Under the pieces are notes generated by a model that saw nothing but the letters and a program-made list of their open reading frames with translations, did not search any database and was not told the DNA's origin. Positions 1 through 64,000 of a stretch of DNA of 64,000 bases are shown here, piece by piece. Positions within the stretch are counted from its first letter, which is position 1. Each line of letters starts with the position of its first letter. This DNA is from a virus, in IMG/VR virus record IMGVR_UViG_3300037516_000306, positions 32,001 to 96,000 of that record. One strand, given 5' to 3'. The position numbers and the translations under genes were made by a program.

Positions 1-413
1 GTACTTGTTGTAGTTGGATAAACTGTAATCACTCCTGTTCCATCTAATTCACAATCTGTTGTTACACCAAATCCATCTAAATCACAATACAATAATGTAG
101 TGGTATGCGTAGTGGTTGGTTGTGGTGCTCCTGTAGTAGTTGTTGTAGTGCTTGGTGGTAAAGGTTTTGTCATAATTCCAACAAGAGCTTGAAATCCTCC
201 TCCAGCAGAAGAATCATCACAACATCCATTAAGTCCTGAATAAAAGAAATTATTTTCTCCTATATAAAAATTAGGAATATAAGTATGAAAAGAAATCCAA
301 CTTCCAGTATTTAAATTATATGACATGGTCCAAGATTTATTACAAAAATAATCTGGATCTGATAAGTAAACTTTCGTTCTTATTACTACTGGTATTTTAT
401 TTTCGTCAGCCAT
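1..413 (-). CDS. C-terminal part of split tail stabilization (muzzle-like) protein, Thr-rich; runs off window
   Basis: Not in ORF track. ATG at 413-411 gives MADENKIPVVIRTKVYLSDPDYFCNKSWTMSYNLNTGSWISFHTYIPNFY..., open to position 1. The SWTxSY..W.SFH.Y.P motif is typical of crAss-like stabilization proteins. Confidence 0.75.
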   Translation of the reverse strand, partial: MADENKIPVVIRTKVYLSDPDYFCNKSWTMSYNLNTGSWISFHTYIPNFYIGENNFFYSGLNGCCDDSSAGGGFQALVGIMTKPLPPSTTTTTTGAPQPTTTHTTTLLYCDLDGFGVTTDCELDGTGVITVYPTTTS

Positions 414-426
414 TGTTAATCTTTTA

Positions 427-3400
427 TTATGGTGTTGTAGTAGTCGTGGTACTTGTAGTGATAGGTTGATTAGTATAAACTATTGACTCAACATAAAACT
501 CTTTAGTTATAGGATCATATTTTACATCTTTATCAATAGGAATATAATCTTGTTTTGTAATTATCACTCTATCAAACTTACTATCATATACACCATGAAG
601 TCCTATTCCAGTATAGTTATTATCTATATCAACATTAGGAAAGAATCTAAGTATTTCAAATGCTAAGTGATCTGTCATAAATCTATTTACACCAGAACCA
701 ACTGCTGTAAGATCTTTAGCTCCTTCATTAGTTATTAAAAACACTTGTCCTCTTTTAGCATCTACAGTTACTTGTCCTTGTGGTATCTTCAATAAGAACT
801 TATTCTGACTTCCTACATATCCAAGATCTGTTTCAGCAAAATCAATAGGTGGAGTTTCTCCAAATAATTTAGTTCCTCCTAAATAAGCAGCTTTTGGATT
901 TGTAGAATCCATTGTTAATAATTTGTTATACAACAATGATTTGTTTTCAAATCTAGCAAGTACAGCTTTATCCTGAATACCATCTAATGATGTAAGCTTT
1001 CCATAGTTTTGAGGAAAATCAAATAATGCTAATGGGGCATAACTTAACCAATTGTTAACTCTTATATCAGCATTTTGTTCTTGTGAATCAGAATAGATTG
1101 CTCTAAATGGATAATATGTATAACATAATTGACTAGTCCAATCTGCTGGTAGATGTGAAAAGAAGTTTTCTTTATTCTGTTTAGAGAATGTTACATTATA
1201 ATAATATGTATTATCATAAGCAATTGTTGTAAACTCTTCTTGTACCCAATCATCAGGAATACCTGTAGATACATGTGGCCAGAAGTTTCCTTCTCTATCA
1301 TTGAATGCTTGTCTTAAATTTAAATTATAAGAAGTCTCACAATAAAAATTAGGAATACCATATGCAAATAAATAAAACTTACCATCATAAAATGTTCTAT
1401 ATGTACCAGCTGGTCCTCCAACAGTTGTAGGAGCTTTACTAGGATCACTAGGACAATCAAAGTTGTGAGCTTTAATTGATATAATGTTAGTCATTGTTTG
1501 GTAGTTATACAAAATAGATCTAGCAGAATGCCAGAATTTTGGATAAGCTACGTTACCTATTTCATCATAGAATATATCACTATCATCTAATCCATTCACT
1601 CTATTATCTATAAAGAATGGAAGTTTTGTTTTGTATGCAAATCTAGAAATAAATGTATCTCCACCAAACACTACATCATTTGAAAAACCACTATCAAAAA
1701 ATCTTTGGAATCCTGTGTCAATTGTTTCATATGAATATATTTGTCCCCATTGGTTTACAAATATATTTTTCAATGAAGCATAATATACTACAGTTGTAAT
1801 GTCTTGTTCTTTCTCAGGTGTGTTACAATAGTTTCTACCTGTAAGAGGATCTATATTACTAGAGATTGTGAATCTAGATTTATCTGTAATTAAAGATGTA
1901 CCTAATGAATTAACAAGTGTTGGTGTTTTATCAGGGAATGGTAATGGCACTACTGAATTAGTTAATGCACCTTTTGTTCTTAAATAAATAGAAGACTCTC
2001 TTTGGTAGTTATTAATGTTTTTATCATCTCCAATATTTTGAACTCCTGGAATCATATAAGATTTTAAATCAAGAGGTCTTTGTTTAATACCAACATTTCC
2101 ATTAATATCTGCAGTGTTATTATTTATATCTGAATAGTAATCATAGTTAGCTACAGAGTTAAATGAATACGCATAATTCTTTCTTGTAATACCATTTACA
2201 TAAATAGTTAGATATGCTTGGTATGCTGTAAATACAGCTGTTATATCTAGACCACCAATAGTAAATGATGCTTTTAATGCATCTTCTTGAACCTCTTTAG
2301 AAAGAAGTCTATATTTAGCATTACCTTTCACTTTGACAAAATGTGCTCTACCTCCACCAAACATTACATTTTCTAACTTAAGAACATCTCCTAAGAATGG
2401 TTGTGCAAAAGAAGTTTCAGGAGAATTAAACACTTGTCTATATCTAGAACTATCACTAGTTATAGGAGGAAGTGGTTTAGGATCTCCACAGAATGCATTA
2501 AGTGGTGATCTTCTTCCATACTCTCTTCCTGGAACTACATTTCCAAAAGGAGTTAATGTATTTGGAGGAAACTGTCCTAATGGGGGTGTTACAAAAGGTT
2601 GCTTAGTTGCACAAGGAGCAGGTTGTAAATCTTGTTCTTTAAAAGGAACTGAGTTTAAATCTAATCTTTGAACATATACAGGACCAATAGCACCTGCACA
2701 AGGATAAGGCATCCATCCCCCCCAATTTAAAGTTTTAAGAGGTTGATTATCATTAGTCCAACGAGTATTACTTCTTAATTTATAACAACTAACACCTGCG
2801 CATGCATTATTAACATACCACACATCATAGTTACCAGGACCTATTGTTGCTTTACCACTTAAATATATTGGTCTTGTTAAAGAACAAAATTCATAAGTTT
2901 CATTAGCAACCATTTGTTTAATTACTTGTTCACCAGTTTCTGGCTCAAAATAACTATAATCACCTGACTCAGTACATACAACCATCCATGGTTCTGTTTG
3001 TCCTAATACAGCATATGAATTACTACTTGCTAATAAGAATGGATCTGTATTAAGATCGTTATATGGATAGTTTGGATAGTATAAAGTTTGATCTTGTCTT
3101 TGGTATGTTCCTACATTACGGAGCATTCCTTTAGCTACAATAGATTTATTTGTATTTCTATTACCTCTTACAATTTTAAATCCTACAACATCATCTTTTT
3201 GATCTTGTGTAAGACCTGTTGATGTTTGTATAAGTGTTTCTATTTGTTTAATATTAACTTTTACACCTAATGGATATACAGCATTATTTTGCATCACTGG
3301 TTGAAACCCAGGAGTTAATGAATATACAGGATTCTCAAATATAGGACTTACAAGAACATCTGGAAACTTATGATGTCTAATAGGTTTACCAGCAAGATCA

Positions 3401-4872
3401 CCCCATACATCAACATTACAAGGATACTCTTCTGTAGACTCCCAATAAGCAAACTCACCATATTGATATGGTGTAGCATTATTAATATTAGGACCAGTAG
3501 CATTACCTATGACAGTAGCTGTATTATATATTTTCCAATAAGAACTATATCCTATTCCTGTAACAGGATCGATATAATCAGGCTCACCTATAAAATCAGC
3601 ATTAGTATTTGGTACATCTGGATATTGTAAATCAGCATAAGTTAATGTTCTTCCAGGAATATGGAACCCATCTGTTTGTTTTCCATTCTTTAATAAGAAT
3701 ACAATCTCAAATGCATACACCTCATCACGTAGATATCCACGTAGGTTTGTAGCATTTAATTCATCACCATAATTTTCATTGGAAGGAATTCTGTATGTCT
3801 CCCATAATAAATCTATTTGAGATGCTATTTGTTGATAATTAATTCTATCTATAGATGTAAGATTATCCCATACAAGAACATCTTGTACAGCTGTAAGATC
3901 TTGTGCTATATCATAGTATGGATACTTCTCAAATATATCTGATGGAGAAAGATTAATAAGTGTATTATTCTGTCCAGTATATGTTATTGTGTCAACTTGA
4001 TTCTCAATTGAATATGTACCAACTAATTCTATAGTGGTAATATTATTAACTGTTTTAATTACAGCTACATTATAATATTGAAATAACCCTGTTGTATCTA
4101 AATTAGTAATACTAACTTCTATAGATCTACCCACTTTATAATCAAATATAGCTGTGGTTAATTGCGTATCAGCAATTGGTGTAGGATTTGTAACAGAGTA
4201 ATATGATGTGTAAGGATTACCAGATGCATTAGCATATTGAATAGCAAACTGATATGTACCAGCAGTAAGATCTCCACCACTAGCTATATCTGATATAGTA
4301 AGTTGTGGAATATTAAAATTAGGTTGTATTTTTAATTGATTACAATCTAATTGATTTGTATATGTAGGGTCACAAGGATCTGAAGTAGGAGTTTGTAAAT
4401 ATGGAATATTTTCAATATCTAAATATCTTCTTGGATTTAATCCATCTGTCCAATATATTTCTGTAGTGCAATTACTTATTTTATGTACAACTTTATGTAT
4501 AGGATTGTTCTCATTAAAATTAAGACATGCAGCTTCTACTAATGTACGGTAGATACAATCATTGTTATCCATATATCCTATTTGACTCATCCCTAGTTGA
4601 GGATTTACAACAAAGAATATATGTTTGCTTTTTTCTGCAATAAAGTGTCTACCAATTAACATGTATCCAGAAGGAAAACTTATACAAAGTTCATTCCCTT
4701 GTTCATTTTGATAATTAATAGAACTTGCATCAAAGTTTTCTAAGGCAGCATTTAATGCATATGTAAGAGTACCTGGTTTAATCTGGTTCAAAGTTTGATC
4801 CATATTTAAACCAATAGATCCACTATTAATTTCTATCCTTATATTACTTTGTTCTTTTTCTTGATCAGCCAT
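427..4872 (-). CDS. Tail stabilization protein (crAss-like muzzle, P22 gp10-like), N-terminal part
   Basis: 1481 aa directly downstream of the tail tubular gene; YWTDGLNPRRY and GYLRDEVYAF motifs; ends in poly-Thr. Confidence 0.8.
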   Translation of the reverse strand: MADQEKEQSNIRIEINSGSIGLNMDQTLNQIKPGTLTYALNAALENFDASSINYQNEQGNELCISFPSGYMLIGRHFIAEKSKHIFFVVNPQLGMSQIGYMDNNDCIYRTLVEAACLNFNENNPIHKVVHKISNCTTEIYWTDGLNPRRYLDIENIPYLQTPTSDPCDPTYTNQLDCNQLKIQPNFNIPQLTISDIASGGDLTAGTYQFAIQYANASGNPYTSYYSVTNPTPIADTQLTTAIFDYKVGRSIEVSITNLDTTGLFQYYNVAVIKTVNNITTIELVGTYSIENQVDTITYTGQNNTLINLSPSDIFEKYPYYDIAQDLTAVQDVLVWDNLTSIDRINYQQIASQIDLLWETYRIPSNENYGDELNATNLRGYLRDEVYAFEIVFLLKNGKQTDGFHIPGRTLTYADLQYPDVPNTNADFIGEPDYIDPVTGIGYSSYWKIYNTATVIGNATGPNINNATPYQYGEFAYWESTEEYPCNVDVWGDLAGKPIRHHKFPDVLVSPIFENPVYSLTPGFQPVMQNNAVYPLGVKVNIKQIETLIQTSTGLTQDQKDDVVGFKIVRGNRNTNKSIVAKGMLRNVGTYQRQDQTLYYPNYPYNDLNTDPFLLASSNSYAVLGQTEPWMVVCTESGDYSYFEPETGEQVIKQMVANETYEFCSLTRPIYLSGKATIGPGNYDVWYVNNACAGVSCYKLRSNTRWTNDNQPLKTLNWGGWMPYPCAGAIGPVYVQRLDLNSVPFKEQDLQPAPCATKQPFVTPPLGQFPPNTLTPFGNVVPGREYGRRSPLNAFCGDPKPLPPITSDSSRYRQVFNSPETSFAQPFLGDVLKLENVMFGGGRAHFVKVKGNAKYRLLSKEVQEDALKASFTIGGLDITAVFTAYQAYLTIYVNGITRKNYAYSFNSVANYDYYSDINNNTADINGNVGIKQRPLDLKSYMIPGVQNIGDDKNINNYQRESSIYLRTKGALTNSVVPLPFPDKTPTLVNSLGTSLITDKSRFTISSNIDPLTGRNYCNTPEKEQDITTVVYYASLKNIFVNQWGQIYSYETIDTGFQRFFDSGFSNDVVFGGDTFISRFAYKTKLPFFIDNRVNGLDDSDIFYDEIGNVAYPKFWHSARSILYNYQTMTNIISIKAHNFDCPSDPSKAPTTVGGPAGTYRTFYDGKFYLFAYGIPNFYCETSYNLNLRQAFNDREGNFWPHVSTGIPDDWVQEEFTTIAYDNTYYYNVTFSKQNKENFFSHLPADWTSQLCYTYYPFRAIYSDSQEQNADIRVNNWLSYAPLALFDFPQNYGKLTSLDGIQDKAVLARFENKSLLYNKLLTMDSTNPKAAYLGGTKLFGETPPIDFAETDLGYVGSQNKFLLKIPQGQVTVDAKRGQVFLITNEGAKDLTAVGSGVNRFMTDHLAFEILRFFPNVDIDNNYTGIGLHGVYDSKFDRVIITKQDYIPIDKDVKYDPITKEFYVESIVYTNQPITTSTTTTTTP

Positions 4873-4877
4873 AGTTT

Positions 4878-5852
4878 TTAGTTATTACGTCTTCTACCAT
4901 ATCTATTAGTACGGTTAGGAAGTTCATACATATTGAATCTATTAAGATCGTTTTTAATTCTTCTTTGCTTCTCCCAAGGAGTTTGTTTCTTCATTTCAAT
5001 CTCAGCCATGATGTAAGATTCTTCATAAGCTTGTTTATGATATAACATCTTTTGTTGTAACTGATTGAAAGTTTCATCATTAGTTTGATTAGTAAGAGTT
5101 TCAAATATCTTGAATTTAAGAAACGCTTCTACATATTCTCTAATACGATAGTTATCAGGAATCATTTGATTTCCTATTTGATCATACTCTGTAGCATAGA
5201 ATAATAAGTGTACCACACCATTTCTAAAATTAGTTACAAACTTATTGTCTCTAATATCAAATGAGTCATAACTAGCAGCACCAGGAGTGAATTCATGAAT
5301 AGGAGGAGCTTCTGCATAGAAGTCCCAATTGTTAGTGTATTCCACTCCACAGTTTTGTCTTGCAGATATATTACCAGGCTTAAGTAAATACTCGTGAGTA
5401 AATCCTCTAGCTACAGTGTTGTTTGTTTTATATACAGCTTGTACTAATACAGGCATACATGTACCATCACATTGTGGAACTTGACAACCAGGTTGATTAC
5501 AAGGAGTTCCTCCAATAGTTAATGGAGCCACTTGAATAGTTGTAGCTGAAGCAGCTTGAGAATAGAATGAATTAGCTGATTGATATGGGTATCCTGCAAC
5601 TTCTGTACACATCCAAGCTTCTCTTACAGCATAAAAGTTATCAGGGAGTCTAGCTTGGTAATCTTCTATAAATAAGACTTCTTCACTTATTACAAAGGTA
5701 GTTCTTCCTAACTTCTTAAGACACTTATCTAAGTAGGTAGGAAATAAAAGATCATCCACTGCACCAGTATCAAAGTAACTTTTAAGTTCTTCTTTAACTG
5801 TTGAGTAGACAGGCTCTGGGGATACAAAATTATATTTATAGTAATATGACAT
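4878..5852 (-). CDS. Tail tubular/ring protein (P22 gp4-like)
   Basis: Lies between IHF-like and stabilization genes as in crAss-like phages; ARLPDNF and MIPDNY motifs. Confidence 0.65.
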   Translation of the reverse strand: MSYYYKYNFVSPEPVYSTVKEELKSYFDTGAVDDLLFPTYLDKCLKKLGRTTFVISEEVLFIEDYQARLPDNFYAVREAWMCTEVAGYPYQSANSFYSQAASATTIQVAPLTIGGTPCNQPGCQVPQCDGTCMPVLVQAVYKTNNTVARGFTHEYLLKPGNISARQNCGVEYTNNWDFYAEAPPIHEFTPGAASYDSFDIRDNKFVTNFRNGVVHLLFYATEYDQIGNQMIPDNYRIREYVEAFLKFKIFETLTNQTNDETFNQLQQKMLYHKQAYEESYIMAEIEMKKQTPWEKQRRIKNDLNRFNMYELPNRTNRYGRRRNN

Positions 5853-5858
5853 AGTTCA

Positions 5859-6335
5859 TTATTTTTTCCATTCTCGGTAAATATTTTGGTACTTGTCGCT
5901 GGTTTTTAGATAGTGTGATAAAAGTCTTGAAGTGAGTCTAGAAGGTTTGAAATACCATAGGTCAGAGTTTTTGAAACGTGCTGTTGGTTTAAACCACATC
6001 CAACCAAAAAAATAACCTTCCGTATGATAATTAAAGTTATAAATAACTTTTCCTTTCTCTTTAGTTTTCTGCCAATCGATTGGTAAGTTAATAAACTCTT
6101 TTCCATCAGCTAGTTTTATTTTTCTTCTTTTCTTTTTATTGATAGAGAACTCTCCAAACCCATAAGGTAGTTTTGCTTTCTCACCTGTTTCTAATATATA
6201 CTCTTTAAAGAATTCATTGTAAGTGTAGATAATATTTCTCCACTCATCATACGTAAGAGTTATAGAAGGGTGTTTTTTGCAGAACTGATTATAGTTGTCT
6301 TTGCTAGAGCTTCTCCAATCAATCTTTGTTCTCAT
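5859..6335 (-). CDS. IHF/HU-like DNA-binding protein
   Basis: KLPYGFGEFSINKKK resembles the HU/IHF GFGxF motif; basic; conserved crAss position. Confidence 0.65.
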   Translation of the reverse strand: MRTKIDWRSSSKDNYNQFCKKHPSITLTYDEWRNIIYTYNEFFKEYILETGEKAKLPYGFGEFSINKKKRRKIKLADGKEFINLPIDWQKTKEKGKVIYNFNYHTEGYFFGWMWFKPTARFKNSDLWYFKPSRLTSRLLSHYLKTSDKYQNIYREWKK

Positions 6336-7063
6336 TAATTAGTTGGTTTTGAGTTTGGTGATTGACCATCTATTCCTTCTTGACTAGTATCAGTTTTAAG
6401 ATTGAAGTATGTAGATAGAAGTTTTTGAGATGTAAGTTGTAGTACTTGTTGTTCTAAATATCCAGGAAGAGGAAACTCTTTATCTAATGGATTCTTACAT
6501 AGTTCTTCAGTAGTGTATTCTGGAGTTCCACATCCACATTCTGGATACATGATTTCATTTTCTACATCTTCTTCAAATAATGCAACAAATCTAATTGCTT
6601 TAAGTAAAGGATTGTTTACATATAGATATCCATTAGATATCCAATAGTATTCTTCTTTCTTGATTATAGGAAGCTTTAAAAGATTTATATATCTATTGAT
6701 AGTTATTTCTTTTAACTTTTTTCCTACACCACTCATAGCATTAATGGAATAAACTCCTTGTATTACATATTGGTAATTACCTTCTGATATACGTGGAAGT
6801 TTAAACTTAGTTCTAGCTATAGTACATTCATCTACATAATTACAACATTCAGAAATAGATACCTCTACCATTTCCAAACAAGGAATGGTAGTAAATAATG
6901 TATCAGTTGCCCAAAGCTTTCTTAGATTGGTTTCTCTCTTTATAAGTAATAAAGAGTTGTTTCTTATCTCAGATGCAATTGCTCTATCTGTAATAAGACT
7001 ATCTGTAGAAAGTATCTTGTGGACACTTCTAACATCTGATACTAATTTTCTTAATGTTGCCAT
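6335..7063 (-). CDS. Conserved crAss-like virion ring protein
   Basis: 242 aa in tail module; IPCLEMVEV and EFPLPGYL motifs. Confidence 0.55.
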   Translation of the reverse strand: MATLRKLVSDVRSVHKILSTDSLITDRAIASEIRNNSLLLIKRETNLRKLWATDTLFTTIPCLEMVEVSISECCNYVDECTIARTKFKLPRISEGNYQYVIQGVYSINAMSGVGKKLKEITINRYINLLKLPIIKKEEYYWISNGYLYVNNPLLKAIRFVALFEEDVENEIMYPECGCGTPEYTTEELCKNPLDKEFPLPGYLEQQVLQLTSQKLLSTYFNLKTDTSQEGIDGQSPNSKPTN

Positions 7064-7065
7064 AA

Positions 7066-8289
7066 TTATATTCTTGTTTCGAACTCAGCAATCTTACCTA
7101 GTTTACTATCATATACTAAAGCTAAGGCAGCTCTTACTGAATGTACGTAGTTATTATCTAGGTGCCATCTATCAGTTCCTGAAAGACTAGGCATTTGTTG
7201 TATTCTTACACCTTTGACTTCTTTAGCCATGTAGTGATGTTTATCACCTGTATGTACTTCTCTATAGATAGCATTACCAAATGCTTGACTATATTGAGGA
7301 TGTGTTGCAAACAATAATGGTAGGTCTTCTAACTTACAGTTACCATGGTGCCATCCAATAAATGTATTTCCTAATGTTAATCCTTTAACTACACTATGCT
7401 CTCTGATAAAATCTACATCAAGATCTTCCTTGAAATAAACATCTAATGCATGAGCTAAGTAAAAAGATTTAGTTCTATCATGATTACCCTGTACAAGAAT
7501 GACAGTTACATCATTGGCATTCTGTCTTAACATGTTAATTGTATCTACAAGAATAGCAAATCCTAATTCATATTCAGAACTATAATCCATTATAGTATCT
7601 TGTGGAGTACCTTGTGTAGTTTGGTTTTGATAGTTATCAGTATGAAAGAAATCATTTGATATAGGTAACACTACAGTGTTTATATTGTAATTAGCTCTCA
7701 CTTTGTTAATCAAAGACTGAGCCACATTAAAATATCTTAAAGCTCTTCCTTCTGGACTATTATCACCATCTACAGTTCTTTTAGCTAAATGAAAATCAGA
7801 TAAAGATATTTCTATATCTACATAATCTTTCTCTATAGAATAGTTTTCTTTAGCAATTGATATGTTATTTGGTTTGTAGTTTTGTAAAAATTTAGCAAAG
7901 TCTTCAGGGGAATAATCTTTTGCTTGTTTTAGTTTTGAAAAGACTGAGGAAGTAAACTTCCCACTTGGTAACATCTTAGACCAGTAGTTGGTTATGATGT
8001 ATTTATCTAAATTTATCTTATGTAGCTTAGCTAGTTCAATATCATTTTTAGGTTCATAGTCAGATATGATTGTACTTTCTAGTGTACCTTTTTCAACATT
8101 AACTTTACGTTCTTCTGTATAGTTTCTTGCTATCTCTGAAGGTTGTTCATTATCTTTTTCTTTAAGTTCTCTCATGAGCTCACTCACTTCAAACTCACTT
8201 ATTCCTAATCTTTCAGCATAGAACTTTTTACTTTTCTTTTGCGTTAATAACTCTTCTAATTGGTATAACAAGTGTTGATTTTCAGACAT
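7066..8289 (-). CDS. Calcineurin-like metallophosphoesterase with N-terminal HTH
   Basis: SDFHL, NDFFH, GNHD, HHG and GDKHH metal motifs; N-terminal YAERLGISEFEV HTH-like segment. Confidence 0.8.
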   Translation of the reverse strand: MSENQHLLYQLEELLTQKKSKKFYAERLGISEFEVSELMRELKEKDNEQPSEIARNYTEERKVNVEKGTLESTIISDYEPKNDIELAKLHKINLDKYIITNYWSKMLPSGKFTSSVFSKLKQAKDYSPEDFAKFLQNYKPNNISIAKENYSIEKDYVDIEISLSDFHLAKRTVDGDNSPEGRALRYFNVAQSLINKVRANYNINTVVLPISNDFFHTDNYQNQTTQGTPQDTIMDYSSEYELGFAILVDTINMLRQNANDVTVILVQGNHDRTKSFYLAHALDVYFKEDLDVDFIREHSVVKGLTLGNTFIGWHHGNCKLEDLPLLFATHPQYSQAFGNAIYREVHTGDKHHYMAKEVKGVRIQQMPSLSGTDRWHLDNNYVHSVRAALALVYDSKLGKIAEFETRI

Positions 8290-8317
8290 ATGTATTTATA
8301 TTAGTTAAAAAATATTG

Positions 8318-8350
8318 TAAAGATAAACAATTGTTTTTATATATTCCAAA
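8318..8350 (-). promoter_or_regulatory. Bacteroidota sigma70-type promoter for phosphoesterase/tail genes
   Basis: Minus strand TTTG-N21-TATCTTTA. Confidence 0.6.
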
Positions 8351-8395
8351 TAATTTTAGTTAGAGATAGAATTATTTATAACTAAATTAGTTATA

Positions 8396-8432
8396 AAACA
8401 AAAACTCCCCAAGAAAAATCTTGAGGAGAAAA
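8396..8432 (-). terminator. Intrinsic terminator after fibre cluster
   Basis: Minus strand CTCCTCAAGA-TTTT-TCTTGGGGAG followed by TTTTTGTTTT. Confidence 0.7.
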
Positions 8433-8463
8433 CTTGTAAAACCAACAAAACAAGATTTTTTTA

Positions 8464-8715
8464 TTAAGTTAAGGTAGTTGTAGTGGTTGTTGTCACTTGA
8501 TCTAGTACTATATCTATATAGTTAGTACAATCTCCTGTTGATAACACTCTAACTACTGTTGTGTAATCAGGAACTAAAGAAGAAGAATATCCTGTAAGTA
8601 AAGCTGTTTTATCTACTCCTGATTCAAATGCTGTTACATATCCATCTAGATTTGAATACAGGTTGAAGGGGCCTGAATCAGCCCCAGCAACTGTTAATGT
8701 TATTAATACTGTCAT
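8464..8715 (-). CDS. Small putative virion protein with poly-Thr tail
   Basis: Paralogue of the N-terminal domain of 8733..10043 (MTVLITLT..GPFNLYS..DGY..CTNYIDI). Confidence 0.75.
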   Translation of the reverse strand: MTVLITLTVAGADSGPFNLYSNLDGYVTAFESGVDKTALLTGYSSSLVPDYTTVVRVLSTGDCTNYIDIVLDQVTTTTTTTLT

Positions 8716-8732
8716 ATATTATTGATTTTAAA

Positions 8733-10043
8733 TTAAAACGGACAAGGTCCTATTATATTAAATAGTACACCTCCTGTTGAGTAAACATTAGTTGCACAGC
8801 CAGTACCTGTTTCACCTGGTCCATAAGGAACAGTAGAGACAACACCTGTGTCACAATCAGTCACAACTAAATCTCCTCCAACATCTCCTGAATCATAAGA
8901 ATATTCAAAACAATATCCTGTACAACCTGCTCCTTCTGTTGTGTCTGCTGGAAAGTTATCACTAATTAAAGGAGATTGAGCACATATTGTTATTGAAGGA
9001 TCTAGTTCTCCTAAATTAATAGTAAGTGGAGTTGATCCACCACATGGTGTGTATTGTACTGTATGTATCTCACCAGCAACTGGATCTATTAGATATTGTG
9101 CACATGTAGGAATACCTGTAGTTGTACTTGTAGTTGTAGATGTAGATGGTGTTGGTATACAGCATGGACCGAAAGCTTCTACAGTAAAGGATACAGTTGC
9201 TGATAATGAATTTCTATTCAAACATGCAGGATCATCAAGACCAATAAATACGTTTGGACCTGAAACTATAGCTACTGATTTAGGAGTACCAAAACAATCT
9301 TCATAGTTAAATGTACCAGCTCCATCTGCAATAATACTTACATACTCAACACATGGACACACAGTAGTAGTGGTTGTAGTTGTTGGCGGTATAGTAGTAG
9401 TAGTAGTTGTTGTTTGACAAGCTCCTAAAATACAAGGATCTCCAACTGTAATTATTACACTAGGATCATTCGCAGATGGTAGAGATCCACAAAGTTTTAC
9501 AGTTTCATTACCACCAATACCTATATTGAATAGTTCAACATTATCACAAGTAGTATATCCAAACAAATGAGGATTTTCATCTGTATTTACAAATGTTAAA
9601 CAATTACAAGCAATAACTGTTGTTGTTGAAGTTGTTGTACTAGAACTACTTGTAGTAGTTGATGTAGTACTACTTGAGGTACTAGTTGTTGTACTTGTAG
9701 GAGGAACAGTAGTTGTACTAGTTGATGTAGAACTACTTGTACTGGTTGTAGTGCTCGTAGGAGGAACTGTAGTAGTAGATGTAGTTGTACTACTAGAACT
9801 GGTAGTAGTAGTTGTAGTAATTAAATTGATTGGTATATCAATATAATTTGTACATGGTGCAATAGATCTCACTCTAATGATTGTTGTTCCAGGAGGTACA
9901 TTAAATGATATAAATCCAGCTGTTAAAACAAGTGCAGATATATTTGTTTCAAATGGTAGGACATACCCATCTGTATCTGAATAAAGATTAAAAGGACCTG
10001 CAATCCCACCAGGTGGTATGGTTAATGTTATTAAGACTGTCAT
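8733..10043 (-). CDS. Modular Thr/Ser-rich, Cys-rich putative fibre/decoration protein
   Basis: Small Cys domains separated by long T/S tracts; TTTVPPTSTTTSTSSST occurs twice. Confidence 0.7.
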   Translation of the reverse strand: MTVLITLTIPPGGIAGPFNLYSDTDGYVLPFETNISALVLTAGFISFNVPPGTTIIRVRSIAPCTNYIDIPINLITTTTTTSSSSTTTSTTTVPPTSTTTSTSSSTSTSTTTVPPTSTTTSTSSSTTSTTTSSSSTTTSTTTVIACNCLTFVNTDENPHLFGYTTCDNVELFNIGIGGNETVKLCGSLPSANDPSVIITVGDPCILGACQTTTTTTTIPPTTTTTTTVCPCVEYVSIIADGAGTFNYEDCFGTPKSVAIVSGPNVFIGLDDPACLNRNSLSATVSFTVEAFGPCCIPTPSTSTTTSTTTGIPTCAQYLIDPVAGEIHTVQYTPCGGSTPLTINLGELDPSITICAQSPLISDNFPADTTEGAGCTGYCFEYSYDSGDVGGDLVVTDCDTGVVSTVPYGPGETGTGCATNVYSTGGVLFNIIGPCPF

Positions 10044-10079
10044 ATTTTTATATGTTAATTTATGTTAATTTATATTAGT

Positions 10080-10379
10080 TTATGATAATTGATTAGCAGT
10101 TCCAGTAAAGTCACATACATTACAACATACAGCAAGTTGATTATATATGTCAGTTATATTATTATTAATATTTGTTATACTGTTGTTAATATCTGTTACA
10201 TTTATTGTAATTTCATTTACACCAATTATAGCATCACATATAATAGCATCAAACTTAGCAAGGATAGTATTTAAATTATCACATGTATTCACATCTGAAC
10301 AAGGAAGTGGAGTACCATCATATGTGATAGTACTCGTTCCTTGTATTGTTGTATTATTTATTTGAGAGCAATTTCCCAT
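10080..10379 (-). CDS. Cys-rich coiled-coil putative virion protein
   Basis: Paralogous to the N-terminus of 10413..12026 (YDG..L.C....CD.LN.IL.K.D.IIC); both contain C.FTGTANQL. Confidence 0.7.
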   Translation of the reverse strand: MGNCSQINNTTIQGTSTITYDGTPLPCSDVNTCDNLNTILAKFDAIICDAIIGVNEITINVTDINNSITNINNNITDIYNQLAVCCNVCDFTGTANQLS

Positions 10380-10412
10380 TTTAAATTTTTATTTAAATTA
10401 CTGTTGCTTGTA

Positions 10413-12026
10413 TTAATCTTGTATTAATCTTACTGAGAAACCAAGTGTTGGAGTACTACCAAAATTTCTATAAACAATTCCATCAGCAGGAGTCATTAGG
10501 CGATAATAATAATCTGTAGAAGGAAGAAGTGATGAAGGCCACCAATTACCACTAAAACCAAGATTACTAAATGCACCAAAACTATCTCGTAGACCTCCTC
10601 CAAGTGCTGAAAAGCCAGTACTATTAGTAGCATCTATATTATTAACATTCCAGTGACATAATCCTGTTTGTTTTAATGCACTACCAGCAACGCTTGAACC
10701 TCCTAAAAATGTAGTTAGCGTTGTCCATTCTGCATCACTTGGAACATGATAACCTGTTGGAGCTAATCCCCTTGGATCATTTACAGCGTACCAGTTGTAT
10801 ATTTTTCCATAAATTGGTCCATTTGCTGAATCATTATTGTAGTAACACCATGCAGGAGTAGTTAATGCTGCCCAAGCAGTTGGATCACTTACTTCTGGAA
10901 TAGGATCACCATTTGCAAAAGTAGTAATATTTAGATTACATCCAGTCCACACTTGAGTTCCAATTGTTACATTACCTGGTATACAATTTACACATACAGT
11001 TGTTGTTGTAGTAGTTGTTGGTGCTACAGTGGTAGTAGATGTAGTAGTAGAACTAGAACTACTAGTTGTTGTTGTAGTTGTTGGATCTGGAAGTTGATTA
11101 GCAGTTCCAGTGAAGTTACAATTTGGTATAGCAGTTGTTGTTGTAGTAGTTGTAATTCCAGGACATAATCCACCAATACAATCAGCTCCAACTGTAATTA
11201 ATACAAGATCACTGTCTGCAGATGCACAACATCCACAAAATTGTGATGTTTGATTTGCAGCAATTGTAAAATCAATAGGCTCTCCAAGACAATTATTATA
11301 TAAAATATTATGGCTTGCACTACTATCTGTATTTTCAAATGTCAAACATTCACAAGGAATTGGTGTTGTTGTTGTAGTGGTAGTAGGTGCTATTGTCGTA
11401 GTACTAGTTGATGTTGATGATGTTGTACTTGTAGTTGGAGGAAAGCAAGGACCATTTGGAATCACTATAATAGTTCCAGGAACAGTTAGAGGACTATCTG
11501 TTACAACACAAATATTTGTATCTCCTGGATATAGTATAATAGCGTCTGGCTCTTGTGTTGTACAATCAGTAATAATTATAGCTACTGGTACATCTCCTGT
11601 ATTAGTTAATGAGAAGTTTTCACAAAGACGTATTGTTGTTGTACTTGTTGTAGTAGGTACAGCAGTAGTAGAAGTTGTTGTTGTACAACATTCACCTAAT
11701 ATATTATATATGTTAGTAATATTATTGTTGATATTAGTAATCTCATTCTTAATATTAATAATTTCAATATTTAATATATTAATCTGTGTTAATAGATTAC
11801 ATATAATCTCATCAATCTTTTGTAATATCACATTAAGTGTATCACATGGTTCAGCTGTCGTACAACTTAATGCAGGACCATCATAAACAATAGTGCTAGA
11901 AGCAGTTAAATGAGTACCACATGGATTGTTACAACCACCATTGGTGATTGTAGAACTACATCCACAAGGACTATTTAAAACTACATCTGTACAGCAAGGA
12001 TTTACTGGTAAATATGGATATGCCAT
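10413..12026 (-). CDS. Fibre-like protein with C-terminal FISUMP (Fib_succ_major) domain; putative receptor-binding protein
   Basis: IGTQVW..NL, YGKIYNWYAV, APTGYHVPSDAEW and GFSVRL motifs; Thr linkers. Confidence 0.8.
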   Translation of the reverse strand: MAYPYLPVNPCCTDVVLNSPCGCSSTITNGGCNNPCGTHLTASSTIVYDGPALSCTTAEPCDTLNVILQKIDEIICNLLTQINILNIEIINIKNEITNINNNITNIYNILGECCTTTTSTTAVPTTTSTTTIRLCENFSLTNTGDVPVAIIITDCTTQEPDAIILYPGDTNICVVTDSPLTVPGTIIVIPNGPCFPPTTSTTSSTSTSTTTIAPTTTTTTTPIPCECLTFENTDSSASHNILYNNCLGEPIDFTIAANQTSQFCGCCASADSDLVLITVGADCIGGLCPGITTTTTTTAIPNCNFTGTANQLPDPTTTTTTSSSSSTTTSTTTVAPTTTTTTTVCVNCIPGNVTIGTQVWTGCNLNITTFANGDPIPEVSDPTAWAALTTPAWCYYNNDSANGPIYGKIYNWYAVNDPRGLAPTGYHVPSDAEWTTLTTFLGGSSVAGSALKQTGLCHWNVNNIDATNSTGFSALGGGLRDSFGAFSNLGFSGNWWPSSLLPSTDYYYRLMTPADGIVYRNFGSTPTLGFSVRLIQD

Positions 12027-12038
12027 TTTATTGATTTA

Positions 12039-13160
12039 TTAATAAGGTTTATACATAATCCAATAACAAGCTGTTACTGGTTGAATGTTTGAATGAGGAA
12101 GTCCTCCACCTGCTGGACCAGCTACATTATTTATTGAAACTGTAATTCCTGTTGATGCTGGTGCTGTAAAAAATGTAGATTGCAAAGGTGTATTATTAGT
12201 ATTTGCATTCTGAAATTGTCTTGTAGTACTACCTGTATCCAATATTCCCAATACACCTTTTCCAGTTGGTCCAACTTGATGTGTGTGTGTAGGATCATTA
12301 ACAATTGCTGTATTAGCATGTGTATGTAAAGGAATTTGTGTAGATGATAATGTAATTTGATTTGCACCAACTTCATCAAAAATAGCATAGTTTGGATTAC
12401 CAGATCCAGGACTTGGAAGAACAGATGGATCTAGTGAATTTCCAGGAACATTAACAATTGCACCTGTTAAAGCTCTACCTCTTAAATCAGGAGTTCCATT
12501 CTCTCCATTACATAGATATATTTTTTCCCAAGGACTACCTATTATACCAGCTCCTGTACTATTAAAATATGAAAGAGATCCAAAATAAGGAACCACTGAG
12601 AATGGAACCATTTTATTACTAATTAATCCAGTAGATAAACTATCTAAATAATCTTGGATTAATGTGTTAAGTTGATCTAATTGTACATACGTATCTGGTA
12701 GATCCATTACTAACTGATCAAACTCATCTCTTAATGTACAAAGTGCAGTGATTGTAGCTTGTAATACAGAATGTGTATCTGAAGAACTTGTTACTCCTGT
12801 TAAACATCCAACATTATAATCTCCATTCAATATTGCAAGTTCTGCTACAATAACATCAACTTGATCTTGAAGATCACAAGTAGATTTTATAATAGCTGAT
12901 AGTATATCATTTAATGAAAGATCTCCACAGTTAGGTAGATTTGCTTGAACTAAATCACAAATAATCTGAGGATCAATAATAGGTTTGATTCCTGTACCAT
13001 CTATTGCAGATGTAAGGAATGTAATCAATGCTTGTTCTACAAATGATAATGAATCACCAGTTTGAATTCCTAGGACAGGAACATCTATTCCTGTATATTT
13101 AACACATCTGTCAGAGACAATCTCTGTACATCCGTTATAACAATTTGAGCAATTGGACAT
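12039..13160 (-). CDS. Tail fibre protein with phage tail-collar domain
   Basis: LCNGENGTPDLRGR, QIPLHTH and PHSNIQP motifs. Confidence 0.8.
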   Translation of the reverse strand: MSNCSNCYNGCTEIVSDRCVKYTGIDVPVLGIQTGDSLSFVEQALITFLTSAIDGTGIKPIIDPQIICDLVQANLPNCGDLSLNDILSAIIKSTCDLQDQVDVIVAELAILNGDYNVGCLTGVTSSSDTHSVLQATITALCTLRDEFDQLVMDLPDTYVQLDQLNTLIQDYLDSLSTGLISNKMVPFSVVPYFGSLSYFNSTGAGIIGSPWEKIYLCNGENGTPDLRGRALTGAIVNVPGNSLDPSVLPSPGSGNPNYAIFDEVGANQITLSSTQIPLHTHANTAIVNDPTHTHQVGPTGKGVLGILDTGSTTRQFQNANTNNTPLQSTFFTAPASTGITVSINNVAGPAGGGLPHSNIQPVTACYWIMYKPY

Positions 13161-13188
13161 GTTATTTTATTTTAAGTTATTGTTTATA

Positions 13189-14352
13189 TTATAAAGCATC
13201 AAAGTGCGTATAGATTGTTCTAATTCCACTTGGAGCTAATGTTGTTGTTGTGCTTGTAGTTGAACTAGTAGAACTTGTTGTTGTACTTGTTGAACTACTG
13301 CTAGTAGTGGTAGTAGATGAAGTAGGTTCAATACCACATATATACATATCAAATCCAGTTCCATTTAAACTTCCAGGATTATTTCCTGTTATTGTAATTG
13401 TATTGAAAGGTGCATCTGCAACCACTTCAATATTTCCTCCTGTACGCTGTTCTGGTGAAGGCATAGAACCTGCAACAACATTTGGAGCTTCAACTCTAAA
13501 GTCATTACATCCAGCTAATTCTGTTACTACTGTATTTGCAGCATTTGTTGTAAATGTATAATATTCTGATATACCTAATTGGTCAGCATAACCCATTCCA
13601 TACATTACAAATTTTACTGCAGTTTGAGCAGTACTATATGTTATTGTAAATGTAAAAGCTCCATCACTATAATTTAAAAAAATTGATCCACCTGTTCCAA
13701 CATCTCCACCAAATTGTCCACCTACACAATTAATAAAAGGAGGACTTGGTAAACTAAGTAGTGGTAACGCTCCTGTATATGTAGTGCTAACTACTAATCC
13801 AGAACTAAGTGTCATAGTTCCATCACCTGTATATCTATTTGGAAAACCTACAGGACCATAATAACCAACAGGACATCCTGCTGTAGAATTACTTGTGGTA
13901 GATGTAGTAGTTGTACTTGTTGAACTTGAACTTGTTGTTGTTGTAGTTGGTATTGCAGTTGTACTAGTACTGGTTGTAGATGTACTAGTTGAACTTGTAG
14001 TAGTTGTAGTTCTTACAGGATTTGGTACAATAATAATATCACAAGGTTCCTCTAAACAACGTTCTGGTTCATTACATCTACTAACACATCCTAATGTAAG
14101 ACGTATCACTCTACTAGCTATCATCTTAACAGAGTACTTACATACGTAGTTAGGATTACAATACTTATAAGTTAATATTCTCCTGTAACCTATTAACTGA
14201 AGAATGTCATCAGCAGGTACTGGTTTATTTAACATATACGATATGTTATTATATAAATTATTGCCAAGCTCAGCTAACTTACAATCTATCTTTTTAAGTA
14301 AAGAAGGTATATCAGCGCATTCTGGGCAATTATTTAGTCTTGGTGATAACAT
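13189..14352 (-). CDS. Putative virion protein: Cys-rich N-domain plus Thr-tract-flanked beta domain
   Basis: 387 aa in structural block; two long T/S tracts. Confidence 0.65.
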   Translation of the reverse strand: MLSPRLNNCPECADIPSLLKKIDCKLAELGNNLYNNISYMLNKPVPADDILQLIGYRRILTYKYCNPNYVCKYSVKMIASRVIRLTLGCVSRCNEPERCLEEPCDIIIVPNPVRTTTTTSSTSTSTTSTSTTAIPTTTTTSSSSTSTTTTSTTSNSTAGCPVGYYGPVGFPNRYTGDGTMTLSSGLVVSTTYTGALPLLSLPSPPFINCVGGQFGGDVGTGGSIFLNYSDGAFTFTITYSTAQTAVKFVMYGMGYADQLGISEYYTFTTNAANTVVTELAGCNDFRVEAPNVVAGSMPSPEQRTGGNIEVVADAPFNTITITGNNPGSLNGTGFDMYICGIEPTSSTTTTSSSSTSTTTSSTSSTTSTTTTLAPSGIRTIYTHFDAL

Positions 14353-14364
14353 AGTATTAATTTT

Positions 14365-14460
14365 TTATTTGTTTACTTTAGAAGCGCATTGTCCGCATAG
14401 TCCATCTCTCAATTGACATCCACACCCCACATTAGCTCCACATGAATTACATTGTGCCAT
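14365..14460 (-). CDS. 31-aa Cys-rich microprotein
   Basis: MAQCNSCGANVGCGCQLRDGLCGQCASKVNK; fills the gap between neighbours, starting 2 nt after the upstream stop. Confidence 0.75.
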   Translation of the reverse strand: MAQCNSCGANVGCGCQLRDGLCGQCASKVNK

Positions 14461-14462
14461 AA

Positions 14463-15026
14463 TTAATAAAAGTTTATTTGGTAGTTGTTACCTGAACAAC
14501 CACAGTTGGTTCTTAAAAAGTTATCTAACATATTATCTGCCTGTACATATAATGTATTTGATTCATATTCTGCACAGTTATTAGCTGCAGCAATAGCTCC
14601 TTGAATAAAGAAGTTAATTGTGTTTAATTGAACACTAGATTGTGTTTTAAGTGCTCTGTCGCACTCCATCATATTTAATTGCAAAAACGCATTGTCAAAC
14701 TTCTCTTGAAGTCTATCAACACGTAATATTGTTTTCTCCACATAGTTTGCATATGCAGGAGCAACAGAATATCTTAATCTGTACACTCCATCTGGAAGTG
14801 GTTGATTACAACCAGGATCTGTAATTCCTAAATTAGAAGATGTAAATACATTTAATTGGTCAGGAACAAAAGGTAAAATCTTGGTTCCGAATCCTGGTAT
14901 ATCAATCTCAATAGATGGTGCTGAGACCACTGGAGGATTGGTAGGATATACAGAAGCATCTGCAACACCAAGAGTATTAACATCGTAAGTAGGTACTACT
15001 AGTATATCTAATTGTAAGTTTGCCAT
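14463..15026 (-). CDS. Conserved putative structural protein
   Basis: LPDGVY motif; position in virion block. Confidence 0.55.
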   Translation of the reverse strand: MANLQLDILVVPTYDVNTLGVADASVYPTNPPVVSAPSIEIDIPGFGTKILPFVPDQLNVFTSSNLGITDPGCNQPLPDGVYRLRYSVAPAYANYVEKTILRVDRLQEKFDNAFLQLNMMECDRALKTQSSVQLNTINFFIQGAIAAANNCAEYESNTLYVQADNMLDNFLRTNCGCSGNNYQINFY

Positions 15027-15042
15027 GTTGTTTTTAAATAAA

Positions 15043-15083
15043 TATGCCAGAGGAATGTGAGTTATCCTCTTTCCCCTGGCATA
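15043..15083 (-). terminator. Long intergenic hairpin (terminator or processing site)
   Basis: TATGCCAG...CTGGCATA outer stem with imperfect inner stem; T-rich downstream on minus strand. Confidence 0.5.
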
Positions 15084-15112
15084 GGTTATTATTAATTTCT
15101 ACTTGTTAATCC

Positions 15113-16243
15113 TTAAGGAGCAGTTGTAGTAGTAGTTGTAGTTGTGATACAAGTATTATTATCTGGAACAGTTCCTAAAGCAGCTTCTAAGATTGCTTCA
15201 AATGGAGCAGTTAAGTTACTACCACCTTGAGGCACAGCAATAATCACTGTAGAATCTTCCATGATGTAATCACCCCATTGGTATTCAGATTTGTTATACT
15301 CGTTGAATTTGATATAGAATGAGTTGTACATAGTACCATTAGATACCCAAGACTCAAAGTTCTCATTGTATCCATTCATTCTATATAAGTGTTTCAAGTA
15401 ACCTGCTTGGTAGCTGTAGAAGTTTTTCTCTAATTGAGCAATCTCTGCAGATGTTCCAGTAGGATAAGAAGCACGTTGTGCAATTGTTTCAGTAGCAACA
15501 ATGTTACAAGCATCCGCTACGATAAAGTCAGCAGTAGTAGCTGGACCAGCATAAACGAAAGTTCTGAAAGACAATCTATCATATTCAAATGGGAACGCTG
15601 CGATATCACAAGGTTGTCCATATACAGTTAATGGTTTTCCAGTAATACGTAAGATAGTTCCACCTACATTTTCAAATGTATAGAATGTGTTGAAGCTAAT
15701 GTTATCAGGGTTATTACCTGGAGCTTGTTGAGTTAATTTAGCAATCAATAAGTCAATAATAATATTTGGACTTACATCAGCACATGGATTTTCGTCACAA
15801 CCACAACAAGGAGCTTGGATAGTTACTGAACGAGTGAAACCATTGAAATACAAAGTATTGATGTAGCTAGAAAAACCACGTAAAGTTAACGTGATGCTTT
15901 CTCCACATTGTACTAAGAAATCAGTTACATCAGTAATTTGATTAGCAGCAGTTGGACATCCTGTTACTTTGTACCATTCTGTTACGTTAGAGTTGCAACC
16001 AGATCCTGAAGGACATCCTTTGATCTTATCAGATCTTTTAGAACCTTGCAAGTAAGTGTTTGTTCTACCTTGAGCTACATAGAAGTAAGGAGAAGCAGCA
16101 ATATTCAAAGCAGTAGCTACAGAATAATCGCTTTTAAAAATTCCCACAGTACCTGGAGTTAGGTCTTGTGTTGAGCCAGAGCTAGGGACAGCACTCTGCC
16201 CTACTGGAACCACGAATAACGTGGTTAATGAAAAATCAGCCAT
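15113..16243 (-). CDS. Conserved crAss-like virion protein (gene-74-like position) with poly-Thr tail
   Basis: Third gene after MCP; KRSDKI motif; ends CITTTTTTTAP. Confidence 0.6.
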   Translation of the reverse strand: MADFSLTTLFVVPVGQSAVPSSGSTQDLTPGTVGIFKSDYSVATALNIAASPYFYVAQGRTNTYLQGSKRSDKIKGCPSGSGCNSNVTEWYKVTGCPTAANQITDVTDFLVQCGESITLTLRGFSSYINTLYFNGFTRSVTIQAPCCGCDENPCADVSPNIIIDLLIAKLTQQAPGNNPDNISFNTFYTFENVGGTILRITGKPLTVYGQPCDIAAFPFEYDRLSFRTFVYAGPATTADFIVADACNIVATETIAQRASYPTGTSAEIAQLEKNFYSYQAGYLKHLYRMNGYNENFESWVSNGTMYNSFYIKFNEYNKSEYQWGDYIMEDSTVIIAVPQGGSNLTAPFEAILEAALGTVPDNNTCITTTTTTTTAP

Positions 16244-16270
16244 TTTAATTTATTTAAATGTTAATAAAGT

Positions 16271-17002
16271 TTATTCGTTTGTTTGTATTCTGTAAGCTGC
16301 ACTTTGTACTGCAGATTGGTTTTCAGTATACATTGCTAGATTTTGTACTGTTAAGTCTAACAGCTCATCCTCTAAATATAATTCAAGTTCACAATTTTGA
16401 TCAAATGATGGTTGCCCATCTAACATTATATATCCTGTTTTATTTATATATACTGGATATCTCATGTACATCATGTAAACTTTAGTTGGGGTAAATGTAC
16501 CATCTGTAAAATAACTTATTTCATCTGATGATAAAGAGTTGAATGTTTCTTGATATTCAAAACTTGGTCTATAATGATCATTGTTTAATATAAACTGAAG
16601 ATCACCATGTTTAGCAAGATCTCTATTGATCCAGATCTTTCTATCTTTACATCTACCTTTGTCTGCCAGTATATATGAATCTATGTAGAACATATATTGT
16701 GGACTAAGTTGATGTACATATGTACACCATTGATTCAATTCAACATTCTTTAACGTAAGATCTAAAGGTTGATGATTGTAATTCATTATAAGACTTTGTA
16801 AGTCTTCATAACGTTTCTTAAATGAATCTTGTCCTAATTGACTAGCAGTACTAATACCATCAATCTTTTGTTTTATCAACTTAATCTGAGCTTCATTCAA
16901 AGCTAAGATTTTGTCTTCTAGTTGAATCTGTTGGTGCTCATTAGTTGATAGTTTATTTAGTTTCTGATCGATCTTATACAATAAACTATCTACTGGTATC
17001 AT
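16271..17002 (-). CDS. Conserved crAss-like ring/adaptor protein
   Basis: LNEAQ, KRYEDLQSL, YMRYP and CELE motifs; position after MCP. Confidence 0.6.
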   Translation of the reverse strand: MIPVDSLLYKIDQKLNKLSTNEHQQIQLEDKILALNEAQIKLIKQKIDGISTASQLGQDSFKKRYEDLQSLIMNYNHQPLDLTLKNVELNQWCTYVHQLSPQYMFYIDSYILADKGRCKDRKIWINRDLAKHGDLQFILNNDHYRPSFEYQETFNSLSSDEISYFTDGTFTPTKVYMMYMRYPVYINKTGYIMLDGQPSFDQNCELELYLEDELLDLTVQNLAMYTENQSAVQSAAYRIQTNE

Positions 17003-17030
17003 ATGCTTTTATATTTTTAAAACTAGCCTC

Positions 17031-17999
17031 TTATACAGAAGCTAGCTTTTTAGTTTTCAACTTACCTTCTAATGTCAATAACTCATCTTGGTTATCATCA
17101 TCAGCTAGGAATTTAATTAAATCTTGTTCATCTTTAGCAATTTCAAATTCACCTTCGTAAACTTTACCATTTGGTTTAACTCTGTAAACTGAATGTGTAA
17201 TTGCTTGTTTAATTAAATCTTGTATATGGAGTAAATTTTCTTTCATGTCAGCAAATCTATTAAACACTTCAACTGGATTCAATCCTGAATATTTACCATT
17301 CGTGAATTCTGTTTGTTTCAATATATTATCTACTTGATTATAAACAACTTCTTCCATTGTGTCTTCTGATACTGGAAGACCTAAAAGTCTTGCAACTTTA
17401 CGTTTCTTCTCAGGAGTCATAGAATCAAACTTAACAATAGCTTTGTTAATCAATTGTTTTTTCTTGTAGATCACTGCATTTTCTATCTCATCATCAACAA
17501 CATAAAATTGTGTATCTGCTGGATATTCTCCTCTTTCCCATGCTTGGTGAGAAGATGCAATAGTTGGATGTACTCTTAACCATGAAAAGGCTATCTCTTG
17601 AAAAGGAACTGATAGATCAAAGTAATTATCACCATCTAATAACTTAACTGGTTGTACATGTGTTTGATCATCTGTAGAAGTTGATAACCCATAATTCCAA
17701 AACTTTGAACGAGGTCCTAAATCAATATCACCTAATTCATTTTCAAGTCTTGCTTTAAGTTTAGTTACTCTTTCTATTTCTAACTCTCTTTCAGTTTGAT
17801 CTGCAATTCTTCTGATGTAAGTAGAGTCTGGATCTAATCCTGTTCTATACTTTCCATCTAATTCTTTATAAGGATACTTGAATACTCCTGTTCCAGGAAT
17901 TCTTGTAAATCCTTTTTGCGATAGTCCACTGTCCATTGTCTGCAGTTGAGAACTGTTATACTCACGTTTTATCGTAGAGATTTTGCCTGTTTTACCCAT
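17031..17999 (-). CDS. Conserved crAss-like protein following MCP (gene-75-like)
   Basis: YRTGLD and RKVARLLG motifs; synteny. Confidence 0.6.
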   Translation of the reverse strand: MGKTGKISTIKREYNSSQLQTMDSGLSQKGFTRIPGTGVFKYPYKELDGKYRTGLDPDSTYIRRIADQTERELEIERVTKLKARLENELGDIDLGPRSKFWNYGLSTSTDDQTHVQPVKLLDGDNYFDLSVPFQEIAFSWLRVHPTIASSHQAWERGEYPADTQFYVVDDEIENAVIYKKKQLINKAIVKFDSMTPEKKRKVARLLGLPVSEDTMEEVVYNQVDNILKQTEFTNGKYSGLNPVEVFNRFADMKENLLHIQDLIKQAITHSVYRVKPNGKVYEGEFEIAKDEQDLIKFLADDDNQDELLTLEGKLKTKKLASV

Positions 18000-18026
18000 A
18001 ATGTAGTTTAATTAAATATTTGGTTT

Positions 18027-18226
18027 ATTTTAGAAGAGTGTCCCCATTGAAGGGAATGCGACTGGGAAACCCAATCCATCACTCTAAAACTTAGTTACGT
18101 TGCTGTGCAAGAGGCTTGACTAAGTAGGGTTGAGATCAATCCCCTCTGGGAGGGAGAGGAGGTGAGGGGATCTTTCTCGGAAAAAAGAGATGTGTGCTGT
18201 TCTATTATGGGAAGCATCACATCTAC
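18027..18226 (-). ncRNA. Candidate structured RNA/cis-element downstream of MCP
   Basis: GC-rich 200-nt spacer folding into four consecutive stems, including a three-way junction. Confidence 0.55.
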
Positions 18227-18235
18227 GTTTTATTA

Positions 18236-19798
18236 TTAGAATTGTGGGATTTCCTCGATCAACACAGTTCTAGATAAATCTTCAATAAATACATCACATC
18301 TGTCTTTCATCCAGATTTCGTATCCTGGGAATTTATTAGCAGAACTCATACCTTGAGATTTAGCAAAACCTAAGTGGTGACGAGTACCATCAATATAACC
18401 CCATGTCATAGAAGGAGCACCTTTCATACGTACTTCTCTAATGTTGTTTACCATTGATCCATCAGACATTGGAGAAACATCAAACACCATAAATACTGGA
18501 GTAGATTTTTTGTTTTGTCCAAACTCTAAGTTAGATTGTGGTAAATCTAATTCTTTTAAGTGAATCAATTCAACACGTCCAGTCTCACGAGTTACCATTG
18601 CATCAAATGCAAAGTTGTAAGTGATGTGTTGTCCTTCTCCTTGCATATATCTGTTTCCAGAATCAGCCATGAAAGTAAGACCTGAATTTAATGCATCTGT
18701 TTTTAAAGCTTGTTGGAATACATCGAATCCAGCTTCATTAGTATACATCTTAACACTTCTATCTTTTACATCCACTCTTCTGTAGAATAAATCTCCAAAT
18801 ACAGAACGGATTAAGTTAGCAGAGAATTCACCTCTGTTATATTGTACTAAGTTTCCATTGTTTCTCATTCTGTGGTATACACCAGCAGATGTTCTTTTCA
18901 ATTCTTGTTTAGAACCATTAGTTTTAACTGTACCTGGTTTAGCCCAGATCATACGTTTAACTTTCAACTCTAACATAGATTTACGCATCCAGAACTCAAT
19001 GAACGGTTCCCATTTAACATCATTACGAGTTAAAGGTAATTGGTTACGTCTTTGTGGAGCATAAACTAAGATGTCTAATGGTTTACCAGAAGAATCTCTC
19101 ATCATTTTATCATCAGCCCATTCAGTGATTTTGTGCTCATATCCATATGCAGAACCTAAAGATTCGAACATTGTGATTTGCTCACCTAATCTTGGAAGAC
19201 CTAATAAGTCTTGATCAAACTCACCAATAGCAGCATCAACTAATTCTAGTTCTACACCATATTGTAAGAAGATAGGATTAACAAAATCAACTTGTGGATT
19301 ATCACTTACTAATGTAAATGTATACAAGTAACCCATGTTCCATGGCTGAGGATCTTTGATTACATAGAATCTAGGACCGTACTGACGAGTACCTACAGAA
19401 ATGATTGCATTTTTAGAGAACTCATTAGTATCTAATATTAAAGAGAACTCTTGACCATCAATACCAGTTTTTCCAGCTAAGATAAGATCTTGCGTAGAAG
19501 TAGGGATGTCAATGATTTTTGGGAATTTGTAAGGAACAGCGATTTGCCATTTCCATGCATCACTATTATTATCAATGTAATAAGGTGTGCTTTTGTTGAT
19601 CATGTCTAGGAAGTCATTACTATACAATGAGCTCTGAGTATATAAAGAAATGATTTTCTTGTCATAATCAGCAGGCTCAGTAGAGTGAAAACTTTCCAAG
19701 TGATTTGAGTCAGTAAGTTTTCCTACCGCACGTTTGTCCATAGACGCTACACGAGCATAAGTAAAACCTGTTAAACCTGGGATTGTTTGAATTGCCAT
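18236..19798 (-). CDS. Major capsid protein (crAss-like)
   Basis: 520 aa after portal and acidic scaffold; TDSNHL and YTNEAGF motifs; high-expression codon bias (TTC/AAC/CGT). Confidence 0.9.
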   Translation of the reverse strand: MAIQTIPGLTGFTYARVASMDKRAVGKLTDSNHLESFHSTEPADYDKKIISLYTQSSLYSNDFLDMINKSTPYYIDNNSDAWKWQIAVPYKFPKIIDIPTSTQDLILAGKTGIDGQEFSLILDTNEFSKNAIISVGTRQYGPRFYVIKDPQPWNMGYLYTFTLVSDNPQVDFVNPIFLQYGVELELVDAAIGEFDQDLLGLPRLGEQITMFESLGSAYGYEHKITEWADDKMMRDSSGKPLDILVYAPQRRNQLPLTRNDVKWEPFIEFWMRKSMLELKVKRMIWAKPGTVKTNGSKQELKRTSAGVYHRMRNNGNLVQYNRGEFSANLIRSVFGDLFYRRVDVKDRSVKMYTNEAGFDVFQQALKTDALNSGLTFMADSGNRYMQGEGQHITYNFAFDAMVTRETGRVELIHLKELDLPQSNLEFGQNKKSTPVFMVFDVSPMSDGSMVNNIREVRMKGAPSMTWGYIDGTRHHLGFAKSQGMSSANKFPGYEIWMKDRCDVFIEDLSRTVLIEEIPQF

Positions 19799-19834
19799 TG
19801 TTTATTCGTTTTTGTTATTAATTAATTATTTTTG

Positions 19835-21112
19835 TTATAAGAACCATGAATTAGGATTAGATTTAGAACCACCAGTAGCAGCAGCTGTTTTAGCTTTTGT
19901 TACTTGTCTTGCAACTTCTCCGAACAATTGGTTAGACTTTTTAGTCACACCTGTTCTTTGTATAGTTGATAATGTAGGATCTTTTTCTAACATTTTAAGC
20001 AGAAGTCCAATCTTAACTTTTTGTGCATGATTCTCTGGTCTTTTCAAATCCAGGATAGCACGATCAAAGTCAGTTAGTGTTTCTCCTGAAGGAGTTTTCC
20101 ACTTATCAACTAATAAGAAGTCTTGTAGTTCTGTTGCTAATTTTGGATTGATAGGTATACCATCAAACTCTTTTTCTTTCACCTTATCTTGTAAGATGGA
20201 TTGTACGTTATTTATATACTGATTTTTAACAGCTTGTTTTTGTTGTAATTCTTGTTGAGCACTAGTTTCCATTTGTTGTAACTTAGATGCTTCTTTTTTA
20301 ACCAACACTTTGTGATGTTTAGCAGCTACATTTTCAAGATCACCGTAGTTTTTAAGTCTTTCAACTTCTGTCTCTACATCTTCTGGATCAAATCCTTGAT
20401 CTGATAAAGCTTGCTTCATTATCTTTACTTGATTGTCTTCATTTGAAAGATCCATCTCAGCAAAGTTTACTACTTGATTATAAACACTAAAGTAATCTTT
20501 TGGATTAACTCCTTTTACAAATATGGCATCAAAAGCTTCTTGGTAATCTTCTCCAAATTGTCCAATGAAATTTTGTACTAATTCAGAAGCACCTTTTTTC
20601 TTTTCTTCATTAAATCTTTCTAAGAACTCTTCTGCTGTAGATATAGGTTGTTGATCTTCTTCTTCATCATTGGTGAATACACCTAGTTTATAAAGATCAT
20701 TTGCAAGAGCAGTGAATTGTGTTCCTTCAGGAGCATCCTCATCACTATCATCTGCATCATCATCAGTAGCTGCAGCTTTTGCAGGTTTTGATACTGGAGC
20801 AGGTGTGTCATCTTCTTCTTCATCTTCATCATCACTTAAGAAGTCAGAGATCATTGATTGTCCATCTAGTTTCTCTTCATCTGTTTTACCATCAACGCTT
20901 TTAGGAGGAACAATATCCTTACCTTTTTTAACCGCTGGTGCTTCAGGAGCATCAGGAGCATTAGCATCTTTAATAATTGCAGTTACATCCTCTGGATTAG
21001 AAGATGCTGTTTCAGGAGAAAACAAGTCATTTAATAGTTCTTGGTTACCCATTCCCATGTCCATAGTATCTTGGATACTAAAGTTACTTAGGTTATCTAA
21101 ATTATCAGCCAT
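19835..21112 (-). CDS. Acidic scaffold-like protein (crAss gene-77-like)
   Basis: Acidic disordered N-half and helical C-half; between portal and MCP. Confidence 0.7.
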   Translation of the reverse strand: MADNLDNLSNFSIQDTMDMGMGNQELLNDLFSPETASSNPEDVTAIIKDANAPDAPEAPAVKKGKDIVPPKSVDGKTDEEKLDGQSMISDFLSDDEDEEEDDTPAPVSKPAKAAATDDDADDSDEDAPEGTQFTALANDLYKLGVFTNDEEEDQQPISTAEEFLERFNEEKKKGASELVQNFIGQFGEDYQEAFDAIFVKGVNPKDYFSVYNQVVNFAEMDLSNEDNQVKIMKQALSDQGFDPEDVETEVERLKNYGDLENVAAKHHKVLVKKEASKLQQMETSAQQELQQKQAVKNQYINNVQSILQDKVKEKEFDGIPINPKLATELQDFLLVDKWKTPSGETLTDFDRAILDLKRPENHAQKVKIGLLLKMLEKDPTLSTIQRTGVTKKSNQLFGEVARQVTKAKTAAATGGSKSNPNSWFL

Positions 21113-21144
21113 ATGTAGTTGTATTTATGTTTGGTTTATTTATG

Positions 21145-21175
21145 TAAAAGTATAATAAGAGTTTCTAATATCAAA
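21145..21175 (-). promoter_or_regulatory. Bacteroidota-type promoter for scaffold-MCP
   Basis: Minus strand TTTG-N19-TACTTTTA. Confidence 0.55.
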
Positions 21176-21254
21176 GTGTTATAGATCAATGTGATCCAAT
21201 TTTCTTGATAATATAGCATTAACATTTTTATCTCCTCTTTCGAGAAGAATTTTT

Positions 21255-23840
21255 TTAACCTTTTTTGTTATTTCTGCCCTTAGCATTCTCTTTTGCAACA
21301 GCAAGATCGTTTGCCATATTCTCTCTTTGTACTTGTAATTTCTCTTTTTCTATAGACATTTTATCAGCAGCTTGTTTATTTTTAGATTGAACATCAGCCA
21401 TCTTTAATCCATAATCTTTAGCAGCTTTATCTTGATCATTAGCTAATCTACTCATTTCTAGTACATCAGGAACAGAATTAGAATTTTCATCTTCACTTGC
21501 AACATTACCATATCCTGTAGCAGAAATGATAGCAATCTTCTCTTTAGACAATCTATCAAGTTCTCTTTGATAATCATCATTAGCTTGTTTCTCTTGTTGT
21601 AACTGAGCAGCTTGTTGTAATGCAGCTTGAGCTTGTTCACCTTGTTGCTGTATTTGTTGTTGCTGTAATTGGTTAGCTTGTTCTTGTTGAGCAATCTGTC
21701 TATCTCTAAGATCTTTAAATGTTTTCTTAAGTTCTCTTTGAGACTTAGAACTATACAGTTCCACTACATCATAAAGCGTGCCACCATTCTGAATAATAGC
21801 TTGAGAAAGTTGTCTAAGCTCATTAAACATTTGAGTATCTTCAGGTCTATTAGTAAGGAACACTTTTAAATCACGTAATGAAAGATCATCTCCATTTACT
21901 TGTACAAATGCAGACTCACCCTCATTTGTAATATATGATAGTGTACTCTGTGGTTTTGAACTTTGTATATATTGAGCAGCATCTACAATACCTTGATACA
22001 ACTGTCCAAGTACATACTCGTGAGCTATAAATAAAGGCTCTGTTTGAGAGTAACTCTGTTGCATAGCAGCATTGGTACCTGTAGCACTTTCAGAAGCAGA
22101 AATGTTACCCATACGTTGTCTAGACATACCTACAAGTTCCCAACATTCAGTTTTAAGTTGTTGTGCTAATGTATATCTTGATTGTATCTCTTGTGTACGT
22201 GTAAGATCAAGAGCTGTAAATTGATTGAATGAACTAGGAGATTTTAAGTTCTCTGGAGAGTCATCAATAAATACTACACCTCTATTACGTGCTTCCATTT
22301 CCCAGATATCAAGAGCATCTTGTGCATCTCCATCTTTAGGAATAGGAATATGTCTTAATGACATAAGCTGAACCTTACCTACCTCTTTCTCTAGAAGTTT
22401 GTATAATTGGTTCATACATACGTTATATAGCACTTGGAAAGGTTTCATTAAATCTACAAGAGATTTAGATTCTGTGTTCTTCACCTCATATGTTGTACCT
22501 ATAATAGGACAATAGTTTAATAACTTAAATGGTTTAATGTGATAGATATCTGGACCAATTTTAGTTCCTTGATACCATTGATTAATCCATCCCCATTCTA
22601 ATGATTGTTGTGTAGGTATTGTGCCTGATTTGTAGTCTTCAGTTACAAGAGTAGATTGCTCATTACCCATATCATCTAAATAGATAAGTTTACCTATTTT
22701 CTTTTTAGATATCCAATAGCTTCTAACCACTACATACTTATATCCAAATGAGCTTACATTGTTTGTAAGTCCTAAGAAGTCTTTTAATCCATCATTGTTT
22801 TCTTTCATTTCTGATTCAATGATCATTCTTGTTTGTAACACAAGAGGGTCAAATGTATCATACATTACAGAGTCTTGTCCAGGAATAGCATCTGGATTAC
22901 CAAGGTTTGATTCTCTAACATTAATCAATCCATAATCCTGTAATGAACTACGTAAGTGATCTATCTCTTCTTTAGTAAGATCTGGAATGCTTTCGATGAT
23001 TTCTGAAAGTTCCATAACCTGTACTGTACCAGCAGCATATGCTCCTTGTGCTCTACCTGTTGGATCTGATATAAACTTTCTATCAGGAGTAGTAAGAAAC
23101 CAAGTGTTCTTTGGGTTAGCCACCTCAATGTTAAATCCAGTTTTTGAATTATCTTCATATATATGATAGAACTCTCTACCAGAAATTAGAAGATCTCTAA
23201 AAGCATCTTCTGATTTTTCTTTAAGAACAAATTCAGCTTTTTGACATGTAAGAACATGATTAGCCCATTTCTCTGCAACAGATGTATAGCTATCTAACTG
23301 ATCCTTAACTTGTTCCATTGACATCTTCTCTAGATCTTCATCAGGGATATCAATTCCTTCTATTGAAGCCTTTTCAATAATTTGTTGTTTAGCTTGTGAG
23401 ATGACATATTTCTGAAGAGTTTCTGTTTTAAATTGTAGCTCTTCTGCTTGACTATCATCATCAAAAGCTTTCACTCTAAATGTATCAGGTCTTTTACTGA
23501 TCTCTCCTACTAATTCATTTACAGGAGTGGTAACAATAGAATACATCTTCACGTATGCAGGAAGTTCTAGATCTGCTGTAAGTACATCTGTGAAGCTTCT
23601 CACTTCAGGCTCCTGATAGAAATCTTCCATACGTAGGATTCCTTTCATAAGATCGTAGTTCTTAACAAATGTATCTCTATTCTTTACATACTCAGCATAT
23701 GCTTTATTGGAGAAATAATCCATTGTATTCTTTATCCAACTCTCATCTTGTTTTTCCTTATCTGTTTTGAACTGATCTGGGAAGATGTTAAGATAGGCAT
23801 ACCTGATGGTTGCGTCTTTTGTATATCTAATTATTGCCAT
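21255..23840 (-). CDS. Portal protein
   Basis: 861 aa after TerL; SLVDLMKPFQ and GMSRQRMG motifs; Gln-rich coiled-coil C-terminus. Confidence 0.88.
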   Translation of the reverse strand: MAIIRYTKDATIRYAYLNIFPDQFKTDKEKQDESWIKNTMDYFSNKAYAEYVKNRDTFVKNYDLMKGILRMEDFYQEPEVRSFTDVLTADLELPAYVKMYSIVTTPVNELVGEISKRPDTFRVKAFDDDSQAEELQFKTETLQKYVISQAKQQIIEKASIEGIDIPDEDLEKMSMEQVKDQLDSYTSVAEKWANHVLTCQKAEFVLKEKSEDAFRDLLISGREFYHIYEDNSKTGFNIEVANPKNTWFLTTPDRKFISDPTGRAQGAYAAGTVQVMELSEIIESIPDLTKEEIDHLRSSLQDYGLINVRESNLGNPDAIPGQDSVMYDTFDPLVLQTRMIIESEMKENNDGLKDFLGLTNNVSSFGYKYVVVRSYWISKKKIGKLIYLDDMGNEQSTLVTEDYKSGTIPTQQSLEWGWINQWYQGTKIGPDIYHIKPFKLLNYCPIIGTTYEVKNTESKSLVDLMKPFQVLYNVCMNQLYKLLEKEVGKVQLMSLRHIPIPKDGDAQDALDIWEMEARNRGVVFIDDSPENLKSPSSFNQFTALDLTRTQEIQSRYTLAQQLKTECWELVGMSRQRMGNISASESATGTNAAMQQSYSQTEPLFIAHEYVLGQLYQGIVDAAQYIQSSKPQSTLSYITNEGESAFVQVNGDDLSLRDLKVFLTNRPEDTQMFNELRQLSQAIIQNGGTLYDVVELYSSKSQRELKKTFKDLRDRQIAQQEQANQLQQQQIQQQGEQAQAALQQAAQLQQEKQANDDYQRELDRLSKEKIAIISATGYGNVASEDENSNSVPDVLEMSRLANDQDKAAKDYGLKMADVQSKNKQAADKMSIEKEKLQVQRENMANDLAVAKENAKGRNNKKG

Positions 23841-25864
23841 TATGTAAACAATTTATTTTTTGGTGTGTTAAACATTGGTCTGCTTTCTGTAAACAGCTTA
23901 TTCTTTTTGTTCTTAGTGAACATTGATTTGATTCTTACATCTTGTTCTCCTCCTATTTTTCCCATAATGGGATCTAGTTTCATAGCAAGAGCTATTGCAA
24001 GCTCTGCAGCAATGATTCTATCAAAGTTACCTGATTCATTATACTGAATCATTTCTTCTAGTAATACAGGATCAAATATCTTTGCTATACCTTTTATCTC
24101 AGACTTGATGTTTCCATCTTCATCTTTCTCTGTATGTACCACTTCTTCTGAATACTTCTTAAGACATCCATGTAAGAAGTCTCGTATTTTTTCAGATGAT
24201 CTATGTATTCCGTAATCCCTTCTAACTGTGGTATTTGGAACTATTTCTTTCAACCAGTCTGGTTGTCTTTCTAAATAATGAGCATCTCCTTTAGCTATCA
24301 TGTAATCAATGAATGATATTTCATCATTCTCACATAGAGCTCTAGCATTATAATACTTAATAAGATAGCGAGCTTGTTCTTCCCATGTTTCTTTTTTATC
24401 TGGTCTAGCACAATAGCTAGCTACAAACATATCTTGATACTTCTCTCCAGAAATAGCATGCATACGTTTGTATATATAGACAGATCCTAATGAGCTAGAA
24501 TAAGCAGATTTACCTTGTCTATAAGGGTCAATTCCTGCAACATACAATCCATATGGAGGATCTGCTATAGGAAACTCATATATCACTACAGGAGCATCTT
24601 TCTGATCACTATTCTTAAGAGGAAAGTTTGATATAGGAAGTTTATCTGTAAACTCATGTCTCACACCATCACCATCATCATATAAAACAACAGGTGTTCC
24701 TGTTCTTTCTTGTGCTAATAGTCTACTCTTCTGACGTTTAGCTGCTTCTATATCAAATATGTTTGTATCTTCATTCAAGAATATATCATCCACTTCTTGT
24801 GGGTAATACATTTTCTCTTTTAAATAAGCTAGTCTATCACCAGCTTTCTTTAATCTTTCAAGATTATCATTTGTAATCTTATCTGCTGTCTCTTGATTAG
24901 AGACTAACATCTTTACATTATGTAACTCAGAATCTGCTGGTTGTTCTAGAAAAGCTCCAAGAGTGGAATCTTCTTTAGCTTCCATTCTATACTTATGTGA
25001 AATAAATAGTCCATGGATTCTTTGATCATCCTTAGCACTATTGTATTCCAGAAAGTTAAAGTTCTGAACGTCAAACATTAAGCTCTTTGCGTCCATGAAG
25101 TTTTGCATATCTCCACCTGTACCTGTAAGAATTGGAGAACATCCCCAACCAAATGGTGTGGTGAAACCTGGTGTAGCAGCTTGTAATCCTCTGAGGAAAT
25201 TACCCTTACCTATCTCATCAATAATAAGCCTTCTTGGTTTTGTACCTGCAATAGCCTCTTCATTGTTACCACCATCTAAGTTACGAATAAGGATCTGAGA
25301 AAAGGGGATTCTCTCTCCTGCTTTTGTCTTGATCCCTAATGTAACTTGGTTTTTCCAGTTGTCTTCTACCCTCTGCCATCTCCAGGCTTCTGGTAAGAAG
25401 TTTAATCCTTTGTCAATCTTATCTGTGATAAGCTTTATATCGGGAGCATTTAGTCCTGCAATAATGTTCTGGGAGTTCTCATCGAACGTTGCACCATGAC
25501 CTATATAGGAGCTCTCAATTACTGACTTAGCTAAACGACGAATACCTAGTATTACTAGGCCTTTCTTTTCTGTATGTGCTCTATCTATTTCGTTTGTTAT
25601 AATCCACTCGTTATCACGTAGATATGGATTAGCATATTTCTGTGATATTCTACCTCTGTCATCTATCATATCTACCTCTGTATTCCAGAAGTTTAAATGC
25701 CAATATAGAAAAGGATTGATATAAACTCCTCCCATTGTACAACCATCGATGCACAGTTGTTTATGAAAAGCATAGAATTCCCTATACTCCTCTGAATCTT
25801 TTGAGGGAACTCTCTTCTGGTTGATAAACCAGTCTTTATAATCAATACTTTGTAATCCATCCAT
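23840..25864 (-). CDS. terL: Terminase large subunit
   Basis: Walker A-like RRLAKS, Walker B IIDEIG, TGTGG coupling motif, nuclease GIDPY and GNFDR. Confidence 0.92.
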   Translation of the reverse strand: MDGLQSIDYKDWFINQKRVPSKDSEEYREFYAFHKQLCIDGCTMGGVYINPFLYWHLNFWNTEVDMIDDRGRISQKYANPYLRDNEWIITNEIDRAHTEKKGLVILGIRRLAKSVIESSYIGHGATFDENSQNIIAGLNAPDIKLITDKIDKGLNFLPEAWRWQRVEDNWKNQVTLGIKTKAGERIPFSQILIRNLDGGNNEEAIAGTKPRRLIIDEIGKGNFLRGLQAATPGFTTPFGWGCSPILTGTGGDMQNFMDAKSLMFDVQNFNFLEYNSAKDDQRIHGLFISHKYRMEAKEDSTLGAFLEQPADSELHNVKMLVSNQETADKITNDNLERLKKAGDRLAYLKEKMYYPQEVDDIFLNEDTNIFDIEAAKRQKSRLLAQERTGTPVVLYDDGDGVRHEFTDKLPISNFPLKNSDQKDAPVVIYEFPIADPPYGLYVAGIDPYRQGKSAYSSSLGSVYIYKRMHAISGEKYQDMFVASYCARPDKKETWEEQARYLIKYYNARALCENDEISFIDYMIAKGDAHYLERQPDWLKEIVPNTTVRRDYGIHRSSEKIRDFLHGCLKKYSEEVVHTEKDEDGNIKSEIKGIAKIFDPVLLEEMIQYNESGNFDRIIAAELAIALAMKLDPIMGKIGGEQDVRIKSMFTKNKKNKLFTESRPMFNTPKNKLFT

Positions 25865-26196
25865 TATTTTCTACCCTTTAAGAAATCTTCTGCCATACTT
25901 CCTAGCTCAGCACCACCTCTTACAGGTACCACCTTTGCTTCTTCTTTCTCTCTGAGTTTCTCAACTTGCTCTAATAGAGCTAGATAGTTTTTCATTGTCT
26001 CTTGTACAAACTTACCTTGTGCTTCAATAGATGCAATCACCATAGGCATTGCTCCACCAGCTTTGGTTTCTTTCCATTTGATTCTATCCTCTAATGTATG
26101 TAAAGGATTAGCATCAACGTATTGCTTCCAGGTTGATAATTGTTCTTCAGCCCATTCAAGTTCTGCTGCTATATATGTAGTTTTCTTTAATGCCAT
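25864..26196 (-). CDS. Hypothetical helical protein, possible terminase small subunit
   Basis: Directly upstream of and overlapping terL. Confidence 0.45.
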   Translation of the reverse strand: MALKKTTYIAAELEWAEEQLSTWKQYVDANPLHTLEDRIKWKETKAGGAMPMVIASIEAQGKFVQETMKNYLALLEQVEKLREKEEAKVVPVRGGAELGSMAEDFLKGRK

Positions 26197-26207
26197 TGTT
26201 TTGTTTT

Positions 26208-26483
26208 TTAGTATTCCTCCTCTTCAAACATGCTGTCTAAATTCATGCCATCTTTTATTATCTCCTCTATTTCTTCATCATCTAGATGAGGCCCATCTAT
26301 ATTGAGTTCTATTTCATACTTCTGTATAGCATATAAAAACTCTCTGTCACTCACTCCCCATACATCTGTATATTCATCCAATGCTGTGGAAATGTGTCTT
26401 CCCATATTATACGTAGGATAGGCTTTTTGTAAGCGTACCAATGTCTGTATAATTTGACGATAATAGTTAGGTTGTTTTGCCAT
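26208..26483 (-). CDS. Hypothetical protein
   Basis: Translationally coupled ORF in operon. Confidence 0.6.
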   Translation of the reverse strand: MAKQPNYYRQIIQTLVRLQKAYPTYNMGRHISTALDEYTDVWGVSDREFLYAIQKYEIELNIDGPHLDDEEIEEIIKDGMNLDSMFEEEEY

Positions 26484-26743
26484 TATATTAATTCATTTAT
26501 ATCATCTTCAGATAGAGAAGGTTTGTCTTCTTCCTCTTCTTCTCCTTGCATATCCACTTCTATCTCTATTTCACTATCATCTGACATGTACTCAGGCTTC
26601 ACTGTTATCTTTATAACATCCATTGATCCTTCTTCTCTTTCATCTTGCTGTCCTGATATATCAATAAAATCAGCTCCTTCTTCAAATAGATTTGTAAGAA
26701 TTTGTATAAGTCCCTCTAGTGGTATTTTACGTAGTGAGTTCAT
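26483..26743 (-). CDS. Hypothetical acidic protein
   Basis: Coupled ORF in operon. Confidence 0.6.
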   Translation of the reverse strand: MNSLRKIPLEGLIQILTNLFEEGADFIDISGQQDEREEGSMDVIKITVKPEYMSDDSEIEIEVDMQGEEEEEDKPSLSEDDINELI

Positions 26744-27002
26744 CTGGTAATGATTGTGCTACCCATTTCTTGAATGGGCATTCGCATGTTAAACATTTTG
26801 TTTTTGCAGATAGTGTACATCCGCATTCTGCACAATGTGCATCTGGTCTCATACTCTTATAATCCTTCTTATTAGAAGAATGCTCTTCACATGCATTACA
26901 TATAGCTAGTCTTTCTTGACTAACATGTTCTATAAAAGCTTTTTCTTTTTCTTCAGGGAGAAGGTGATTCTTCCATCCCTCATATATCTGTTTTAGACTC
27001 AT
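26727..27002 (-). CDS. Zn-binding protein (DUF6171-like)
   Basis: RLAICNAC...CAECGC...KTK...CPFKKW pattern. Confidence 0.6.
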   Translation of the reverse strand: MSLKQIYEGWKNHLLPEEKEKAFIEHVSQERLAICNACEEHSSNKKDYKSMRPDAHCAECGCTLSAKTKCLTCECPFKKWVAQSLPDELTT

Positions 27003-27342
27003 TCATTTTTGGTTTTAATGTTTTGATATCTGTTAACGCTGTATTCAATCTTAGTTGTGTAGAATGTTTCTTCTTATCTGTAACATCTGGATCAGCTAAT
27101 GTATTCTCATAAGCTTGTTTCATTTGTAAAAGCTTATTATATTGTGTAAGTGCTTTCTTCTTATTAAACAAAAACTTACCAAACCCCGAAATCTCTATTG
27201 TATCATTTGTATTAAGAGCATCATTGGCAGAATCAAACTGATGGTTCACTACTTGGTCAATTGTCTTTTCTGATATGACCATGTTAATCGACATCTTCTT
27301 AATTATCCACTCCTTCACTGACATTGTTGATGGCTTCTCCAT
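26980..27342 (-). CDS. HU/IHF-like DNA-binding protein
   Basis: ALNTNDTIEISGFGKF matches the HU signature. Confidence 0.7.
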   Translation of the reverse strand: MEKPSTMSVKEWIIKKMSINMVISEKTIDQVVNHQFDSANDALNTNDTIEISGFGKFLFNKKKALTQYNKLLQMKQAYENTLADPDVTDKKKHSTQLRLNTALTDIKTLKPKMNESKTDI

Positions 27343-27673
27343 GTAATAGTTTTATTTCTAACGTTATATCTTTCTTGAAATCAATAGTGATGATTGGATT
27401 AACCTTCACCTTACCATTCTCTTTAATGAATATACCTATCTTCTTAAGCTTAGAGATGATGTTGTTAATAGATGGAGATGTACTATTATATGTCTTACAG
27501 AATTCTTCTCTTACATTAGCATATGTAATGTTACCTTTAATAGCTGTAAAAGATATGAGTTGTATTTCTCTCTCTGTTAGATGTAGATTGTTTATAGCAG
27601 ATAGTATAGAATAGTATTTCTCTGCTAATTGTATATCAGTCTGTACATCTTTTTTAAGTCTTTGTACTATCAT
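27299..27673 (-). CDS. Winged-HTH protein
   Basis: LTEREIQL...SINNIISKLKKIGIF; first gene of the leftward operon. Confidence 0.55.
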   Translation of the reverse strand: MIVQRLKKDVQTDIQLAEKYYSILSAINNLHLTEREIQLISFTAIKGNITYANVREEFCKTYNSTSPSINNIISKLKKIGIFIKENGKVKVNPIITIDFKKDITLEIKLLHGEAINNVSEGVDN

Positions 27674-27692
27674 AATTTAGTTTTCTATTTTA

Positions 27693-27844
27693 CAAAGATA
27701 GAAAATAAAAATATACAATCAACATATATAGATAAAATATTTATTCCAATGCTATATTATGAAATATTTCTCTATAGATGTATAGAAGATAACCAGGCCC
27801 AACCACCACCCCAAAGGTATGACATATTTTATATATCTACCAAA
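27693..27844 (-). promoter_or_regulatory. Tandem Bacteroidota-type promoters for the leftward operon
   Basis: GTTG-N19-TATCTTTG (27693-27723) and TTTG-N21-TACCTTTG (27812-27844). Confidence 0.65.
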
Positions 27845-28086
27845 CTTTTTTTCTAAAATTTTTTTCAAAACTTAGAAACCCTTTGTGTGTATGGGTGTGT
27901 AGACCTATCCATACCAAGACCCCCCATAACAAATTGAGAGTTGGGACTACCCCCCATCAATCAGGTGTTGTGAGCCTAAAATCATCCACGTAAAATCATT
28001 ACTTTACAGAAAGTAATAGTTCTACGTAGGCAGGGAGTGCAAGCCCTGTCTTATTATTATTATTATTAATCTAATACATAAACATT

Positions 28087-28329
28087 ATGAAACTATTTGC
28101 TTACTACAGACAAGACCACAATGGTTTTGCTTTATTCTTTAACCATTGTAACACAGTACAAAGAGTGGTTGTGGAAGATGTTAGTGGTCTTAAACATCTA
28201 TTGTTGACTAATCCTTTATTACTACAACTTAATAGTGATAGTATGAAAGAGGCTACAGAAACATTGATAGACATAACTCTTTTTAATATAATACCACAAA
28301 AGGACATTGAAGGAATGATAGCGTTGTAA
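28087..28329 (+). CDS. Hypothetical early protein
   Basis: A-rich leader; first rightward ORF. Confidence 0.55.
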   Translation: MKLFAYYRQDHNGFALFFNHCNTVQRVVVEDVSGLKHLLLTNPLLLQLNSDSMKEATETLIDITLFNIIPQKDIEGMIAL

Positions 28330-28465
28330 CAAACGCTATTGGTTCTCTCCTATAAGGAGTCTTCATCCAACCAAAACCTATTCTCTTTGAGTATCATCCA
28401 TCCCAAAACCTTTTTCACACATCGAGTACATAAATCATTAATAACAATTAAAAACAGAAAACAAA

Positions 28466-28867
28466 ATGAAAAATTACGTAATCAACAATGGTGCTTTTAC
28501 AGCAAATGGTAACTTCAGTGGATACACCGCTCTTGGTGTTAGAGTTCACTTACACAAACGTCAAATGAATGCATTAGGCTGGGAACAAACAGCAGACGTT
28601 GCTTTTCCTTTCTTCTGCATTGCAGAGACTAAACAAATTGGTTCACTAGACGCTAGTGGTAATCCTGTTATGGACAACAATGGTGTTGAAATCAAATCAG
28701 ACAGACTAACTGCTTTGAGTGCTTTCAAAACTAAAGGGGAAATCACACAGGCTCATGCTGACAGTTCTTTACTAGACGTTGAAATTCAACAAGCTATTAG
28801 AACACAGGCTAGTTCTGCAGGATTAAGCGAGAATGCAATCAACACACTTGCTAACGCATCATTCTAA
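28466..28867 (+). CDS. Hypothetical early protein, probably highly expressed
   Basis: A-rich leader, optimal codons, terminator downstream. Confidence 0.75.
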   Translation: MKNYVINNGAFTANGNFSGYTALGVRVHLHKRQMNALGWEQTADVAFPFFCIAETKQIGSLDASGNPVMDNNGVEIKSDRLTALSAFKTKGEITQAHADSSLLDVEIQQAIRTQASSAGLSENAINTLANASF

Positions 28868-28877
28868 TGTAACACAC

Positions 28878-28914
28878 AGAGAGGCTATTCACAACGAATA
28901 GCTTCTCTTTGTTA
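28878..28914 (+). terminator. Intrinsic terminator
   Basis: AGAGAGGCTATTC-ACAAC-GAATAGCTTCTCT followed by TTGTT. Confidence 0.65.
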
Positions 28915-29217
28915 TTATATATAAGGGTGGGATTATAAAATTGGGTGGGCTTAATATAAAAACAAACTTTCTTCCTATATATATAGGTAAAAACTTGCTA
29001 TTGATATGCGAGTTGTATAATAAACTATTAAGTCAAAGGTACATTGGATTGTATCATTTACTGAATACCTATATATATATAGAATAAAACTTTTTACGAG
29101 GGAGAAAAAAACTTTTTGTGTGTATAATATTATAGCAGTGGATACATAAGCAACATAAAAGGCCTTGGATAACAAAAGGAAAAATCAACCAACATAAATA
29201 ATATATATAGCATTACA

Positions 29218-29418
29218 ATGGAAATAACAATCAACAAAGGTACAAATGATGTCATTATGGACATAGAAGATCTTATAGTCTTATTAGAATATAAACTTAT
29301 TGCTCTTAATAGATATAAAGATGATGGGTTAGATGTTTCTTTACAAATTATAAATACACAGAAGAGTCATATACATTTACAAGAATATCTTTTATCTCTA
29401 TATAAAGAAGAAGAATAA
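29218..29418 (+). CDS. Hypothetical protein
   Basis: 66-aa ORF. Confidence 0.5.
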   Translation: MEITINKGTNDVIMDIEDLIVLLEYKLIALNRYKDDGLDVSLQIINTQKSHIHLQEYLLSLYKEEE

Positions 29419-29537
29419 TTAGCTCTCTTACGGGCTTAACCAAAATACACATCACATGTTCGCAGGCTATAAACCTACATTCTGTAAAGCATGGTTTAGT
29501 GGTGTGTATATTTTTAACCTCCTTAATAATAAACAAT

Positions 29538-29855
29538 ATGAGAAACGCTAAAGAAGAATTTTTAAGTATGGTAGGTAGCACTGAATTGTTATGTGCTGAG
29601 ATATCTTACCAAGATTGTTGGGATCGTGAATCACCAGGTTCTGAACATAAATTACCTGTTGGATATACAGAAGAACAATACAATAGTTTTGTTGAGTCAT
29701 TAGATTTTGAATATGATTCAGGATATGGTGGACAAGAACTATTTGGTTGTATTTGGTTCAAAGATGGTACATGGGCAGATAGAGGTGAATATGATGGAAG
29801 TGAATGGTGGCAACATCATGAATGTCCTGTTGTTCCTAAGTCATTACTATTTTAA
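29538..29855 (+). CDS. Hypothetical phage protein
   Basis: Start reassigned to ATG 29538; YDSGYGGQEL..IWF.DG.W..R.EYDGSEWW motif. Confidence 0.75.
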   Translation: MRNAKEEFLSMVGSTELLCAEISYQDCWDRESPGSEHKLPVGYTEEQYNSFVESLDFEYDSGYGGQELFGCIWFKDGTWADRGEYDGSEWWQHHECPVVPKSLLF

Positions 29856-29913
29856 CAATACTAGTACACAATGTAGAGAACATTCTTTCACATTTATATT
29901 GTGTTAACAACCA

Positions 29914-30128
29914 GCCACTGTATAATCCAAGGATTAGGTGTGGAGAAAGATGCAACGTATAAATGATATTAGCTTACCCATCGTGGTCCAATAAACAGCT
30001 ATTATCAATGTGCAATTACGTTGTAAAAAGAACTTGCTTTATATAATATCATCTGAGATGAAGAATGCGCTTAGTACTGAGCAAGCAAGCTGTTCATATA
30101 AAACAGGTAGCAGATGATCTTATATAAC
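29914..30128 (+). ncRNA. Candidate structured non-coding RNA
   Basis: Three adjacent stem domains; no credible ORF. Confidence 0.4.
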
Positions 30129-30162
30129 AAACGTTTAAATATTAATCCTTAATAACAAACAA

Positions 30163-30282
30163 ATGAAAAATTCAAAAACTTATGCTATTGTAGCATTATT
30201 ACTTATTGCTCTTGCATTAGAGAGCTGTGCATCACGTTGTGGTCAACAAAGAAGATATTGGTCTAAACATAGAGCAGTATGA
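30163..30282 (+). CDS. 39-aa lipoprotein
   Basis: MKNSKTYAIVALLLIALALESCASRCGQQRRYWSKHRAV; n-region, h-region and lipobox-like LES-C. Confidence 0.65.
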   Translation: MKNSKTYAIVALLLIALALESCASRCGQQRRYWSKHRAV

Positions 30283-30395
30283 TAACGATATGCATCATGC
30301 CTAATTTCAAAGGCACAAGACAGGAACATTGTCAAGCACTATTTATATGTCTATTCTTAGATATGGTATACTTAGTGCCATTATTAATCTTATAA
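30279..30395 (+). CDS. Small membrane protein
   Basis: ATGA overlap; MITICIMPNFKGTRQEHCQALFICLFLDMVYLVPLLIL. Confidence 0.5.
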   Translation: MITICIMPNFKGTRQEHCQALFICLFLDMVYLVPLLIL

Positions 30396-30405
30396 CTTAT
30401 ACATT

Positions 30406-30570
30406 ATGATTACATTGTATATTATTATCACATACCTGGTTAATCTGGGTATGATGATAGCATCATTTAAAGATGCTTCAAGAATATCAGCAGAATCTTG
30501 GTTCGTATTATTTATTAGTCCAATCACATGTCCAATCATCATTGGTATGACAATAGCAGATAAAGAATAA
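30406..30570 (+). CDS. Small two-TM membrane protein
   Basis: MITLYIIITYLVNLGMMIAS...WFVLFISPITCPIIIGM; TAATG overlap with next gene. Confidence 0.6.
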   Translation: MITLYIIITYLVNLGMMIASFKDASRISAESWFVLFISPITCPIIIGMTIADKE

Positions 30571-30785
30571 TGAGTGAGTCAAGTAGAATACTAGTAGAAC
30601 TTGTAGAAGCTCAGGAGAGTGCATTACAAACAGCAAATGAGTTGTTAACTGTAAAAGATGAACTAATAGAACTATTACAAGATGAGATTACATTACGTAA
30701 GAAACAAAATGTTGCTCTATGTGGTGTAATGATAACATGTTTTGTTGTATTTGGATTTATCGCTTCAATATATCGTATATTATGA
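30570..30785 (+). CDS. Coiled-coil protein with C-terminal TM
   Basis: ORF track; hydrophobic C-terminus. Confidence 0.6.
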   Translation: MSESSRILVELVEAQESALQTANELLTVKDELIELLQDEITLRKKQNVALCGVMITCFVVFGFIASIYRIL

Positions 30786-30937
30786 GACGTAGAATACAGA
30801 GAGGCACATTAGTTGGTTCAACTGACAGGTTTAGAGCAATCAAGTCTAGAAGAATGATTGTTGAAGTGTTATATAATTTCAGACATGGGATTATAAAAGA
30901 ACGTACAATAGATGTACGAGAAAGTATTGAACAGTAA
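30782..30937 (+). CDS. Small basic protein
   Basis: ATGA-coupled start at 30782 (MRRRIQRG...). Confidence 0.5.
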   Translation: MRRRIQRGTLVGSTDRFRAIKSRRMIVEVLYNFRHGIIKERTIDVRESIEQ

Positions 30938-30954
30938 ATAATTTGGTTAATTGT

Positions 30955-30993
30955 TTGTTTTATTTATCCCTGTAGATTATATTTGCAGGGATA
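30955..30993 (+). promoter_or_regulatory. Promoter embedded in a hairpin, upstream of tmRNA
   Basis: TTTG-N19-TATATTTG; hairpin TATCCCTGTAGAT/ATTTGCAGGGATA. Confidence 0.6.
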
Positions 30994-31105
30994 TTTATTA
31001 AAAAGGTGCTTGTAACTAATCTTACAAATGATTATATGTCGTACAAGCTAAGTACTATTCGTGAAGCCTTAGTGGTCTTGCATCCACATTAAACTTGCAA
31101 GATTT

Positions 31106-31430
31106 GGGGGTGACTGGTTTTGACAGGTTACCAATAATTAGTACAATCAGCCAGAGAGATAACTGTAAACTAAGGTGAATTGATTAAATGGCAAAAACAC
31201 AAGTCGTGTAGTGTCTCTAGGAGATAACGCACAAGTAGAAGCTAACATGAACAAAGTATTCTCTCTATTGGGAGAAGAAGTTGCTGTAGCAGCCTAAATT
31301 AATGAGATTTCTCTATTAGATTAAATAGAGTGGTGGATTATCTCAAGCCTAGCTTGACCCTAAATAAGCTGTATAAATTGTATTAATGAACGTAGTTTGG
31401 ACAGGAGTTCGACTCTCCTCACCTCCACAA
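31106..31430 (+). ncRNA. ssrA: tmRNA, tag GKNTSRVVSLGDNAQVEANMNKVFSLLGEEVAVAA (31190-31297)
   Basis: 5' GGGGGTGACTGGTTTTGAC; 3' GGAC-AGGAG-TTCGACT-CTCCT-CACCTCCA; acceptor stem with G3:U70; TAAAT-GGC resume context; tag ends AA-stop; helix 2 TTAGTACAAT/ATTGTATTAA. Confidence 0.93.
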
Positions 31431-31431
31431 T

Positions 31432-31460
31432 AAGCCTCTGTAACAAGAGGCTTTTTTATT
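31432..31460 (+). terminator. tmRNA terminator
   Basis: AAGCCTCT-GTAACA-AGAGGCTT followed by TTTT. Confidence 0.85.
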
Positions 31461-31485
31461 TATAAATCCTTAATAATTAAAAAAC

Positions 31486-31632
31486 ATGAAGACAATCACA
31501 TTAAAACCAACTGAGTTCTATCAGTTCAGACAATTAGCATTTGCAATGAGTATTGCATTTGCATGTACAATAGCACAAGGTGTGTATATTGTAGAAGCCA
31601 ATATAGACCAACTTAAACAGTTGGGTTATTAA
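31486..31632 (+). CDS. Small hypothetical protein
   Basis: MKTITLKPTEFYQFRQLA...LKQLGY; A-rich leader; hairpin at 31646-31665 downstream. Confidence 0.6.
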   Translation: MKTITLKPTEFYQFRQLAFAMSIAFACTIAQGVYIVEANIDQLKQLGY

Positions 31633-31694
31633 GGAGGAGAATTATGGGCTCTGTAACAGGAGCCCTTATTCTTTAATCTAAAGCAAATAATATT

Positions 31695-31841
31695 ATGGTA
31701 GATATATCAATTATTGAACAGTTAGGATTAACTGATGACCAAGTACGTAATATTGTACTAGAGTGGTATACAAATGGTATGTGTTCTTGCATTTTTCAAA
31801 ATGAAGAAGGAGAAGACCTAGAAGAATATCTTGAACAATGA
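31695..31841 (+). CDS. Small acidic protein
   Basis: MVDISIIEQLG...; ATGA overlap with next gene. Confidence 0.5.
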   Translation: MVDISIIEQLGLTDDQVRNIVLEWYTNGMCSCIFQNEEGEDLEEYLEQ

Positions 31842-31963
31842 AACAACTAATCATTAAACATAAGAAACCTATAGTGATAATTATAGGTCTTATAGCATTG
31901 AATCTATATTTTGGCTTTGATGCCAGATTTACAATCATTAACTTATTATGGTTATTATTATAA
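31838..31963 (+). CDS. Small membrane protein
   Basis: MKQLIIKHKKPIVIIIGLIALNLYFGFDARFTIINLLWLLL. Confidence 0.55.
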   Translation: MKQLIIKHKKPIVIIIGLIALNLYFGFDARFTIINLLWLLL

Positions 31964-31981
31964 ACAATAAAAAATAAAACT

Positions 31982-32224
31982 ATGGAAAAAGAAATCACAA
32001 AGAAAAGAATGATGAAAAGAAAAAAAGGTAGAGCTATAAGAGAAGCTTTAGAACAATTAAACATAGGAGAAGGATTTAATAAACAACAATTCATTGTATC
32101 TGTATGGGGAGATGTTGATTATTTCTTAGAGCGTGCTTTTGATGCTATGTTCTGTGAAATTAAAAAAGAGTTTGCTGATAGAAAATTTAAATCTATAAAG
32201 AAAGTAGTAACTAGAATATCATGA
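31982..32224 (+). CDS. Hypothetical basic protein
   Basis: ORF track. Confidence 0.6.
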   Translation: MEKEITKKRMMKRKKGRAIREALEQLNIGEGFNKQQFIVSVWGDVDYFLERAFDAMFCEIKKEFADRKFKSIKKVVTRIS

Positions 32225-32481
32225 ACAAGAAAGAAAGAATCTTATTTCACAAAATAGCAGCATTAACTAATCTATTGATAATGGAATTAGATGAGATGAA
32301 ACCAACAGCAGAGATTGGTGCAAACATGCATCAGAAAGCTAAAGAGTTCATTAATACATTAGAACCATTCATTGAAGCAACATTTGATAGTGAACAAATA
32401 AAGAATGGTACATATCTAATAGATCTGTGTCACAAGGTTGATACAGTGATAAGAAAGAATTACGAACTAATAACAGATTAG
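32221..32481 (+). CDS. Hypothetical protein
   Basis: ATGA-coupled. Confidence 0.6.
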   Translation: MNKKERILFHKIAALTNLLIMELDEMKPTAEIGANMHQKAKEFINTLEPFIEATFDSEQIKNGTYLIDLCHKVDTVIRKNYELITD

Positions 32482-32483
32482 CA

Positions 32484-32864
32484 ATGAAAAAACTATTATT
32501 AGGAGCTCTACTACTATTGAGCACATTAATGTTCTCTCAATCAGAGACATTTGTTAAGAAATACACCTCTATGGTGTCAAAGAAAGAAGGTGTATTACAA
32601 CCATGGGAACAAGTGGATGTAACTGTTGTATTCAATGCTAAAGGAGGAAAAGATATAGTGTTTTATTATACTAATGGTAATACACGTTCATTTCATCAGA
32701 TCAGTTCAGTTACACAAAGTAAAACTGAAAATGGTCAAGGTTATCAATTCATTGACTGTGTTGATCAAGATGGTACTAAGGTTGGTATACAGCTATTTGA
32801 TGATGACACATGTTTAAGAATATTGATAGCTAAAGGCTATATGGTTGAATTTCATAACGATTAA
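32484..32864 (+). CDS. Secreted/periplasmic protein
   Basis: Sec signal MKKLLLGALLLLSTLMFS followed by Q, as in the Bacteroidota Q-rule. Confidence 0.7.
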   Translation: MKKLLLGALLLLSTLMFSQSETFVKKYTSMVSKKEGVLQPWEQVDVTVVFNAKGGKDIVFYYTNGNTRSFHQISSVTQSKTENGQGYQFIDCVDQDGTKVGIQLFDDDTCLRILIAKGYMVEFHND

Positions 32865-32871
32865 AAGAACT

Positions 32872-33105
32872 ATGAAAAAACAAACATTAAGACTATATAT
32901 CGATGATATACTTCTAGAGGTTACAGGATATTACATTCCAGAAGAACCAACAGAATGGTATGATGATAACATGAGTGGTCATCCAGGATATGCTGCTGAT
33001 TTTGAAATAGAATCAGTAAAGGTAGAAGGAATAGATATACTTCAAATCATTAGTAGTGAAGTATACAGTGAAATAATAAAAAAATCAATAGAACAACAAT
33101 CATGA
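32872..33105 (+). CDS. Hypothetical protein
   Basis: Start reassigned to ATG 32872. Confidence 0.6.
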   Translation: MKKQTLRLYIDDILLEVTGYYIPEEPTEWYDDNMSGHPGYAADFEIESVKVEGIDILQIISSEVYSEIIKKSIEQQS

Positions 33106-33335
33106 AAATAGAAAACGGAAAATGGGTAGACCAATATGGTGACCCTGTAACAGTATTTACTTATGATAAGATGAGAGAGATTGGAGACAATCTTGTAAAC
33201 TTATATGGTGAAGATATCACCTATAGTAGAATCAATTTGATATCTACTATCAAAACTCTTACACCTAAACAAGAAGATGATCTTGCTTATGTATTGAGTC
33301 AAGATGGTGCAATATCTAGATTAGCAGGCTATTAA
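33102..33335 (+). CDS. Hypothetical protein
   Basis: ATGA-coupled. Confidence 0.6.
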   Translation: MKIENGKWVDQYGDPVTVFTYDKMREIGDNLVNLYGEDITYSRINLISTIKTLTPKQEDDLAYVLSQDGAISRLAGY

Positions 33336-33354
33336 TCATTAAAACAAACAAACA

Positions 33355-33711
33355 ATGGCAAAATTAAACGAAGAAATCCAGAAAGTAATTGATAACGCTA
33401 GTGATGTGTTATACAGAGAAGAAATCTATATCAATGATAGACATGAATATGATTATCATAAGCTACAAGCTACACCAGATGTAACAGTTCATACACTATA
33501 TTTTAGTGATGATGATTCATGGGCAGAGCATATCAAGAAACAAGTTGCAATGCAATTAGTAGATGATGGTAATGGTGTAGAGATCATTGGTGCTTGTAAT
33601 AAAAAACACATTAGTTATCTAGAAGCTGAACAATTACATATATTGTTAAGACTGTCTAGTTCACACAGTGTATATCAAATCACTGAACCTGCAGTTAAAA
33701 AAGAGTTCTAA
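33355..33711 (+). CDS. Hypothetical protein
   Basis: ORF track; A-rich leader. Confidence 0.65.
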   Translation: MAKLNEEIQKVIDNASDVLYREEIYINDRHEYDYHKLQATPDVTVHTLYFSDDDSWAEHIKKQVAMQLVDDGNGVEIIGACNKKHISYLEAEQLHILLRLSSSHSVYQITEPAVKKEF

Positions 33712-34175
33712 TGTGGTATCCAGCAGAAATATCATTATCAAGCTACATGCCTCCAGAATTGGAGGTAGGTATGCTTTTCATCAATAGAATATCTGTTGGT
33801 GTGATAGAACCATACATTGAGCTCTTTGAGCTTGAAGAGGTTCCTGAAGATGCTGATGTATTTATGTCCAAACATGGTGCACCTGTACAATTAGTAATCA
33901 ATGATGATGAAGCAAATATAATTGCTACACATAATCAAATAGGTTGGTGGGATGATGGAGATGATACAGATGAATATAGAGATGTCACACTAGATGATAT
34001 AAATTATATATTTAGAGAACTTGATGGTTATGTTGATATTGAAATGGATGAGTATGGTGCATTTTTAGTAGAAGATAGAATAGTTTTATCACTTGTAGAT
34101 GAATACTATTATGATTATGAAGATCCTGATGAGATATGGGATGAAACATTAAACGATGGACTAGAAGAATTATGA
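33711..34175 (+). CDS. Hypothetical acidic protein
   Basis: TAATG-coupled. Confidence 0.65.
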   Translation: MWYPAEISLSSYMPPELEVGMLFINRISVGVIEPYIELFELEEVPEDADVFMSKHGAPVQLVINDDEANIIATHNQIGWWDDGDDTDEYRDVTLDDINYIFRELDGYVDIEMDEYGAFLVEDRIVLSLVDEYYYDYEDPDEIWDETLNDGLEEL

Positions 34176-34414
34176 TATCAGAGAAAAGATTCAAAGATGA
34201 AAGACTAATTGCATACAGTGCAATAGATAAGATTAAATCAGCTGCTAAAGTAATACCATCAGATGATCCAACACATAAGAACGGTGTTAACTATCTTATA
34301 TCAAAGAAAGAGTATCATGCTATTATTGAGACTGTGTTTGAACAGAGATGTGCTAAACATATGAATCGAGAATCTATTAGACAGTTTATTGACAAACAAT
34401 TGAAAAAGTTGTAA
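34172..34414 (+). CDS. Hypothetical protein
   Basis: ATGA-coupled. Confidence 0.6.
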   Translation: MISEKRFKDERLIAYSAIDKIKSAAKVIPSDDPTHKNGVNYLISKKEYHAIIETVFEQRCAKHMNRESIRQFIDKQLKKL

Positions 34415-34419
34415 CCAAA

Positions 34420-34455
34420 TTTGTTAGAATAATATAACTATTTTAATTATCTTTG
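34420..34455 (+). promoter_or_regulatory. Bacteroidota-type promoter for replication operon
   Basis: TATCTTTG at 34448-34455 with TTTG/TTAG upstream. Confidence 0.6.
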
Positions 34456-34461
34456 TAGGCT

Positions 34462-34659
34462 ATGAAATTTATAAATTATTTAGTAAGATGGATATCAAAT
34501 AATCTCGCTATTCCTTTCTGGATGGTGGGACATATCCATCTTACTACTAACGTATATGAGGACATATATGAGATAATAGCTTCATTTGGAATGAATATTA
34601 TTGTAGCAATTGGCTTTTGGCTAGATTGGAGAGACCACAAAAACACAACAAGACAATGA
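34462..34659 (+). CDS. Small two-TM membrane protein
   Basis: Two hydrophobic segments; ATGA overlap with polB. Confidence 0.6.
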   Translation: MKFINYLVRWISNNLAIPFWMVGHIHLTTNVYEDIYEIIASFGMNIIVAIGFWLDWRDHKNTTRQ

Positions 34660-36620
34660 AAGATAACGTAATTATTTATGACATAGAAACCATGCAAGAA
34701 CTATTCTTAGTTGTATGTATGGTGCCTGGTAAAGCTGGTAAGAGCTTTCAAGTATCTAAATGGAAGAACGAACTAGATAAGTTTGTTAGATACACAGAAG
34801 CTAATGCTGATGCTTATTGGGTAGGATATAATAATCTACGCTTTGATAGTCAAGTTGTTGAATGGATCTTAAGAAACTGTGACAACTGGCATGAACTATC
34901 TAATCTAGAGATCACTGCTAGAATAGCACAGAAAGCTGCTGATGTTATCCATGATGCTAACTATGATGTATTCCCAGAATACAGAGAGCACGAGCTATCA
35001 TTGAAACAACTTGATTTGTTTAAGATACATCATTATGATAATAAGAATCGTATGGTGTCATTAAAAAGATTAGAGTTTGAGATGGACCTAGAGAACATTG
35101 AAGAGATGCCTATACATCACACCAAGACTAACATGACCAAGGAAGAGATAGAACTCACAATTGATTATTGTTATAATGATGTTGATGCTACATATGAATT
35201 CTACAAGATAACTATAGGTAAGACTGATCACCCATTATACAAGGGTAACAATCAAATAGAGCTGAGACAAGATATTGAAGCTGAGTTTGGTATACCCTGT
35301 CTGAACTATTCAGATAGTAAGATAGGTGATGAGATGATTAAGAAGTATTACTGTTCTGAGAAAGGAATAGACTACAGAGAGCTTCCTAAGAAAGGATATT
35401 TCAGGAAGAGTATTAACGTAAAGAATTGTATTGCTAAGTATGTAACATTTGAAACTGATCAACTAAAAGATTTCTTGAAGAAGATTACAAAGATGCAGCT
35501 TGGCTTACAAGATGATTTCAAAGAGCATATAGATTTCTATGGAAATGTATATTCTTTTATGAAAGGTGGTCTTCATACAGAGAACAAACCATATGTGTTT
35601 GAAGCTGATGAAGAGTGTGAGATAATCGATTGGGATGTGTCTAGTTACTATCCAGCTATCATCATCAACAATGGGCAGTTTCCTGCTCATTTAGGTAAAG
35701 AATTCCTTAGGGGATACAAACAGATGTTTGATAAGAGATTGGAGCTTAAACCGCTTGCAAAGAAAGATAAAAAGATTAAGGGAATTGTAGGAGCTCTTAA
35801 ACTTGCAGTTAACTCTGTGTATGGTAAATCATCTGATATGCTAAATTGGATCTATGATAGGCAATTAACTATGTTCACCACTATAACTGGTGAGCTTAGC
35901 TTGATGATGCTTATTGAAAAATATGAAACCAATGGCATACATGTGATCTCTGCAAACACAGATGGTGTAACTATCAAGATTAAGAAAGAACTCATTCCCT
36001 TAATGCATGATATCAATGCATGGTGGTGTGACATAACTCAATATGAGTTGGAGAGAACAGACTACTCTAAGATTATCTTTAGTACTGTTAATGATTACTT
36101 AGCAATTATGACCAATGGTGAAATTAAGAAAAAAGGTGATTTCCTTACTGACTTTGAGTTACACAAGAATAAATCAGCACGAGTGGTTCCGATTGCTCTT
36201 GAGCAGTGGTTTGTTCATGGTGTACCTGTTGATGTTACGATACGTAATCATCAAAATCTATATGACTTTTGTCTAAGACAAAAAGCAACCAGAAGCTTCC
36301 ATTATGAAGGTACTGATAGAATAACAGGAGAAGTTACAGTGTATGATAAGTTAATTCGTTATTATATATCTAACCATGGTAAAAAGATACTAAAGATAAA
36401 GAATGCTGAGTGTCAGACTAGAGCTGCTGCTGTGAGCCAAGTGGAAGCTGGTGAATGGTTAGCAACAGTTTGTAACTACTTACCAAAAGGTAGTGTTGTT
36501 GATAATGTAAATTATAATTACTATATTGAGAAAGCCAACAGAATCATTACAAAGATTCAGACTGAGGGTAAGAGAATTAAAACAGTATATATTCCTAATC
36601 AATTAAATCTATTTGAATGA
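34656..36620 (+). CDS. polB: Family B DNA polymerase with 3'-5' exonuclease
   Basis: ExoI YDIET, ExoII GYNNLRFD, ExoIII YCYND; DWDVSSYYP, KLAVNSVYGK and ANTDG; start likely 34656. Confidence 0.93.
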   Translation: MKDNVIIYDIETMQELFLVVCMVPGKAGKSFQVSKWKNELDKFVRYTEANADAYWVGYNNLRFDSQVVEWILRNCDNWHELSNLEITARIAQKAADVIHDANYDVFPEYREHELSLKQLDLFKIHHYDNKNRMVSLKRLEFEMDLENIEEMPIHHTKTNMTKEEIELTIDYCYNDVDATYEFYKITIGKTDHPLYKGNNQIELRQDIEAEFGIPCLNYSDSKIGDEMIKKYYCSEKGIDYRELPKKGYFRKSINVKNCIAKYVTFETDQLKDFLKKITKMQLGLQDDFKEHIDFYGNVYSFMKGGLHTENKPYVFEADEECEIIDWDVSSYYPAIIINNGQFPAHLGKEFLRGYKQMFDKRLELKPLAKKDKKIKGIVGALKLAVNSVYGKSSDMLNWIYDRQLTMFTTITGELSLMMLIEKYETNGIHVISANTDGVTIKIKKELIPLMHDINAWWCDITQYELERTDYSKIIFSTVNDYLAIMTNGEIKKKGDFLTDFELHKNKSARVVPIALEQWFVHGVPVDVTIRNHQNLYDFCLRQKATRSFHYEGTDRITGEVTVYDKLIRYYISNHGKKILKIKNAECQTRAAAVSQVEAGEWLATVCNYLPKGSVVDNVNYNYYIEKANRIITKIQTEGKRIKTVYIPNQLNLFE

Positions 36621-36883
36621 AAGCTAAAGTAAATCGTACAAACATCTCTGAGCATCTAGTTCAATACCAATTAAAAATGATTGGTAAAACAATGTTAGAT
36701 GTTGAGGGTGATGAAGAGTGGTATACAAACAATACCATGACACAAGAACAACATGAGGAATTCAAGCGTTATGCTATTCCTCTATTAAAGAAGATTTTTA
36801 AATTTAACAAAGGGAAGGCTGAAGAAACATTTGGTTGGTTCAACCTACAGTTTGGCCTTCGCATTAAAAAAGAAGAATTATGA
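36617..36883 (+). CDS. Hypothetical protein
   Basis: ATGA-coupled. Confidence 0.65.
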   Translation: MKAKVNRTNISEHLVQYQLKMIGKTMLDVEGDEEWYTNNTMTQEQHEEFKRYAIPLLKKIFKFNKGKAEETFGWFNLQFGLRIKKEEL

Positions 36884-37152
36884 ATGTATTTATTATTATT
36901 ATCTGTGTAGCTGTTATTGCAGTGGCTGTGTTATATTTCTCAGCAAAGAATGCTCAAGAGATTAAAGAAGAAGAACCTAGATTTCAACCTAGAAAGGTGT
37001 CTTACATCCCTAAGAAAGATGTTATTGATTCTACAGACAAGCCTAAGAGAAAGTATTACAAGAAGAGAAACAAGAAGAAGAAACCAACTGTTGCAGATAA
37101 TGCAACACCTGTTGAGAAAAGACCTGTTGGAAGACCTAGAAAAACTGAATAG
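36880..37152 (+). CDS. Membrane-anchored basic protein with AT-hook-like motif
   Basis: N-terminal TM; C-terminal KRPVGRPRK. Confidence 0.6.
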   Translation: MNVFIIIICVAVIAVAVLYFSAKNAQEIKEEEPRFQPRKVSYIPKKDVIDSTDKPKRKYYKKRNKKKKPTVADNATPVEKRPVGRPRKTE

Positions 37153-37367
37153 TGGACTGGGGAATAGAAGATTGGGAATATCCCAATGACCACATCTATG
37201 CTATAGAAAGACAGAAAGATGTTGAAGCTTCTTGGCAACAGTGGGAGGAAGAGCAGATGTCTAAGAATAGACTACCTGCAATTATTAAAATACAAACACC
37301 AATATTAAACGATGAAGCTAGCTGTAACACCAGAACAGTTCGAAGAGCTCATCAAGAGAGGTTATAA
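37152..37367 (+). CDS. Hypothetical protein
   Basis: GTG start coupled to previous stop. Confidence 0.45.
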   Translation: MDWGIEDWEYPNDHIYAIERQKDVEASWQQWEEEQMSKNRLPAIIKIQTPILNDEASCNTRTVRRAHQERL

Positions 37368-37941
37368 TTTAGATGTTATATTCTTATTGAAGTTGATAGA
37401 CGAGCAGTATGATGTTTCTCCACTATGTGAGGGAAGTATGAAGATTGCTTCTGTCTATCAAACTTTGATAAGGAAAGCACTGATAACCAACACTGATGAA
37501 AAGCTCACAACATTAGGTAGAGACCTATTAGAATTCATGAATGCTAAAAGTACAGGAAGACTGATAAAGAGAAAACCTGCAACTACAGACTTTGAAGAGT
37601 GGTGGAAGAACTACCCAGGTACTGATTCATTTGAGTATAAAGGTAAAACATTTAAAGGTACCAGAGCTATTAGAAAAGGTAAAGATGAATGTAGACTTAA
37701 GTTTGATAAGATTATACTGGAGGGAGAATATACAGCTCAACAGCTTATAGCTGCTCTTGAATATGAACTCTTGCAGAAGAAAGAATCTTCTATTGTTAAT
37801 AATGATAATAGAATGACATTCATGCAGAACAGTGTAACTTATTTAAATCAGAGAGCTTTTGAGGCTTACATAGAACTAATTAATGAAGGAGCTAAGGTAG
37901 ACATAGCACCACAGAAACCAAGAGGAGGTACAGACATATGA
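37312..37941 (+). CDS. Putative replication initiator/helicase loader
   Basis: wHTH-like N-terminus, FEEWWKNYP motif, upstream of DnaB. Confidence 0.55.
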   Translation: MKLAVTPEQFEELIKRGYNLDVIFLLKLIDEQYDVSPLCEGSMKIASVYQTLIRKALITNTDEKLTTLGRDLLEFMNAKSTGRLIKRKPATTDFEEWWKNYPGTDSFEYKGKTFKGTRAIRKGKDECRLKFDKIILEGEYTAQQLIAALEYELLQKKESSIVNNDNRMTFMQNSVTYLNQRAFEAYIELINEGAKVDIAPQKPRGGTDI

Positions 37942-38156
37942 AACAACGAGTTATTACATTTGATGATAGAACAGTTGAACTGTATGATGAATTAGAACTA
38001 AAAGATGCACCAGACATTTACATTTATGAAGATGGATGTGGTTATGAGCCAAAAGGAGTTTTTACTGAGTATGAGTCATTAAAAGAAGCTATGAAAGAAA
38101 ATCGTAGATCAAGAATAAGTAGATATCCATCTAAAAACATAAACAATGAGTTTTGA
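37938..38156 (+). CDS. Hypothetical protein
   Basis: ATGA-coupled. Confidence 0.55.
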   Translation: MKQRVITFDDRTVELYDELELKDAPDIYIYEDGCGYEPKGVFTEYESLKEAMKENRRSRISRYPSKNINNEF

Positions 38157-39213
38157 ACTATTAAATGCAGAGGTTGAGAAAGGTCTTAATGATCTAAACA
38201 GAGGGATACCAATGGGATTTGATCGCTTGACTAGATATGTAGGTATTCGTAAGAGTATGTATTATCTTGTAGGTGGACTAACTGGTTCAGGTAAAACTTC
38301 GTTCATTGATGATGCTTTTGTTCTTAATCCTGTTGATTGGGCTCTTTCTAAAGAAGGCCTAGCTTCAGGTATAAAGGTGAAAGTGTGGTATAGGTCCATG
38401 GAGAGAAGTAGAACTTATAAGATGGCCAAATGGGTATCTCGTAAAATATTTCTAGACCAGGGTATTATTATTCCTGTAGGTAAGTTGCTTGGTTGGACTG
38501 AGAAGATGACTAAAGATGAACATGACTTGTTTCTACACTACAGAGATTATGTAGAACAACTAAGTGAAATCGTTACAATCATTGATGGACCAGAGAACCC
38601 TGTAGGTATAGCTAAAGAACTAAAAGACTATGCTCTACAGAATGGTGAAATACAGCAGCTTGACAAGTGGAATAAAATATATGTTCCTAATGATCCAAGT
38701 CAAATAACTATTGTGGTTATTGACCACATTGGTTTACTTAAGCTTACTAAAGATCAACCTACCAAGAAGCAAGCCATTGATAAGATGTCTGATGAGCTGA
38801 GATATGCTAGAGACTTCTATGGTTATTCACCAGTGGTTGTTAGTCAGTTCAATCGTGACATCTCTAATCCTGCAAGGATAAAGAATGGTGATGTAGAACC
38901 TCAACTAGAGGATTTTGCAGACAGTTCTGCAACACAGAATGATGCTGATGTTGTTATGGCATTATTTGATCCTATGAGATACAAGGTTGCAGACCCATCA
39001 GGTTATGATCTAGATAAACTAAAGGATGAGTTCGGTGCTAAGTATTTCAGAAGCTTAAGACTAATCAAGAATTCTTATGGTGAAGATGATGTGCGTATTG
39101 GTTTGGGCTTCTTAGGCCAGATTGGTATGTTCAAAGAGCTTCCTAGAAAGAAAGACATCACAGACAGTGATTATGAATCTATTACTAACAAATCATATTT
39201 CCTAAGAGAATGA
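38146..39213 (+). CDS. dnaB: DnaB-like replicative helicase
   Basis: GGLTGSGKT, SME, IDHIGL, VSQFNR and DADVV motifs. Confidence 0.9.
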   Translation: MSFELLNAEVEKGLNDLNRGIPMGFDRLTRYVGIRKSMYYLVGGLTGSGKTSFIDDAFVLNPVDWALSKEGLASGIKVKVWYRSMERSRTYKMAKWVSRKIFLDQGIIIPVGKLLGWTEKMTKDEHDLFLHYRDYVEQLSEIVTIIDGPENPVGIAKELKDYALQNGEIQQLDKWNKIYVPNDPSQITIVVIDHIGLLKLTKDQPTKKQAIDKMSDELRYARDFYGYSPVVVSQFNRDISNPARIKNGDVEPQLEDFADSSATQNDADVVMALFDPMRYKVADPSGYDLDKLKDEFGAKYFRSLRLIKNSYGEDDVRIGLGFLGQIGMFKELPRKKDITDSDYESITNKSYFLRE

Positions 39214-39422
39214 TAAGAAAAGAAAAACCAGAAGGATTTGTTCCTCTCTTTAAAGAGCAGAGCAATGAAGAACAATTCATGTTTAAGAATGATGAATGGG
39301 TTAGAACTAACGAAACAAACATTAGTGGAATGTGGTTTAATTGGGGAAGACGTGAAGATCAATCTAAATATGAAGATGAAGATAAATTTGTTGTTTATGG
39401 ATATATAAAGAAAGAAGAATGA
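39210..39422 (+). CDS. Hypothetical protein
   Basis: ATGA-coupled. Confidence 0.55.
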   Translation: MIRKEKPEGFVPLFKEQSNEEQFMFKNDEWVRTNETNISGMWFNWGRREDQSKYEDEDKFVVYGYIKKEE

Positions 39423-39634
39423 AATTAGATGACTTAATACAAGTTAAATCTGAATTGAAAAGATTTTCAGATACAGTGGATGAAGCTATTAAGTTAGCTA
39501 AAACTACAGAAGGTTGGAAGAGCTCAATAGATAATACTATTTTTGGCAAACATGATATCTCTGGTACCAGAATGTCTGGTGCTGTTAAGAGAAGAGCTTT
39601 AGATCTTAGATATTATTTAACAAAGAAGCTATGA
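39419..39634 (+). CDS. Hypothetical protein
   Basis: ATGA-coupled. Confidence 0.55.
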   Translation: MKLDDLIQVKSELKRFSDTVDEAIKLAKTTEGWKSSIDNTIFGKHDISGTRMSGAVKRRALDLRYYLTKKL

Positions 39635-40710
39635 CAAAATCAAAAGATGAAATACAACAAGAAATAATAAATACAATTGTAAATGCTAATTGTAAAGGAA
39701 TTGTATTATCTTCTGTTAGAAGTGGAAAAACAAGAATGATTTTAGAATCTATTAGAAAACATTCTTTAGAAGATGCCCCATTAATATTCTTAGCCTATCC
39801 CAATATAGATATCAAAAATTCTTGGGAAAAGGAATGTGAATTGATTGATTATCATCCAGAGTTTATATTCTCTACATTTATGTCTTTAGAAAAAATGAAG
39901 AGTGTAAAAGCATCATATTATATATTTGATGAAGCTCATTTGCTTGGAGAAGAAAATCAATTACCAATAGCAGGAAAAATAGCTAAGAACAATAAACATG
40001 TAATATTTGCTTCTGGTACATATAACAAAGAAACTCTTTCTGATATTAAACTATATACAGGAATGAAAATGATAGTTAACTATAGTACAGAAGAAGCAAT
40101 TAAAGATGGAATTGTAAGTGATTTTAGTATTTTTATTCATCAGTATGATTTAGACAATTCTAATTATATACAATTTGGAAAATTTAAAAAATGGAACTCT
40201 ACAGAAAAAAAAGAATGTAATAGACTTGGTAATAGAATTCTTAAAACTTATGGACAACAAAAAATGTTTGCTGCTTTAGAAAGAATGAGATTTATAAATT
40301 CTACAAATTCTTTATTTAATGCAGTAAATAATTGGATAAAATCTAATTCCAATGAAAGGTTTATATTGTTTAGCTCTAGTGAAAAAACAGGAGAGAGATA
40401 CGAACTTCCTATGTTTAACAGTAAAAGTAAAGATGATAGTGTATTGAAAGCATTTCAAGATGGTGATATAAATAAACTTTGTCTTATCAAGAAAGCATCT
40501 GCAGGTGTTACATTTCCTAATCTTTCTAATATTCTTATTACAGCTATTAATAGTAATGGTGAGAATCTAGAACAGATGATAGGTAGATCATTATTAGATG
40601 ATACAGAACATTCTAACATACATATATTTGTTAGCAATGAAACATTTCAACAGAATTGGCTTAAAAAAAGCTTAGAATCAATTAGTAAAAACAAAATAAA
40701 ATACATATAA
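39631..40710 (+). CDS. SF2 helicase (UvsW/ResIII-like)
   Basis: RSGKT, DEAH, SGT, GVTFP and QMIGRS motifs. Confidence 0.8.
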   Translation: MTKSKDEIQQEIINTIVNANCKGIVLSSVRSGKTRMILESIRKHSLEDAPLIFLAYPNIDIKNSWEKECELIDYHPEFIFSTFMSLEKMKSVKASYYIFDEAHLLGEENQLPIAGKIAKNNKHVIFASGTYNKETLSDIKLYTGMKMIVNYSTEEAIKDGIVSDFSIFIHQYDLDNSNYIQFGKFKKWNSTEKKECNRLGNRILKTYGQQKMFAALERMRFINSTNSLFNAVNNWIKSNSNERFILFSSSEKTGERYELPMFNSKSKDDSVLKAFQDGDINKLCLIKKASAGVTFPNLSNILITAINSNGENLEQMIGRSLLDDTEHSNIHIFVSNETFQQNWLKKSLESISKNKIKYI

Positions 40711-40712
40711 AA

Positions 40713-40744
40713 CTTGACTTTGTTGAGAATTTGTTGTATCTTTA
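40713..40744 (+). promoter_or_regulatory. Bacteroidota-type promoter
   Basis: CTTG-N20-TATCTTTA. Confidence 0.55.
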
Positions 40745-40784
40745 TAGAATAAAATTAAATAATTAATAACTAAAGCAAAAAACA

Positions 40785-41456
40785 ATGGCAAGTAAATTAG
40801 TAGGGATTGTTGGTGCAACAGGTACAGGTAAATCAACTAGTATCAAACATCTAAATCCAGAAGAAACGTACATTATTAATGTTGCAAAGAAGGAGCTTCC
40901 TTTTAAGGGCTCTGAGAAACTTTACAACGCAGAAAAGAAGAATTACAAGGAAGTAGATGATGCAAATGAGATCTCTCGTTTGTTGAAGACTATTTCTGAA
41001 AAAGCTCCTCACATTAAGAACATTATTATCGAAGACTCTAATTACATTATGGGATTCAATATAGTGGCAAAAGCAACTGAAGTGGGATTCACCAAGTTTA
41101 GCGTTATGGCTAGAGATATGGTTGATCTGTTTAGAACTGCTAGACAATTACGTGATGACATCACTGTGTTCTATTTAACTCACCCAGAAACTATTGAAGA
41201 TGGTGGAGAGATTATAGGATACAAAATCAAAACTGCAGGTAAATTGATTGATAACCAAGTGTTATTAGAAGGACTGTTAACTGTTTGTCTTTACACTAAC
41301 GTAGAGGAAACAAAAGATGGTGGTGCTACATATACATTTGTAACCAATCGATATAAGAAAATGCCTGCAAAGAGTCCAGATGGTATGTTTGCAGAAACAA
41401 AAATACCAAATGACTTACAACTAGTAGTGAATACATTAAATGAATATTATAACTAA
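40785..41456 (+). CDS. AAA_24/Sak4-like ATPase
   Basis: GATGTGKSTS, IIIED and AKSP motifs. Confidence 0.8.
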   Translation: MASKLVGIVGATGTGKSTSIKHLNPEETYIINVAKKELPFKGSEKLYNAEKKNYKEVDDANEISRLLKTISEKAPHIKNIIIEDSNYIMGFNIVAKATEVGFTKFSVMARDMVDLFRTARQLRDDITVFYLTHPETIEDGGEIIGYKIKTAGKLIDNQVLLEGLLTVCLYTNVEETKDGGATYTFVTNRYKKMPAKSPDGMFAETKIPNDLQLVVNTLNEYYN

Positions 41457-41468
41457 AATTAAATTAAG

Positions 41469-42341
41469 ATGAGTAGTATCGGAGGAAAAAAGAGAGAAAA
41501 CACAGGAAATAGTGATTTCGGAAAGAAAGTAGGTTTGTTTGAAGCAAACGTAATTGCAATTAACCCAACAATAGAAGAGTTTAAAGATAAACTTGGAATG
41601 GAACTTAAAGAAGATAGCAAAGCTGCTGAGTATTTAGGTGAAACAAAAGATGGTAACAGCTATCTACGTGTTGATTTCTGGTTAGAAGAAGTTAAAAATC
41701 AAGACAAATTTAAGGTGAGCTTCTTCTTGGAAGACAAGGAGAGAGAAAATAAAGATGGTACTAAGAATCAGTATATCAATTCTATTGGTATGTGTTCTTG
41801 GGCTGCTGATGAAAATGATCTGGCTGAATGGTTTACTAAAGGAAGAGATTATCGTGTAGCTTATACAGGTGAAGAAGATCTTTACAACTTTATGAGAACT
41901 TGGTTAGCTGATCTTGACTATCGTGATGCTGACACTGTTCTACAATTAGAATGGAAGAAGTTAATGAGAGGTAATGTTAAAGATTTGAAAGATCAAATTG
42001 GTGGTGAGTGGGCTAAATCTGTTGTAGCTCTTGCAACTGTAATAGTTAAAGAGAGAGATGGAGAGTCTAAAGAGTATCAAGGAATTTATAATAAAGCTTT
42101 CTTAGGTGGATATGCACTAAAACAATTCAGACTTGTTGATTATGGAAGTAAAAGAATTCAAACTGATCTTAAGAACAAGAAGCCTCGTGACTTAAAAGCA
42201 CATGAGAAGTTTGTTGTGAATGTTGTAGGTGAGTATGGTTGTAAAGACTATTTCACATTTAAAGACCTTCAAGACTATAATGCAGATGATAACCTTGTGG
42301 CCTCTGATGCTTATATCTCTGATGATGGTAGCGATTATTAA
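41469..42341 (+). CDS. Putative ssDNA-binding protein
   Basis: Follows Sak4-like ATPase; acidic aromatic-ended tail DDGSDY. Confidence 0.55.
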   Translation: MSSIGGKKRENTGNSDFGKKVGLFEANVIAINPTIEEFKDKLGMELKEDSKAAEYLGETKDGNSYLRVDFWLEEVKNQDKFKVSFFLEDKERENKDGTKNQYINSIGMCSWAADENDLAEWFTKGRDYRVAYTGEEDLYNFMRTWLADLDYRDADTVLQLEWKKLMRGNVKDLKDQIGGEWAKSVVALATVIVKERDGESKEYQGIYNKAFLGGYALKQFRLVDYGSKRIQTDLKNKKPRDLKAHEKFVVNVVGEYGCKDYFTFKDLQDYNADDNLVASDAYISDDGSDY

Positions 42342-42361
42342 TTCAATTAATTGTTAGTAAG

Positions 42362-42396
42362 AGCCCTCATCAGAAATGGTGAGGGTTTTTTATTTT
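42362..42396 (+). terminator. Intrinsic terminator
   Basis: AGCCCTCATCA-GAAA-TGGTGAGGGTT followed by TTTT. Confidence 0.8.
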
Positions 42397-42402
42397 AAAG
42401 CT

Positions 42403-43404
42403 ATGATAAAAGGAAGAAAAAGAATAAACTTAACACCTGATGCTATACTAGATAAGATATCTGAATATGATATCTATAAGATGTATATGCCACATCAGAA
42501 CTGGAAAATTAATGTAGTTACTTATTCTCCCTTTAGAAATGAAAAACATCCATCATTCATTATAGGATATAGAGGAGGAGCATTGAGATTTATAGATTTT
42601 GGAGATTCCAGCAAGAAAGGTGGATGCTTTGATTTTATAATGATGCTCTTCAATATACCATTGCGTGAAGCATTGATGATGATTGATAGAGATTTTGACC
42701 TAGGGATTATGAATGCATCCTCTACAAAGAATTACGAGAGGATTATTTCTGATTATGCACAACCAACTGCTACATCTAAACGTGAGTTCTTTATTCAAGT
42801 GAAAACAAGAAACTTCACACACGAAGAACTAGCATATTGGAATGGATATTATCAGGACATAGATGATCTTAGAGCTAACAATGTATATTCAATTGATACA
42901 GTATTTCTTAACAAACAAAAGTTTCCTATAAAGGATACAGAGTTGAGATTTGGTTATCTATATGAAGGACATTGGAAGATTTATAGACCATTTGCAGACA
43001 AGAAGAATAAGTGGATGCCTAATAATGTACCTATTACAATGATGGATGGACTACAAGATATCAAAGATTGTGATGTAGCATTTATCAATAAGAGTAAAAA
43101 GGATTACATGGTAATGAAAAAAGTATTTCCATGTTGTTGTGCTGTGCAGAATGAAGGACTTGGTTGTTTCTCTGAAGAGAACGTTGAGTACATTAAGGAA
43201 AATTCTGATGTCCAAATATTAAGCTTCGATAGTGATGAAACTGGTGTAAAGAATTCTCAACTGATAACTGAAAAGTTTGGGTTTGAGTATTGCAATGTAC
43301 CTAGAATCTATCTAGATGAAGGAATTAAAGATTGGGCTGATTTAGCACGCATACATGGATTAAAGACAATTGAGAAATATTTAACACAAAGAGAACTAAT
43401 ATGA
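42403..43404 (+). CDS. dnaG: DnaG-like primase
   Basis: SPFRNEKHPSF Zn-finger remnant, TOPRIM FDSDETG, KDWAD; start 42403. Confidence 0.85.
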   Translation: MIKGRKRINLTPDAILDKISEYDIYKMYMPHQNWKINVVTYSPFRNEKHPSFIIGYRGGALRFIDFGDSSKKGGCFDFIMMLFNIPLREALMMIDRDFDLGIMNASSTKNYERIISDYAQPTATSKREFFIQVKTRNFTHEELAYWNGYYQDIDDLRANNVYSIDTVFLNKQKFPIKDTELRFGYLYEGHWKIYRPFADKKNKWMPNNVPITMMDGLQDIKDCDVAFINKSKKDYMVMKKVFPCCCAVQNEGLGCFSEENVEYIKENSDVQILSFDSDETGVKNSQLITEKFGFEYCNVPRIYLDEGIKDWADLARIHGLKTIEKYLTQRELI

Positions 43405-43556
43405 GTATAGAAGAATTAATTACAGAGATTCAAGATAACATCGAATGGTTAGAAACTATGGATTTGCTTTTTGAAGTGGAATGCATTAGTGTAGAAAACT
43501 TAGAAGTTATACTTAGTAAATTTTTATCAAAAGAAATTAAATTAACATTAGAATAA
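43401..43556 (+). CDS. Small hypothetical protein
   Basis: MSIEELITEIQDNIEWLE...; fills the gap. Confidence 0.5.
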   Translation: MSIEELITEIQDNIEWLETMDLLFEVECISVENLEVILSKFLSKEIKLTLE

Positions 43557-43558
43557 TT

Positions 43559-44317
43559 ATGGAAAATTACAACACAGCAAGAGGGATGCTGCTAGCTGCA
43601 CCAGTTCCTCAACAGACACGCACTTACAAACCAGTGAGTCATTTAGAATTAATGGACCTAACACTTGAGAGTATTCATCAAGCAGGGTTTACCCTAGACC
43701 AAGAGCTTTACACCTCAGCAAGAGATGGTAAAGTTGCTAATGGTAAGTTCACAATTAAGAATGTAGCTGATAGTGAGATGCAATTACAAATAGGATGGCA
43801 GAATAGCTATGATAAATCATTATCATTGAAGTTTGCTATTGGTACCAGAATATTCATTTGTGAGAATGGATGTGTTAGTGGTGATTATGGAGCTTTCAAA
43901 CATAAACATGTTGGAGAGATTCAAACATTCACACCACAAGCTATCACAGATTACATTATGGATGCTGGAGAAGCTTTCACTAGAATGCAAACAGAGAGAG
44001 AATCAATGAAACAAATCATTCTTGATAGAAGAGCTCAGGCTGAACTAATAGGACGTATGATCATTGATGAACAATTCATTGAATCTACACAGCTTAACAT
44101 CATCAGGAGAGAGCTTGAGAAGCCTACACATGATTATGGTGCAGAGAATAGCTTATGGGAATTGTATCAGTTTACTACATTTAGTATGAAAGAGATGCAC
44201 CCAAGCTTATGGATGGGTAATCACATTGAAGCTCATTCATTCTTCTTAGATGCTGCAGGTCTTGTTAGCAAGCCTATTCGTAAACCAAATGTTCAATTAG
44301 AATTATTTGCTGTGTAA
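43559..44317 (+). CDS. DUF932-like protein
   Basis: YKPVSH, NSYDKS, RIFICENG and SLWELYQ motifs. Confidence 0.75.
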   Translation: MENYNTARGMLLAAPVPQQTRTYKPVSHLELMDLTLESIHQAGFTLDQELYTSARDGKVANGKFTIKNVADSEMQLQIGWQNSYDKSLSLKFAIGTRIFICENGCVSGDYGAFKHKHVGEIQTFTPQAITDYIMDAGEAFTRMQTERESMKQIILDRRAQAELIGRMIIDEQFIESTQLNIIRRELEKPTHDYGAENSLWELYQFTTFSMKEMHPSLWMGNHIEAHSFFLDAAGLVSKPIRKPNVQLELFAV

Positions 44318-44499
44318 TGGAAGAGCTTGTGCAATGGGCTAGATCATTGAAGAATGAACACCCAGATAAGTTTGATGAAATATGGGACTTTGTTTCTCTA
44401 TGTCATGATGAAATAGAAGAAGGAGGTTCTCCTACACACGAGATAGAATTATGTAAAGAATCAATTAGACAATTAATAGAAGATGACACAGAAAATTAA
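44317..44499 (+). CDS. Hypothetical protein
   Basis: Coupled ORF. Confidence 0.55.
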   Translation: MEELVQWARSLKNEHPDKFDEIWDFVSLCHDEIEEGGSPTHEIELCKESIRQLIEDDTEN

Positions 44500-44722
44500 A
44501 ATAGGAAACCTTACTGTTGAAGTGTTCTTCAATGAGTATGACAAAAAGAATAAAACTCAAAGACAAATTCCAGGTCATGATCTAACCATGAAAGATAGAT
44601 ATGCTATCAATAATGAATTAGATAATACTGATTTTGGAGAGTTTTATAAACATGAGAGTGGTGATATTGAAATCACAGGTATGTTCAATGTTGTAGATAG
44701 CAGAGGAGATGAATTGGACTAA
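44483..44722 (+). CDS. Hypothetical protein
   Basis: ORF track. Confidence 0.55.
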   Translation: MTQKIKIGNLTVEVFFNEYDKKNKTQRQIPGHDLTMKDRYAINNELDNTDFGEFYKHESGDIEITGMFNVVDSRGDELD

Positions 44723-45428
44723 TTTCAAATCACAATTTCATCCATCATGGCATGCTAAGATGAGGTCATTCATAGAGAGTGAACAGTGTGATAAGATTTA
44801 TGCATTTCTAAAAGCAGAGAGTAAGAGGGGTAAAAGAGTTGCCCCTCTCTCTAATGCTGTTTGGAGATGTTTCTTTGAGACACCATTAGATGAAGTTAAA
44901 GTGGTGATGGTGGGCCTATGTCCTTATCACACACTTAGAGATGATGCTCCAGTAGCAGATGGATTACTTATGGGTTGTTCTATAACAGGTAAATTACAAC
45001 CTACACTAGAACAGTTCTATTCAGGTATTGAGAAAGAGTTGTATAATGGATTGAATCTAAACTATAGACCAACACCAGATGTAACTTATCTATCAGCACA
45101 GGGAGTGTTAATGTTAAACGCAGCTCTAACCACAGAAATTAATAAAGCAGGCTCTCATTTAGATATATGGGAACCATTTATGAAATATCTGTTTGAAGAG
45201 GTGATTAACTATTTAGGAGTGCCTATAGTGTTTCTTGGTAAAGATGCAGCTAGGTATAAGAAATATACAGGAATCTTTGCTCATGTGTTTGAACTTAGTC
45301 ATCCAGCAAGTGCTGCTTACAAGAACAGCGAATGGGATACAGAGGGAACATTTAGCAAGATAGATGTATTATTAGAAGAAAACAATGGATTTGGTGTACA
45401 ATGGTTAGACATGGATACACCGTTTTAA
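44709..45428 (+). CDS. ung: Family 1 uracil-DNA glycosylase homologue with variant active site
   Basis: TPLDEVKVVMVGLCPYH, QGVLMLNAALT, GSH...WEPF and LSHPAS motifs. Confidence 0.85.
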   Translation: MNWTNFKSQFHPSWHAKMRSFIESEQCDKIYAFLKAESKRGKRVAPLSNAVWRCFFETPLDEVKVVMVGLCPYHTLRDDAPVADGLLMGCSITGKLQPTLEQFYSGIEKELYNGLNLNYRPTPDVTYLSAQGVLMLNAALTTEINKAGSHLDIWEPFMKYLFEEVINYLGVPIVFLGKDAARYKKYTGIFAHVFELSHPASAAYKNSEWDTEGTFSKIDVLLEENNGFGVQWLDMDTPF

Positions 45429-45447
45429 CAATTAAAAAATAGAAAAC

Positions 45448-45771
45448 ATGGCAGAAGCAACAACAGGTCAATTAGATCAAATGATTGAAAGTAAAATCAA
45501 TCAAAAAATAAATGATTTTACTCGAAGTCTAACAGATCAAATACAGAAGTTTCTTGAAGACAATGGGGAATATTCTCCAACTAGAATTCAAGTGGCAGAT
45601 GAATGGAAATCACAAGGTCATAATGGTAGCAAATCTCCAACTAGTTACACTAGTGTTTATTTAAGTGATTTTAATAAATCACTTTCTACTGGAATAGGTG
45701 ATGCTGTTAAGAAAAAGATGATTGCTAGAGCAACAAAAGATTTATTAGATAAAGTATCATTATTAAGTTAA
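45448..45771 (+). CDS. Hypothetical protein
   Basis: ORF track. Confidence 0.6.
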   Translation: MAEATTGQLDQMIESKINQKINDFTRSLTDQIQKFLEDNGEYSPTRIQVADEWKSQGHNGSKSPTSYTSVYLSDFNKSLSTGIGDAVKKKMIARATKDLLDKVSLLS

Positions 45772-45776
45772 GTATT

Positions 45777-46067
45777 ATGGAAAACAGAGAAATTACAATT
45801 GAAGAATTGGAAAAAGGAGATGAAGTGATCATTCATGGGAATGGTTACATCCAATATGTGAGAGTTCTTAGACCACTAAAATTAGGTAAGGTTCCTAATT
45901 GGAGAGGTGACACATATTATTCTAGAGTGAAATGTTCTTTTGTAGAACCTTCTACACATTCATGGGATAGAAGAGGAACATTAACAGGAGAAGGACACAA
46001 TAAAGAGAAATACGTAGATTTTAATTACAGAAACATTTGGTTAGTAAAAAGAGAAAATAACAATTAA
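45777..46067 (+). CDS. Hypothetical protein
   Basis: ORF track. Confidence 0.6.
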   Translation: MENREITIEELEKGDEVIIHGNGYIQYVRVLRPLKLGKVPNWRGDTYYSRVKCSFVEPSTHSWDRRGTLTGEGHNKEKYVDFNYRNIWLVKRENNN

Positions 46068-46078
46068 ATTAAAGCAAG

Positions 46079-48376
46079 ATGATTTTAGAAAAACAGACAG
46101 AAGCAAACGTCCTAACAGAAGGACAATCACAAGAGAGTATAGGAATGTCACTAGACTTAGATTCTGCACAGATATTGATGCAGATGTTAAGTAAGAATTT
46201 ATATTCTGATGACATAGGTTCTGCTATCCGAGAATGTGCATCCAATGCACTAGATAGCCATAGAAGAGCTGGAGTGGACACTCCTATCATTGTATCATTT
46301 AAATCTTCTACAGATTACAACTATGAATTTTGTGTAGAGGATTTTGGTATTGGTCTAGATGCTGATGATGTGAAGAACATTATCAGTAAATATGGTAAAT
46401 CAACTAAGCGTAACAGTAATACTGAGCTTGGTATGATGGGACTAGGTTTCAAAGCACCTCTTGCATACTCTAGTAGCTTTTACTTCGTATGTAGAAAAGA
46501 TGGAATGGAACGTAAGTACATGATGTATGAAGGAGAAGATACTAACACTATCGATCTTTTGTATGAAGCAGAAACATCAGAAGCTAACGGTGTAAAGATT
46601 ATCATACCTGTTAAATACAGTGATGCATATCAGTTCCGTAAGAAGATTAAAGAGCAACTATGTTATTTCGAGAGTGTATATTTTGATGTACCAGATGATT
46701 CTACAATCACTAATGATTTTGTTATCTCTAGACATACACACTTCCAGTTCTCTGAGATGAGTACAGATGATAAGTTACACATTTGTTTAGATAATGTGTA
46801 TTATCCTCTAGACTTTGAGAAGGTGGGTATTGATAGAATTGAGTTCCCTGTAGCTCTTAGATTTTCATTGAGTGATGGATTATATCCAACTCCTAATAGA
46901 GAGTCTCTTAGATACACTCAGGAAGCTAAACAAATCATCTTAAACAAACTTGCTGATGTAGCAGATTATTTTGTTACTAAGTATAATGAGCAATTAACAG
47001 AAGGAGGTGACATTAAATCTGTAGTTAATTATCTAGAGAAGAATGGTCATAAACTTACAATGGCTGATGGTAGTTCAAGAAGAATTGATGATTTCATGAA
47101 GTATTCTAAAATACAAATTGCTGTTCCAGAGATAGAAGGTGTTAACCTGATTAACTTTCCTTCTTTATACAAATTGCGTAAATCTGAGATGTTAAATTAT
47201 GCATTTCCTTCTAAGTTCTTATTGAGATATAAAAGAATGCAAGATACAGATAAACATTATGTATATGGATATACAATAGAAAGTATTTGTACTGGTCATG
47301 CTAAAGTGTGGGTATTTAATGATAGAATTCCTGGTATCAAGAAAGATTATCTAAGAGCTACATGTGAAGAAGGTAAGTACAATTTTATGGTTAAAAGAAA
47401 TGGTCCTATGAAACTAGGAATCCCTGCTAAATTTGACAGTAATACTTATTATCATTTACTAGAGCTTGCTAATTATTCAAAAGATCAGTGGAGAGCTGTT
47501 ATCAAAGAATATCAACACATCATCTCTTTGATTGAAGCACAGTTTATTGATCTTGATGAAATGGTTGTACCACAATCTTTTATTGATAGCAAGAAGAAAG
47601 CTAAAGTGGCTTCTACTACATCAACTGGTAAGAGACTTAAGATTCAGGGAGAGATTGTTTGTAAGAAAGCTGTTGAATTGATGCGATATAATGATGGTAG
47701 AAACTGTAAGTTTGATTCTCAATTATATAAGTTAGAAGATCTTGAGAGTGCTAAGCACCTGAAGGTTTATGCTCACCATGATGACTATTTGAAGCTTGAT
47801 GCTTTGTATGGAATTATGGGTAAACAGAAGATGGAAGTAATTACATTTTCTGCTAGAGAACTTAAAATAGTAGAACAATTAGACATTCACAATTTAATAT
47901 CATACGACAAATTTATGGAGGGGAAAACAGCACCATTTAAAAGAATAGTTACAGCAACACTTATTGATAACTTAATGAGCAAATACAGATATGTGTTTGA
48001 GAAATCTCAAATGTTTAAACATACATCTACTGACTTTTATAAGAAGTTGGAAGAATTGGCTGATTACAAGCGTGCTAATTATGTATGTGCAAACAGTGAT
48101 TTGAACAAATCTATGTTAGCAGTGGCTGAAGAGCACAAACTATTTGATAATAACATCTATCCAGAGTATTTACAGATGATAGATATATTGAATAAACTTA
48201 CATTTATTAATCCTTTAGCTAAGACTATGGGTTATTTTAATGAAGATGATCAGATGGTAGGTGTAGTGACTGATTTATTCAAGTATTACAAACACAGAGT
48301 AGATTTTAAACATTACAACATTAAAATTAATGATGAAGTGTTAACAGAAGAAACAATAGAAGATTTAGTAGATTAA
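46079..48376 (+). CDS. rIIA: rIIA-like protein with GHKL ATPase domain
   Basis: LYSD...IRECASNALDSH, DFGIG, GKSTK, GMMGLGFK and TPNRESL motifs. Confidence 0.85.
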   Translation: MILEKQTEANVLTEGQSQESIGMSLDLDSAQILMQMLSKNLYSDDIGSAIRECASNALDSHRRAGVDTPIIVSFKSSTDYNYEFCVEDFGIGLDADDVKNIISKYGKSTKRNSNTELGMMGLGFKAPLAYSSSFYFVCRKDGMERKYMMYEGEDTNTIDLLYEAETSEANGVKIIIPVKYSDAYQFRKKIKEQLCYFESVYFDVPDDSTITNDFVISRHTHFQFSEMSTDDKLHICLDNVYYPLDFEKVGIDRIEFPVALRFSLSDGLYPTPNRESLRYTQEAKQIILNKLADVADYFVTKYNEQLTEGGDIKSVVNYLEKNGHKLTMADGSSRRIDDFMKYSKIQIAVPEIEGVNLINFPSLYKLRKSEMLNYAFPSKFLLRYKRMQDTDKHYVYGYTIESICTGHAKVWVFNDRIPGIKKDYLRATCEEGKYNFMVKRNGPMKLGIPAKFDSNTYYHLLELANYSKDQWRAVIKEYQHIISLIEAQFIDLDEMVVPQSFIDSKKKAKVASTTSTGKRLKIQGEIVCKKAVELMRYNDGRNCKFDSQLYKLEDLESAKHLKVYAHHDDYLKLDALYGIMGKQKMEVITFSARELKIVEQLDIHNLISYDKFMEGKTAPFKRIVTATLIDNLMSKYRYVFEKSQMFKHTSTDFYKKLEELADYKRANYVCANSDLNKSMLAVAEEHKLFDNNIYPEYLQMIDILNKLTFINPLAKTMGYFNEDDQMVGVVTDLFKYYKHRVDFKHYNIKINDEVLTEETIEDLVD

Positions 48377-48431
48377 AGAAAGGGGGGAGAAATCCCCTCT
48401 TATTAAAAAGTAACAATTAAAATTAAATACA

Positions 48432-49961
48432 ATGAGCAACAAATTTCTAAGTCTTGACTGGTTCAAGCAAACAGCAGAGAATGCAATAGCTAAAGTGGTA
48501 GCTAACAAATTGGAGAGTTTAATGGAACAAGAAGAACAACAAGCTCCTAATGAAGTGTTTGAGAAACCATTCTTAAACCTTAGATTAGTAAATGATACAC
48601 TAACTGTAGTGTTGAGAGATGGAAGTGTATTGAGTAAGCCTGCAGCAACAGAAGAAGATTATTATGCTATCTCTGAAGCAAAGAGTTTACATGAAATCTA
48701 TGCTATCATTGCTTCTAAAGAAGTGGCAGCTGATGTAGAAGCACTAAGAGCTGAAACAGCTAGAATCAAAGCTTTACAACAGGGTATTCAGTTACTTGCA
48801 GTTCTTCCTGATTTTAGAGTGGAGGGAACAACAGTTTACTTAAATGGTACATCTAGAAGTCTTCCACAATTATTAGTAGAGAAGTTTATTGAAGTGGTAG
48901 ATAAAGTTAGTAATGAACCTTCTCAAGAAGATTTTAATACACAATTAAATCAAGATGATGAGTATGTAGCATTGAAGAACTTCTTCATGTGGTGTTGTCT
49001 AAACCCAAGAGCTGAAGTGGCACATGAGTTATACAGATTCTTAGCAGAGAATTCATTTAGAATTACTAGACAAGGATTTGTTGTAGCATTGAGAAATGTT
49101 GTAACTCTTCATGGATCTCCAGAGCTAGTTCACTTTATCAGTAATGCCTATAACAAGGTGAAAGCTGTATGGAAGAAGAATCCTTCTGAGTACACAGTGT
49201 TCTTAGAAGATGGTGAGTACAAACTTGTACATGATGACAAACTATTCAAAGAAGAAACTCATACAACAACAACATGTCCAGATTGCTTAGGTGATGGTGG
49301 ATGGGAAGATGAAGATAGCTGGGAAGATGGTGAATGGATTGATTGTGAGACATGTGATGGTTCAGGAGAAGTGGAAGAATATACTTACACTGAAACATGG
49401 GCTGTTAATCATGGTGAGAAGATTGGTAGTCTTGTAGATCTTTATCTTGATTTACCTAATAGAGCAGAGAATAGATTTACAGATGATTGGACTAAAACAT
49501 TTGATATCCGTATTGGACAAGTGACTAGTATGCCTAAAGAAGATTGTAACTGGAGTACACAAGATTGTGCTGCTGCAGGATTACACTTTACAGCAGACCA
49601 GATTCACTATGTTGGATGTGGTGATCAATCTGTTATTGTTCTTATCAATCCTATGAAAGTGGTTGGTATTGGTCAACACAAGGGTAGATGCTATGAGTAT
49701 TTACCAATTATGACTGTACCAAGAGAAGAAGCTACCAGAATTCTTCATGATGCTCAGTTTGATACAATACAACTAGATGAAGATTATGCTATTCGTGAAT
49801 TAGAATTCCTTACAGAGAAAGTGAAAGATGGATTTGCAGCTGAGTCTAGAAAGTATGAGTTCAACTTACCAAGTATTTCTGCTGCAGAAATAACTAATAT
49901 TGTTGCAAATCTTAGTGAGATGAAAGCTACGATAAGCAAACGTGTTAGTACAATTAAATAA
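48432..49961 (+). CDS. rIIB: rIIB-like protein with inserted Zn finger
   Basis: Follows rIIA; ELYRFL, ITRQG, CAAAGLH and GRCYEY motifs. Confidence 0.8.
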   Translation: MSNKFLSLDWFKQTAENAIAKVVANKLESLMEQEEQQAPNEVFEKPFLNLRLVNDTLTVVLRDGSVLSKPAATEEDYYAISEAKSLHEIYAIIASKEVAADVEALRAETARIKALQQGIQLLAVLPDFRVEGTTVYLNGTSRSLPQLLVEKFIEVVDKVSNEPSQEDFNTQLNQDDEYVALKNFFMWCCLNPRAEVAHELYRFLAENSFRITRQGFVVALRNVVTLHGSPELVHFISNAYNKVKAVWKKNPSEYTVFLEDGEYKLVHDDKLFKEETHTTTTCPDCLGDGGWEDEDSWEDGEWIDCETCDGSGEVEEYTYTETWAVNHGEKIGSLVDLYLDLPNRAENRFTDDWTKTFDIRIGQVTSMPKEDCNWSTQDCAAAGLHFTADQIHYVGCGDQSVIVLINPMKVVGIGQHKGRCYEYLPIMTVPREEATRILHDAQFDTIQLDEDYAIRELEFLTEKVKDGFAAESRKYEFNLPSISAAEITNIVANLSEMKATISKRVSTIK

Positions 49962-50024
49962 ATAATTAATATAGTTTTGTCGCAAATGTTTACTATATTT
50001 GCGACAGAACTTAATTATAACTAT

Positions 50025-50414
50025 ATGGCAAAGAGAGTGTTAGTCCCAAAGACAAGATGTAATGGTACAATGAGTGAAGCAGCCTTCTGGAGCTTCATAA
50101 GAAGTGCTTTGAGACAGAAGAGTAGATGGTGGAAACCCATATCAGTATGTAAACTAAATGCACGTAGAGACTATAAAGGAATCAATAAACGTCAGAAGTA
50201 TGAGTATCAGTGTAAGAAATGTAAGAAGTGGCATCCAGAGAAACAAATTAACGTGGACCACATCATCCCAGCAGGGAGTTTAAACTGTGCACAAGACTTA
50301 CCTCTGTTTGTTGAAAGATTGTTTTGTGAACAAGATAATCTACAGGTGCTATGTACAACGTGTCATGATAAAAAGACACTTAAAGAGAAAAAATCTAAAA
50401 CTAAAACAAAATGA
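50025..50414 (+). CDS. HNH endonuclease
   Basis: CKKC...VDHIIP...NLQVLCTTCHDKKT; start 50025. Confidence 0.85.
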   Translation: MAKRVLVPKTRCNGTMSEAAFWSFIRSALRQKSRWWKPISVCKLNARRDYKGINKRQKYEYQCKKCKKWHPEKQINVDHIIPAGSLNCAQDLPLFVERLFCEQDNLQVLCTTCHDKKTLKEKKSKTKTK

Positions 50415-50575
50415 TAAAAAATCTTATAAGTAGATGGACAATGGTGAAATTAGCAAGAGCACCATTTTATGATAAAGTGTTAGGTAATACAGTATATTAC
50501 TGGCAAGACTGCTATTTTGAACAATACATGGCTGCATCAAGATGGGGCTTTAGAATTAAATTATATCAATTATGA
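50411..50575 (+). CDS. Small hypothetical protein
   Basis: ATGA-coupled at both ends; MIKNLISRWTMVKL... Confidence 0.5.
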   Translation: MIKNLISRWTMVKLARAPFYDKVLGNTVYYWQDCYFEQYMAASRWGFRIKLYQL

Positions 50576-50802
50576 AAAACGCAATTACAATAAATAGAAC
50601 ACCTGCATTTAATGAGGTGTGGCATGAAGGGCACATAGAGCATGAAGGTAAATACCATTACTTCTGGTTAATACATCCTCAGGGATTAGATAACGGAGGA
50701 GAAGAATATGAACTAGAGGTTAGATGGTTCTTTGCTAGAGTACCAAGGGAGATACGAGCTTTGTATCCACAAATCATTGAAGCATTTAAACAAACACTAT
50801 GA
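50572..50802 (+). CDS. Hypothetical protein
   Basis: ORF track. Confidence 0.6.
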   Translation: MKNAITINRTPAFNEVWHEGHIEHEGKYHYFWLIHPQGLDNGGEEYELEVRWFFARVPREIRALYPQIIEAFKQTL

Positions 50803-50963
50803 TAAAAGGAAAATCACAATCTAGTAAATCTGTAAAGTTTTTACCTTGTGATGAAAACTCACAAGTGTATAGTTGGCAAAGAACCAACAAGAAATCTATG
50901 CAGGTTCCTAAAAAGGAATTTCAAAGACAATTAAAAACATTCAATATAAAAACATTCAGATGA
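50799..50963 (+). CDS. Small basic protein
   Basis: ATGA-coupled at both ends; MIKGKSQSSKSVKF... Confidence 0.45.
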   Translation: MIKGKSQSSKSVKFLPCDENSQVYSWQRTNKKSMQVPKKEFQRQLKTFNIKTFR

Positions 50964-52015
50964 TAAAAGGAACAGCAAAAACAGAAGCTCAATACAGAGC
51001 AGTGGTTATGGATTCATCCAGTAGCCTAAAAGATTTCTCTACAGATAGAAAGAAGTATTACAAGAAGTATTTCCTTGGAGAGAAGGTAGAAGACAAAGAT
51101 AGCTCAGCAGCTAATATGGGACGCATAGTCGAAACCCTACTTATGGAACCACATCTATTTGATGATAAGTTCTATATGTCATCTTGTGCTTCTACACCAA
51201 CAGGACTTATGTTAGATTTTGTTGAAGCGTTGTATCGTGTAACAAGAGATGCTACAGATGAAGAAGGTAAAATTACTAGAGACTTTGCAGACATATCTTT
51301 AGAAGCTTATAATATATCAGGATTCAAGATTAAGTATGAAGCTGTTATTGGTAAGTTCATAGGAAGTGAAGCTGAGATCTATTATAATGAAATCAGAAGA
51401 GTGAGAACACTTAATCTAACTGTGGTTAACACTACAGAGATATCAGTAGCTGAGAAGATTGTAGAAAGACTTAAGACTAATAGTACTACAGGACCAATTG
51501 TAAACATGGTTAATAGTTCTAGATATGAAGTGATTGATCAAATGCAAGTAGAAGGATATACAATTGATGGACATAAGTTCAAGAGTATGTTAGATAAAGT
51601 GGTGATTGATCATGATAAGAAGATTATTCAACCTTACGATCTTAAGTGCACATGGAGTGTAGAGAACTTCTATGAAGAGTATTACTTGTACAGAAGAGCG
51701 TACATTCAAGCGTACTTATATTACTTTGCAATGTTACATCTTGTAAAAGATGAAGATAGTCCTTATCATGGATATGTAGTAGAATATCTAAAGTTTATTG
51801 TATGTGATAGCACTAATTACTATCAACCTCTTATATATACATTAGGCATTGATGATATGGGAGATGCGTACAAAGGATTTGTACACAAAGGAAGAACTTA
51901 TCCTGGTGTACAAGATTTAATAGCTGCATTGAGTTGGTGTATTGAAACAGGAACATGGGATATAAGCCACAAAAATTATTTGTCTAACGGAGTAGTTAAT
52001 ATTAAAGGAGCATAA
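50960..52015 (+). CDS. PD-(D/E)xK exonuclease (RecE/ExoVIII-like)
   Basis: SSSSLK, KSMLD...YDLKCT and YIQAYLY motifs. Confidence 0.8.
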   Translation: MIKGTAKTEAQYRAVVMDSSSSLKDFSTDRKKYYKKYFLGEKVEDKDSSAANMGRIVETLLMEPHLFDDKFYMSSCASTPTGLMLDFVEALYRVTRDATDEEGKITRDFADISLEAYNISGFKIKYEAVIGKFIGSEAEIYYNEIRRVRTLNLTVVNTTEISVAEKIVERLKTNSTTGPIVNMVNSSRYEVIDQMQVEGYTIDGHKFKSMLDKVVIDHDKKIIQPYDLKCTWSVENFYEEYYLYRRAYIQAYLYYFAMLHLVKDEDSPYHGYVVEYLKFIVCDSTNYYQPLIYTLGIDDMGDAYKGFVHKGRTYPGVQDLIAALSWCIETGTWDISHKNYLSNGVVNIKGA

Positions 52016-52578
52016 TGATAAAGAAAACAATAACTAGCATATTTATAGTTCCAACACTAAAGTTTCCAAAAGATTCTTTGAAGAGTAATGGATTTATAAA
52101 TGGCTATATTAAAGATGATAGAAGAGATGCACAGTATGAAAATGCTGTGTACATTCTATTTAAACCTGATGATCTGGATAAGTTTAGAGAGTTTCTTGAT
52201 AGTGAATATGAACGAACAAAGAATGTCATAGAAGATTATGATTATGAAGATGGATTTGTTGTAGTGGTATATGAACTAGATAAGAAATACAAGAAAGATT
52301 ATGAACTTGTAAGAGCAGGTAAATATTCCCAAACATCAAAAGCATTTCAAAATGAATTCCCAAAGTCTGTCAAGATTGTAAAATCAGGACTTAGTAAAGA
52401 TGAAATCTCTTTGCAAACTAGAATATTTAAAAAGAGTCAAGATCTTGTAGAATTCTGGGAAGATAAATTAGGTATTACATTTGAAGATGATTATGAGGTG
52501 TGGGATGGATTCGATGAATCAAAGGAAATTTTAGAAATTGATAAAATAAAAGAATTATGTCTAACAGAGAAATCTTAG
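52015..52578 (+). CDS. Hypothetical protein
   Basis: Coupled ORF; GKYS motif. Confidence 0.65.
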   Translation: MIKKTITSIFIVPTLKFPKDSLKSNGFINGYIKDDRRDAQYENAVYILFKPDDLDKFREFLDSEYERTKNVIEDYDYEDGFVVVVYELDKKYKKDYELVRAGKYSQTSKAFQNEFPKSVKIVKSGLSKDEISLQTRIFKKSQDLVEFWEDKLGITFEDDYEVWDGFDESKEILEIDKIKELCLTEKS

Positions 52579-52760
52579 AATTAATAATAGAAGAGTTTGG
52601 AGTGGAGAAAGCCACTCAGTTTTGTGAAATAGCTGCAACAATGTATGATATAAAATACAATGCGGCTAAAGAGTTAGAACCACTAAGTGAATATGACTTT
52701 GAAAGAGTTTGGTGGTTAGATACGTATATAGAACTTAATAAAGAATTAGAAATAGAATAA
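52557..52760 (+). CDS. Hypothetical protein
   Basis: ORF track. Confidence 0.55.
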   Translation: MSNREILELIIEEFGVEKATQFCEIAATMYDIKYNAAKELEPLSEYDFERVWWLDTYIELNKELEIE

Positions 52761-52761
52761 T

Positions 52762-53145
52762 ATGAAAGGATTAGAATTATTAGAAAAACATGCACTATCT
52801 GCTGAAATTGTTAGAGCTTGGTTTATGGAGAGAATGATTGAATCATTTAAAGATGAAAATGTACCTGATGAATTTAAAGATTTCATGCGTGAGCAAGGAA
52901 TAGATAATGATAAGTTAGGAACTATGATTGATGTTAATCCTAGAATGTTATTAGATGTGTTTGATGCTAATGATATAATAATAGAAACTTCATTATATCC
53001 TAATGGAGAATTCACAATTAAAATTGGTAATCAAGCAACAACTAACTCTTGGAAGACAAGAAAGGAAGCAGAGATATTTGCTATAGATGTTGCATTTGAT
53101 ATCTTAGAGAACAAATTATCTCCAAAAGAAGAAGAAATAAATTAG
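52762..53145 (+). CDS. Hypothetical protein
   Basis: ORF track. Confidence 0.65.
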   Translation: MKGLELLEKHALSAEIVRAWFMERMIESFKDENVPDEFKDFMREQGIDNDKLGTMIDVNPRMLLDVFDANDIIIETSLYPNGEFTIKIGNQATTNSWKTRKEAEIFAIDVAFDILENKLSPKEEEIN

Positions 53146-53194
53146 GAATAATCAGGGAGATGAATTATATTTGTCTCCCTAAAATTAAAAAACC

Positions 53195-53530
53195 ATGAGA
53201 ACAACAAAAGAATTTAATGAGAAGTACAAAGCATATTTAGATGGTGAATCTGGAATGCTTATAGAACTTCCATCTGTATTAGCATATGTTGACCAAATAT
53301 TTAATGACCTTACGTGGATCCCTGGATTTCTATATAATGAAATCACTACAAGACATGGGTTAGCTAAAGTGCATACAAATCTACAAGAGGTTATGCCATT
53401 TGCTGGAAGAATATTAGAACAAGAACTTGAAGAAAAAATCAATTTTATTCTGAAAGTGGAATACGAGATAGAACATAGATTAGCAAGCTTAAACCTAGAC
53501 AGAGATGGAAAAAGTATTCAACAAGTATAA
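53195..53530 (+). CDS. Hypothetical protein
   Basis: ORF track; A-rich leader. Confidence 0.6.
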   Translation: MRTTKEFNEKYKAYLDGESGMLIELPSVLAYVDQIFNDLTWIPGFLYNEITTRHGLAKVHTNLQEVMPFAGRILEQELEEKINFILKVEYEIEHRLASLNLDRDGKSIQQV

Positions 53531-53750
53531 GAAAATGCTAATAGTGCACCCAAAGTATCAAGGATACGTTTGTGGATACACAGATGCTCACATCATTCTA
53601 GCTATAGAAACTACTAGTAAAGACTTCTTTAGAAAACTAGAAAATCCAAACATCTTAGAAGAGTATAAAGATGTTAAATACAGATATGTACTAGAAGATG
53701 AAAGAGAACTAATTAAACAATCTATCAATGAAAGGAATAAAAGAAGTTAG
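53505..53750 (+). CDS. Hypothetical protein
   Basis: ORF track. Confidence 0.55.
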   Translation: MEKVFNKYKKMLIVHPKYQGYVCGYTDAHIILAIETTSKDFFRKLENPNILEEYKDVKYRYVLEDERELIKQSINERNKRS

Positions 53751-54021
53751 GTATTATAATATTCCTGAAATGGCTTTTATGTTAAGTATGTCTGAAAAAT
53801 CTGTAAGAAACAAAATTAGTAAGTTCAGGATAAAAAGAGATAGAACTAATGGACCAAAAGGAATTGGTTTATATACGTATGAACAACTAGAATTGTTACG
53901 TGGTGATAGAAGATTAAAAAGTTTAGAACGTGATTTTTCATATGAAAGACTATTATATCAACGTCATCAAACACCAGTAGTAATAACCTATCATATTTAT
54001 GAATCTAAAATGAATAAGTAA
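53728..54021 (+). CDS. HTH DNA-binding protein
   Basis: YNIPEMAFMLSMSEKSVRNKI. Confidence 0.6.
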   Translation: MKGIKEVRYYNIPEMAFMLSMSEKSVRNKISKFRIKRDRTNGPKGIGLYTYEQLELLRGDRRLKSLERDFSYERLLYQRHQTPVVITYHIYESKMNK

Positions 54022-54022
54022 A

Positions 54023-54196
54023 ATGGCTAATAAAAAAGAATTTATATTAGGAAGAGATTATTATCTAGAAGATGGTAGAATACATTTTACTAAAGAGTAT
54101 TTAATAAAGAGAGGTCCATGTTGTGGAAATGAATGTAGACATTGTCCTTATGATAAAAGTGAAAAAGGAAATACATCACTTAGAACAAGTGAATAA
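54023..54196 (+). CDS. DUF5522-like Cys-rich small protein
   Basis: Not in ORF track; DYYLEDG..HFT...LIKRGPCCGNECRHCPY. Confidence 0.75.
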   Translation: MANKKEFILGRDYYLEDGRIHFTKEYLIKRGPCCGNECRHCPYDKSEKGNTSLRTSE

Positions 54197-54226
54197 AGAG
54201 TTCTGTTCTGTTTTTTAATTGTGGAG

Positions 54227-54255
54227 AAGGCCCTGGAGAAATCTGGGGCTTTTTT
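54227..54255 (+). terminator. Intrinsic terminator
   Basis: AAGGCCCTGGA-GAAA-TCTGGGGCTT followed by TTTT. Confidence 0.75.
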
Positions 54256-54325
54256 ATCCTTAAGTGGTATGTAAGGATTTCTTACACACTAGTCAAGTAA
54301 ATGATGGAAAAAACCTGACATTTTA

Positions 54326-54357
54326 CTTGCAAAAAAGCAGAAAAATCATTAACTTTA
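54326..54357 (+). promoter_or_regulatory. Promoter for recA operon
   Basis: CTTG-N20-TAACTTTA. Confidence 0.45.
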
Positions 54358-54378
54358 AACAATTAAAAATCAATAAAA

Positions 54379-55428
54379 ATGGCAGTAAAAAAAGTAGTAA
54401 AAGAGGCTGATAGCAAATGTCTAGCAGCAATCGAAAGTTTAAACAAGAAGTATGGTGTTGGTTCAATTCTAGCACTAGACTCTAAAGCAGGAGGAGATTA
54501 TGATGTAATCAGTACAGGTAGTATTGGATTTGATCATATCACTCTTGGTGTAGGAGGATTTGTAAAAGGTAAGCTATATGAGCTTATGGGATGGGAAGGT
54601 ACAGGTAAATCTACAATTTGTGGTCATGCTGCTGCAGAATGTCAGAAAGCTGGTGGTACTGTATTGTACATCGATGGTGAGCACGCTGTTGATAAGAACT
54701 ATTTCAAGAAACTAGGAGTGGATACAACTAAGATGTTGATTGCTCAACCATCATGTGGTGAGGAGGGTTTCAACATTGCTATGGAGATGATTAATACTGG
54801 AGAGATTGATCTTGTGATCATCGATTCAGATAGCTCATTGATCCCTAAGAAGATGCTTGATGGTGATGTAGGTGATTCTACTATCGGTAGAAAAGCTTTA
54901 TTAAACAGTAATGCATATCCAAAACTAAAGGGAGCTCTATCACAACATAATGTATGTGTGATTGTAATCTCTCAGTATCGTGAGAAGATTGGTGTTATGT
55001 TTGGTAATCCTACAACAACTCAGGGAGGTCATGCTCTTAAGTTCTACAGTGATGTAAGAATAGAAGTGAGCAGAACTCTTGCTAAAGATGGTGATGTAAA
55101 CTACGGTAATATCACTAAGCTAAAAGCTATCAAGAATAAGATGTCTCCTCCGTATAGAAAATCAGAATTTGAGATAGTGTATGGTAAGGGTATAGATGTT
55201 CTTGATGAGATGATGAGTCTTCTTAATGAGTTTGAGTTAGGACGTAAGTATGGTAAAACTATGACTGTAGATGGAACTAAGTATGACTTAGAAGAATTCA
55301 AACAGCTTGTTGTAGACAATCCAGAGTTCTATGATGAACTAAGAGAGAAGATTGTAGCTGCAATCAATCAAACTGATCTTCCTGTTGAGGAAGTGGAAGT
55401 GGAAGAAGAAATTGAGGACGAACTATAA
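54379..55428 (+). CDS. recA: RecA recombinase
   Basis: ISTGS, GWEGTGKST, IDGEHAVD, GVMFGNPTTTQGGHALKFY and KNK motifs. Confidence 0.95.
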   Translation: MAVKKVVKEADSKCLAAIESLNKKYGVGSILALDSKAGGDYDVISTGSIGFDHITLGVGGFVKGKLYELMGWEGTGKSTICGHAAAECQKAGGTVLYIDGEHAVDKNYFKKLGVDTTKMLIAQPSCGEEGFNIAMEMINTGEIDLVIIDSDSSLIPKKMLDGDVGDSTIGRKALLNSNAYPKLKGALSQHNVCVIVISQYREKIGVMFGNPTTTQGGHALKFYSDVRIEVSRTLAKDGDVNYGNITKLKAIKNKMSPPYRKSEFEIVYGKGIDVLDEMMSLLNEFELGRKYGKTMTVDGTKYDLEEFKQLVVDNPEFYDELREKIVAAINQTDLPVEEVEVEEEIEDEL

Positions 55429-55634
55429 TGGAAGATAAAATAGTTGAAGCGGTAAGAGCTGATCTATTGCAGAGATCTCAAGTGGGTATTAAGAAATATA
55501 ATACTACACTTGAGAGAACTGATTTAGATCTCAAAGATTGGTTACAGCATTCCTATGAAGAATGCTTAGACATGTGTAATTACTTAAAGAGAAGTATAAT
55601 AGAACTAGAGAACAATGAGAGAGTACAAAAATAG
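55428..55634 (+). CDS. Small all-alpha phage protein (NTP-PPase-like)
   Basis: GIKKYNTTL...WLQHSYEE..D...YL. Confidence 0.5.
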   Translation: MEDKIVEAVRADLLQRSQVGIKKYNTTLERTDLDLKDWLQHSYEECLDMCNYLKRSIIELENNERVQK

Positions 55635-56394
55635 ATATGGTGATCTATTCACCTTTACAGAAGATGATAACCATGATGTATTATGGGAAGGTAACTTTGA
55701 ATTCTGTAGAATAGGTATGCCTAATGATTACACTAGAGCATATGAAGCATATTTAAAAGATAATGAGGGTAAGCAGTCGCTTATGACATTAACTCAATTT
55801 AAAAGTGCTGTACATCATTATGATGATGAAACTCTTAGCTATGACTATCCTGAATACATTCAGATGGTTGATTGTTTAAGAGATGAAATAGAGATGGTTG
55901 ATCCTAGTGGTGGGCCCTATTTAAGTAGAGGTATGTCTTTAGATAGTCTTGTATTTAAAAAGTTTACAATCAAAGACTTTGAAAAGATTGATACTGGATA
56001 CAAGATTATTACAGAGAAATGTCCTTATTGCAATCAAGCAAATGGTCATAAAATGAGTTGTTCAACACAAAAAATACAAATACATATGAGAAATTACGGT
56101 GAATTAGAAGCTCTTGTTATAGCATGGGCAACCCAGAAGGGTATTATAGAGAATGGTACAGCAATAGCTCAAGCTAGTAAAACAATTGAGGAAGTGAATG
56201 AACTTGTTCAGGCTATCACTGTTGATGATAGAGAAGAGATAATTGATGCTCTGGGTGATATACTTGTTACAATCATTATACAAGCAGAGATGCAAGGATT
56301 GAAGCTTACAGACTGTTTAGAGAGTGCATACAATGTAATCTCTAAGCGTACAGGTAAGATGGTTAATGGTCAATTTGTGAAAGATGCAAAGTAA
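55615..56394 (+). CDS. Hypothetical domain fused to MazG-like NTP pyrophosphatase
   Basis: C-terminal KTIEEVNEL...DALGDILVT...AYNVISKRTGK; internal ATG at 56086. Confidence 0.75.
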   Translation: MREYKNRYGDLFTFTEDDNHDVLWEGNFEFCRIGMPNDYTRAYEAYLKDNEGKQSLMTLTQFKSAVHHYDDETLSYDYPEYIQMVDCLRDEIEMVDPSGGPYLSRGMSLDSLVFKKFTIKDFEKIDTGYKIITEKCPYCNQANGHKMSCSTQKIQIHMRNYGELEALVIAWATQKGIIENGTAIAQASKTIEEVNELVQAITVDDREEIIDALGDILVTIIIQAEMQGLKLTDCLESAYNVISKRTGKMVNGQFVKDAK

Positions 56395-56581
56395 TCTAAC
56401 ACTAAATGATATATGTAAGAAATGTGGGGGGTACAAGTTTGCTCCCTACAATTCTAATCTATCAGCTACAGTGAGACTGTGTCATTGTACAGAGATTAAA
56501 AAAGAACCATTGCTGTTTCCTAAAGCAATATTACTAGAGCCAAAAGTAACTAAGCTTAATACAGAAGATGATGAAATGTAA
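56384..56581 (+). CDS. Small Cys-containing protein
   Basis: CKKC and CHC motifs. Confidence 0.45.
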   Translation: MQSNLTLNDICKKCGGYKFAPYNSNLSATVRLCHCTEIKKEPLLFPKAILLEPKVTKLNTEDDEM

Positions 56582-56966
56582 AACTTGTGGAAAGAATTCT
56601 GATAGCGACTATTGCTTTCAGCATAAACCCAGAAAACCATTATCAAGTGGGATAAAACCATCATTAACTACAAAAAAGAAGGTTAGTGATGGAACTTCCT
56701 ATCAAATGAGAGAAATGTTTCTGGATATATGGAAGAAGAAGCCACATAAATCAGAGGTGAGTGGTGTATATTTAGGGAAAGAACCTATGTCTACATACTT
56801 CCATCATATTTTAGCAAAAGAAAAATACCCAGAAGCTTGTTTAGATGAAGAAAATATTATACTTTTGACACTTGAGGAGCATTCTAACGTTGAAAATGAT
56901 ATGTATAGATATGAGGAGGTTAACAATAGACGTAACCAATTAAACCTTAAATATGAAAGAACCTAA
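56568..56966 (+). CDS. HNH-like nuclease with N-terminal Zn finger
   Basis: CKTC..YC..H; FHHIL.K..YP...NIILLT..EH. Confidence 0.6.
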   Translation: MMKCKTCGKNSDSDYCFQHKPRKPLSSGIKPSLTTKKKVSDGTSYQMREMFLDIWKKKPHKSEVSGVYLGKEPMSTYFHHILAKEKYPEACLDEENIILLTLEEHSNVENDMYRYEEVNNRRNQLNLKYERT

Positions 56967-57600
56967 CAGGGAACGTAAGAGTGACATTAAATATGCTGTC
57001 ACACTTAATGAAGAACAGAAGCTCGCTAAACAGTTAATAATAGATAACCAAATAGTTATTGTTACTGGTAGAGCAGGAAGTGGTAAGTCCTTAGTATGTG
57101 CTCAAGCAGCTTTAGATTTCTTAATGAAGAAGCAATGTAACCACATCTATGTTACAAGAGCTACAATCGAAGTGGGAAGTTCATTAGGGTTCTTACCTGG
57201 TGATTTAGAAGATAAGTTTAATCCATATCTTGAGGCCTTTCAAGAAAACTTAGAGAAATGTTATGATAAAGTTAAGATTCAGGAGCTGGTTAAGGCAAAA
57301 AAAGTGGTCGCTTATCCTGTGCAGTTTATACGTGGTAAGACTATTGATGATGTGTTGGTGGTGGAAGAAGCACAGAACCTGTCAAAAGGGGAAATGCTCG
57401 CTATACTAACAAGACTTGGTAAAACTGGAAAGATTATTATCAACGGTGATAATGAACAGAAAGACATTAAGGAATCATACACTGGTCTATCATATGCTAT
57501 AGATATTTCAAAAAAAATAGAAGGTATAGAATGGATCAAACTTAAAGCTAATCACAGAAGTGATCTTGTAGGTAAAATATTAGATAACGAATACAATTAA
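56953..57600 (+). CDS. phoH: PhoH-like ATPase
   Basis: GRAGSGKS, LGFLPGDL, FIRGKT, EEAQN and LTRLG motifs. Confidence 0.92.
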   Translation: MKEPNRERKSDIKYAVTLNEEQKLAKQLIIDNQIVIVTGRAGSGKSLVCAQAALDFLMKKQCNHIYVTRATIEVGSSLGFLPGDLEDKFNPYLEAFQENLEKCYDKVKIQELVKAKKVVAYPVQFIRGKTIDDVLVVEEAQNLSKGEMLAILTRLGKTGKIIINGDNEQKDIKESYTGLSYAIDISKKIEGIEWIKLKANHRSDLVGKILDNEYN

Positions 57601-57604
57601 AATA

Positions 57605-57868
57605 ATGAGTATAGAAGTATTAAAATTTAGTGCAACATGGTGTGGCCCATGTAGAGTGTTAGCTAACACATTAAAAGATGTTGAAGGAATTACAGCTATT
57701 GATATAGAGAAAGATCAAGAAACTGCAAGAAAGTATGGAATCAGAAGTGTACCTACTCTTGTATTCCTAAAAGATGGTAAAGAAGTACATAGACAATCTG
57801 GTAATATGCCATTGAGTATGTACGAGAACATCTTGAATGATATTAAATTTTCCAAAGAACTTAAATAA
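57605..57868 (+). CDS. trxA: Thioredoxin
   Basis: WCGPC and IRSVPT motifs. Confidence 0.92.
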   Translation: MSIEVLKFSATWCGPCRVLANTLKDVEGITAIDIEKDQETARKYGIRSVPTLVFLKDGKEVHRQSGNMPLSMYENILNDIKFSKELK

Positions 57869-57882
57869 TTAAAACAACAAAT

Positions 57883-58158
57883 ATGAAAAACCAATTTTTT
57901 TACACAGCTACTATTAACAATAAGGAGTATATAGCTTCCTTAAATGTTAACAAGGTGATTAGAACCTTAGAGAATGATGCAGCAGGGCTTATTATCATTC
58001 TAGATGATTTCAATGAAAGAGTTACACAACAACCAGACATTGATATCAAGACTAACAAGATGAAGGGATTCAAGAGTGTTAGAGAAACAGTTCAGTCAGA
58101 GATTGAATTGAATGCAGAAGATGCAGAAAGATTTATTAAACTATTTGAAATTTTATAA
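57883..58158 (+). CDS. Hypothetical protein
   Basis: ORF track. Confidence 0.65.
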   Translation: MKNQFFYTATINNKEYIASLNVNKVIRTLENDAAGLIIILDDFNERVTQQPDIDIKTNKMKGFKSVRETVQSEIELNAEDAERFIKLFEIL

Positions 58159-58162
58159 AACC

Positions 58163-58444
58163 ATGGCTAAATTATTAGGAAACCGCATCTATTTAGAGAT
58201 GCCAAAGAAAGAAGAGAGTAAGCTTATCGTAGATGAGAATACAAAAGAATCTCTAGAAAAAGAAATGTTAAAGAAAATGAACAAGCTTAAAGTTCACAGT
58301 GTTGGTACAGCTAACATGGATGTTAAAGTGGGTGATGTTGTTCTTGTAGATCCAGCAGCTTTATCAAAAGCTCCATTAATCCCTTTATCAGATGATGAGC
58401 AAGTGTTACTTGTATCTCCATTTGATATTATTCAAATCTGGTAA
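58163..58444 (+). CDS. groES: GroES-like co-chaperonin
   Basis: Start 58163; KLLGNRI, VHSVG, VKVGDVVLV and DI motifs. Confidence 0.7.
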   Translation: MAKLLGNRIYLEMPKKEESKLIVDENTKESLEKEMLKKMNKLKVHSVGTANMDVKVGDVVLVDPAALSKAPLIPLSDDEQVLLVSPFDIIQIW

Positions 58445-58445
58445 T

Positions 58446-59210
58446 ATGGAACAGAAAAAAGTAGGTATAGTAATTCTTGCAACTAACGCATACTTTGTGT
58501 TAGGTGTAAACTTTATGAGAAAGTTCTCGCATCATTATAAGGGTGATGCAAAGATCACTTTTTATTTCTTCTCAGACACAGACCCTAAAGAGTATATAAC
58601 AGATGACATGGATGTGCAATATATACATCAGACACATGATACCTGGATGAATGCTACTAATTCTAAATTTATTAATATGCTGTCATTAGAAAACTGTGAT
58701 AGTGACTATTTAATATATGTAGATGCAGATACTAGTGTATCTAAAGATTTTACTGAAGAATGGTTCATTGGTGATACTGTAGGACTAGAACATTTTGGAA
58801 ACAATGGATGGATGAAAGACGTGAAGGGTTATGATAGAAATCCAAGATCTAAAGCTTATGTTCCTTATGACACTCAATTATTCCAGATGTATTATCATGG
58901 ATGTTTGTTTGGAGGTAAGAAAGATAAGATGATGGAAGTGTGCAAAGTGCTACGTGATAATCAAATTGAAGACAAAAAGATTCCATACGAACCAGGAGTG
59001 AATGATGAGAGTTACATCAACCAGTATTATCACTACAATCCACCTACACTAACTGTATATTTAGACAAGTATATGTTTAATGTTAGTGATAAATGTGGAA
59101 TTGAGCATAACAGAGATGTTAATTTCAGTGTAGAGGATTTGAAAAAAGAGATGTTAGCTAATAGAAACAACTTATATGACTTACAAAATGGTAAGTTAAT
59201 AGTGAGATGA
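58446..59210 (+). CDS. GT6-family (ABO/alpha-1,3-Gal transferase-like) glycosyltransferase
   Basis: VGIVILATNAY, FYFFSD, YVDAD (DxD), YYHGCLFGG and NDESYIN motifs; start 58446. Confidence 0.88.
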   Translation: MEQKKVGIVILATNAYFVLGVNFMRKFSHHYKGDAKITFYFFSDTDPKEYITDDMDVQYIHQTHDTWMNATNSKFINMLSLENCDSDYLIYVDADTSVSKDFTEEWFIGDTVGLEHFGNNGWMKDVKGYDRNPRSKAYVPYDTQLFQMYYHGCLFGGKKDKMMEVCKVLRDNQIEDKKIPYEPGVNDESYINQYYHYNPPTLTVYLDKYMFNVSDKCGIEHNRDVNFSVEDLKKEMLANRNNLYDLQNGKLIVR

Positions 59211-60520
59211 TATCAAGTTATAGAACTATAGATAATGGTACTAGTATAGAGTATAAAAACTTATATTCTATACAGGGTACCATTTATTTTTTAGCACTAG
59301 ATGATGTAGATTTACCATACGTAAAGAAGTTTACTATATCATATCATTGGAAACCAACTGTCATGAAGTTTAATTCTGAAGAAGAGCTTAATGCTTATGT
59401 TCAGAACTTACATAATGTGACAAGTATAGATCTATCAGTGCTATCTGACAACTTATGGTATGGAAATGTAGGACATGGATTATTTGATTGTCTTTATCCT
59501 ATCTACTTATCACTATTGAAGTTTGGATATGTAGATGAACCATTCACTTATCTTTCTACAGATTGGTCTTGGAGAGAGAACATGATGTATGATACAATCA
59601 AAGCATTTACTAAACAAGACTTATTAGAATACCCAAAGCTAGATAAAGACTATCATTTTAAAACGTTAATTGCAGGAACAGAACCTGCAGGTAATAGAGT
59701 ACAGAATAAAGAAGTCTTTATATATGGTAAGGAGTGGGATGGTTTACAGCAGTTCAAAAGAAGAATTTTTGAAGTGCACAACATTGCTATTGATAAACCT
59801 ATCAATGAGATTCCCAAAGTTATAGTTATTAACAACAAACGTTTTGATCATAATAATCTAGAAGTAATAAATACAGTGGTTAAACGTATGTCTAGTGTAT
59901 GTGATATAAAGTTTGTCGATTGGTATCATGACTACAGACGTTCTGGAAATCCAAAATTTGTAGATCAGATGAGAGATTTCCAAGATGTAGATATACAAGT
60001 AACTTCACCTGGAACAGCAATAATGTATTTACCACTAATGAAGAAAGGAGCAGTGAGTGTTAACCTTGGATTCATAGAGCATACACAAACCAATGGTGTT
60101 AGAGGAAATCTTAAGATATTAGAATCTAAACATGCAGATCATTTAATTCCTGCATATATGGAACAACCTATATGTGCTGGAACTTATTATGTTACATCGT
60201 TATATTACGATAGATATAAACATAATAATTTAGAAGTTGAGCCCCTAATAGATATAATCAATGAGGCAATTCAAACACTTAAGTCTGGACAAATTACTGA
60301 AGGTAATGTAGCAAAAGATGGTGAAGTGTTTAGAGAGTATTGTAAAAGAGCACAAGATGGTGATGCGTTATGTAAATTCTTAACAGAAGCATCTTTACAT
60401 GTTGAATTCTTTGTTAATGAACATCCTTATGCAATGCTACCTAGTACAGACATAGAATTACTTAGATTAATAAAAAATGAATTAAATTATGACAGAAATT
60501 ACGAAATCCACTTGGACTAA
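59207..60520 (+). CDS. GT61-like glycosyltransferase
   Basis: GNVGHGLFDCLYP (N-x-x-H motif) and DIQVTSPGTA...MKKGAV (HGAG-equivalent) motifs. Confidence 0.7.
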   Translation: MISSYRTIDNGTSIEYKNLYSIQGTIYFLALDDVDLPYVKKFTISYHWKPTVMKFNSEEELNAYVQNLHNVTSIDLSVLSDNLWYGNVGHGLFDCLYPIYLSLLKFGYVDEPFTYLSTDWSWRENMMYDTIKAFTKQDLLEYPKLDKDYHFKTLIAGTEPAGNRVQNKEVFIYGKEWDGLQQFKRRIFEVHNIAIDKPINEIPKVIVINNKRFDHNNLEVINTVVKRMSSVCDIKFVDWYHDYRRSGNPKFVDQMRDFQDVDIQVTSPGTAIMYLPLMKKGAVSVNLGFIEHTQTNGVRGNLKILESKHADHLIPAYMEQPICAGTYYVTSLYYDRYKHNNLEVEPLIDIINEAIQTLKSGQITEGNVAKDGEVFREYCKRAQDGDALCKFLTEASLHVEFFVNEHPYAMLPSTDIELLRLIKNELNYDRNYEIHLD

Positions 60521-61145
60521 TACTGTAGGAGGTATTGAATTAACATTCGAAGACATAGCTACATCAAACACTGTACCTTTTGTTTTTGGAGAACTAATAT
60601 CAGATTATTATGGATTAGAAAAAATCCAGTTATCTGAGAACGATATTGTTTTAGATATAGGTGCTAACGTAGGAATGTTTTCTATATACGCAAAGAAAAA
60701 GTTTGGATGTAGAGTTATTGCATTTGAACCAGTGCTATCTAACTTTGAGCAGTTTCAGAAGAACATCATCTTAAATGGTTTATCTCTATCAGATATTGAG
60801 CTACACAATACAGCTATAACAGATGTAGAAGGTGGTGAGATTAAAATAGGTACTCCAAAAGATAATACAGGAGGATCTTCTGCATTCTACCATACACATG
60901 ATATGCCTATATGCAAGACAGAAACAATTAACAAGTACATAACAGAAGGTTGTGTGTACTTAAAGATAGATTGTGAAGGAGGGGAATATGCTATCATCCC
61001 TACAATATTAGATAAGCTTAATCAGTTTAAATATATAGGAATTGAATATCATAAATTCTCTGCAGAACAAGATCCAATAGCTTTACATAAGTCAATAGAA
61101 TCTGCATTCAATGGAGAGATATTCTACAAAGAATATGGTACATAA
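60489..61145 (+). CDS. FkbM-family SAM methyltransferase
   Basis: LDIGANVG, AFEP and LKIDCEGGE motifs. Confidence 0.9.
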   Translation: MTEITKSTWTNTVGGIELTFEDIATSNTVPFVFGELISDYYGLEKIQLSENDIVLDIGANVGMFSIYAKKKFGCRVIAFEPVLSNFEQFQKNIILNGLSLSDIELHNTAITDVEGGEIKIGTPKDNTGGSSAFYHTHDMPICKTETINKYITEGCVYLKIDCEGGEYAIIPTILDKLNQFKYIGIEYHKFSAEQDPIALHKSIESAFNGEIFYKEYGT

Positions 61146-61177
61146 AAAAAGCCCCAATCAAGGGGCTTTATTATTTT
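61144..61177. terminator. Bidirectional terminator between convergent operons
   Basis: A-run, GCCCC-AATCAA-GGGGC, then TTTATTATTTT. Confidence 0.75.
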
Positions 61178-61320
61178 GATATTCTTTTCTTTTTAAATAA
61201 AGGTCTTTTTGTACCTTCACTTCCAGCTTCCTTCATATAATTCCCATTGATTGGGTTAGGAGGAGCTACCTTAGGAGCCATTCTAGGCTTACCACTCTTC
61301 TTAGCTTTGCCAGAAGTCAT
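61171..61320 (-). CDS. 49-aa basic protein
   Basis: Not in ORF track; MTSGKAKKSGKPRMAPKVAPPNP...KKKRISK. Confidence 0.6.
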   Translation of the reverse strand: MTSGKAKKSGKPRMAPKVAPPNPINGNYMKEAGSEGTKRPLFKKKRISK

Positions 61321-61324
61321 TGAT

Positions 61325-62002
61325 TTACTTGCAGCCATACTTGCATTTTTTCATTGATCCACCAGATTTCATAGTTTGTTTTTTAGGTGCTAATTTATCA
61401 ATACGTTTTTTTAATTGCTCTTTTTTTGATTTAATTAATTTTTCTCCAGTCTGAGCTTTCATAGTACCACCAGACTTCATATTGAACTGAACATCACCAT
61501 TCATTCTAGGATTTTCTGCTCCTCTTGCATTTCTTCTATTACTAATTCTATTAGCTACTTTATTAGCTCGTTCTCTAGAAGTTTCATTAATTCTAGTAAC
61601 TCTTTCATATTGACGTTTATTAAGATTTCTTGGAACAACGTTATTTCCATCTTGAGCTTTTTTCATTTTACCACCAGATTTAGCTGTTTTAGGAAGAACA
61701 CCTCTTCCAATTAATACATCTTTAAAAGTGGTTTTACCATCTTTGTTAAGATCAAACTTAGCACCAGATTTAGCTTTCTTCATAGTACCACCAGATTTCA
61801 TACCAGTTAACTCTTTAATTTTTTTCTTTGCAACTCCATATCCACCAAGAGTAGAAAGATTAAGAGCTGTTTCACCAGCATCTTTAACATCTCTTAATGT
61901 TAAGTCTCCAATTCTTTCAGAAGCACTCTTAGATTTTTTTGGTTTAGTTGTAACAGTAGTTTTCTTTTCTACTACCTTAACAGGTTTTTTAGGTTGTAAC
62001 AT
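61325..62002 (-). CDS. Lys-rich protein with KSGG repeats (putative core/cargo protein)
   Basis: Four (M/A)KSGG repeats; DLNKDG motif. Confidence 0.7.
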   Translation of the reverse strand: MLQPKKPVKVVEKKTTVTTKPKKSKSASERIGDLTLRDVKDAGETALNLSTLGGYGVAKKKIKELTGMKSGGTMKKAKSGAKFDLNKDGKTTFKDVLIGRGVLPKTAKSGGKMKKAQDGNNVVPRNLNKRQYERVTRINETSRERANKVANRISNRRNARGAENPRMNGDVQFNMKSGGTMKAQTGEKLIKSKKEQLKKRIDKLAPKKQTMKSGGSMKKCKYGCK

Positions 62003-62021
62003 GATTATATATTTTTAAGGG

Positions 62022-62300
62022 TTAACAGTTCCACTTACGTAGACTTTTATTGATTCTTGAGTTAGGATCTTTTGCTGTCTTAGCACTAGTAAGCTTCTTC
62101 TTCATACCAGACATTCTACTGCAGAAAGACTTACGTCTACCAGCAGCTTTACTTCCAGGTTTAAGCTTAGAAGGTTTAGTGGTTACAGCTGTTTTAAGTT
62201 TGCTACCAGGGTTAGCTTTTCTATATGAAGCCACACCTTTAGCATTTAGTCCTCCAGAAGGATTCTTTCCTTCTTTTCTTTGCCATGCTGCACTTGCCAT
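62022..62300 (-). CDS. DUF6321-like basic protein
   Basis: GGLNAKG...RRKSFCSRM...SLRKWNC. Confidence 0.7.
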   Translation of the reverse strand: MASAAWQRKEGKNPSGGLNAKGVASYRKANPGSKLKTAVTTKPSKLKPGSKAAGRRKSFCSRMSGMKKKLTSAKTAKDPNSRINKSLRKWNC

Positions 62301-62824
62301 TATTTCTTAGATTTAGCTTTAATTTTCTTCTCTTGTACTAACATTTGTTTAGTAGGTTTTTTTCCACTACCTTTATTAGCTCTTATGTTATCCCATAATC
62401 CACGTTTAGAATATGAACCATCAGCACGCTTTAACATACCGCCATTCTTTTTTGCTGTTCTTAAAGAATCAGCTGGACGAGTTAGAGCTTTATCATTTGC
62501 TAATTCTTGAGCAAAATTCATATTAGGAGAAAGAGCTTCATATGTTGCATTTCTACCACCTACATTTTTAGTAACTTGAGCTTTATAATTTTTTCCTTCT
62601 TTAAAGAATTTTACTCCTATAGGATTAGTAGTCTTTGTTGTTGTTGTTGAAGCAGCTCCAGATTTAGCTTTCTTTATCTTACCACCAGATTTTAATGTGC
62701 TTCCTTTAAATGGACCTTTCTTCTTAATAAGAGGACCATTAGGAACAGGTGTTATCTTACCACCCTGTTTTAATACACCAGGGCCTACATAAGCTACAGC
62801 TTTTTGAGGATTTAACTTAGACAT
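62300..62824 (-). CDS. Lys-rich KxGG-repeat protein
   Basis: KQGG, KSGG and KNGG; GLWDNIRA motif. Confidence 0.7.
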   Translation of the reverse strand: MSKLNPQKAVAYVGPGVLKQGGKITPVPNGPLIKKKGPFKGSTLKSGGKIKKAKSGAASTTTTKTTNPIGVKFFKEGKNYKAQVTKNVGGRNATYEALSPNMNFAQELANDKALTRPADSLRTAKKNGGMLKRADGSYSKRGLWDNIRANKGSGKKPTKQMLVQEKKIKAKSKK

Positions 62825-63426
62825 TATTTCTTTTTATTAGATTTAGCAATCTTCTTGAATGTTTTAGCAAGAGCTTTAGCTCTACCAGTACAACCAGGTT
62901 TAGTGATTGGTGTACATTTACCAGCAGTACCACGCTTCTTAATAGAAGCTGCAGCTTTCTGCATCCACATACCATCTTTAGCTTTTGATACAGTTGCTCC
63001 TGATTTAGCTTTCTTAACTGTACCACCTGCACGTTTAGAACATGCTCCTCCTTTACAAGGAGATTTAGGTCCATTATCTTTAGCCCAAAAAGTTCTTTCA
63101 CTTTTAGGTTCAGGATTGTTACGAGCATTTTTCATCCCTCTTTCTGATTCAGCATTCATCCATTCATCAAAACTCAAACCAGGTTTTTGGAATCCTTTTG
63201 AAGGATCTTTAACATAACTGTTATAACTACCTAATTGTACAGCTCTAACATTTTCTCTTTTTGTTTTAGGAACACTTGTTAAACGTGTTTTATCTGAAGA
63301 AGTAAGTTCACGAGCAATTGGCTTCATCTCTACTGTAGTTCCAGCTGGAGTAAGTGTTGATACAGATTTTACAGGAACTCTTTTACCAGTCTGTGCTTTC
63401 TTAATAGGTTTCTTAACAGTAGCCAT
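62824..63426 (-). CDS. Lys-rich protein with KAQxG/KAKxG repeats
   Basis: KAQTG, RAGG, KAKSG and KAKDG; ALAKTFKKI. Confidence 0.7.
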   Translation of the reverse strand: MATVKKPIKKAQTGKRVPVKSVSTLTPAGTTVEMKPIARELTSSDKTRLTSVPKTKRENVRAVQLGSYNSYVKDPSKGFQKPGLSFDEWMNAESERGMKNARNNPEPKSERTFWAKDNGPKSPCKGGACSKRAGGTVKKAKSGATVSKAKDGMWMQKAAASIKKRGTAGKCTPITKPGCTGRAKALAKTFKKIAKSNKKK

Positions 63427-63428
63427 GA

Positions 63429-63755
63429 TTACTTCTTTTTAGACATCTTGGTAGCACCAAGTTGTTTGTCTGCTGTAAGCTTAGCTTTACCTTTAGCACC
63501 AGCTAATGTTTTCTTTTGTACTTTAGTCCAAGCACCTTTAGGATCGATGCCCTTATCTCTTTTATTAGAAGCTGTAAGTCCAGTTAAAGAACCACCGTTC
63601 TTCATTTTCTTTTTAAGAGGTGCTAATGTAGTAATTCCTCTTTTTAATTTTTCATTTTCAGTTAATTGAAGTCCTCCTTTTTTAAGATTATCTTCTTTAG
63701 CTTTTTTAACTGGATTAGTTTGATAACTGTTCTGTGCTTTTTTAATTGTTGCCAT
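63429..63755 (-). CDS. Lys-rich protein
   Basis: KKAQ and MKNGG motifs. Confidence 0.65.
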   Translation of the reverse strand: MATIKKAQNSYQTNPVKKAKEDNLKKGGLQLTENEKLKRGITTLAPLKKKMKNGGSLTGLTASNKRDKGIDPKGAWTKVQKKTLAGAKGKAKLTADKQLGATKMSKKK

Positions 63756-63945
63756 AGCGTTTAAATGTTATATTGGGTTTAACAATAATTTGTGAGTGAG
63801 TGTATTGCCACATCTCACCTGTTTGATTAAGTATAATTGTATAGATGGTATCTGTTTCATGACCATAATCAGTCACAAAAAGAATCACACCATCTCCCTT
63901 GGGTGTTGTAACATCTATTCTATTCTTTGGTTCGTATATTCTCAT
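63742..63945 (-). CDS. Hypothetical protein
   Basis: TPKGDG...DYG...GEMW motif. Confidence 0.6.
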   Translation of the reverse strand: MRIYEPKNRIDVTTPKGDGVILFVTDYGHETDTIYTIILNQTGEMWQYTHSQIIVKPNITFKRYGNN

Positions 63946-64000
63946 AGAGAAGTGCTTTTGTTCGAGAACACCTGTTTTTCGTCACCCAACAGGTATGTTG

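Follow-up and report, generated by a model that had tools for sequence, protein, structure and literature searches.

The window, by which we mean the whole stretch of 64,000 nucleotides that was analysed, carries at 31106-31430 of its plus strand a complete one-piece tmRNA gene of 325 nt. The parent viral record in IMG/VR comprises 113,562 bp (113.6 kb) and is 98% complete by CheckV. Leftward genes of the record include those for the large terminase, the portal and the major head protein, rightward genes those for DNA polymerase, helicases, UDG, RecA and rIIA/rIIB. The GC skew flips near 28 kb, which places the tmRNA gene at the head of the rightward block. Compared with those of cultured phages, namely Leptolyngbya phage Lbo-JY46, Cellulophaga phi4:1 and crAss-like phages, the terminase reaches no more than 25-40% identity. 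The stretch is found in many lake-water metagenomes, and its carrier is a lake-water phage of Flavobacteria-type hosts.

The tmRNA gene and its transcript

The gene, the parts of its tRNA-like domain and its flanking signals are located as follows.

30965-30993 (+): terminator-like hairpin upstream, closing the preceding gene (hairpin search; RNA contigs without cover over 30950-31093)
31106-31430 (+): one-piece tmRNA gene (ARAGORN; RF00023, 83.1 bits; metatranscriptome contigs over 31106-31429)
31106-31112 (+): 5' strand of the acceptor stem, GGGGGUG, paired with CACCUCC at 31420-31426 and including G3:U70 (7 of 7 pairs)
31124-31151 (+): 5' strands of helix 2, H2a at 31124-31131, H2b at 31137-31146 and H2c at 31148-31151 (covariation alignment)
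31403-31419 (+): T-arm, AGGAG-UUCGACU-CUCCU (100% paired, three covarying pairs)
31432-31453 (+): intrinsic terminator-like hairpin followed by UUUUUAUUU (8-bp stem and T-run)

An earlier note on this DNA had taken the locus for a phage tmRNA of about 325 nt and had suggested ARAGORN and Infernal RF00023 as checks, both of which are positive. ARAGORN reports a single tmRNA in the window (31106-31428), and the Rfam model RF00023 matches 31106-31430 over its full length (1-374) with 83.1 bits against a gathering score of 47 and an E-value of 1e-30. The tRNA-Ala-like domain is intact, as had been claimed, and consists of a 7-bp acceptor stem with G3:U70, a T-arm with the UUCGA loop and the discriminator A at 31427. 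The G3:U70 pair is present in the window tmRNA and in 75/75 unique relatives.

The secondary structure was compared across 25 relatives of the short class, with an explicit structure containing the acceptor stem, H2a-c, the T-arm, three helices inside the ORF and two hairpins, A and B, which are described below. In this structure 94.8% of the cells are paired, compared to 42-50% in slid controls, and pairs changed on both sides number 31 versus 6-11. The acceptor stem is 100% paired across the 25 sequences and includes three covarying pairs. Helix 2, in which H2a pairs with 31392-31399, H2b with 31378-31387 and H2c with 31368-31371, has 96-100% of its cells paired and both sides changed in 11 pairs.

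Beyond the acceptor stem the encoded 3' end reads A-CAA and not CCA. The earlier note had read this correctly, but it is no peculiarity of the gene, since it is ordinary in the lineage and the hosts are mostly alike: an encoded CCA is absent in all 75 unique family members and in most of the sampled host genes. After maturation the RNA probably ends in the discriminator A 31427 followed by an added CCA.

A promoter and a terminator of its own had also been attributed to the gene. The terminator is clear (31432-31453), and terminator-like sites in the region number five compared to 0.3 expected. The promoter, in contrast, is unproven: neither in the window nor in the relatives was a Bacteroidota-type -7 box (TAnnTTTG) found at a fixed distance upstream of the tmRNA genes, and in some relatives the gene comes immediately after a tRNA gene, an ORF stop or a terminator. 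The leader between the hairpin at 30965-30993 and the tmRNA measures 112 nt. Sigma-70 matches inside the tmRNA gene are irrelevant to these hosts.

Contigs from four metatranscriptomes (four lake studies) cover 31106-31429 at a word depth of 13-69, whereas cover is zero over 30950-31093 and 2-8 on the downstream ORF. Illumina adapter sequence is found at contig ends at 31114/31117 and 31404/31423. This evidence consists of assembled contigs of close strains (90-99% alike), and true ends, strand and CCA are beyond their reach. Carry-over of DNA would give equal cover on the flanks, so that the contigs point to an abundant and discrete RNA in the lake RNA libraries. We have hardly any doubt that the gene encodes a real and expressed tmRNA.

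The tag reading frame and its constraints

The mRNA-like part of the gene contains the following features.

31152-31179 (+): PK1 region with the signature of the phage lineage, CAGAGAGAUAACUG-ua-AACUAAGGUGAA (pattern scan)
31185-31192 (+): resume context UAAAU, with GGC at 31190-31192 as resume codon (comparison; Rfam alignment)
31190-31297 (+): tag frame of 35 codons, GKNTSRVVSLGDNAQVEANMNKVFSLLGEEVAVAA, and the stop TAA (translation from GGC 31190)
31214-31224 (+): intra-ORF hairpin i, UCUC-uag-GAGA, in the N-terminal extension (95.7% paired, covariation)
31232-31270 (+): conserved peptide core Q15 to L27, QVEANMNKVFSLL, with ANM at 31241-31249 (81 aligned tags, dN/dS, AF2)
31241-31290 (+): long-range 4-bp helix iii, GCUA at 31241-31244 with UAGC at 31287-31290 (family covariation)

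The consensus resume codon is placed by Rfam on GGC 31190, and the frame that starts there ends with GCA GCC UAA. The earlier reading, in which TAAAT and GGC open a tag of 35 residues followed by a stop, is thereby confirmed for the context at 31185-31192. Read from the aligned pattern UAA[ACU][UC] followed by G[GA]N, the frame is open in 122/122 readable copies among the matches listed, which represent 82 unique tag peptides of 24-49 aa. The window copy has the traits of this lineage, a tag of 24-49 aa and the Q..ANM..V core in frame with a G or D resume codon. Tryptic peptides of a tag of the window type are VVSLGDNAQVEANMNK and VFSLLGEEVAVAA.

ARAGORN calls a different tag. Resumption at the GCU of A-N-M (31241) would yield ANMNKVFSLLGEEVAVAA, only 18 residues long and beginning at the Ala of ANM, and would leave the upstream 51 nt as an untranslated spacer. 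Ala is the commonest bacterial resume codon, position -5 is U in 79/85 ORFs at the ANM site, and the peptide constraint ahead of ANM is weak, all of which would fit such a start. The frame was tested with 85 unique ORFs from the matches listed and with shuffled bodies as control. Frame 0 contains stops in 0/85 ORFs, while the frames +1 and +2 contain them in 85/85, and about 94% of the shuffled tag bodies contain a stop. The segment before ANM taken by itself has no stop in frame 0 in any of the 85 ORFs, whereas the other two frames are interrupted in 57 and 27 ORFs, and a stop is expected in about 55% of the shuffles. It occurs in eight length classes of 5-17 codons, all of them whole codons and in frame. 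In E. coli the frame is chosen mainly by an A at position -4 (A86; PMC2481249). This position is A in 85/85 ORFs at the GGN/GAC site versus 41/85 at ARAGORN's Ala, and position -5 is U in 84/85 at the former.

The hosts argue in the same direction. The 30 sampled Flavobacteriales tmRNAs resume in the context ...uaaau followed by GGC or GAC, at gene position 94-101 and equally distant from PK1, and G or D opens the tag in hosts and phages alike. In addition, ARAGORN's own resume position is inconsistent among the relatives, where it lies anywhere from 85 to 171. We regard the 18-residue tag as very improbable, and the 35-residue frame is with high probability the translated one. Loss of frame in the extension had been named beforehand as an observation that would speak against the long tag; the long frame is kept in 85/85 unique relatives. 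ARAGORN mis-sets the tag in this tmRNA family.

Conservation within the ORF has two sources, one of which is RNA structure. Hairpin i covaries from U:A to G:C (13:8), and its pairing swaps force the encoded residues to co-vary as VSLGD / VALGA. Helix iii (GCNA...UNGC) links the alanine of ANM to the penultimate codons; depending on the pair it is formed in 76-85 of 84-85 family ORFs, with the types U:A, A:U and C:G, and in the short class it is 99% paired. Hairpin ii (31260-31275), which is enclosed by helix iii, is 77% paired and holds in a subclade only. Because helices i and iii constrain part of the ORF as RNA, some of its conservation is not driven by the peptide.

The other source is the peptide itself. 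All 81 aligned tags have Q15, A18, N19 and M20, conservation reaches at least 90% at V23, A34 and A35, and the core pattern reads Q-[IV]-x-A-N-M-x-x-V-[FHY]-[SN]-[LI]-[LI]. Tag subtypes include KVFSLL and VVHNILNG. The codons of the invariant and near-invariant residues differ at the third position alone (Q CAA/CAG, A GCT/GCC/GCA/GCG, N AAC/AAT, V GTA/GTT/GTG), and the conserved Ser and Leu even swap between six-fold codon families (Ser TCT/TCA/AGC, Leu TTG/CTA/TTA/CTT). Pairwise dN/dS, which is saturated (dS of at least 1) and not tree-corrected, amounts to 0.20 over ANM..VFSLL and 0.21 over the last three residues, whereas the N-terminal part reaches 0.81 and the variable linker 0.67. The earlier note had proposed to align the tag ORFs of related phages and to look for conservation of amino acids, and the invariant Q, A, N and M together with the low core ratio give a positive answer.

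The tag is composed of three parts: its start (G-K/N-N) and its non-polar end (VAVAA) resemble host tags, and the insert between them is specific to the phages. In the core helix V-M-V-F-L-V form a hydrophobic face on one side, and the tags carry a net acidic charge. AF2/AlphaFold predicts residues 10-34 as one helix with a pLDDT of about 85 in the middle, although for so short a peptide such a model is weak evidence. Of the unique tags of the full-length set 61/66 retain the AA end, in line with the earlier statement that the C-terminal AA degron is retained. The extra amphipathic helix claimed in the same place is likewise supported, as it is conserved in the middle of the tag and under purifying selection at the peptide level. 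As a description of the whole extension, however, the helical peptide applies to the core, while part of the N-terminal extension is constrained as RNA hairpin i. By these alignments the core and the C-terminus of the tag are shaped as peptide, the core being selected as such, and the N-terminal extension is translated yet shaped largely as RNA.

It could be argued that the extension is mainly an RNA element, in which the extra 75 nt stabilise or position the mRNA-like domain, perhaps in replacement of pseudoknots, and the peptide is largely a by-product. The compensatory changes within the ORF (hairpin i and helix iii) and the ratio of 0.81 in the N-terminal extension are what this explanation would predict. 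It does not account for a core whose invariant residues change synonymously only, six-fold Ser and Leu switches included, nor for the restriction of hairpin ii to a subclade. We consider it distinctly unlikely, and selection on the core as a peptide is the reading which is followed here.

A protein origin of the tag motif was not found by a profile search among 1.84 billion representatives. The tag profile matches 80 clusters (50% identity), none of which is a real protein with the tag core. All are ORF calls of 28-94 aa, and as the match lies nearly always at the C-terminal end of these small calls, they are gene calls laid over tmRNA genes. Searched against PDB chains, the tag profile gave no match at E-values up to 10.

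The 3' domain and the relatives in phages and hosts

Two hairpins occupy the region between the tag stop and helix 2.

31311-31330 (+): hairpin A, CUCUAUU-agauua-AAUAGAG, flanked by a conserved UGGUGGA (99-100% paired)
31343-31357 (+): hairpin B, UCAAGC-cua-GCUUGA (85% paired, both sides changed in four pairs)

The tag stop ends at tmRNA position 192; from there the 3' end is 133 nt away and the T-arm about 105 nt. In 28/30 sampled Flavobacteriales tmRNAs the length after the stop is 267-279 nt; in the other 2/30 the tag frame is mis-set by ARAGORN. The phage RNA thus has about half of the host length, and the estimate of about 100 nt between the stop and the tRNA-like domain, with a shrunken pseudoknot region, proved accurate. 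In the roughly 70 nt from the stop to the 3' strand of helix 2 no pseudoknot pairing corresponding to PK2-PK4 was found by eye or by RNAalifold. Hairpin A shows swaps of G:C to A:U and of U:A to C:G around an almost invariant loop, and the RNA contigs carry a compensatory pair in it (31315 A>G with 31326 T>C). It is present in 35/75 phage tmRNAs and in 0/30 host tmRNAs. As judged from the alignment, hairpins A and B take the place of the PK2-PK4 region. Known tmRNAs tolerate reduced sets of pseudoknots; therefore the lack of PK2-PK4 does not exclude membership in the tmRNA family.

The length of the family members ranges from 300 to 470 nt. The median tag has 35 aa in all three size classes, and tag length and size of the 3' domain are not correlated (Spearman rho -0.06). 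The shrinkage of the 3' domain is therefore a trait of a subclade and unrelated to the long tag, and the idea that the long tag compensates for lost pseudoknots was rejected. The missing trade-off also speaks against the extension as mainly an RNA element.

The exact PK1 pattern, CAGAGAGAUAACUG-N2-9-AACUAAGGUGAA, is found in at least 119 IMG/VR contigs and, among 185,579 species genomes, in a single contig. This sole genome match was considered as a chromosomal copy and discarded, since the MAG contig in question, 4.9 kb long, matches a viral contig of IMG/VR with 100% identity. The PK1 motif is common to FpV4-like Flavobacterium phages and the Cellulophaga phages Calle_1, phi38:1, phi40:1 and phi14:2. 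By its sequence signature the tmRNA lineage is almost confined to phages, with more than 100 contigs and at least three phage families. A putative intron-split tmRNA in the gut phage cr128_1 was dismissed, since ARAGORN detected no tmRNA after the group I intron had been excised in silico at a grid of junctions.

The window tmRNA shares with Flavobacteriales SsrA (RF00023) the tRNA-Ala-like domain with G3:U70, helix 2, the position of PK1, the context ...UAAAU followed by GGC or GAC, a first tag residue G or D, a non-polar x-A-A end and a CCA that is mostly unencoded. It differs in length, score and tag: the hosts have 389-409 nt, 118-181 bits and tags of 9-10 aa (GENNYALAA), the window 325 nt, 83 bits and 35 aa. 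Tags of about 10 aa had been stated as typical of Bacteroidota, and the sampled hosts agree with that. Furthermore, the PK1 sequence of the hosts is distinct, and hairpin A is absent from 30/30 of them. By blastn only the tRNA-like ends and the resume context are common to the window tmRNA and the host tmRNAs.

Closer relatives are the tmRNAs of the FpV4 group (Fipvunavirus), of Calle_1, phi38:1 and phi40:1 (Pervagoviridae) and of phi14:2 (Crassvirales). They have the PK1 signature, the resume context, long tags, the ANM core and an AA, VA or GV end in common with the window tmRNA. However, they measure 360-470 nt and have larger 3' domains, whereas the window belongs to a compact class of 320-330 nt with hairpins A and B. 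In the databases the gene of the FpV4 group is unannotated, and those of phi38:1 and phi14:2 are overlaid by calls of a 'hypothetical protein', as happens in several GenBank records. The tmRNA of flavobacterial phages has merely been counted as "one tmRNA" (PMC8776804; PMC11590407), and so has that of Calle (PMC8776804). In the literature searched on flavobacterial phages no description of an extended conserved tag was found.

About 2.3% of phage genomes carry ssrA (PMC4131195; PMC9004378). The tmRNAs of Bxz1-group mycobacteriophages, Bacillus phage G and the OM43 phage Melnitz resemble the present one as phage-borne ssrA genes without a dedicated explanation. They belong to other host phyla, and a lineage-wide extended tag with a conserved core is unreported for them (PMC4131195; PMC9004378); that of Melnitz, in addition, is two-piece and linked to a riboswitch (PMC9004378).

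Possible function of the extended tag

A function of the RNA would depend on the host. The earlier note had found no smpB in the window, and this can be extended to the complete record: SmpB (PF01668) was found neither in the window nor anywhere in the 113,562 bp. A private protease was not found either, as the phage has no ClpP or Clp ATPase; a weak AAA match that was considered as a Clp ATPase is RecA. The sampled hosts encode ClpX with a zinc-finger domain (26/26) and Lon (26/26).

In the proposed course of events CCA would be added after transcription, as in host tmRNA genes, and host AlaRS would charge the phage tmRNA through G3:U70. Host SmpB is proposed for delivery because the phage is without smpB; together with EF-Tu it would bring the RNA to stalled ribosomes. 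Translation would then resume at GGC 31190, and the ribosome would add Ala and 35 residues. The AA end of the tag would most likely still feed a host AAA+ protease, and the helix may serve as a second recognition element within the tag, which changes how fast or by which route the tagged chain reaches the protease. Taken as a whole, and weighted to identity, RNA presence, frame and peptide selection, we lean towards the statement that this is a working phage tmRNA which relies on host factors.

Two known systems are instructive for the role of the helix. The SspB-assisted ssrA tag of E. coli and Caulobacter follows the same bipartite logic, in which the C-terminus addresses the unfoldase and an upstream part a second binder (PMC9382460). 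The upstream part there is a short extended peptide, here a helix of 13-20 residues. SspB (PF04386) was found in 0/41 Flavobacteriales genomes searched, with E. coli and Caulobacter as positive controls, and the helix would do in cis the job which the SspB adaptor has in proteobacteria. The mf-SsrA of Mesoplasma florum carries a naturally long tag, too, whose extra residues are tied to a change of the reading protease to Lon (PMC9382460). The tags of Mollicutes, however, go along with the loss of active ClpXP and end in NYAFA, whereas here the hosts keep ClpX and Lon and the tag keeps its AA end. There is also no sequence similarity, and the window tag is carried by a phage beside a short host tag.

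With the AA end retained, tagged proteins are presumably still degraded in the end, and the conserved helix argues for a second specific contact. That the helix acts as a proteolysis or adaptor determinant for host proteolysis is, by analogy to these systems, the best-supported reading, though a tentative one. The earlier note had suggested that the helix may redirect tagged proteins, engage an adaptor or rescue ribosomes when host defence nucleases cut mRNA or host tmRNA; these are hypothetical roles. A complex prediction of the tag (alignment A1) with the ClpX N-domain dimer (Flavobacteriales L164:303-482) gave 0.06 (mark 0.32) and is uninformative either way.

The conserved core also bears on the idea that the tmRNA just provides extra ribosome-rescue capacity in infection, when decay of host mRNA leads to non-stop complexes, and that the content of the tag is irrelevant beyond its degron end. 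Growth of lambda-immP22 in plaque assays indicates that a phage can depend on a charged tmRNA and on the release of ribosomes while correct tagging is dispensable (PMC2481249). The lack of an own protease or SmpB and the position of the gene at the head of the rightward replication block would fit this as well. In a neutral tag, however, four residues would not stay invariant, nor dN/dS at 0.2, over at least 80 clusters (50% identity) from three phage families, and its length would not remain four times that of the host tag. We therefore judge this explanation as unlikely.

Alternatively, the helix could have a non-proteolytic role, by bringing the tagged chains together or attaching them to a structure of phage or host, or by acting in the exit tunnel, so that the products would be sequestered or used. 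The core helix is amphipathic, its hydrophobic seam runs along one side, its Asn is invariant and its motif was found in no other protein, all of which would suit such a role. On the other hand, the AA end kept in most tags indicates degradation as the end point, the net acidic charge speaks against membrane binding, and the neighbouring genes yield no partner, so that this role seems rather improbable. When ORFs within about 6 kb of the tmRNA were clustered for about 120 loci, no universal partner and no gene consistently linked to the tmRNA across phage lineages emerged; the best clusters are two small proteins at 34 and 29 loci. The conserved 48-aa protein encoded downstream (YIVEANIDQLKQLGY, 31486-31632) was examined as kin of the tag core VEANMNKVF. 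The likeness of its C-terminus has an hhalign probability of 4.6% over nine columns and is therefore taken as chance.

If the determinant for host proteolysis is carried further, the helix-bearing tag, which is encoded by no cell, might constitute a private tagging code that routes the unfinished proteins of the host apart from normal ssrA quality control. Among such routes could be a rapid, self-tethered hand-over to ClpXP or Lon for the recycling of amino acids, or capture by an unrecognised host or phage factor. Such a code is conceivable, yet we regard it as doubtful.

The tags of trans-translation are commonly viewed as short and simple degrons, and phage tmRNAs as spare capacity for ribosome rescue or as debris of integration. 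A tag of four-fold host length, four invariant residues selected as peptide and the presence in RNA libraries argue that the content of the tag matters to the phage, and the long-tag phages probably change the fate of unfinished proteins. What this analysis adds is evidence from environmental RNA, the separation of RNA-level from peptide-level constraint within one ORF, the match of the resume context to that of the hosts and the missing trade-off between tag length and pseudoknot loss, in addition to hosts without SspB and a phage without a private protease. The function is directly testable because cultured pairs exist, namely FpV4 with Flavobacterium psychrophilum and phi38:1 or Calle with Cellulophaga. 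Should the helix prove portable as a recognition element, Bacteroidota genetics would gain a new orthogonal degron, and a private tagging code, if true, would be a new viral way to reprogram proteostasis via an RNA gene.

Genes around the tmRNA

Two small ORFs that flank the phage tmRNA gene (31106-31430, +) are kept in related tmRNA-bearing phage loci, one on each side.

30719-30937, +: small, very basic protein, kept in 34 tmRNA-bearing loci
31486-31632, +: 48-aa ORF, directly after the tmRNA terminator

The 48-aa ORF is conserved with 60-96% identity across 29 related loci and lies downstream of the tmRNA in every one of them. The middle of the encoded protein is hydrophobic (LAFAMSIAFACTIAQGVYIV), its C-terminal end (...QL..LGY) is invariant, and the ORF is covered at low depth by assembled metatranscriptome contigs. 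The basic protein, which has the core MRRRIxKGTLVGST..RRLIVEVLYNFRxGI..., is also found in the Flavobacterium phage FpV4; its spacing to the tmRNA is not fixed, and it is encoded 0.2 to 6 kb upstream depending on the locus.

In several relatives (IMG/VR loci L112, L117, L120 and L011) a tRNA gene is located about 30-60 nt upstream of the tmRNA, which in these phages is probably a member of a co-transcribed tRNA array and not a separate unit. Elsewhere in the window rIIA-like and rIIB-like proteins and the phage's own RecA are encoded (46079-49961, +, and 54379-55428, +).

Annotation of related tmRNAs

The tmRNA feature annotated for the Cellulophaga phage Calle_1 (L002, MT732432.1) is off by about 52 nt relative to the ARAGORN and Rfam coordinates. 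Small 'hypothetical protein' CDSs overlie the tmRNA in the Cellulophaga phages phi14:2 (L003, KC821624.1), phi38:1 and phi40:1, and in the FpV4 group the tmRNA region carries no annotation.

Hairpin A in other sequence contexts

In one contig of the metatranscriptome run X19, 29 nt of hairpin A (ATTTCTCTGTTAGATTAAACAGAGTGGTG), a stem following the tag stop codon, are fused directly to position 31106, the 5' end of the tmRNA. The junction could be a chimera from reverse transcription or assembly, or else the trace of a permuted or tandem tmRNA form.

The hairpin A region (31306-31339) also has a 34-nt exact match at 701-734 of cr128_1 (L162, MT774392.1), an uncultured crAss-like phage from the human gut, in which a stem resembling hairpin B, the second stem after the stop codon, is present as well.

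798-1067 of cr128_1: group I intron (Rfam, 86 bits), 60 nt downstream

At this locus no tmRNA was called, irrespective of whether the intron was left in or removed. The cr128_1 locus may represent a divergent or split tmRNA, or an RNA module put to new use.

What the first reader, a model, noticed from the sequence alone, without database searches (positions are those of the whole stretch)
58446..61145. Candidate phage-encoded virion O-glycosylation system: GT6 + GT61 + FkbM acting on mucin-like Thr tracts
Seen: three overlapping genes (GT6, GT61-like, FkbM methyltransferase) with no signal peptide or TM segment close the rightward operon, just after GroES. At least seven virion-module ORFs carry T/S homopolymer tracts or tails. 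Established: GT61 includes enzymes acting on protein O-glycans (EOGT, POMGNT2); GT6 enzymes add alpha-1,3-Gal/GalNAc caps; FkbM-type enzymes are often found with glycan genes; some mycobacteriophages and chloroviruses glycosylate their own virions. Inference: an initiate-extend-methylate pathway coats this crAss-like virion in a glycan shield. Alternative targets are DNA or host surface polysaccharide.
Basis: partly seen in the sequence, partly recalled or inferred. Interest (0 to 1): 0.88.

Follow-up and report, generated by a model that had tools for sequence, protein, structure and literature searches.

The report
Swappable sugar-tailoring cassette of a lake phage
An abundant lake-water phage carries three co-transcribed sugar-building enzymes at a site where its near-identical relatives carry other sugar enzymes, and comparison with other phages suggests, without proof, that they decorate the poly-threonine tags on the virus particle.

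Summary
Three coupled genes (58446-61145) encode a DxD-type GT6, a GT61-fold enzyme (POMGNT2 Z 20) and an FkbM methyltransferase. None has a membrane segment, and they end at a bidirectional terminator. Seven leftward ORFs in the window's structural-gene block carry Thr/Ser tracts, mostly runs of exactly seven Thr.

The three enzymes form one pathway: GT6 lies next to the GT61-like gene in 19 of 20 loci, and fused GT6+GT61-like proteins exist. In 4 other phage lineages the trio sits directly behind a GT8-like GT-A gene and mucin-like Thr-rich proteins. Poly-Thr tracts occur near the cassette in 7 of 12 lineages and in 0 of 117 neutral viral loci.

However, 8 of 8 complete close relatives lack the trio and still have 7-20 poly-Thr matches. 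All eight carry the GT-A, and at the same site they carry other GT/methyltransferase sets. So the trio is most likely a swappable tailoring module, and the conserved GT-A is the better candidate for the first step.

Modification of a host surface glycan is not excluded. No DNA-modification starter gene was found. Nothing has been measured.

The scan had already noted the GT-A plus poly-Thr module in many Firmicutes phages. The trio was noted only in this genome.

The parts
58112..58444 (+). GroES-like gene. It is the conserved left border of the variable cassette site.
   Evidence: Cpn10 E 6e-3 and phrog_3188 E 3.6e-3, both weak. It is conserved at 32-91% identity in all 10 relatives examined, always just before the variable genes.
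58446..59210 (+). GT6 glycosyltransferase: 254 aa, minimal catalytic domain, DxD type.
   Evidence: PF03414 E 1.7e-14. Human ABO transferase E 2e-11, with VDAD aligned to the VDVD metal site and NDES to the catalytic WHDES. NF041524 E 2e-23, below its cut-off. Homologues start at this ATG.
59207..60520 (+). GT61-fold glycosyltransferase, 437 aa, of an almost phage-only family.
   Evidence: AF2 pLDDT 93; POMGNT2 Z 20.1. EOGT E 5e-4. 169 cluster representatives among 1.8 billion. One hit in the scan of 185,579 species genomes.
60489..61145 (+). FkbM-family SAM methyltransferase, 218 aa.
   Evidence: PF05050 E 3e-13, TIGR01444 E 5e-24, weak RfbT similarity E 2e-5. It lies beside the GT61-like gene in 12 of 20 loci.
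61148..61169 (.). Bidirectional hairpin terminator that closes the cassette and the convergent Lys-rich operon. It is the right border of the swap site.
   Evidence: 8-bp stem with 5 GC pairs and T runs on both strands. An RNA-library contig ends at 61170. Variant contigs diverge at 61145-61160.
427..4872 (-). Virion structural protein, 1481 aa, ending in TTSTTTTTTP.
   Evidence: phrog_37948 E 4e-97. Tail shown.
3..413 (-). 3' part of a 525-aa ORF with Thr runs and a C-terminal T7 tail.
8464..8715 (-). 83-aa protein ending in T7-LT. Candidate substrate.
8733..10043 (-). 436-aa protein with six Thr/Ser tracts.
   Evidence: No Pfam or PHROG match.
10413..12026 (-). 537-aa protein with seven Thr/Ser tracts between Cys-rich segments.
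13189..14352 (-). 387-aa protein with three long Thr/Ser tracts.
   Evidence: Weak Pfam Mucin match, E 4e-3.
15113..16243 (-). 376-aa protein ending in T8-AP, three genes from the major head protein gene.

Best explanation
The three genes form one co-transcribed, soluble glycan-tailoring module.

Proposed steps (inferred). A conserved GT8-like GT-A, encoded outside the window at genome 102516-103580 among poly-Thr proteins, puts the first sugar on the T7 tags of late proteins. The GT61-fold enzyme adds a second sugar. GT6 adds an alpha-1,3-linked hexose of the Gal type; His at the donor-specificity position suggests Gal rather than GalNAc. FkbM O-methylates a sugar as a cap.

The module occupies a recombination hot spot between the GroES-like gene and a terminator. 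Near-identical phages carry other GT/methyltransferase sets there, so each variant would display a different glycan.

Shown: the enzyme identities, their linkage to each other, their linkage to the GT-A and to Thr-rich genes, and the cassette swapping. Inferred: the substrate, the order of steps, the sugars, and that the tagged proteins sit on the virion.
For: One pathway.
- GT6 is adjacent to the GT61-like gene in 19 of 20 loci spanning 39-82% identity, and FkbM in 12.
- Fused proteins exist: GT6+GT61-like in both orders, GT61-like+Fringe-like, and more distant GT61-like relatives with an FkbM domain.
- The genes are translationally coupled.
- One RNA-library contig spans 58446-61170 and stops at the terminator. 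This is weak evidence.

Link to Thr-tagged proteins.
- In 4 lineages the order is Thr/Ser-tract protein, GT-A, GT6, GT61-like (plus FkbM in three; the L103 contig ends short) on one strand.
- The GT-A lies within the locus in 8 of 12 lineages and in 0 of 117 neutral loci (p 3e-10).
- (ACN)7 tracts occur in 7 of 12 lineages and in 0 of 117 neutral loci (p 8e-9).

The GT-A.
- It has an invariant YxDxDI motif and a glycogenin/UGGT/XXYLT1-like fold.
- It is present in 8 of 8 complete relatives.
- In 6 of 7 cultured phages sampled it lies right beside capsid, tail or small neighbouring genes with poly-Thr tails or tracts. In phiFL1A the tail protein ends GTTTTTSTTTTTTSSTTTTTTT....

Soluble type.
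- There is no membrane segment.
- GT6 is the minimal DxD clade, which lacks the membrane-binding domain of the bacterial GT6 enzymes (PMC3516806).

Phage-specific.
- The GT61-like family has one hit in the scan of 185,579 species genomes.
Against: - No glycan has been detected.
- In this genome the trio lies in the rightward replication-type operon, about 9 kb from the GT-A and not among structural genes.
- The tracts do not need the trio: 8 of 8 relatives lack it.
- Three cassette-bearing records show no GT-A: two incomplete contigs, and the MAG that holds a 141-kb contig.
- Most Thr-tract proteins here and in L104, L105 and L102 have no structural annotation.
- The major head protein has no Thr tail.
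- GT6, GT2, GT11 and FkbM/RfbT-like enzymes are also typical of O-antigen and capsule synthesis.
- The 12 lineages share a habitat and are not fully independent.
Confidence: 0.5

Rival explanations
1. Host-envelope modification. During infection the trio alters a host O-antigen, capsule or other surface glycan. This could block superinfection or stop progeny from sticking to debris. The cassette varies because host glycans vary.
For: - These GT families, and the GT2, GT11 and GT32 enzymes at the same site in relatives, are classic polysaccharide enzymes.
- FkbM resembles Vibrio RfbT, an O-antigen methylase, at E 2e-5.
- The cultured-phage GT6 matches are all in cyanophages, where they lie among other glycosyltransferases.
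- The trio lies in the early/middle-type operon and not in the structural block.
- Strain-level variation at one site is what host-matched genes would show.
Against: - The enzymes have no membrane segment, and GT6 is of the clade without the membrane-binding domain of LPS-acting GT6.
- The GT61-like family is almost absent from prokaryote genomes, so it is not a recent capture of a host gene.
- The tight linkage to the GT-A and to Thr-rich genes in other phages has no reason under this model.
Confidence: 0.2
2. The GT61-fold enzyme itself puts the first sugar on Thr, as EOGT does. GT6 extends it and FkbM methylates it, without the GT-A.
For: - The only solved GT61 members act on protein O-glycans: POMGNT2 (Z 20) and EOGT (E 5e-4).
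- L102's MAG (which holds a 141-kb contig), G019 and G020 have GT6 and the GT61-like gene plus poly-Thr tracts but no detectable GT-A.
Against: - Close relatives keep the tracts without any GT61-like gene.
- The GT-A is the component that follows Thr tails across phyla.
- G019 and G020 are only 43% and 55% complete.
- GT61 also contains enzymes that act on glycans only.
Confidence: 0.13
3. DNA hypermodification. The enzymes build a methylated di- or trisaccharide on a modified base of the phage DNA.
For: - Phages do glycosylate DNA with several sugars (PMC13326640; bioRxiv 10.1101/2023.12.21.572611).
- The cassette lies beside replication and nucleotide-metabolism genes.
- In L007 and L008 it lies near genes that, read by eye, look like ThyX and dCMP deaminase.
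Against: - The genome has no thymidylate-synthase homologue and no Tet/JBP match (the control for that search was uninformative).
- None of the ten mid-size rightward-operon proteins scanned is a base-modifying enzyme.
- Every characterised GT6 uses a beta-Gal or beta-GalNAc acceptor (PMC3516806).
- This model gives no reason for the linkage to Thr-rich proteins.
Confidence: 0.04

Closest known systems
Mycobacteriophage virion glycosylation (Che8, Rita and others; Freeman et al. 2023, known here only through PMC11256854 and PMC12619734)
   Same: Phage-encoded glycosyltransferases, several per genome. Glycans sit on C-terminal extensions of structural proteins, and the transferase genes lie away from the structural genes.
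   Different: Those glycans were measured; here nothing has been. The host phylum differs (a Bacteroidota-type lake host is inferred). The tags here are T7 runs on minor or unannotated late proteins, not on the major head protein. The enzyme families here are GT6, GT61 and FkbM. Homology to the Che8 enzymes was not tested.
GT8-like GT-A plus poly-Thr tail module of Firmicutes phages
   Same: The same GT-A family at 28-35% identity, with a DxD motif, beside Thr-tailed capsid or tail genes. This genome has it among poly-Thr proteins.
   Different: In the neighbourhoods I sampled, those phages show the GT-A alone. Here it is joined by a variable set of further GTs and methyltransferases, which implies longer and variable glycans.
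Minimal DxD clade of GT6 (cyanophage P-SSM2, Parachlamydia PaGT6; PMC3516806)
   Same: About 250 aa, DxD motif, catalytic Glu, no C-terminal membrane-binding domain. 24-30% identity to cyanophage GT6 genes.
   Different: His at the donor-specificity position, and Val in place of the acceptor-stacking Trp. The biological acceptor is unknown for both. The obligate pairing with a GT61-fold enzyme is not described for that clade.
GT61 enzymes POMGNT2 and EOGT
   Same: The fold matches over residues 1-361 (Z 20). The solved members act on O-linked protein glycans or directly on Ser/Thr.
   Different: 13-15% identity. A helical C-terminal domain replaces the FnIII domain. The protein is cytoplasmic and phage-encoded. 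Catalytic residues were not compared.
Variable O-antigen and capsule loci, and serotype-converting phage genes
   Same: GT/methyltransferase cassettes are swapped at a fixed site between conserved flanks, with terminal methyl caps (RfbT-like).
   Different: No flippase, polymerase or membrane GT was seen. The carrier is a lytic-type phage with a 95-100% conserved head protein. The cassette is linked to Thr-rich phage proteins.

Membership tests
CAZy GT6 | Sequence match to the family model above its threshold | tested here: met
   PF03414 53.8 bits against a cut-off of 25. 72 PDB GT6 sequences at E <= 0.01.
CAZy GT6 | Metal-binding DxD (or NxN) motif and the catalytic Glu (E303 of human GTA, E192 of BoGT6a) | tested here: met
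   VDAD aligns with VDVD, and NDES aligns with WHDES. The role of these residues is described in PMC3516806.
CAZy GT6 | Transfer of alpha-Gal or alpha-GalNAc to the 3-OH of a beta-Gal or beta-GalNAc | not testable with these tools
   This needs an enzyme assay. The acceptor-stacking Trp is replaced by Val.
CAZy GT61 | Sequence match to PF04577 above its threshold | tested here: not met
   15.5 bits against a cut-off of 27. Three homologues carry the precomputed hit, and a fused relative reaches 26.4 bits.
CAZy GT61 | GT61 fold, as in POMGNT2 | tested here: met
   Z 20.1, rmsd 4.1 A over 311 residues; the next fold scores Z 10. Foldseek E 1e-11. The family profile hits EOGT at E 5e-4.
CAZy GT61 | Conserved catalytic and UDP-binding residues | not tested
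   No residue-level structural alignment was made.
FkbM methyltransferase family | Match to the family models above their thresholds | tested here: met
   PF05050 50.6 bits against 22.7. TIGR01444 85.3 bits against 37.7.
Phage virion O-glycosylation (mycobacteriophage type) | Phage-encoded glycosyltransferases together with Ser/Thr-rich C-terminal extensions on structural proteins | tested here: met
   At least five GT domains in the genome. Six ORFs have C-terminal T6-T8 tails, one of them a PHROG virion protein. The major head protein has no tail.
Phage virion O-glycosylation (mycobacteriophage type) | Glycans detected on virion proteins | not testable with these tools
   This needs glycoproteomics or lectin blots.
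Serotype conversion / host LPS modification | Membrane-associated enzymes (GtrA/B/C type, or a membrane-binding domain) | tested here: not met
   None of the three proteins has a membrane segment. GT6 is of the clade that lacks the membrane-binding domain. Gtr-type genes were not specifically searched for.
Phage DNA glycosylation | An enzyme that makes the hydroxylated base (ThyA homologue or TET/JBP) | tested here: not met
   PF00303 has no match, and the control rang in 10 of 14 genomes. PF12851 has no match, but its control was silent, so that part is inconclusive.

The most novel reading that the evidence does not exclude
An abundant lake phage lineage has a 'glycotype' locus. Particles with almost identical head proteins carry poly-Thr tags, and each strain decorates them with a different methyl-capped glycan by swapping GT/methyltransferase cassettes at one hot spot. 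This would be a viral counterpart of bacterial O-antigen serotypes. The GT6 plus GT61-like pair would be a phage-specific glycan-extension unit.
Probability: 0.33. Interest if true: 0.85.

Novelty: new variant of a known kind. Interest (0 to 1): 0.7.

Why it matters
Glycosylated phage particles have been shown only for mycobacteriophages. If this reading holds, three things follow.
- Virion glycosylation extends to an abundant freshwater crAss-like lineage.
- The glycan is built by a conserved initiator plus interchangeable tailoring modules.
- Co-existing strains differ in their coat sugars.

That would bear on phage adsorption, aggregation, grazing and recognition in nature. It would also give a function to a nearly phage-only GT61 branch and to the minimal phage-type GT6 clade, whose acceptor has remained unknown.

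The proposal can be tested directly with small T7-tagged proteins co-expressed with the enzymes.

Tried and rejected
- Nucleotide and protein searches of cultured phages with the cassette: no DNA match, and no match for the GT61-like protein. No cultured carrier of the trio was found.
The contexts of distant homologues on long contigs (P0012, P0083) could not be read.
- PHROG annotation of Thr-rich neighbours in L104, L105, L102 and L004: no functional annotation; only two matches to families of unknown function for one L004 protein. Their virion role stays inferred.
- Sequence search of the GT-A against the PDB gave nothing. Only the fold search was informative.
I used a neutral 14-mer sample instead.
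- Chryseobacterium phage MA9V-3 has the GT-A and Thr-rich ORFs but no match to this head protein. It is not a close relative.
- The Freeman et al. 2023 paper is not held. It is cited only through secondary papers.
- Sigma-70-like promoter hits in the cassette were fewer than in shuffled sequence (17 against 22.6), so there is no sign of an internal promoter.
- The RNA-library contig does not prove transcription, because such libraries can contain DNA.
- I considered the alternative GT6 start at 58392 and rejected it, because homologues align from 58446.
Full report
**What is there**

The window is bases 32001-96000 of a 113,562-bp IMG/VR virus record that CheckV rates 98% complete. The leftward genes encode terminase, portal, major head protein and large virion proteins. 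The rightward genes encode DNA polymerase, helicases, primase, RIIA/B, a RecA-like protein, MazG and PhoH.

The terminase is 40% identical to that of Leptolyngbya phage Lbo-JY46, 31% to Cellulophaga phages phi4:1 and phi17:2, and 25-27% to crAss-like phages. "crAss-like" is therefore fair only in a broad sense.

The cassette DNA occurs at a word share of 0.9 or more in eight lake-water metagenome runs of eight studies.

**The three genes**

The ORFs 58446-59210, 59207-60520 and 60489-61145 close the rightward operon. They are translationally coupled. A bidirectional hairpin terminator at 61148-61169 follows, shared with a convergent operon of Lys-rich small proteins.

The first gene is a clear GT6 (PF03414 E 1.7e-14; human ABO transferases E 2e-11).
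- VDAD aligns with the metal-binding VDVD, and NDES with the catalytic WHDES.
- At 254 aa, with DxD and no C-terminal membrane-binding domain, it fits the minimal clade typified by cyanophage P-SSM2 (PMC3516806).
- The position that separates A from B transferase (266) is His here, as I recall it is in alpha-1,3-galactosyltransferase. This hints at a Gal-type donor.
- The acceptor-stacking Trp is replaced by Val.

The second gene is only a sub-threshold Pfam GT61 hit, E 0.021.
- A model built on 31 homologues (pLDDT 93) matches POMGNT2 at Z 20.1 over 311 residues. The next fold scores Z 10.
- The family profile finds EOGT at E 5e-4.

The third gene is an FkbM-family methyltransferase (PF05050 E 3e-13; TIGR01444 E 5e-24) with a weak likeness to Vibrio RfbT.

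None of the three has a membrane segment.

**One pathway**

The GT61-like family is small: 169 cluster representatives among 1.8 billion. It is nearly confined to viral and metagenomic DNA. A pattern scan of 185,579 species genomes gave one locus, on a 141-kb MAG contig.
- In 20 loci spanning 39-82% identity, GT6 is adjacent in 19 and FkbM in 12.
- Natural fusions join GT6 to the GT61-like domain in both orders. Another joins the GT61-like domain to a Fringe-like domain. More distant relatives are joined to FkbM domains.
- A 2,986-nt contig from a metatranscriptome library covers 58446-61170 and ends at the terminator. This is a weak hint of a single transcript.

**The Thr tracts**

- Genome-wide there are 15 pure-Thr runs of 7 or more. 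Twelve are exactly seven long.
- They are written in mixed ACA/ACT/ACC codons, so selection acts on the protein and the runs are not slippage products.
- All lie outside the rightward block (P 0.006).
- Six ORFs end in T6-T8 tails such as T7-AP or T7-LT.

I fetched relatives through the head protein. More than 595 contigs match, and the 80 best are 94-100% identical.
- Of eight relatives that are at least 90% complete, none has the GT61-like gene.
- All eight have 7-20 matches to (ACN)7, against 18 here.
- So the tracts do not depend on this trio.

At the same site, between the GroES-like gene and the end of the Lys-rich operon, every relative carries other enzymes:
- GT2 alone
- GT2 plus a class I methyltransferase
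- GT32-like plus GT2
- GT11 plus GT2
- GT2 plus a TOD1/MUCI70-like protein
- two GT2 genes

In runs X6 and X13, other contigs diverge from the window at 58431-58451 and at 61145-61160. In X6 the sequence past the left breakpoint opens a reading frame that starts MNYPF, like the MEYPFIS... start of the relatives' GT2. Cassette variants therefore probably co-exist in one lake sample, and the site is a swap hot spot.

**What does go with the tracts**

A 338/354-aa gene at genome 102516-103580 lies among small poly-Thr proteins, outside the window.
- It is present in 8 of 8 complete relatives at 54-88% identity.
- It has an invariant YxDxDI motif. Its model (pLDDT 87) matches glycogenin, the UGGT catalytic domain, xyloside xylosyltransferase and WbbM. 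It is therefore a GT8-like retaining GT-A.
- Homologues occur in 77 cultured phage records. In 6 of the 7 I opened, the gene lies right beside capsid, tail or small neighbouring genes with poly-Thr tails or tracts; in Enterococcus phage Planchet the Thr-rich tail-protein end lies 1.7 kb away.
- In Enterococcus phage phiFL1A it follows the major tail protein, which ends GTTTTTSTTTTTTSSTTTTTTTQASSK. The capsid protein there also ends in Thr runs.
- Earlier notes of this scan report the same pairing in many Firmicutes phages. My sample reproduces it independently.

**Link between the trio and that system**

- In four other lineages (the L004 group, L103, L104, L105) the GT-A, GT6 and the GT61-like gene lie contiguously on one strand. 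FkbM follows in three of them; the L103 contig ends too soon to tell.
- In L104 and L105 these genes directly follow proteins with 3 to 20 Thr/Ser tracts.
- The GT-A lies within the fetched locus in 8 of 12 cassette lineages.
- (ACN)7 tracts lie within it in 7 of 12.

As a control I took 117 viral loci (1.08 Mb, 35% GC) picked by an arbitrary 14-mer. They contain no such tract and no homologue of any of the four proteins. Fisher p is 3e-10 for the GT-A and 8e-9 for the tracts. Conversely, 6 of 118 loci picked only for an (ACN)7 tract hold the GT-A (p 0.015).

The lineages share habitats and are not fully independent, so these p-values overstate the case.

**Mechanism**

The most likely sequence is as follows.
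1. The conserved retaining GT-A starts O-glycosylation on the T7 tags in the cytoplasm.
2. The GT61-fold enzyme (the family is inverting, from memory) adds a beta-linked sugar.
3. GT6 adds an alpha-1,3 Gal-type cap.
4. FkbM methylates a sugar.

Relatives would replace steps 2-4 with GT2, GT11 or other methyltransferases. The steps and sugars are inferred. I give this reading 0.5.

**Rivals**

- *Host-surface modification (0.2).* It fits the enzyme families and the operon position. It does not explain the linkage to the GT-A and Thr-rich genes, the near absence of the GT61-like family from cellular genomes, or the lack of any membrane-binding feature.
- *DNA modification (0.04).* There is no ThyA homologue and no Tet/JBP match. 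This model also gives no reason for the protein linkage.

**Limits**

Nothing here is chemistry. Most Thr-rich proteins lack a structural annotation.

A 1146-aa enzyme with methyltransferase, GT4-like and GT9-like domains elsewhere in the genome occurs in only 2 of 8 relatives. It may be a second variable tailoring element.

Noticed in passing
window 61171-63755 (- strand): A convergent operon of six small Lys-rich proteins with repeated K-S-G-G-x-M-K-K-A-like motifs. They are conserved but vary in length in all 10 relatives. They have no Pfam or PHROG family.
   Followed up: partly
genome 106258-109698 (+), = L100:10258-13698: A 1146-aa enzyme with methyltransferase, GT4-like and GT9 (heptosyltransferase-like) domains. 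It is present in only 2 of 8 complete relatives. A 47%-identical homologue turned up in an unrelated control locus (L261).
   Followed up: partly
whole genome; tracts listed: The length of the pure-Thr runs is quantised. Twelve of 15 are exactly seven residues. They are often flanked by Pro or by Cys-rich segments.
   Followed up: partly
window 58431-58451 and 61145-61160, runs X6 and X13: Contigs from these lake runs diverge from the window at the cassette borders. In X6 the left-hand one continues into a reading frame that starts like the relatives' GT2. This suggests that cassette variants co-exist in one population.
   Followed up: partly
window 56953-57600 (PhoH): The PhoH-like gene is present in only 4 of 8 complete close relatives, so the end of the rightward operon is variable beyond the cassette as well.
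   Followed up: no
L093:8450-9076 (relative G008): An extra 208-aa ORF lies inside the swap site. Its N-terminus looks like a GIY-YIG homing endonuclease (read by eye only). Such an enzyme could drive cassette exchange.
   Followed up: no
L114 (Chryseobacterium phage MA9V-3, PV245944.1): A cultured 103-kb phage of a Flavobacteriales host carries a 35%-identical GT-A flanked by ORFs with long Thr/Ser tracts. It is a possible laboratory model for the core system, though its head protein is unrelated.
   Followed up: partly
L007 and L008 (records G019, G020): In this more distant lineage the GT6 plus GT61-like pair lacks FkbM. It lies near genes that look like ThyX, dCMP deaminase and ribonucleotide reductase (read by eye). 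G019 has 57 overlapping matches to the seven-Thr pattern, clustered within about 1.2 kb some 21 kb away.
   Followed up: no
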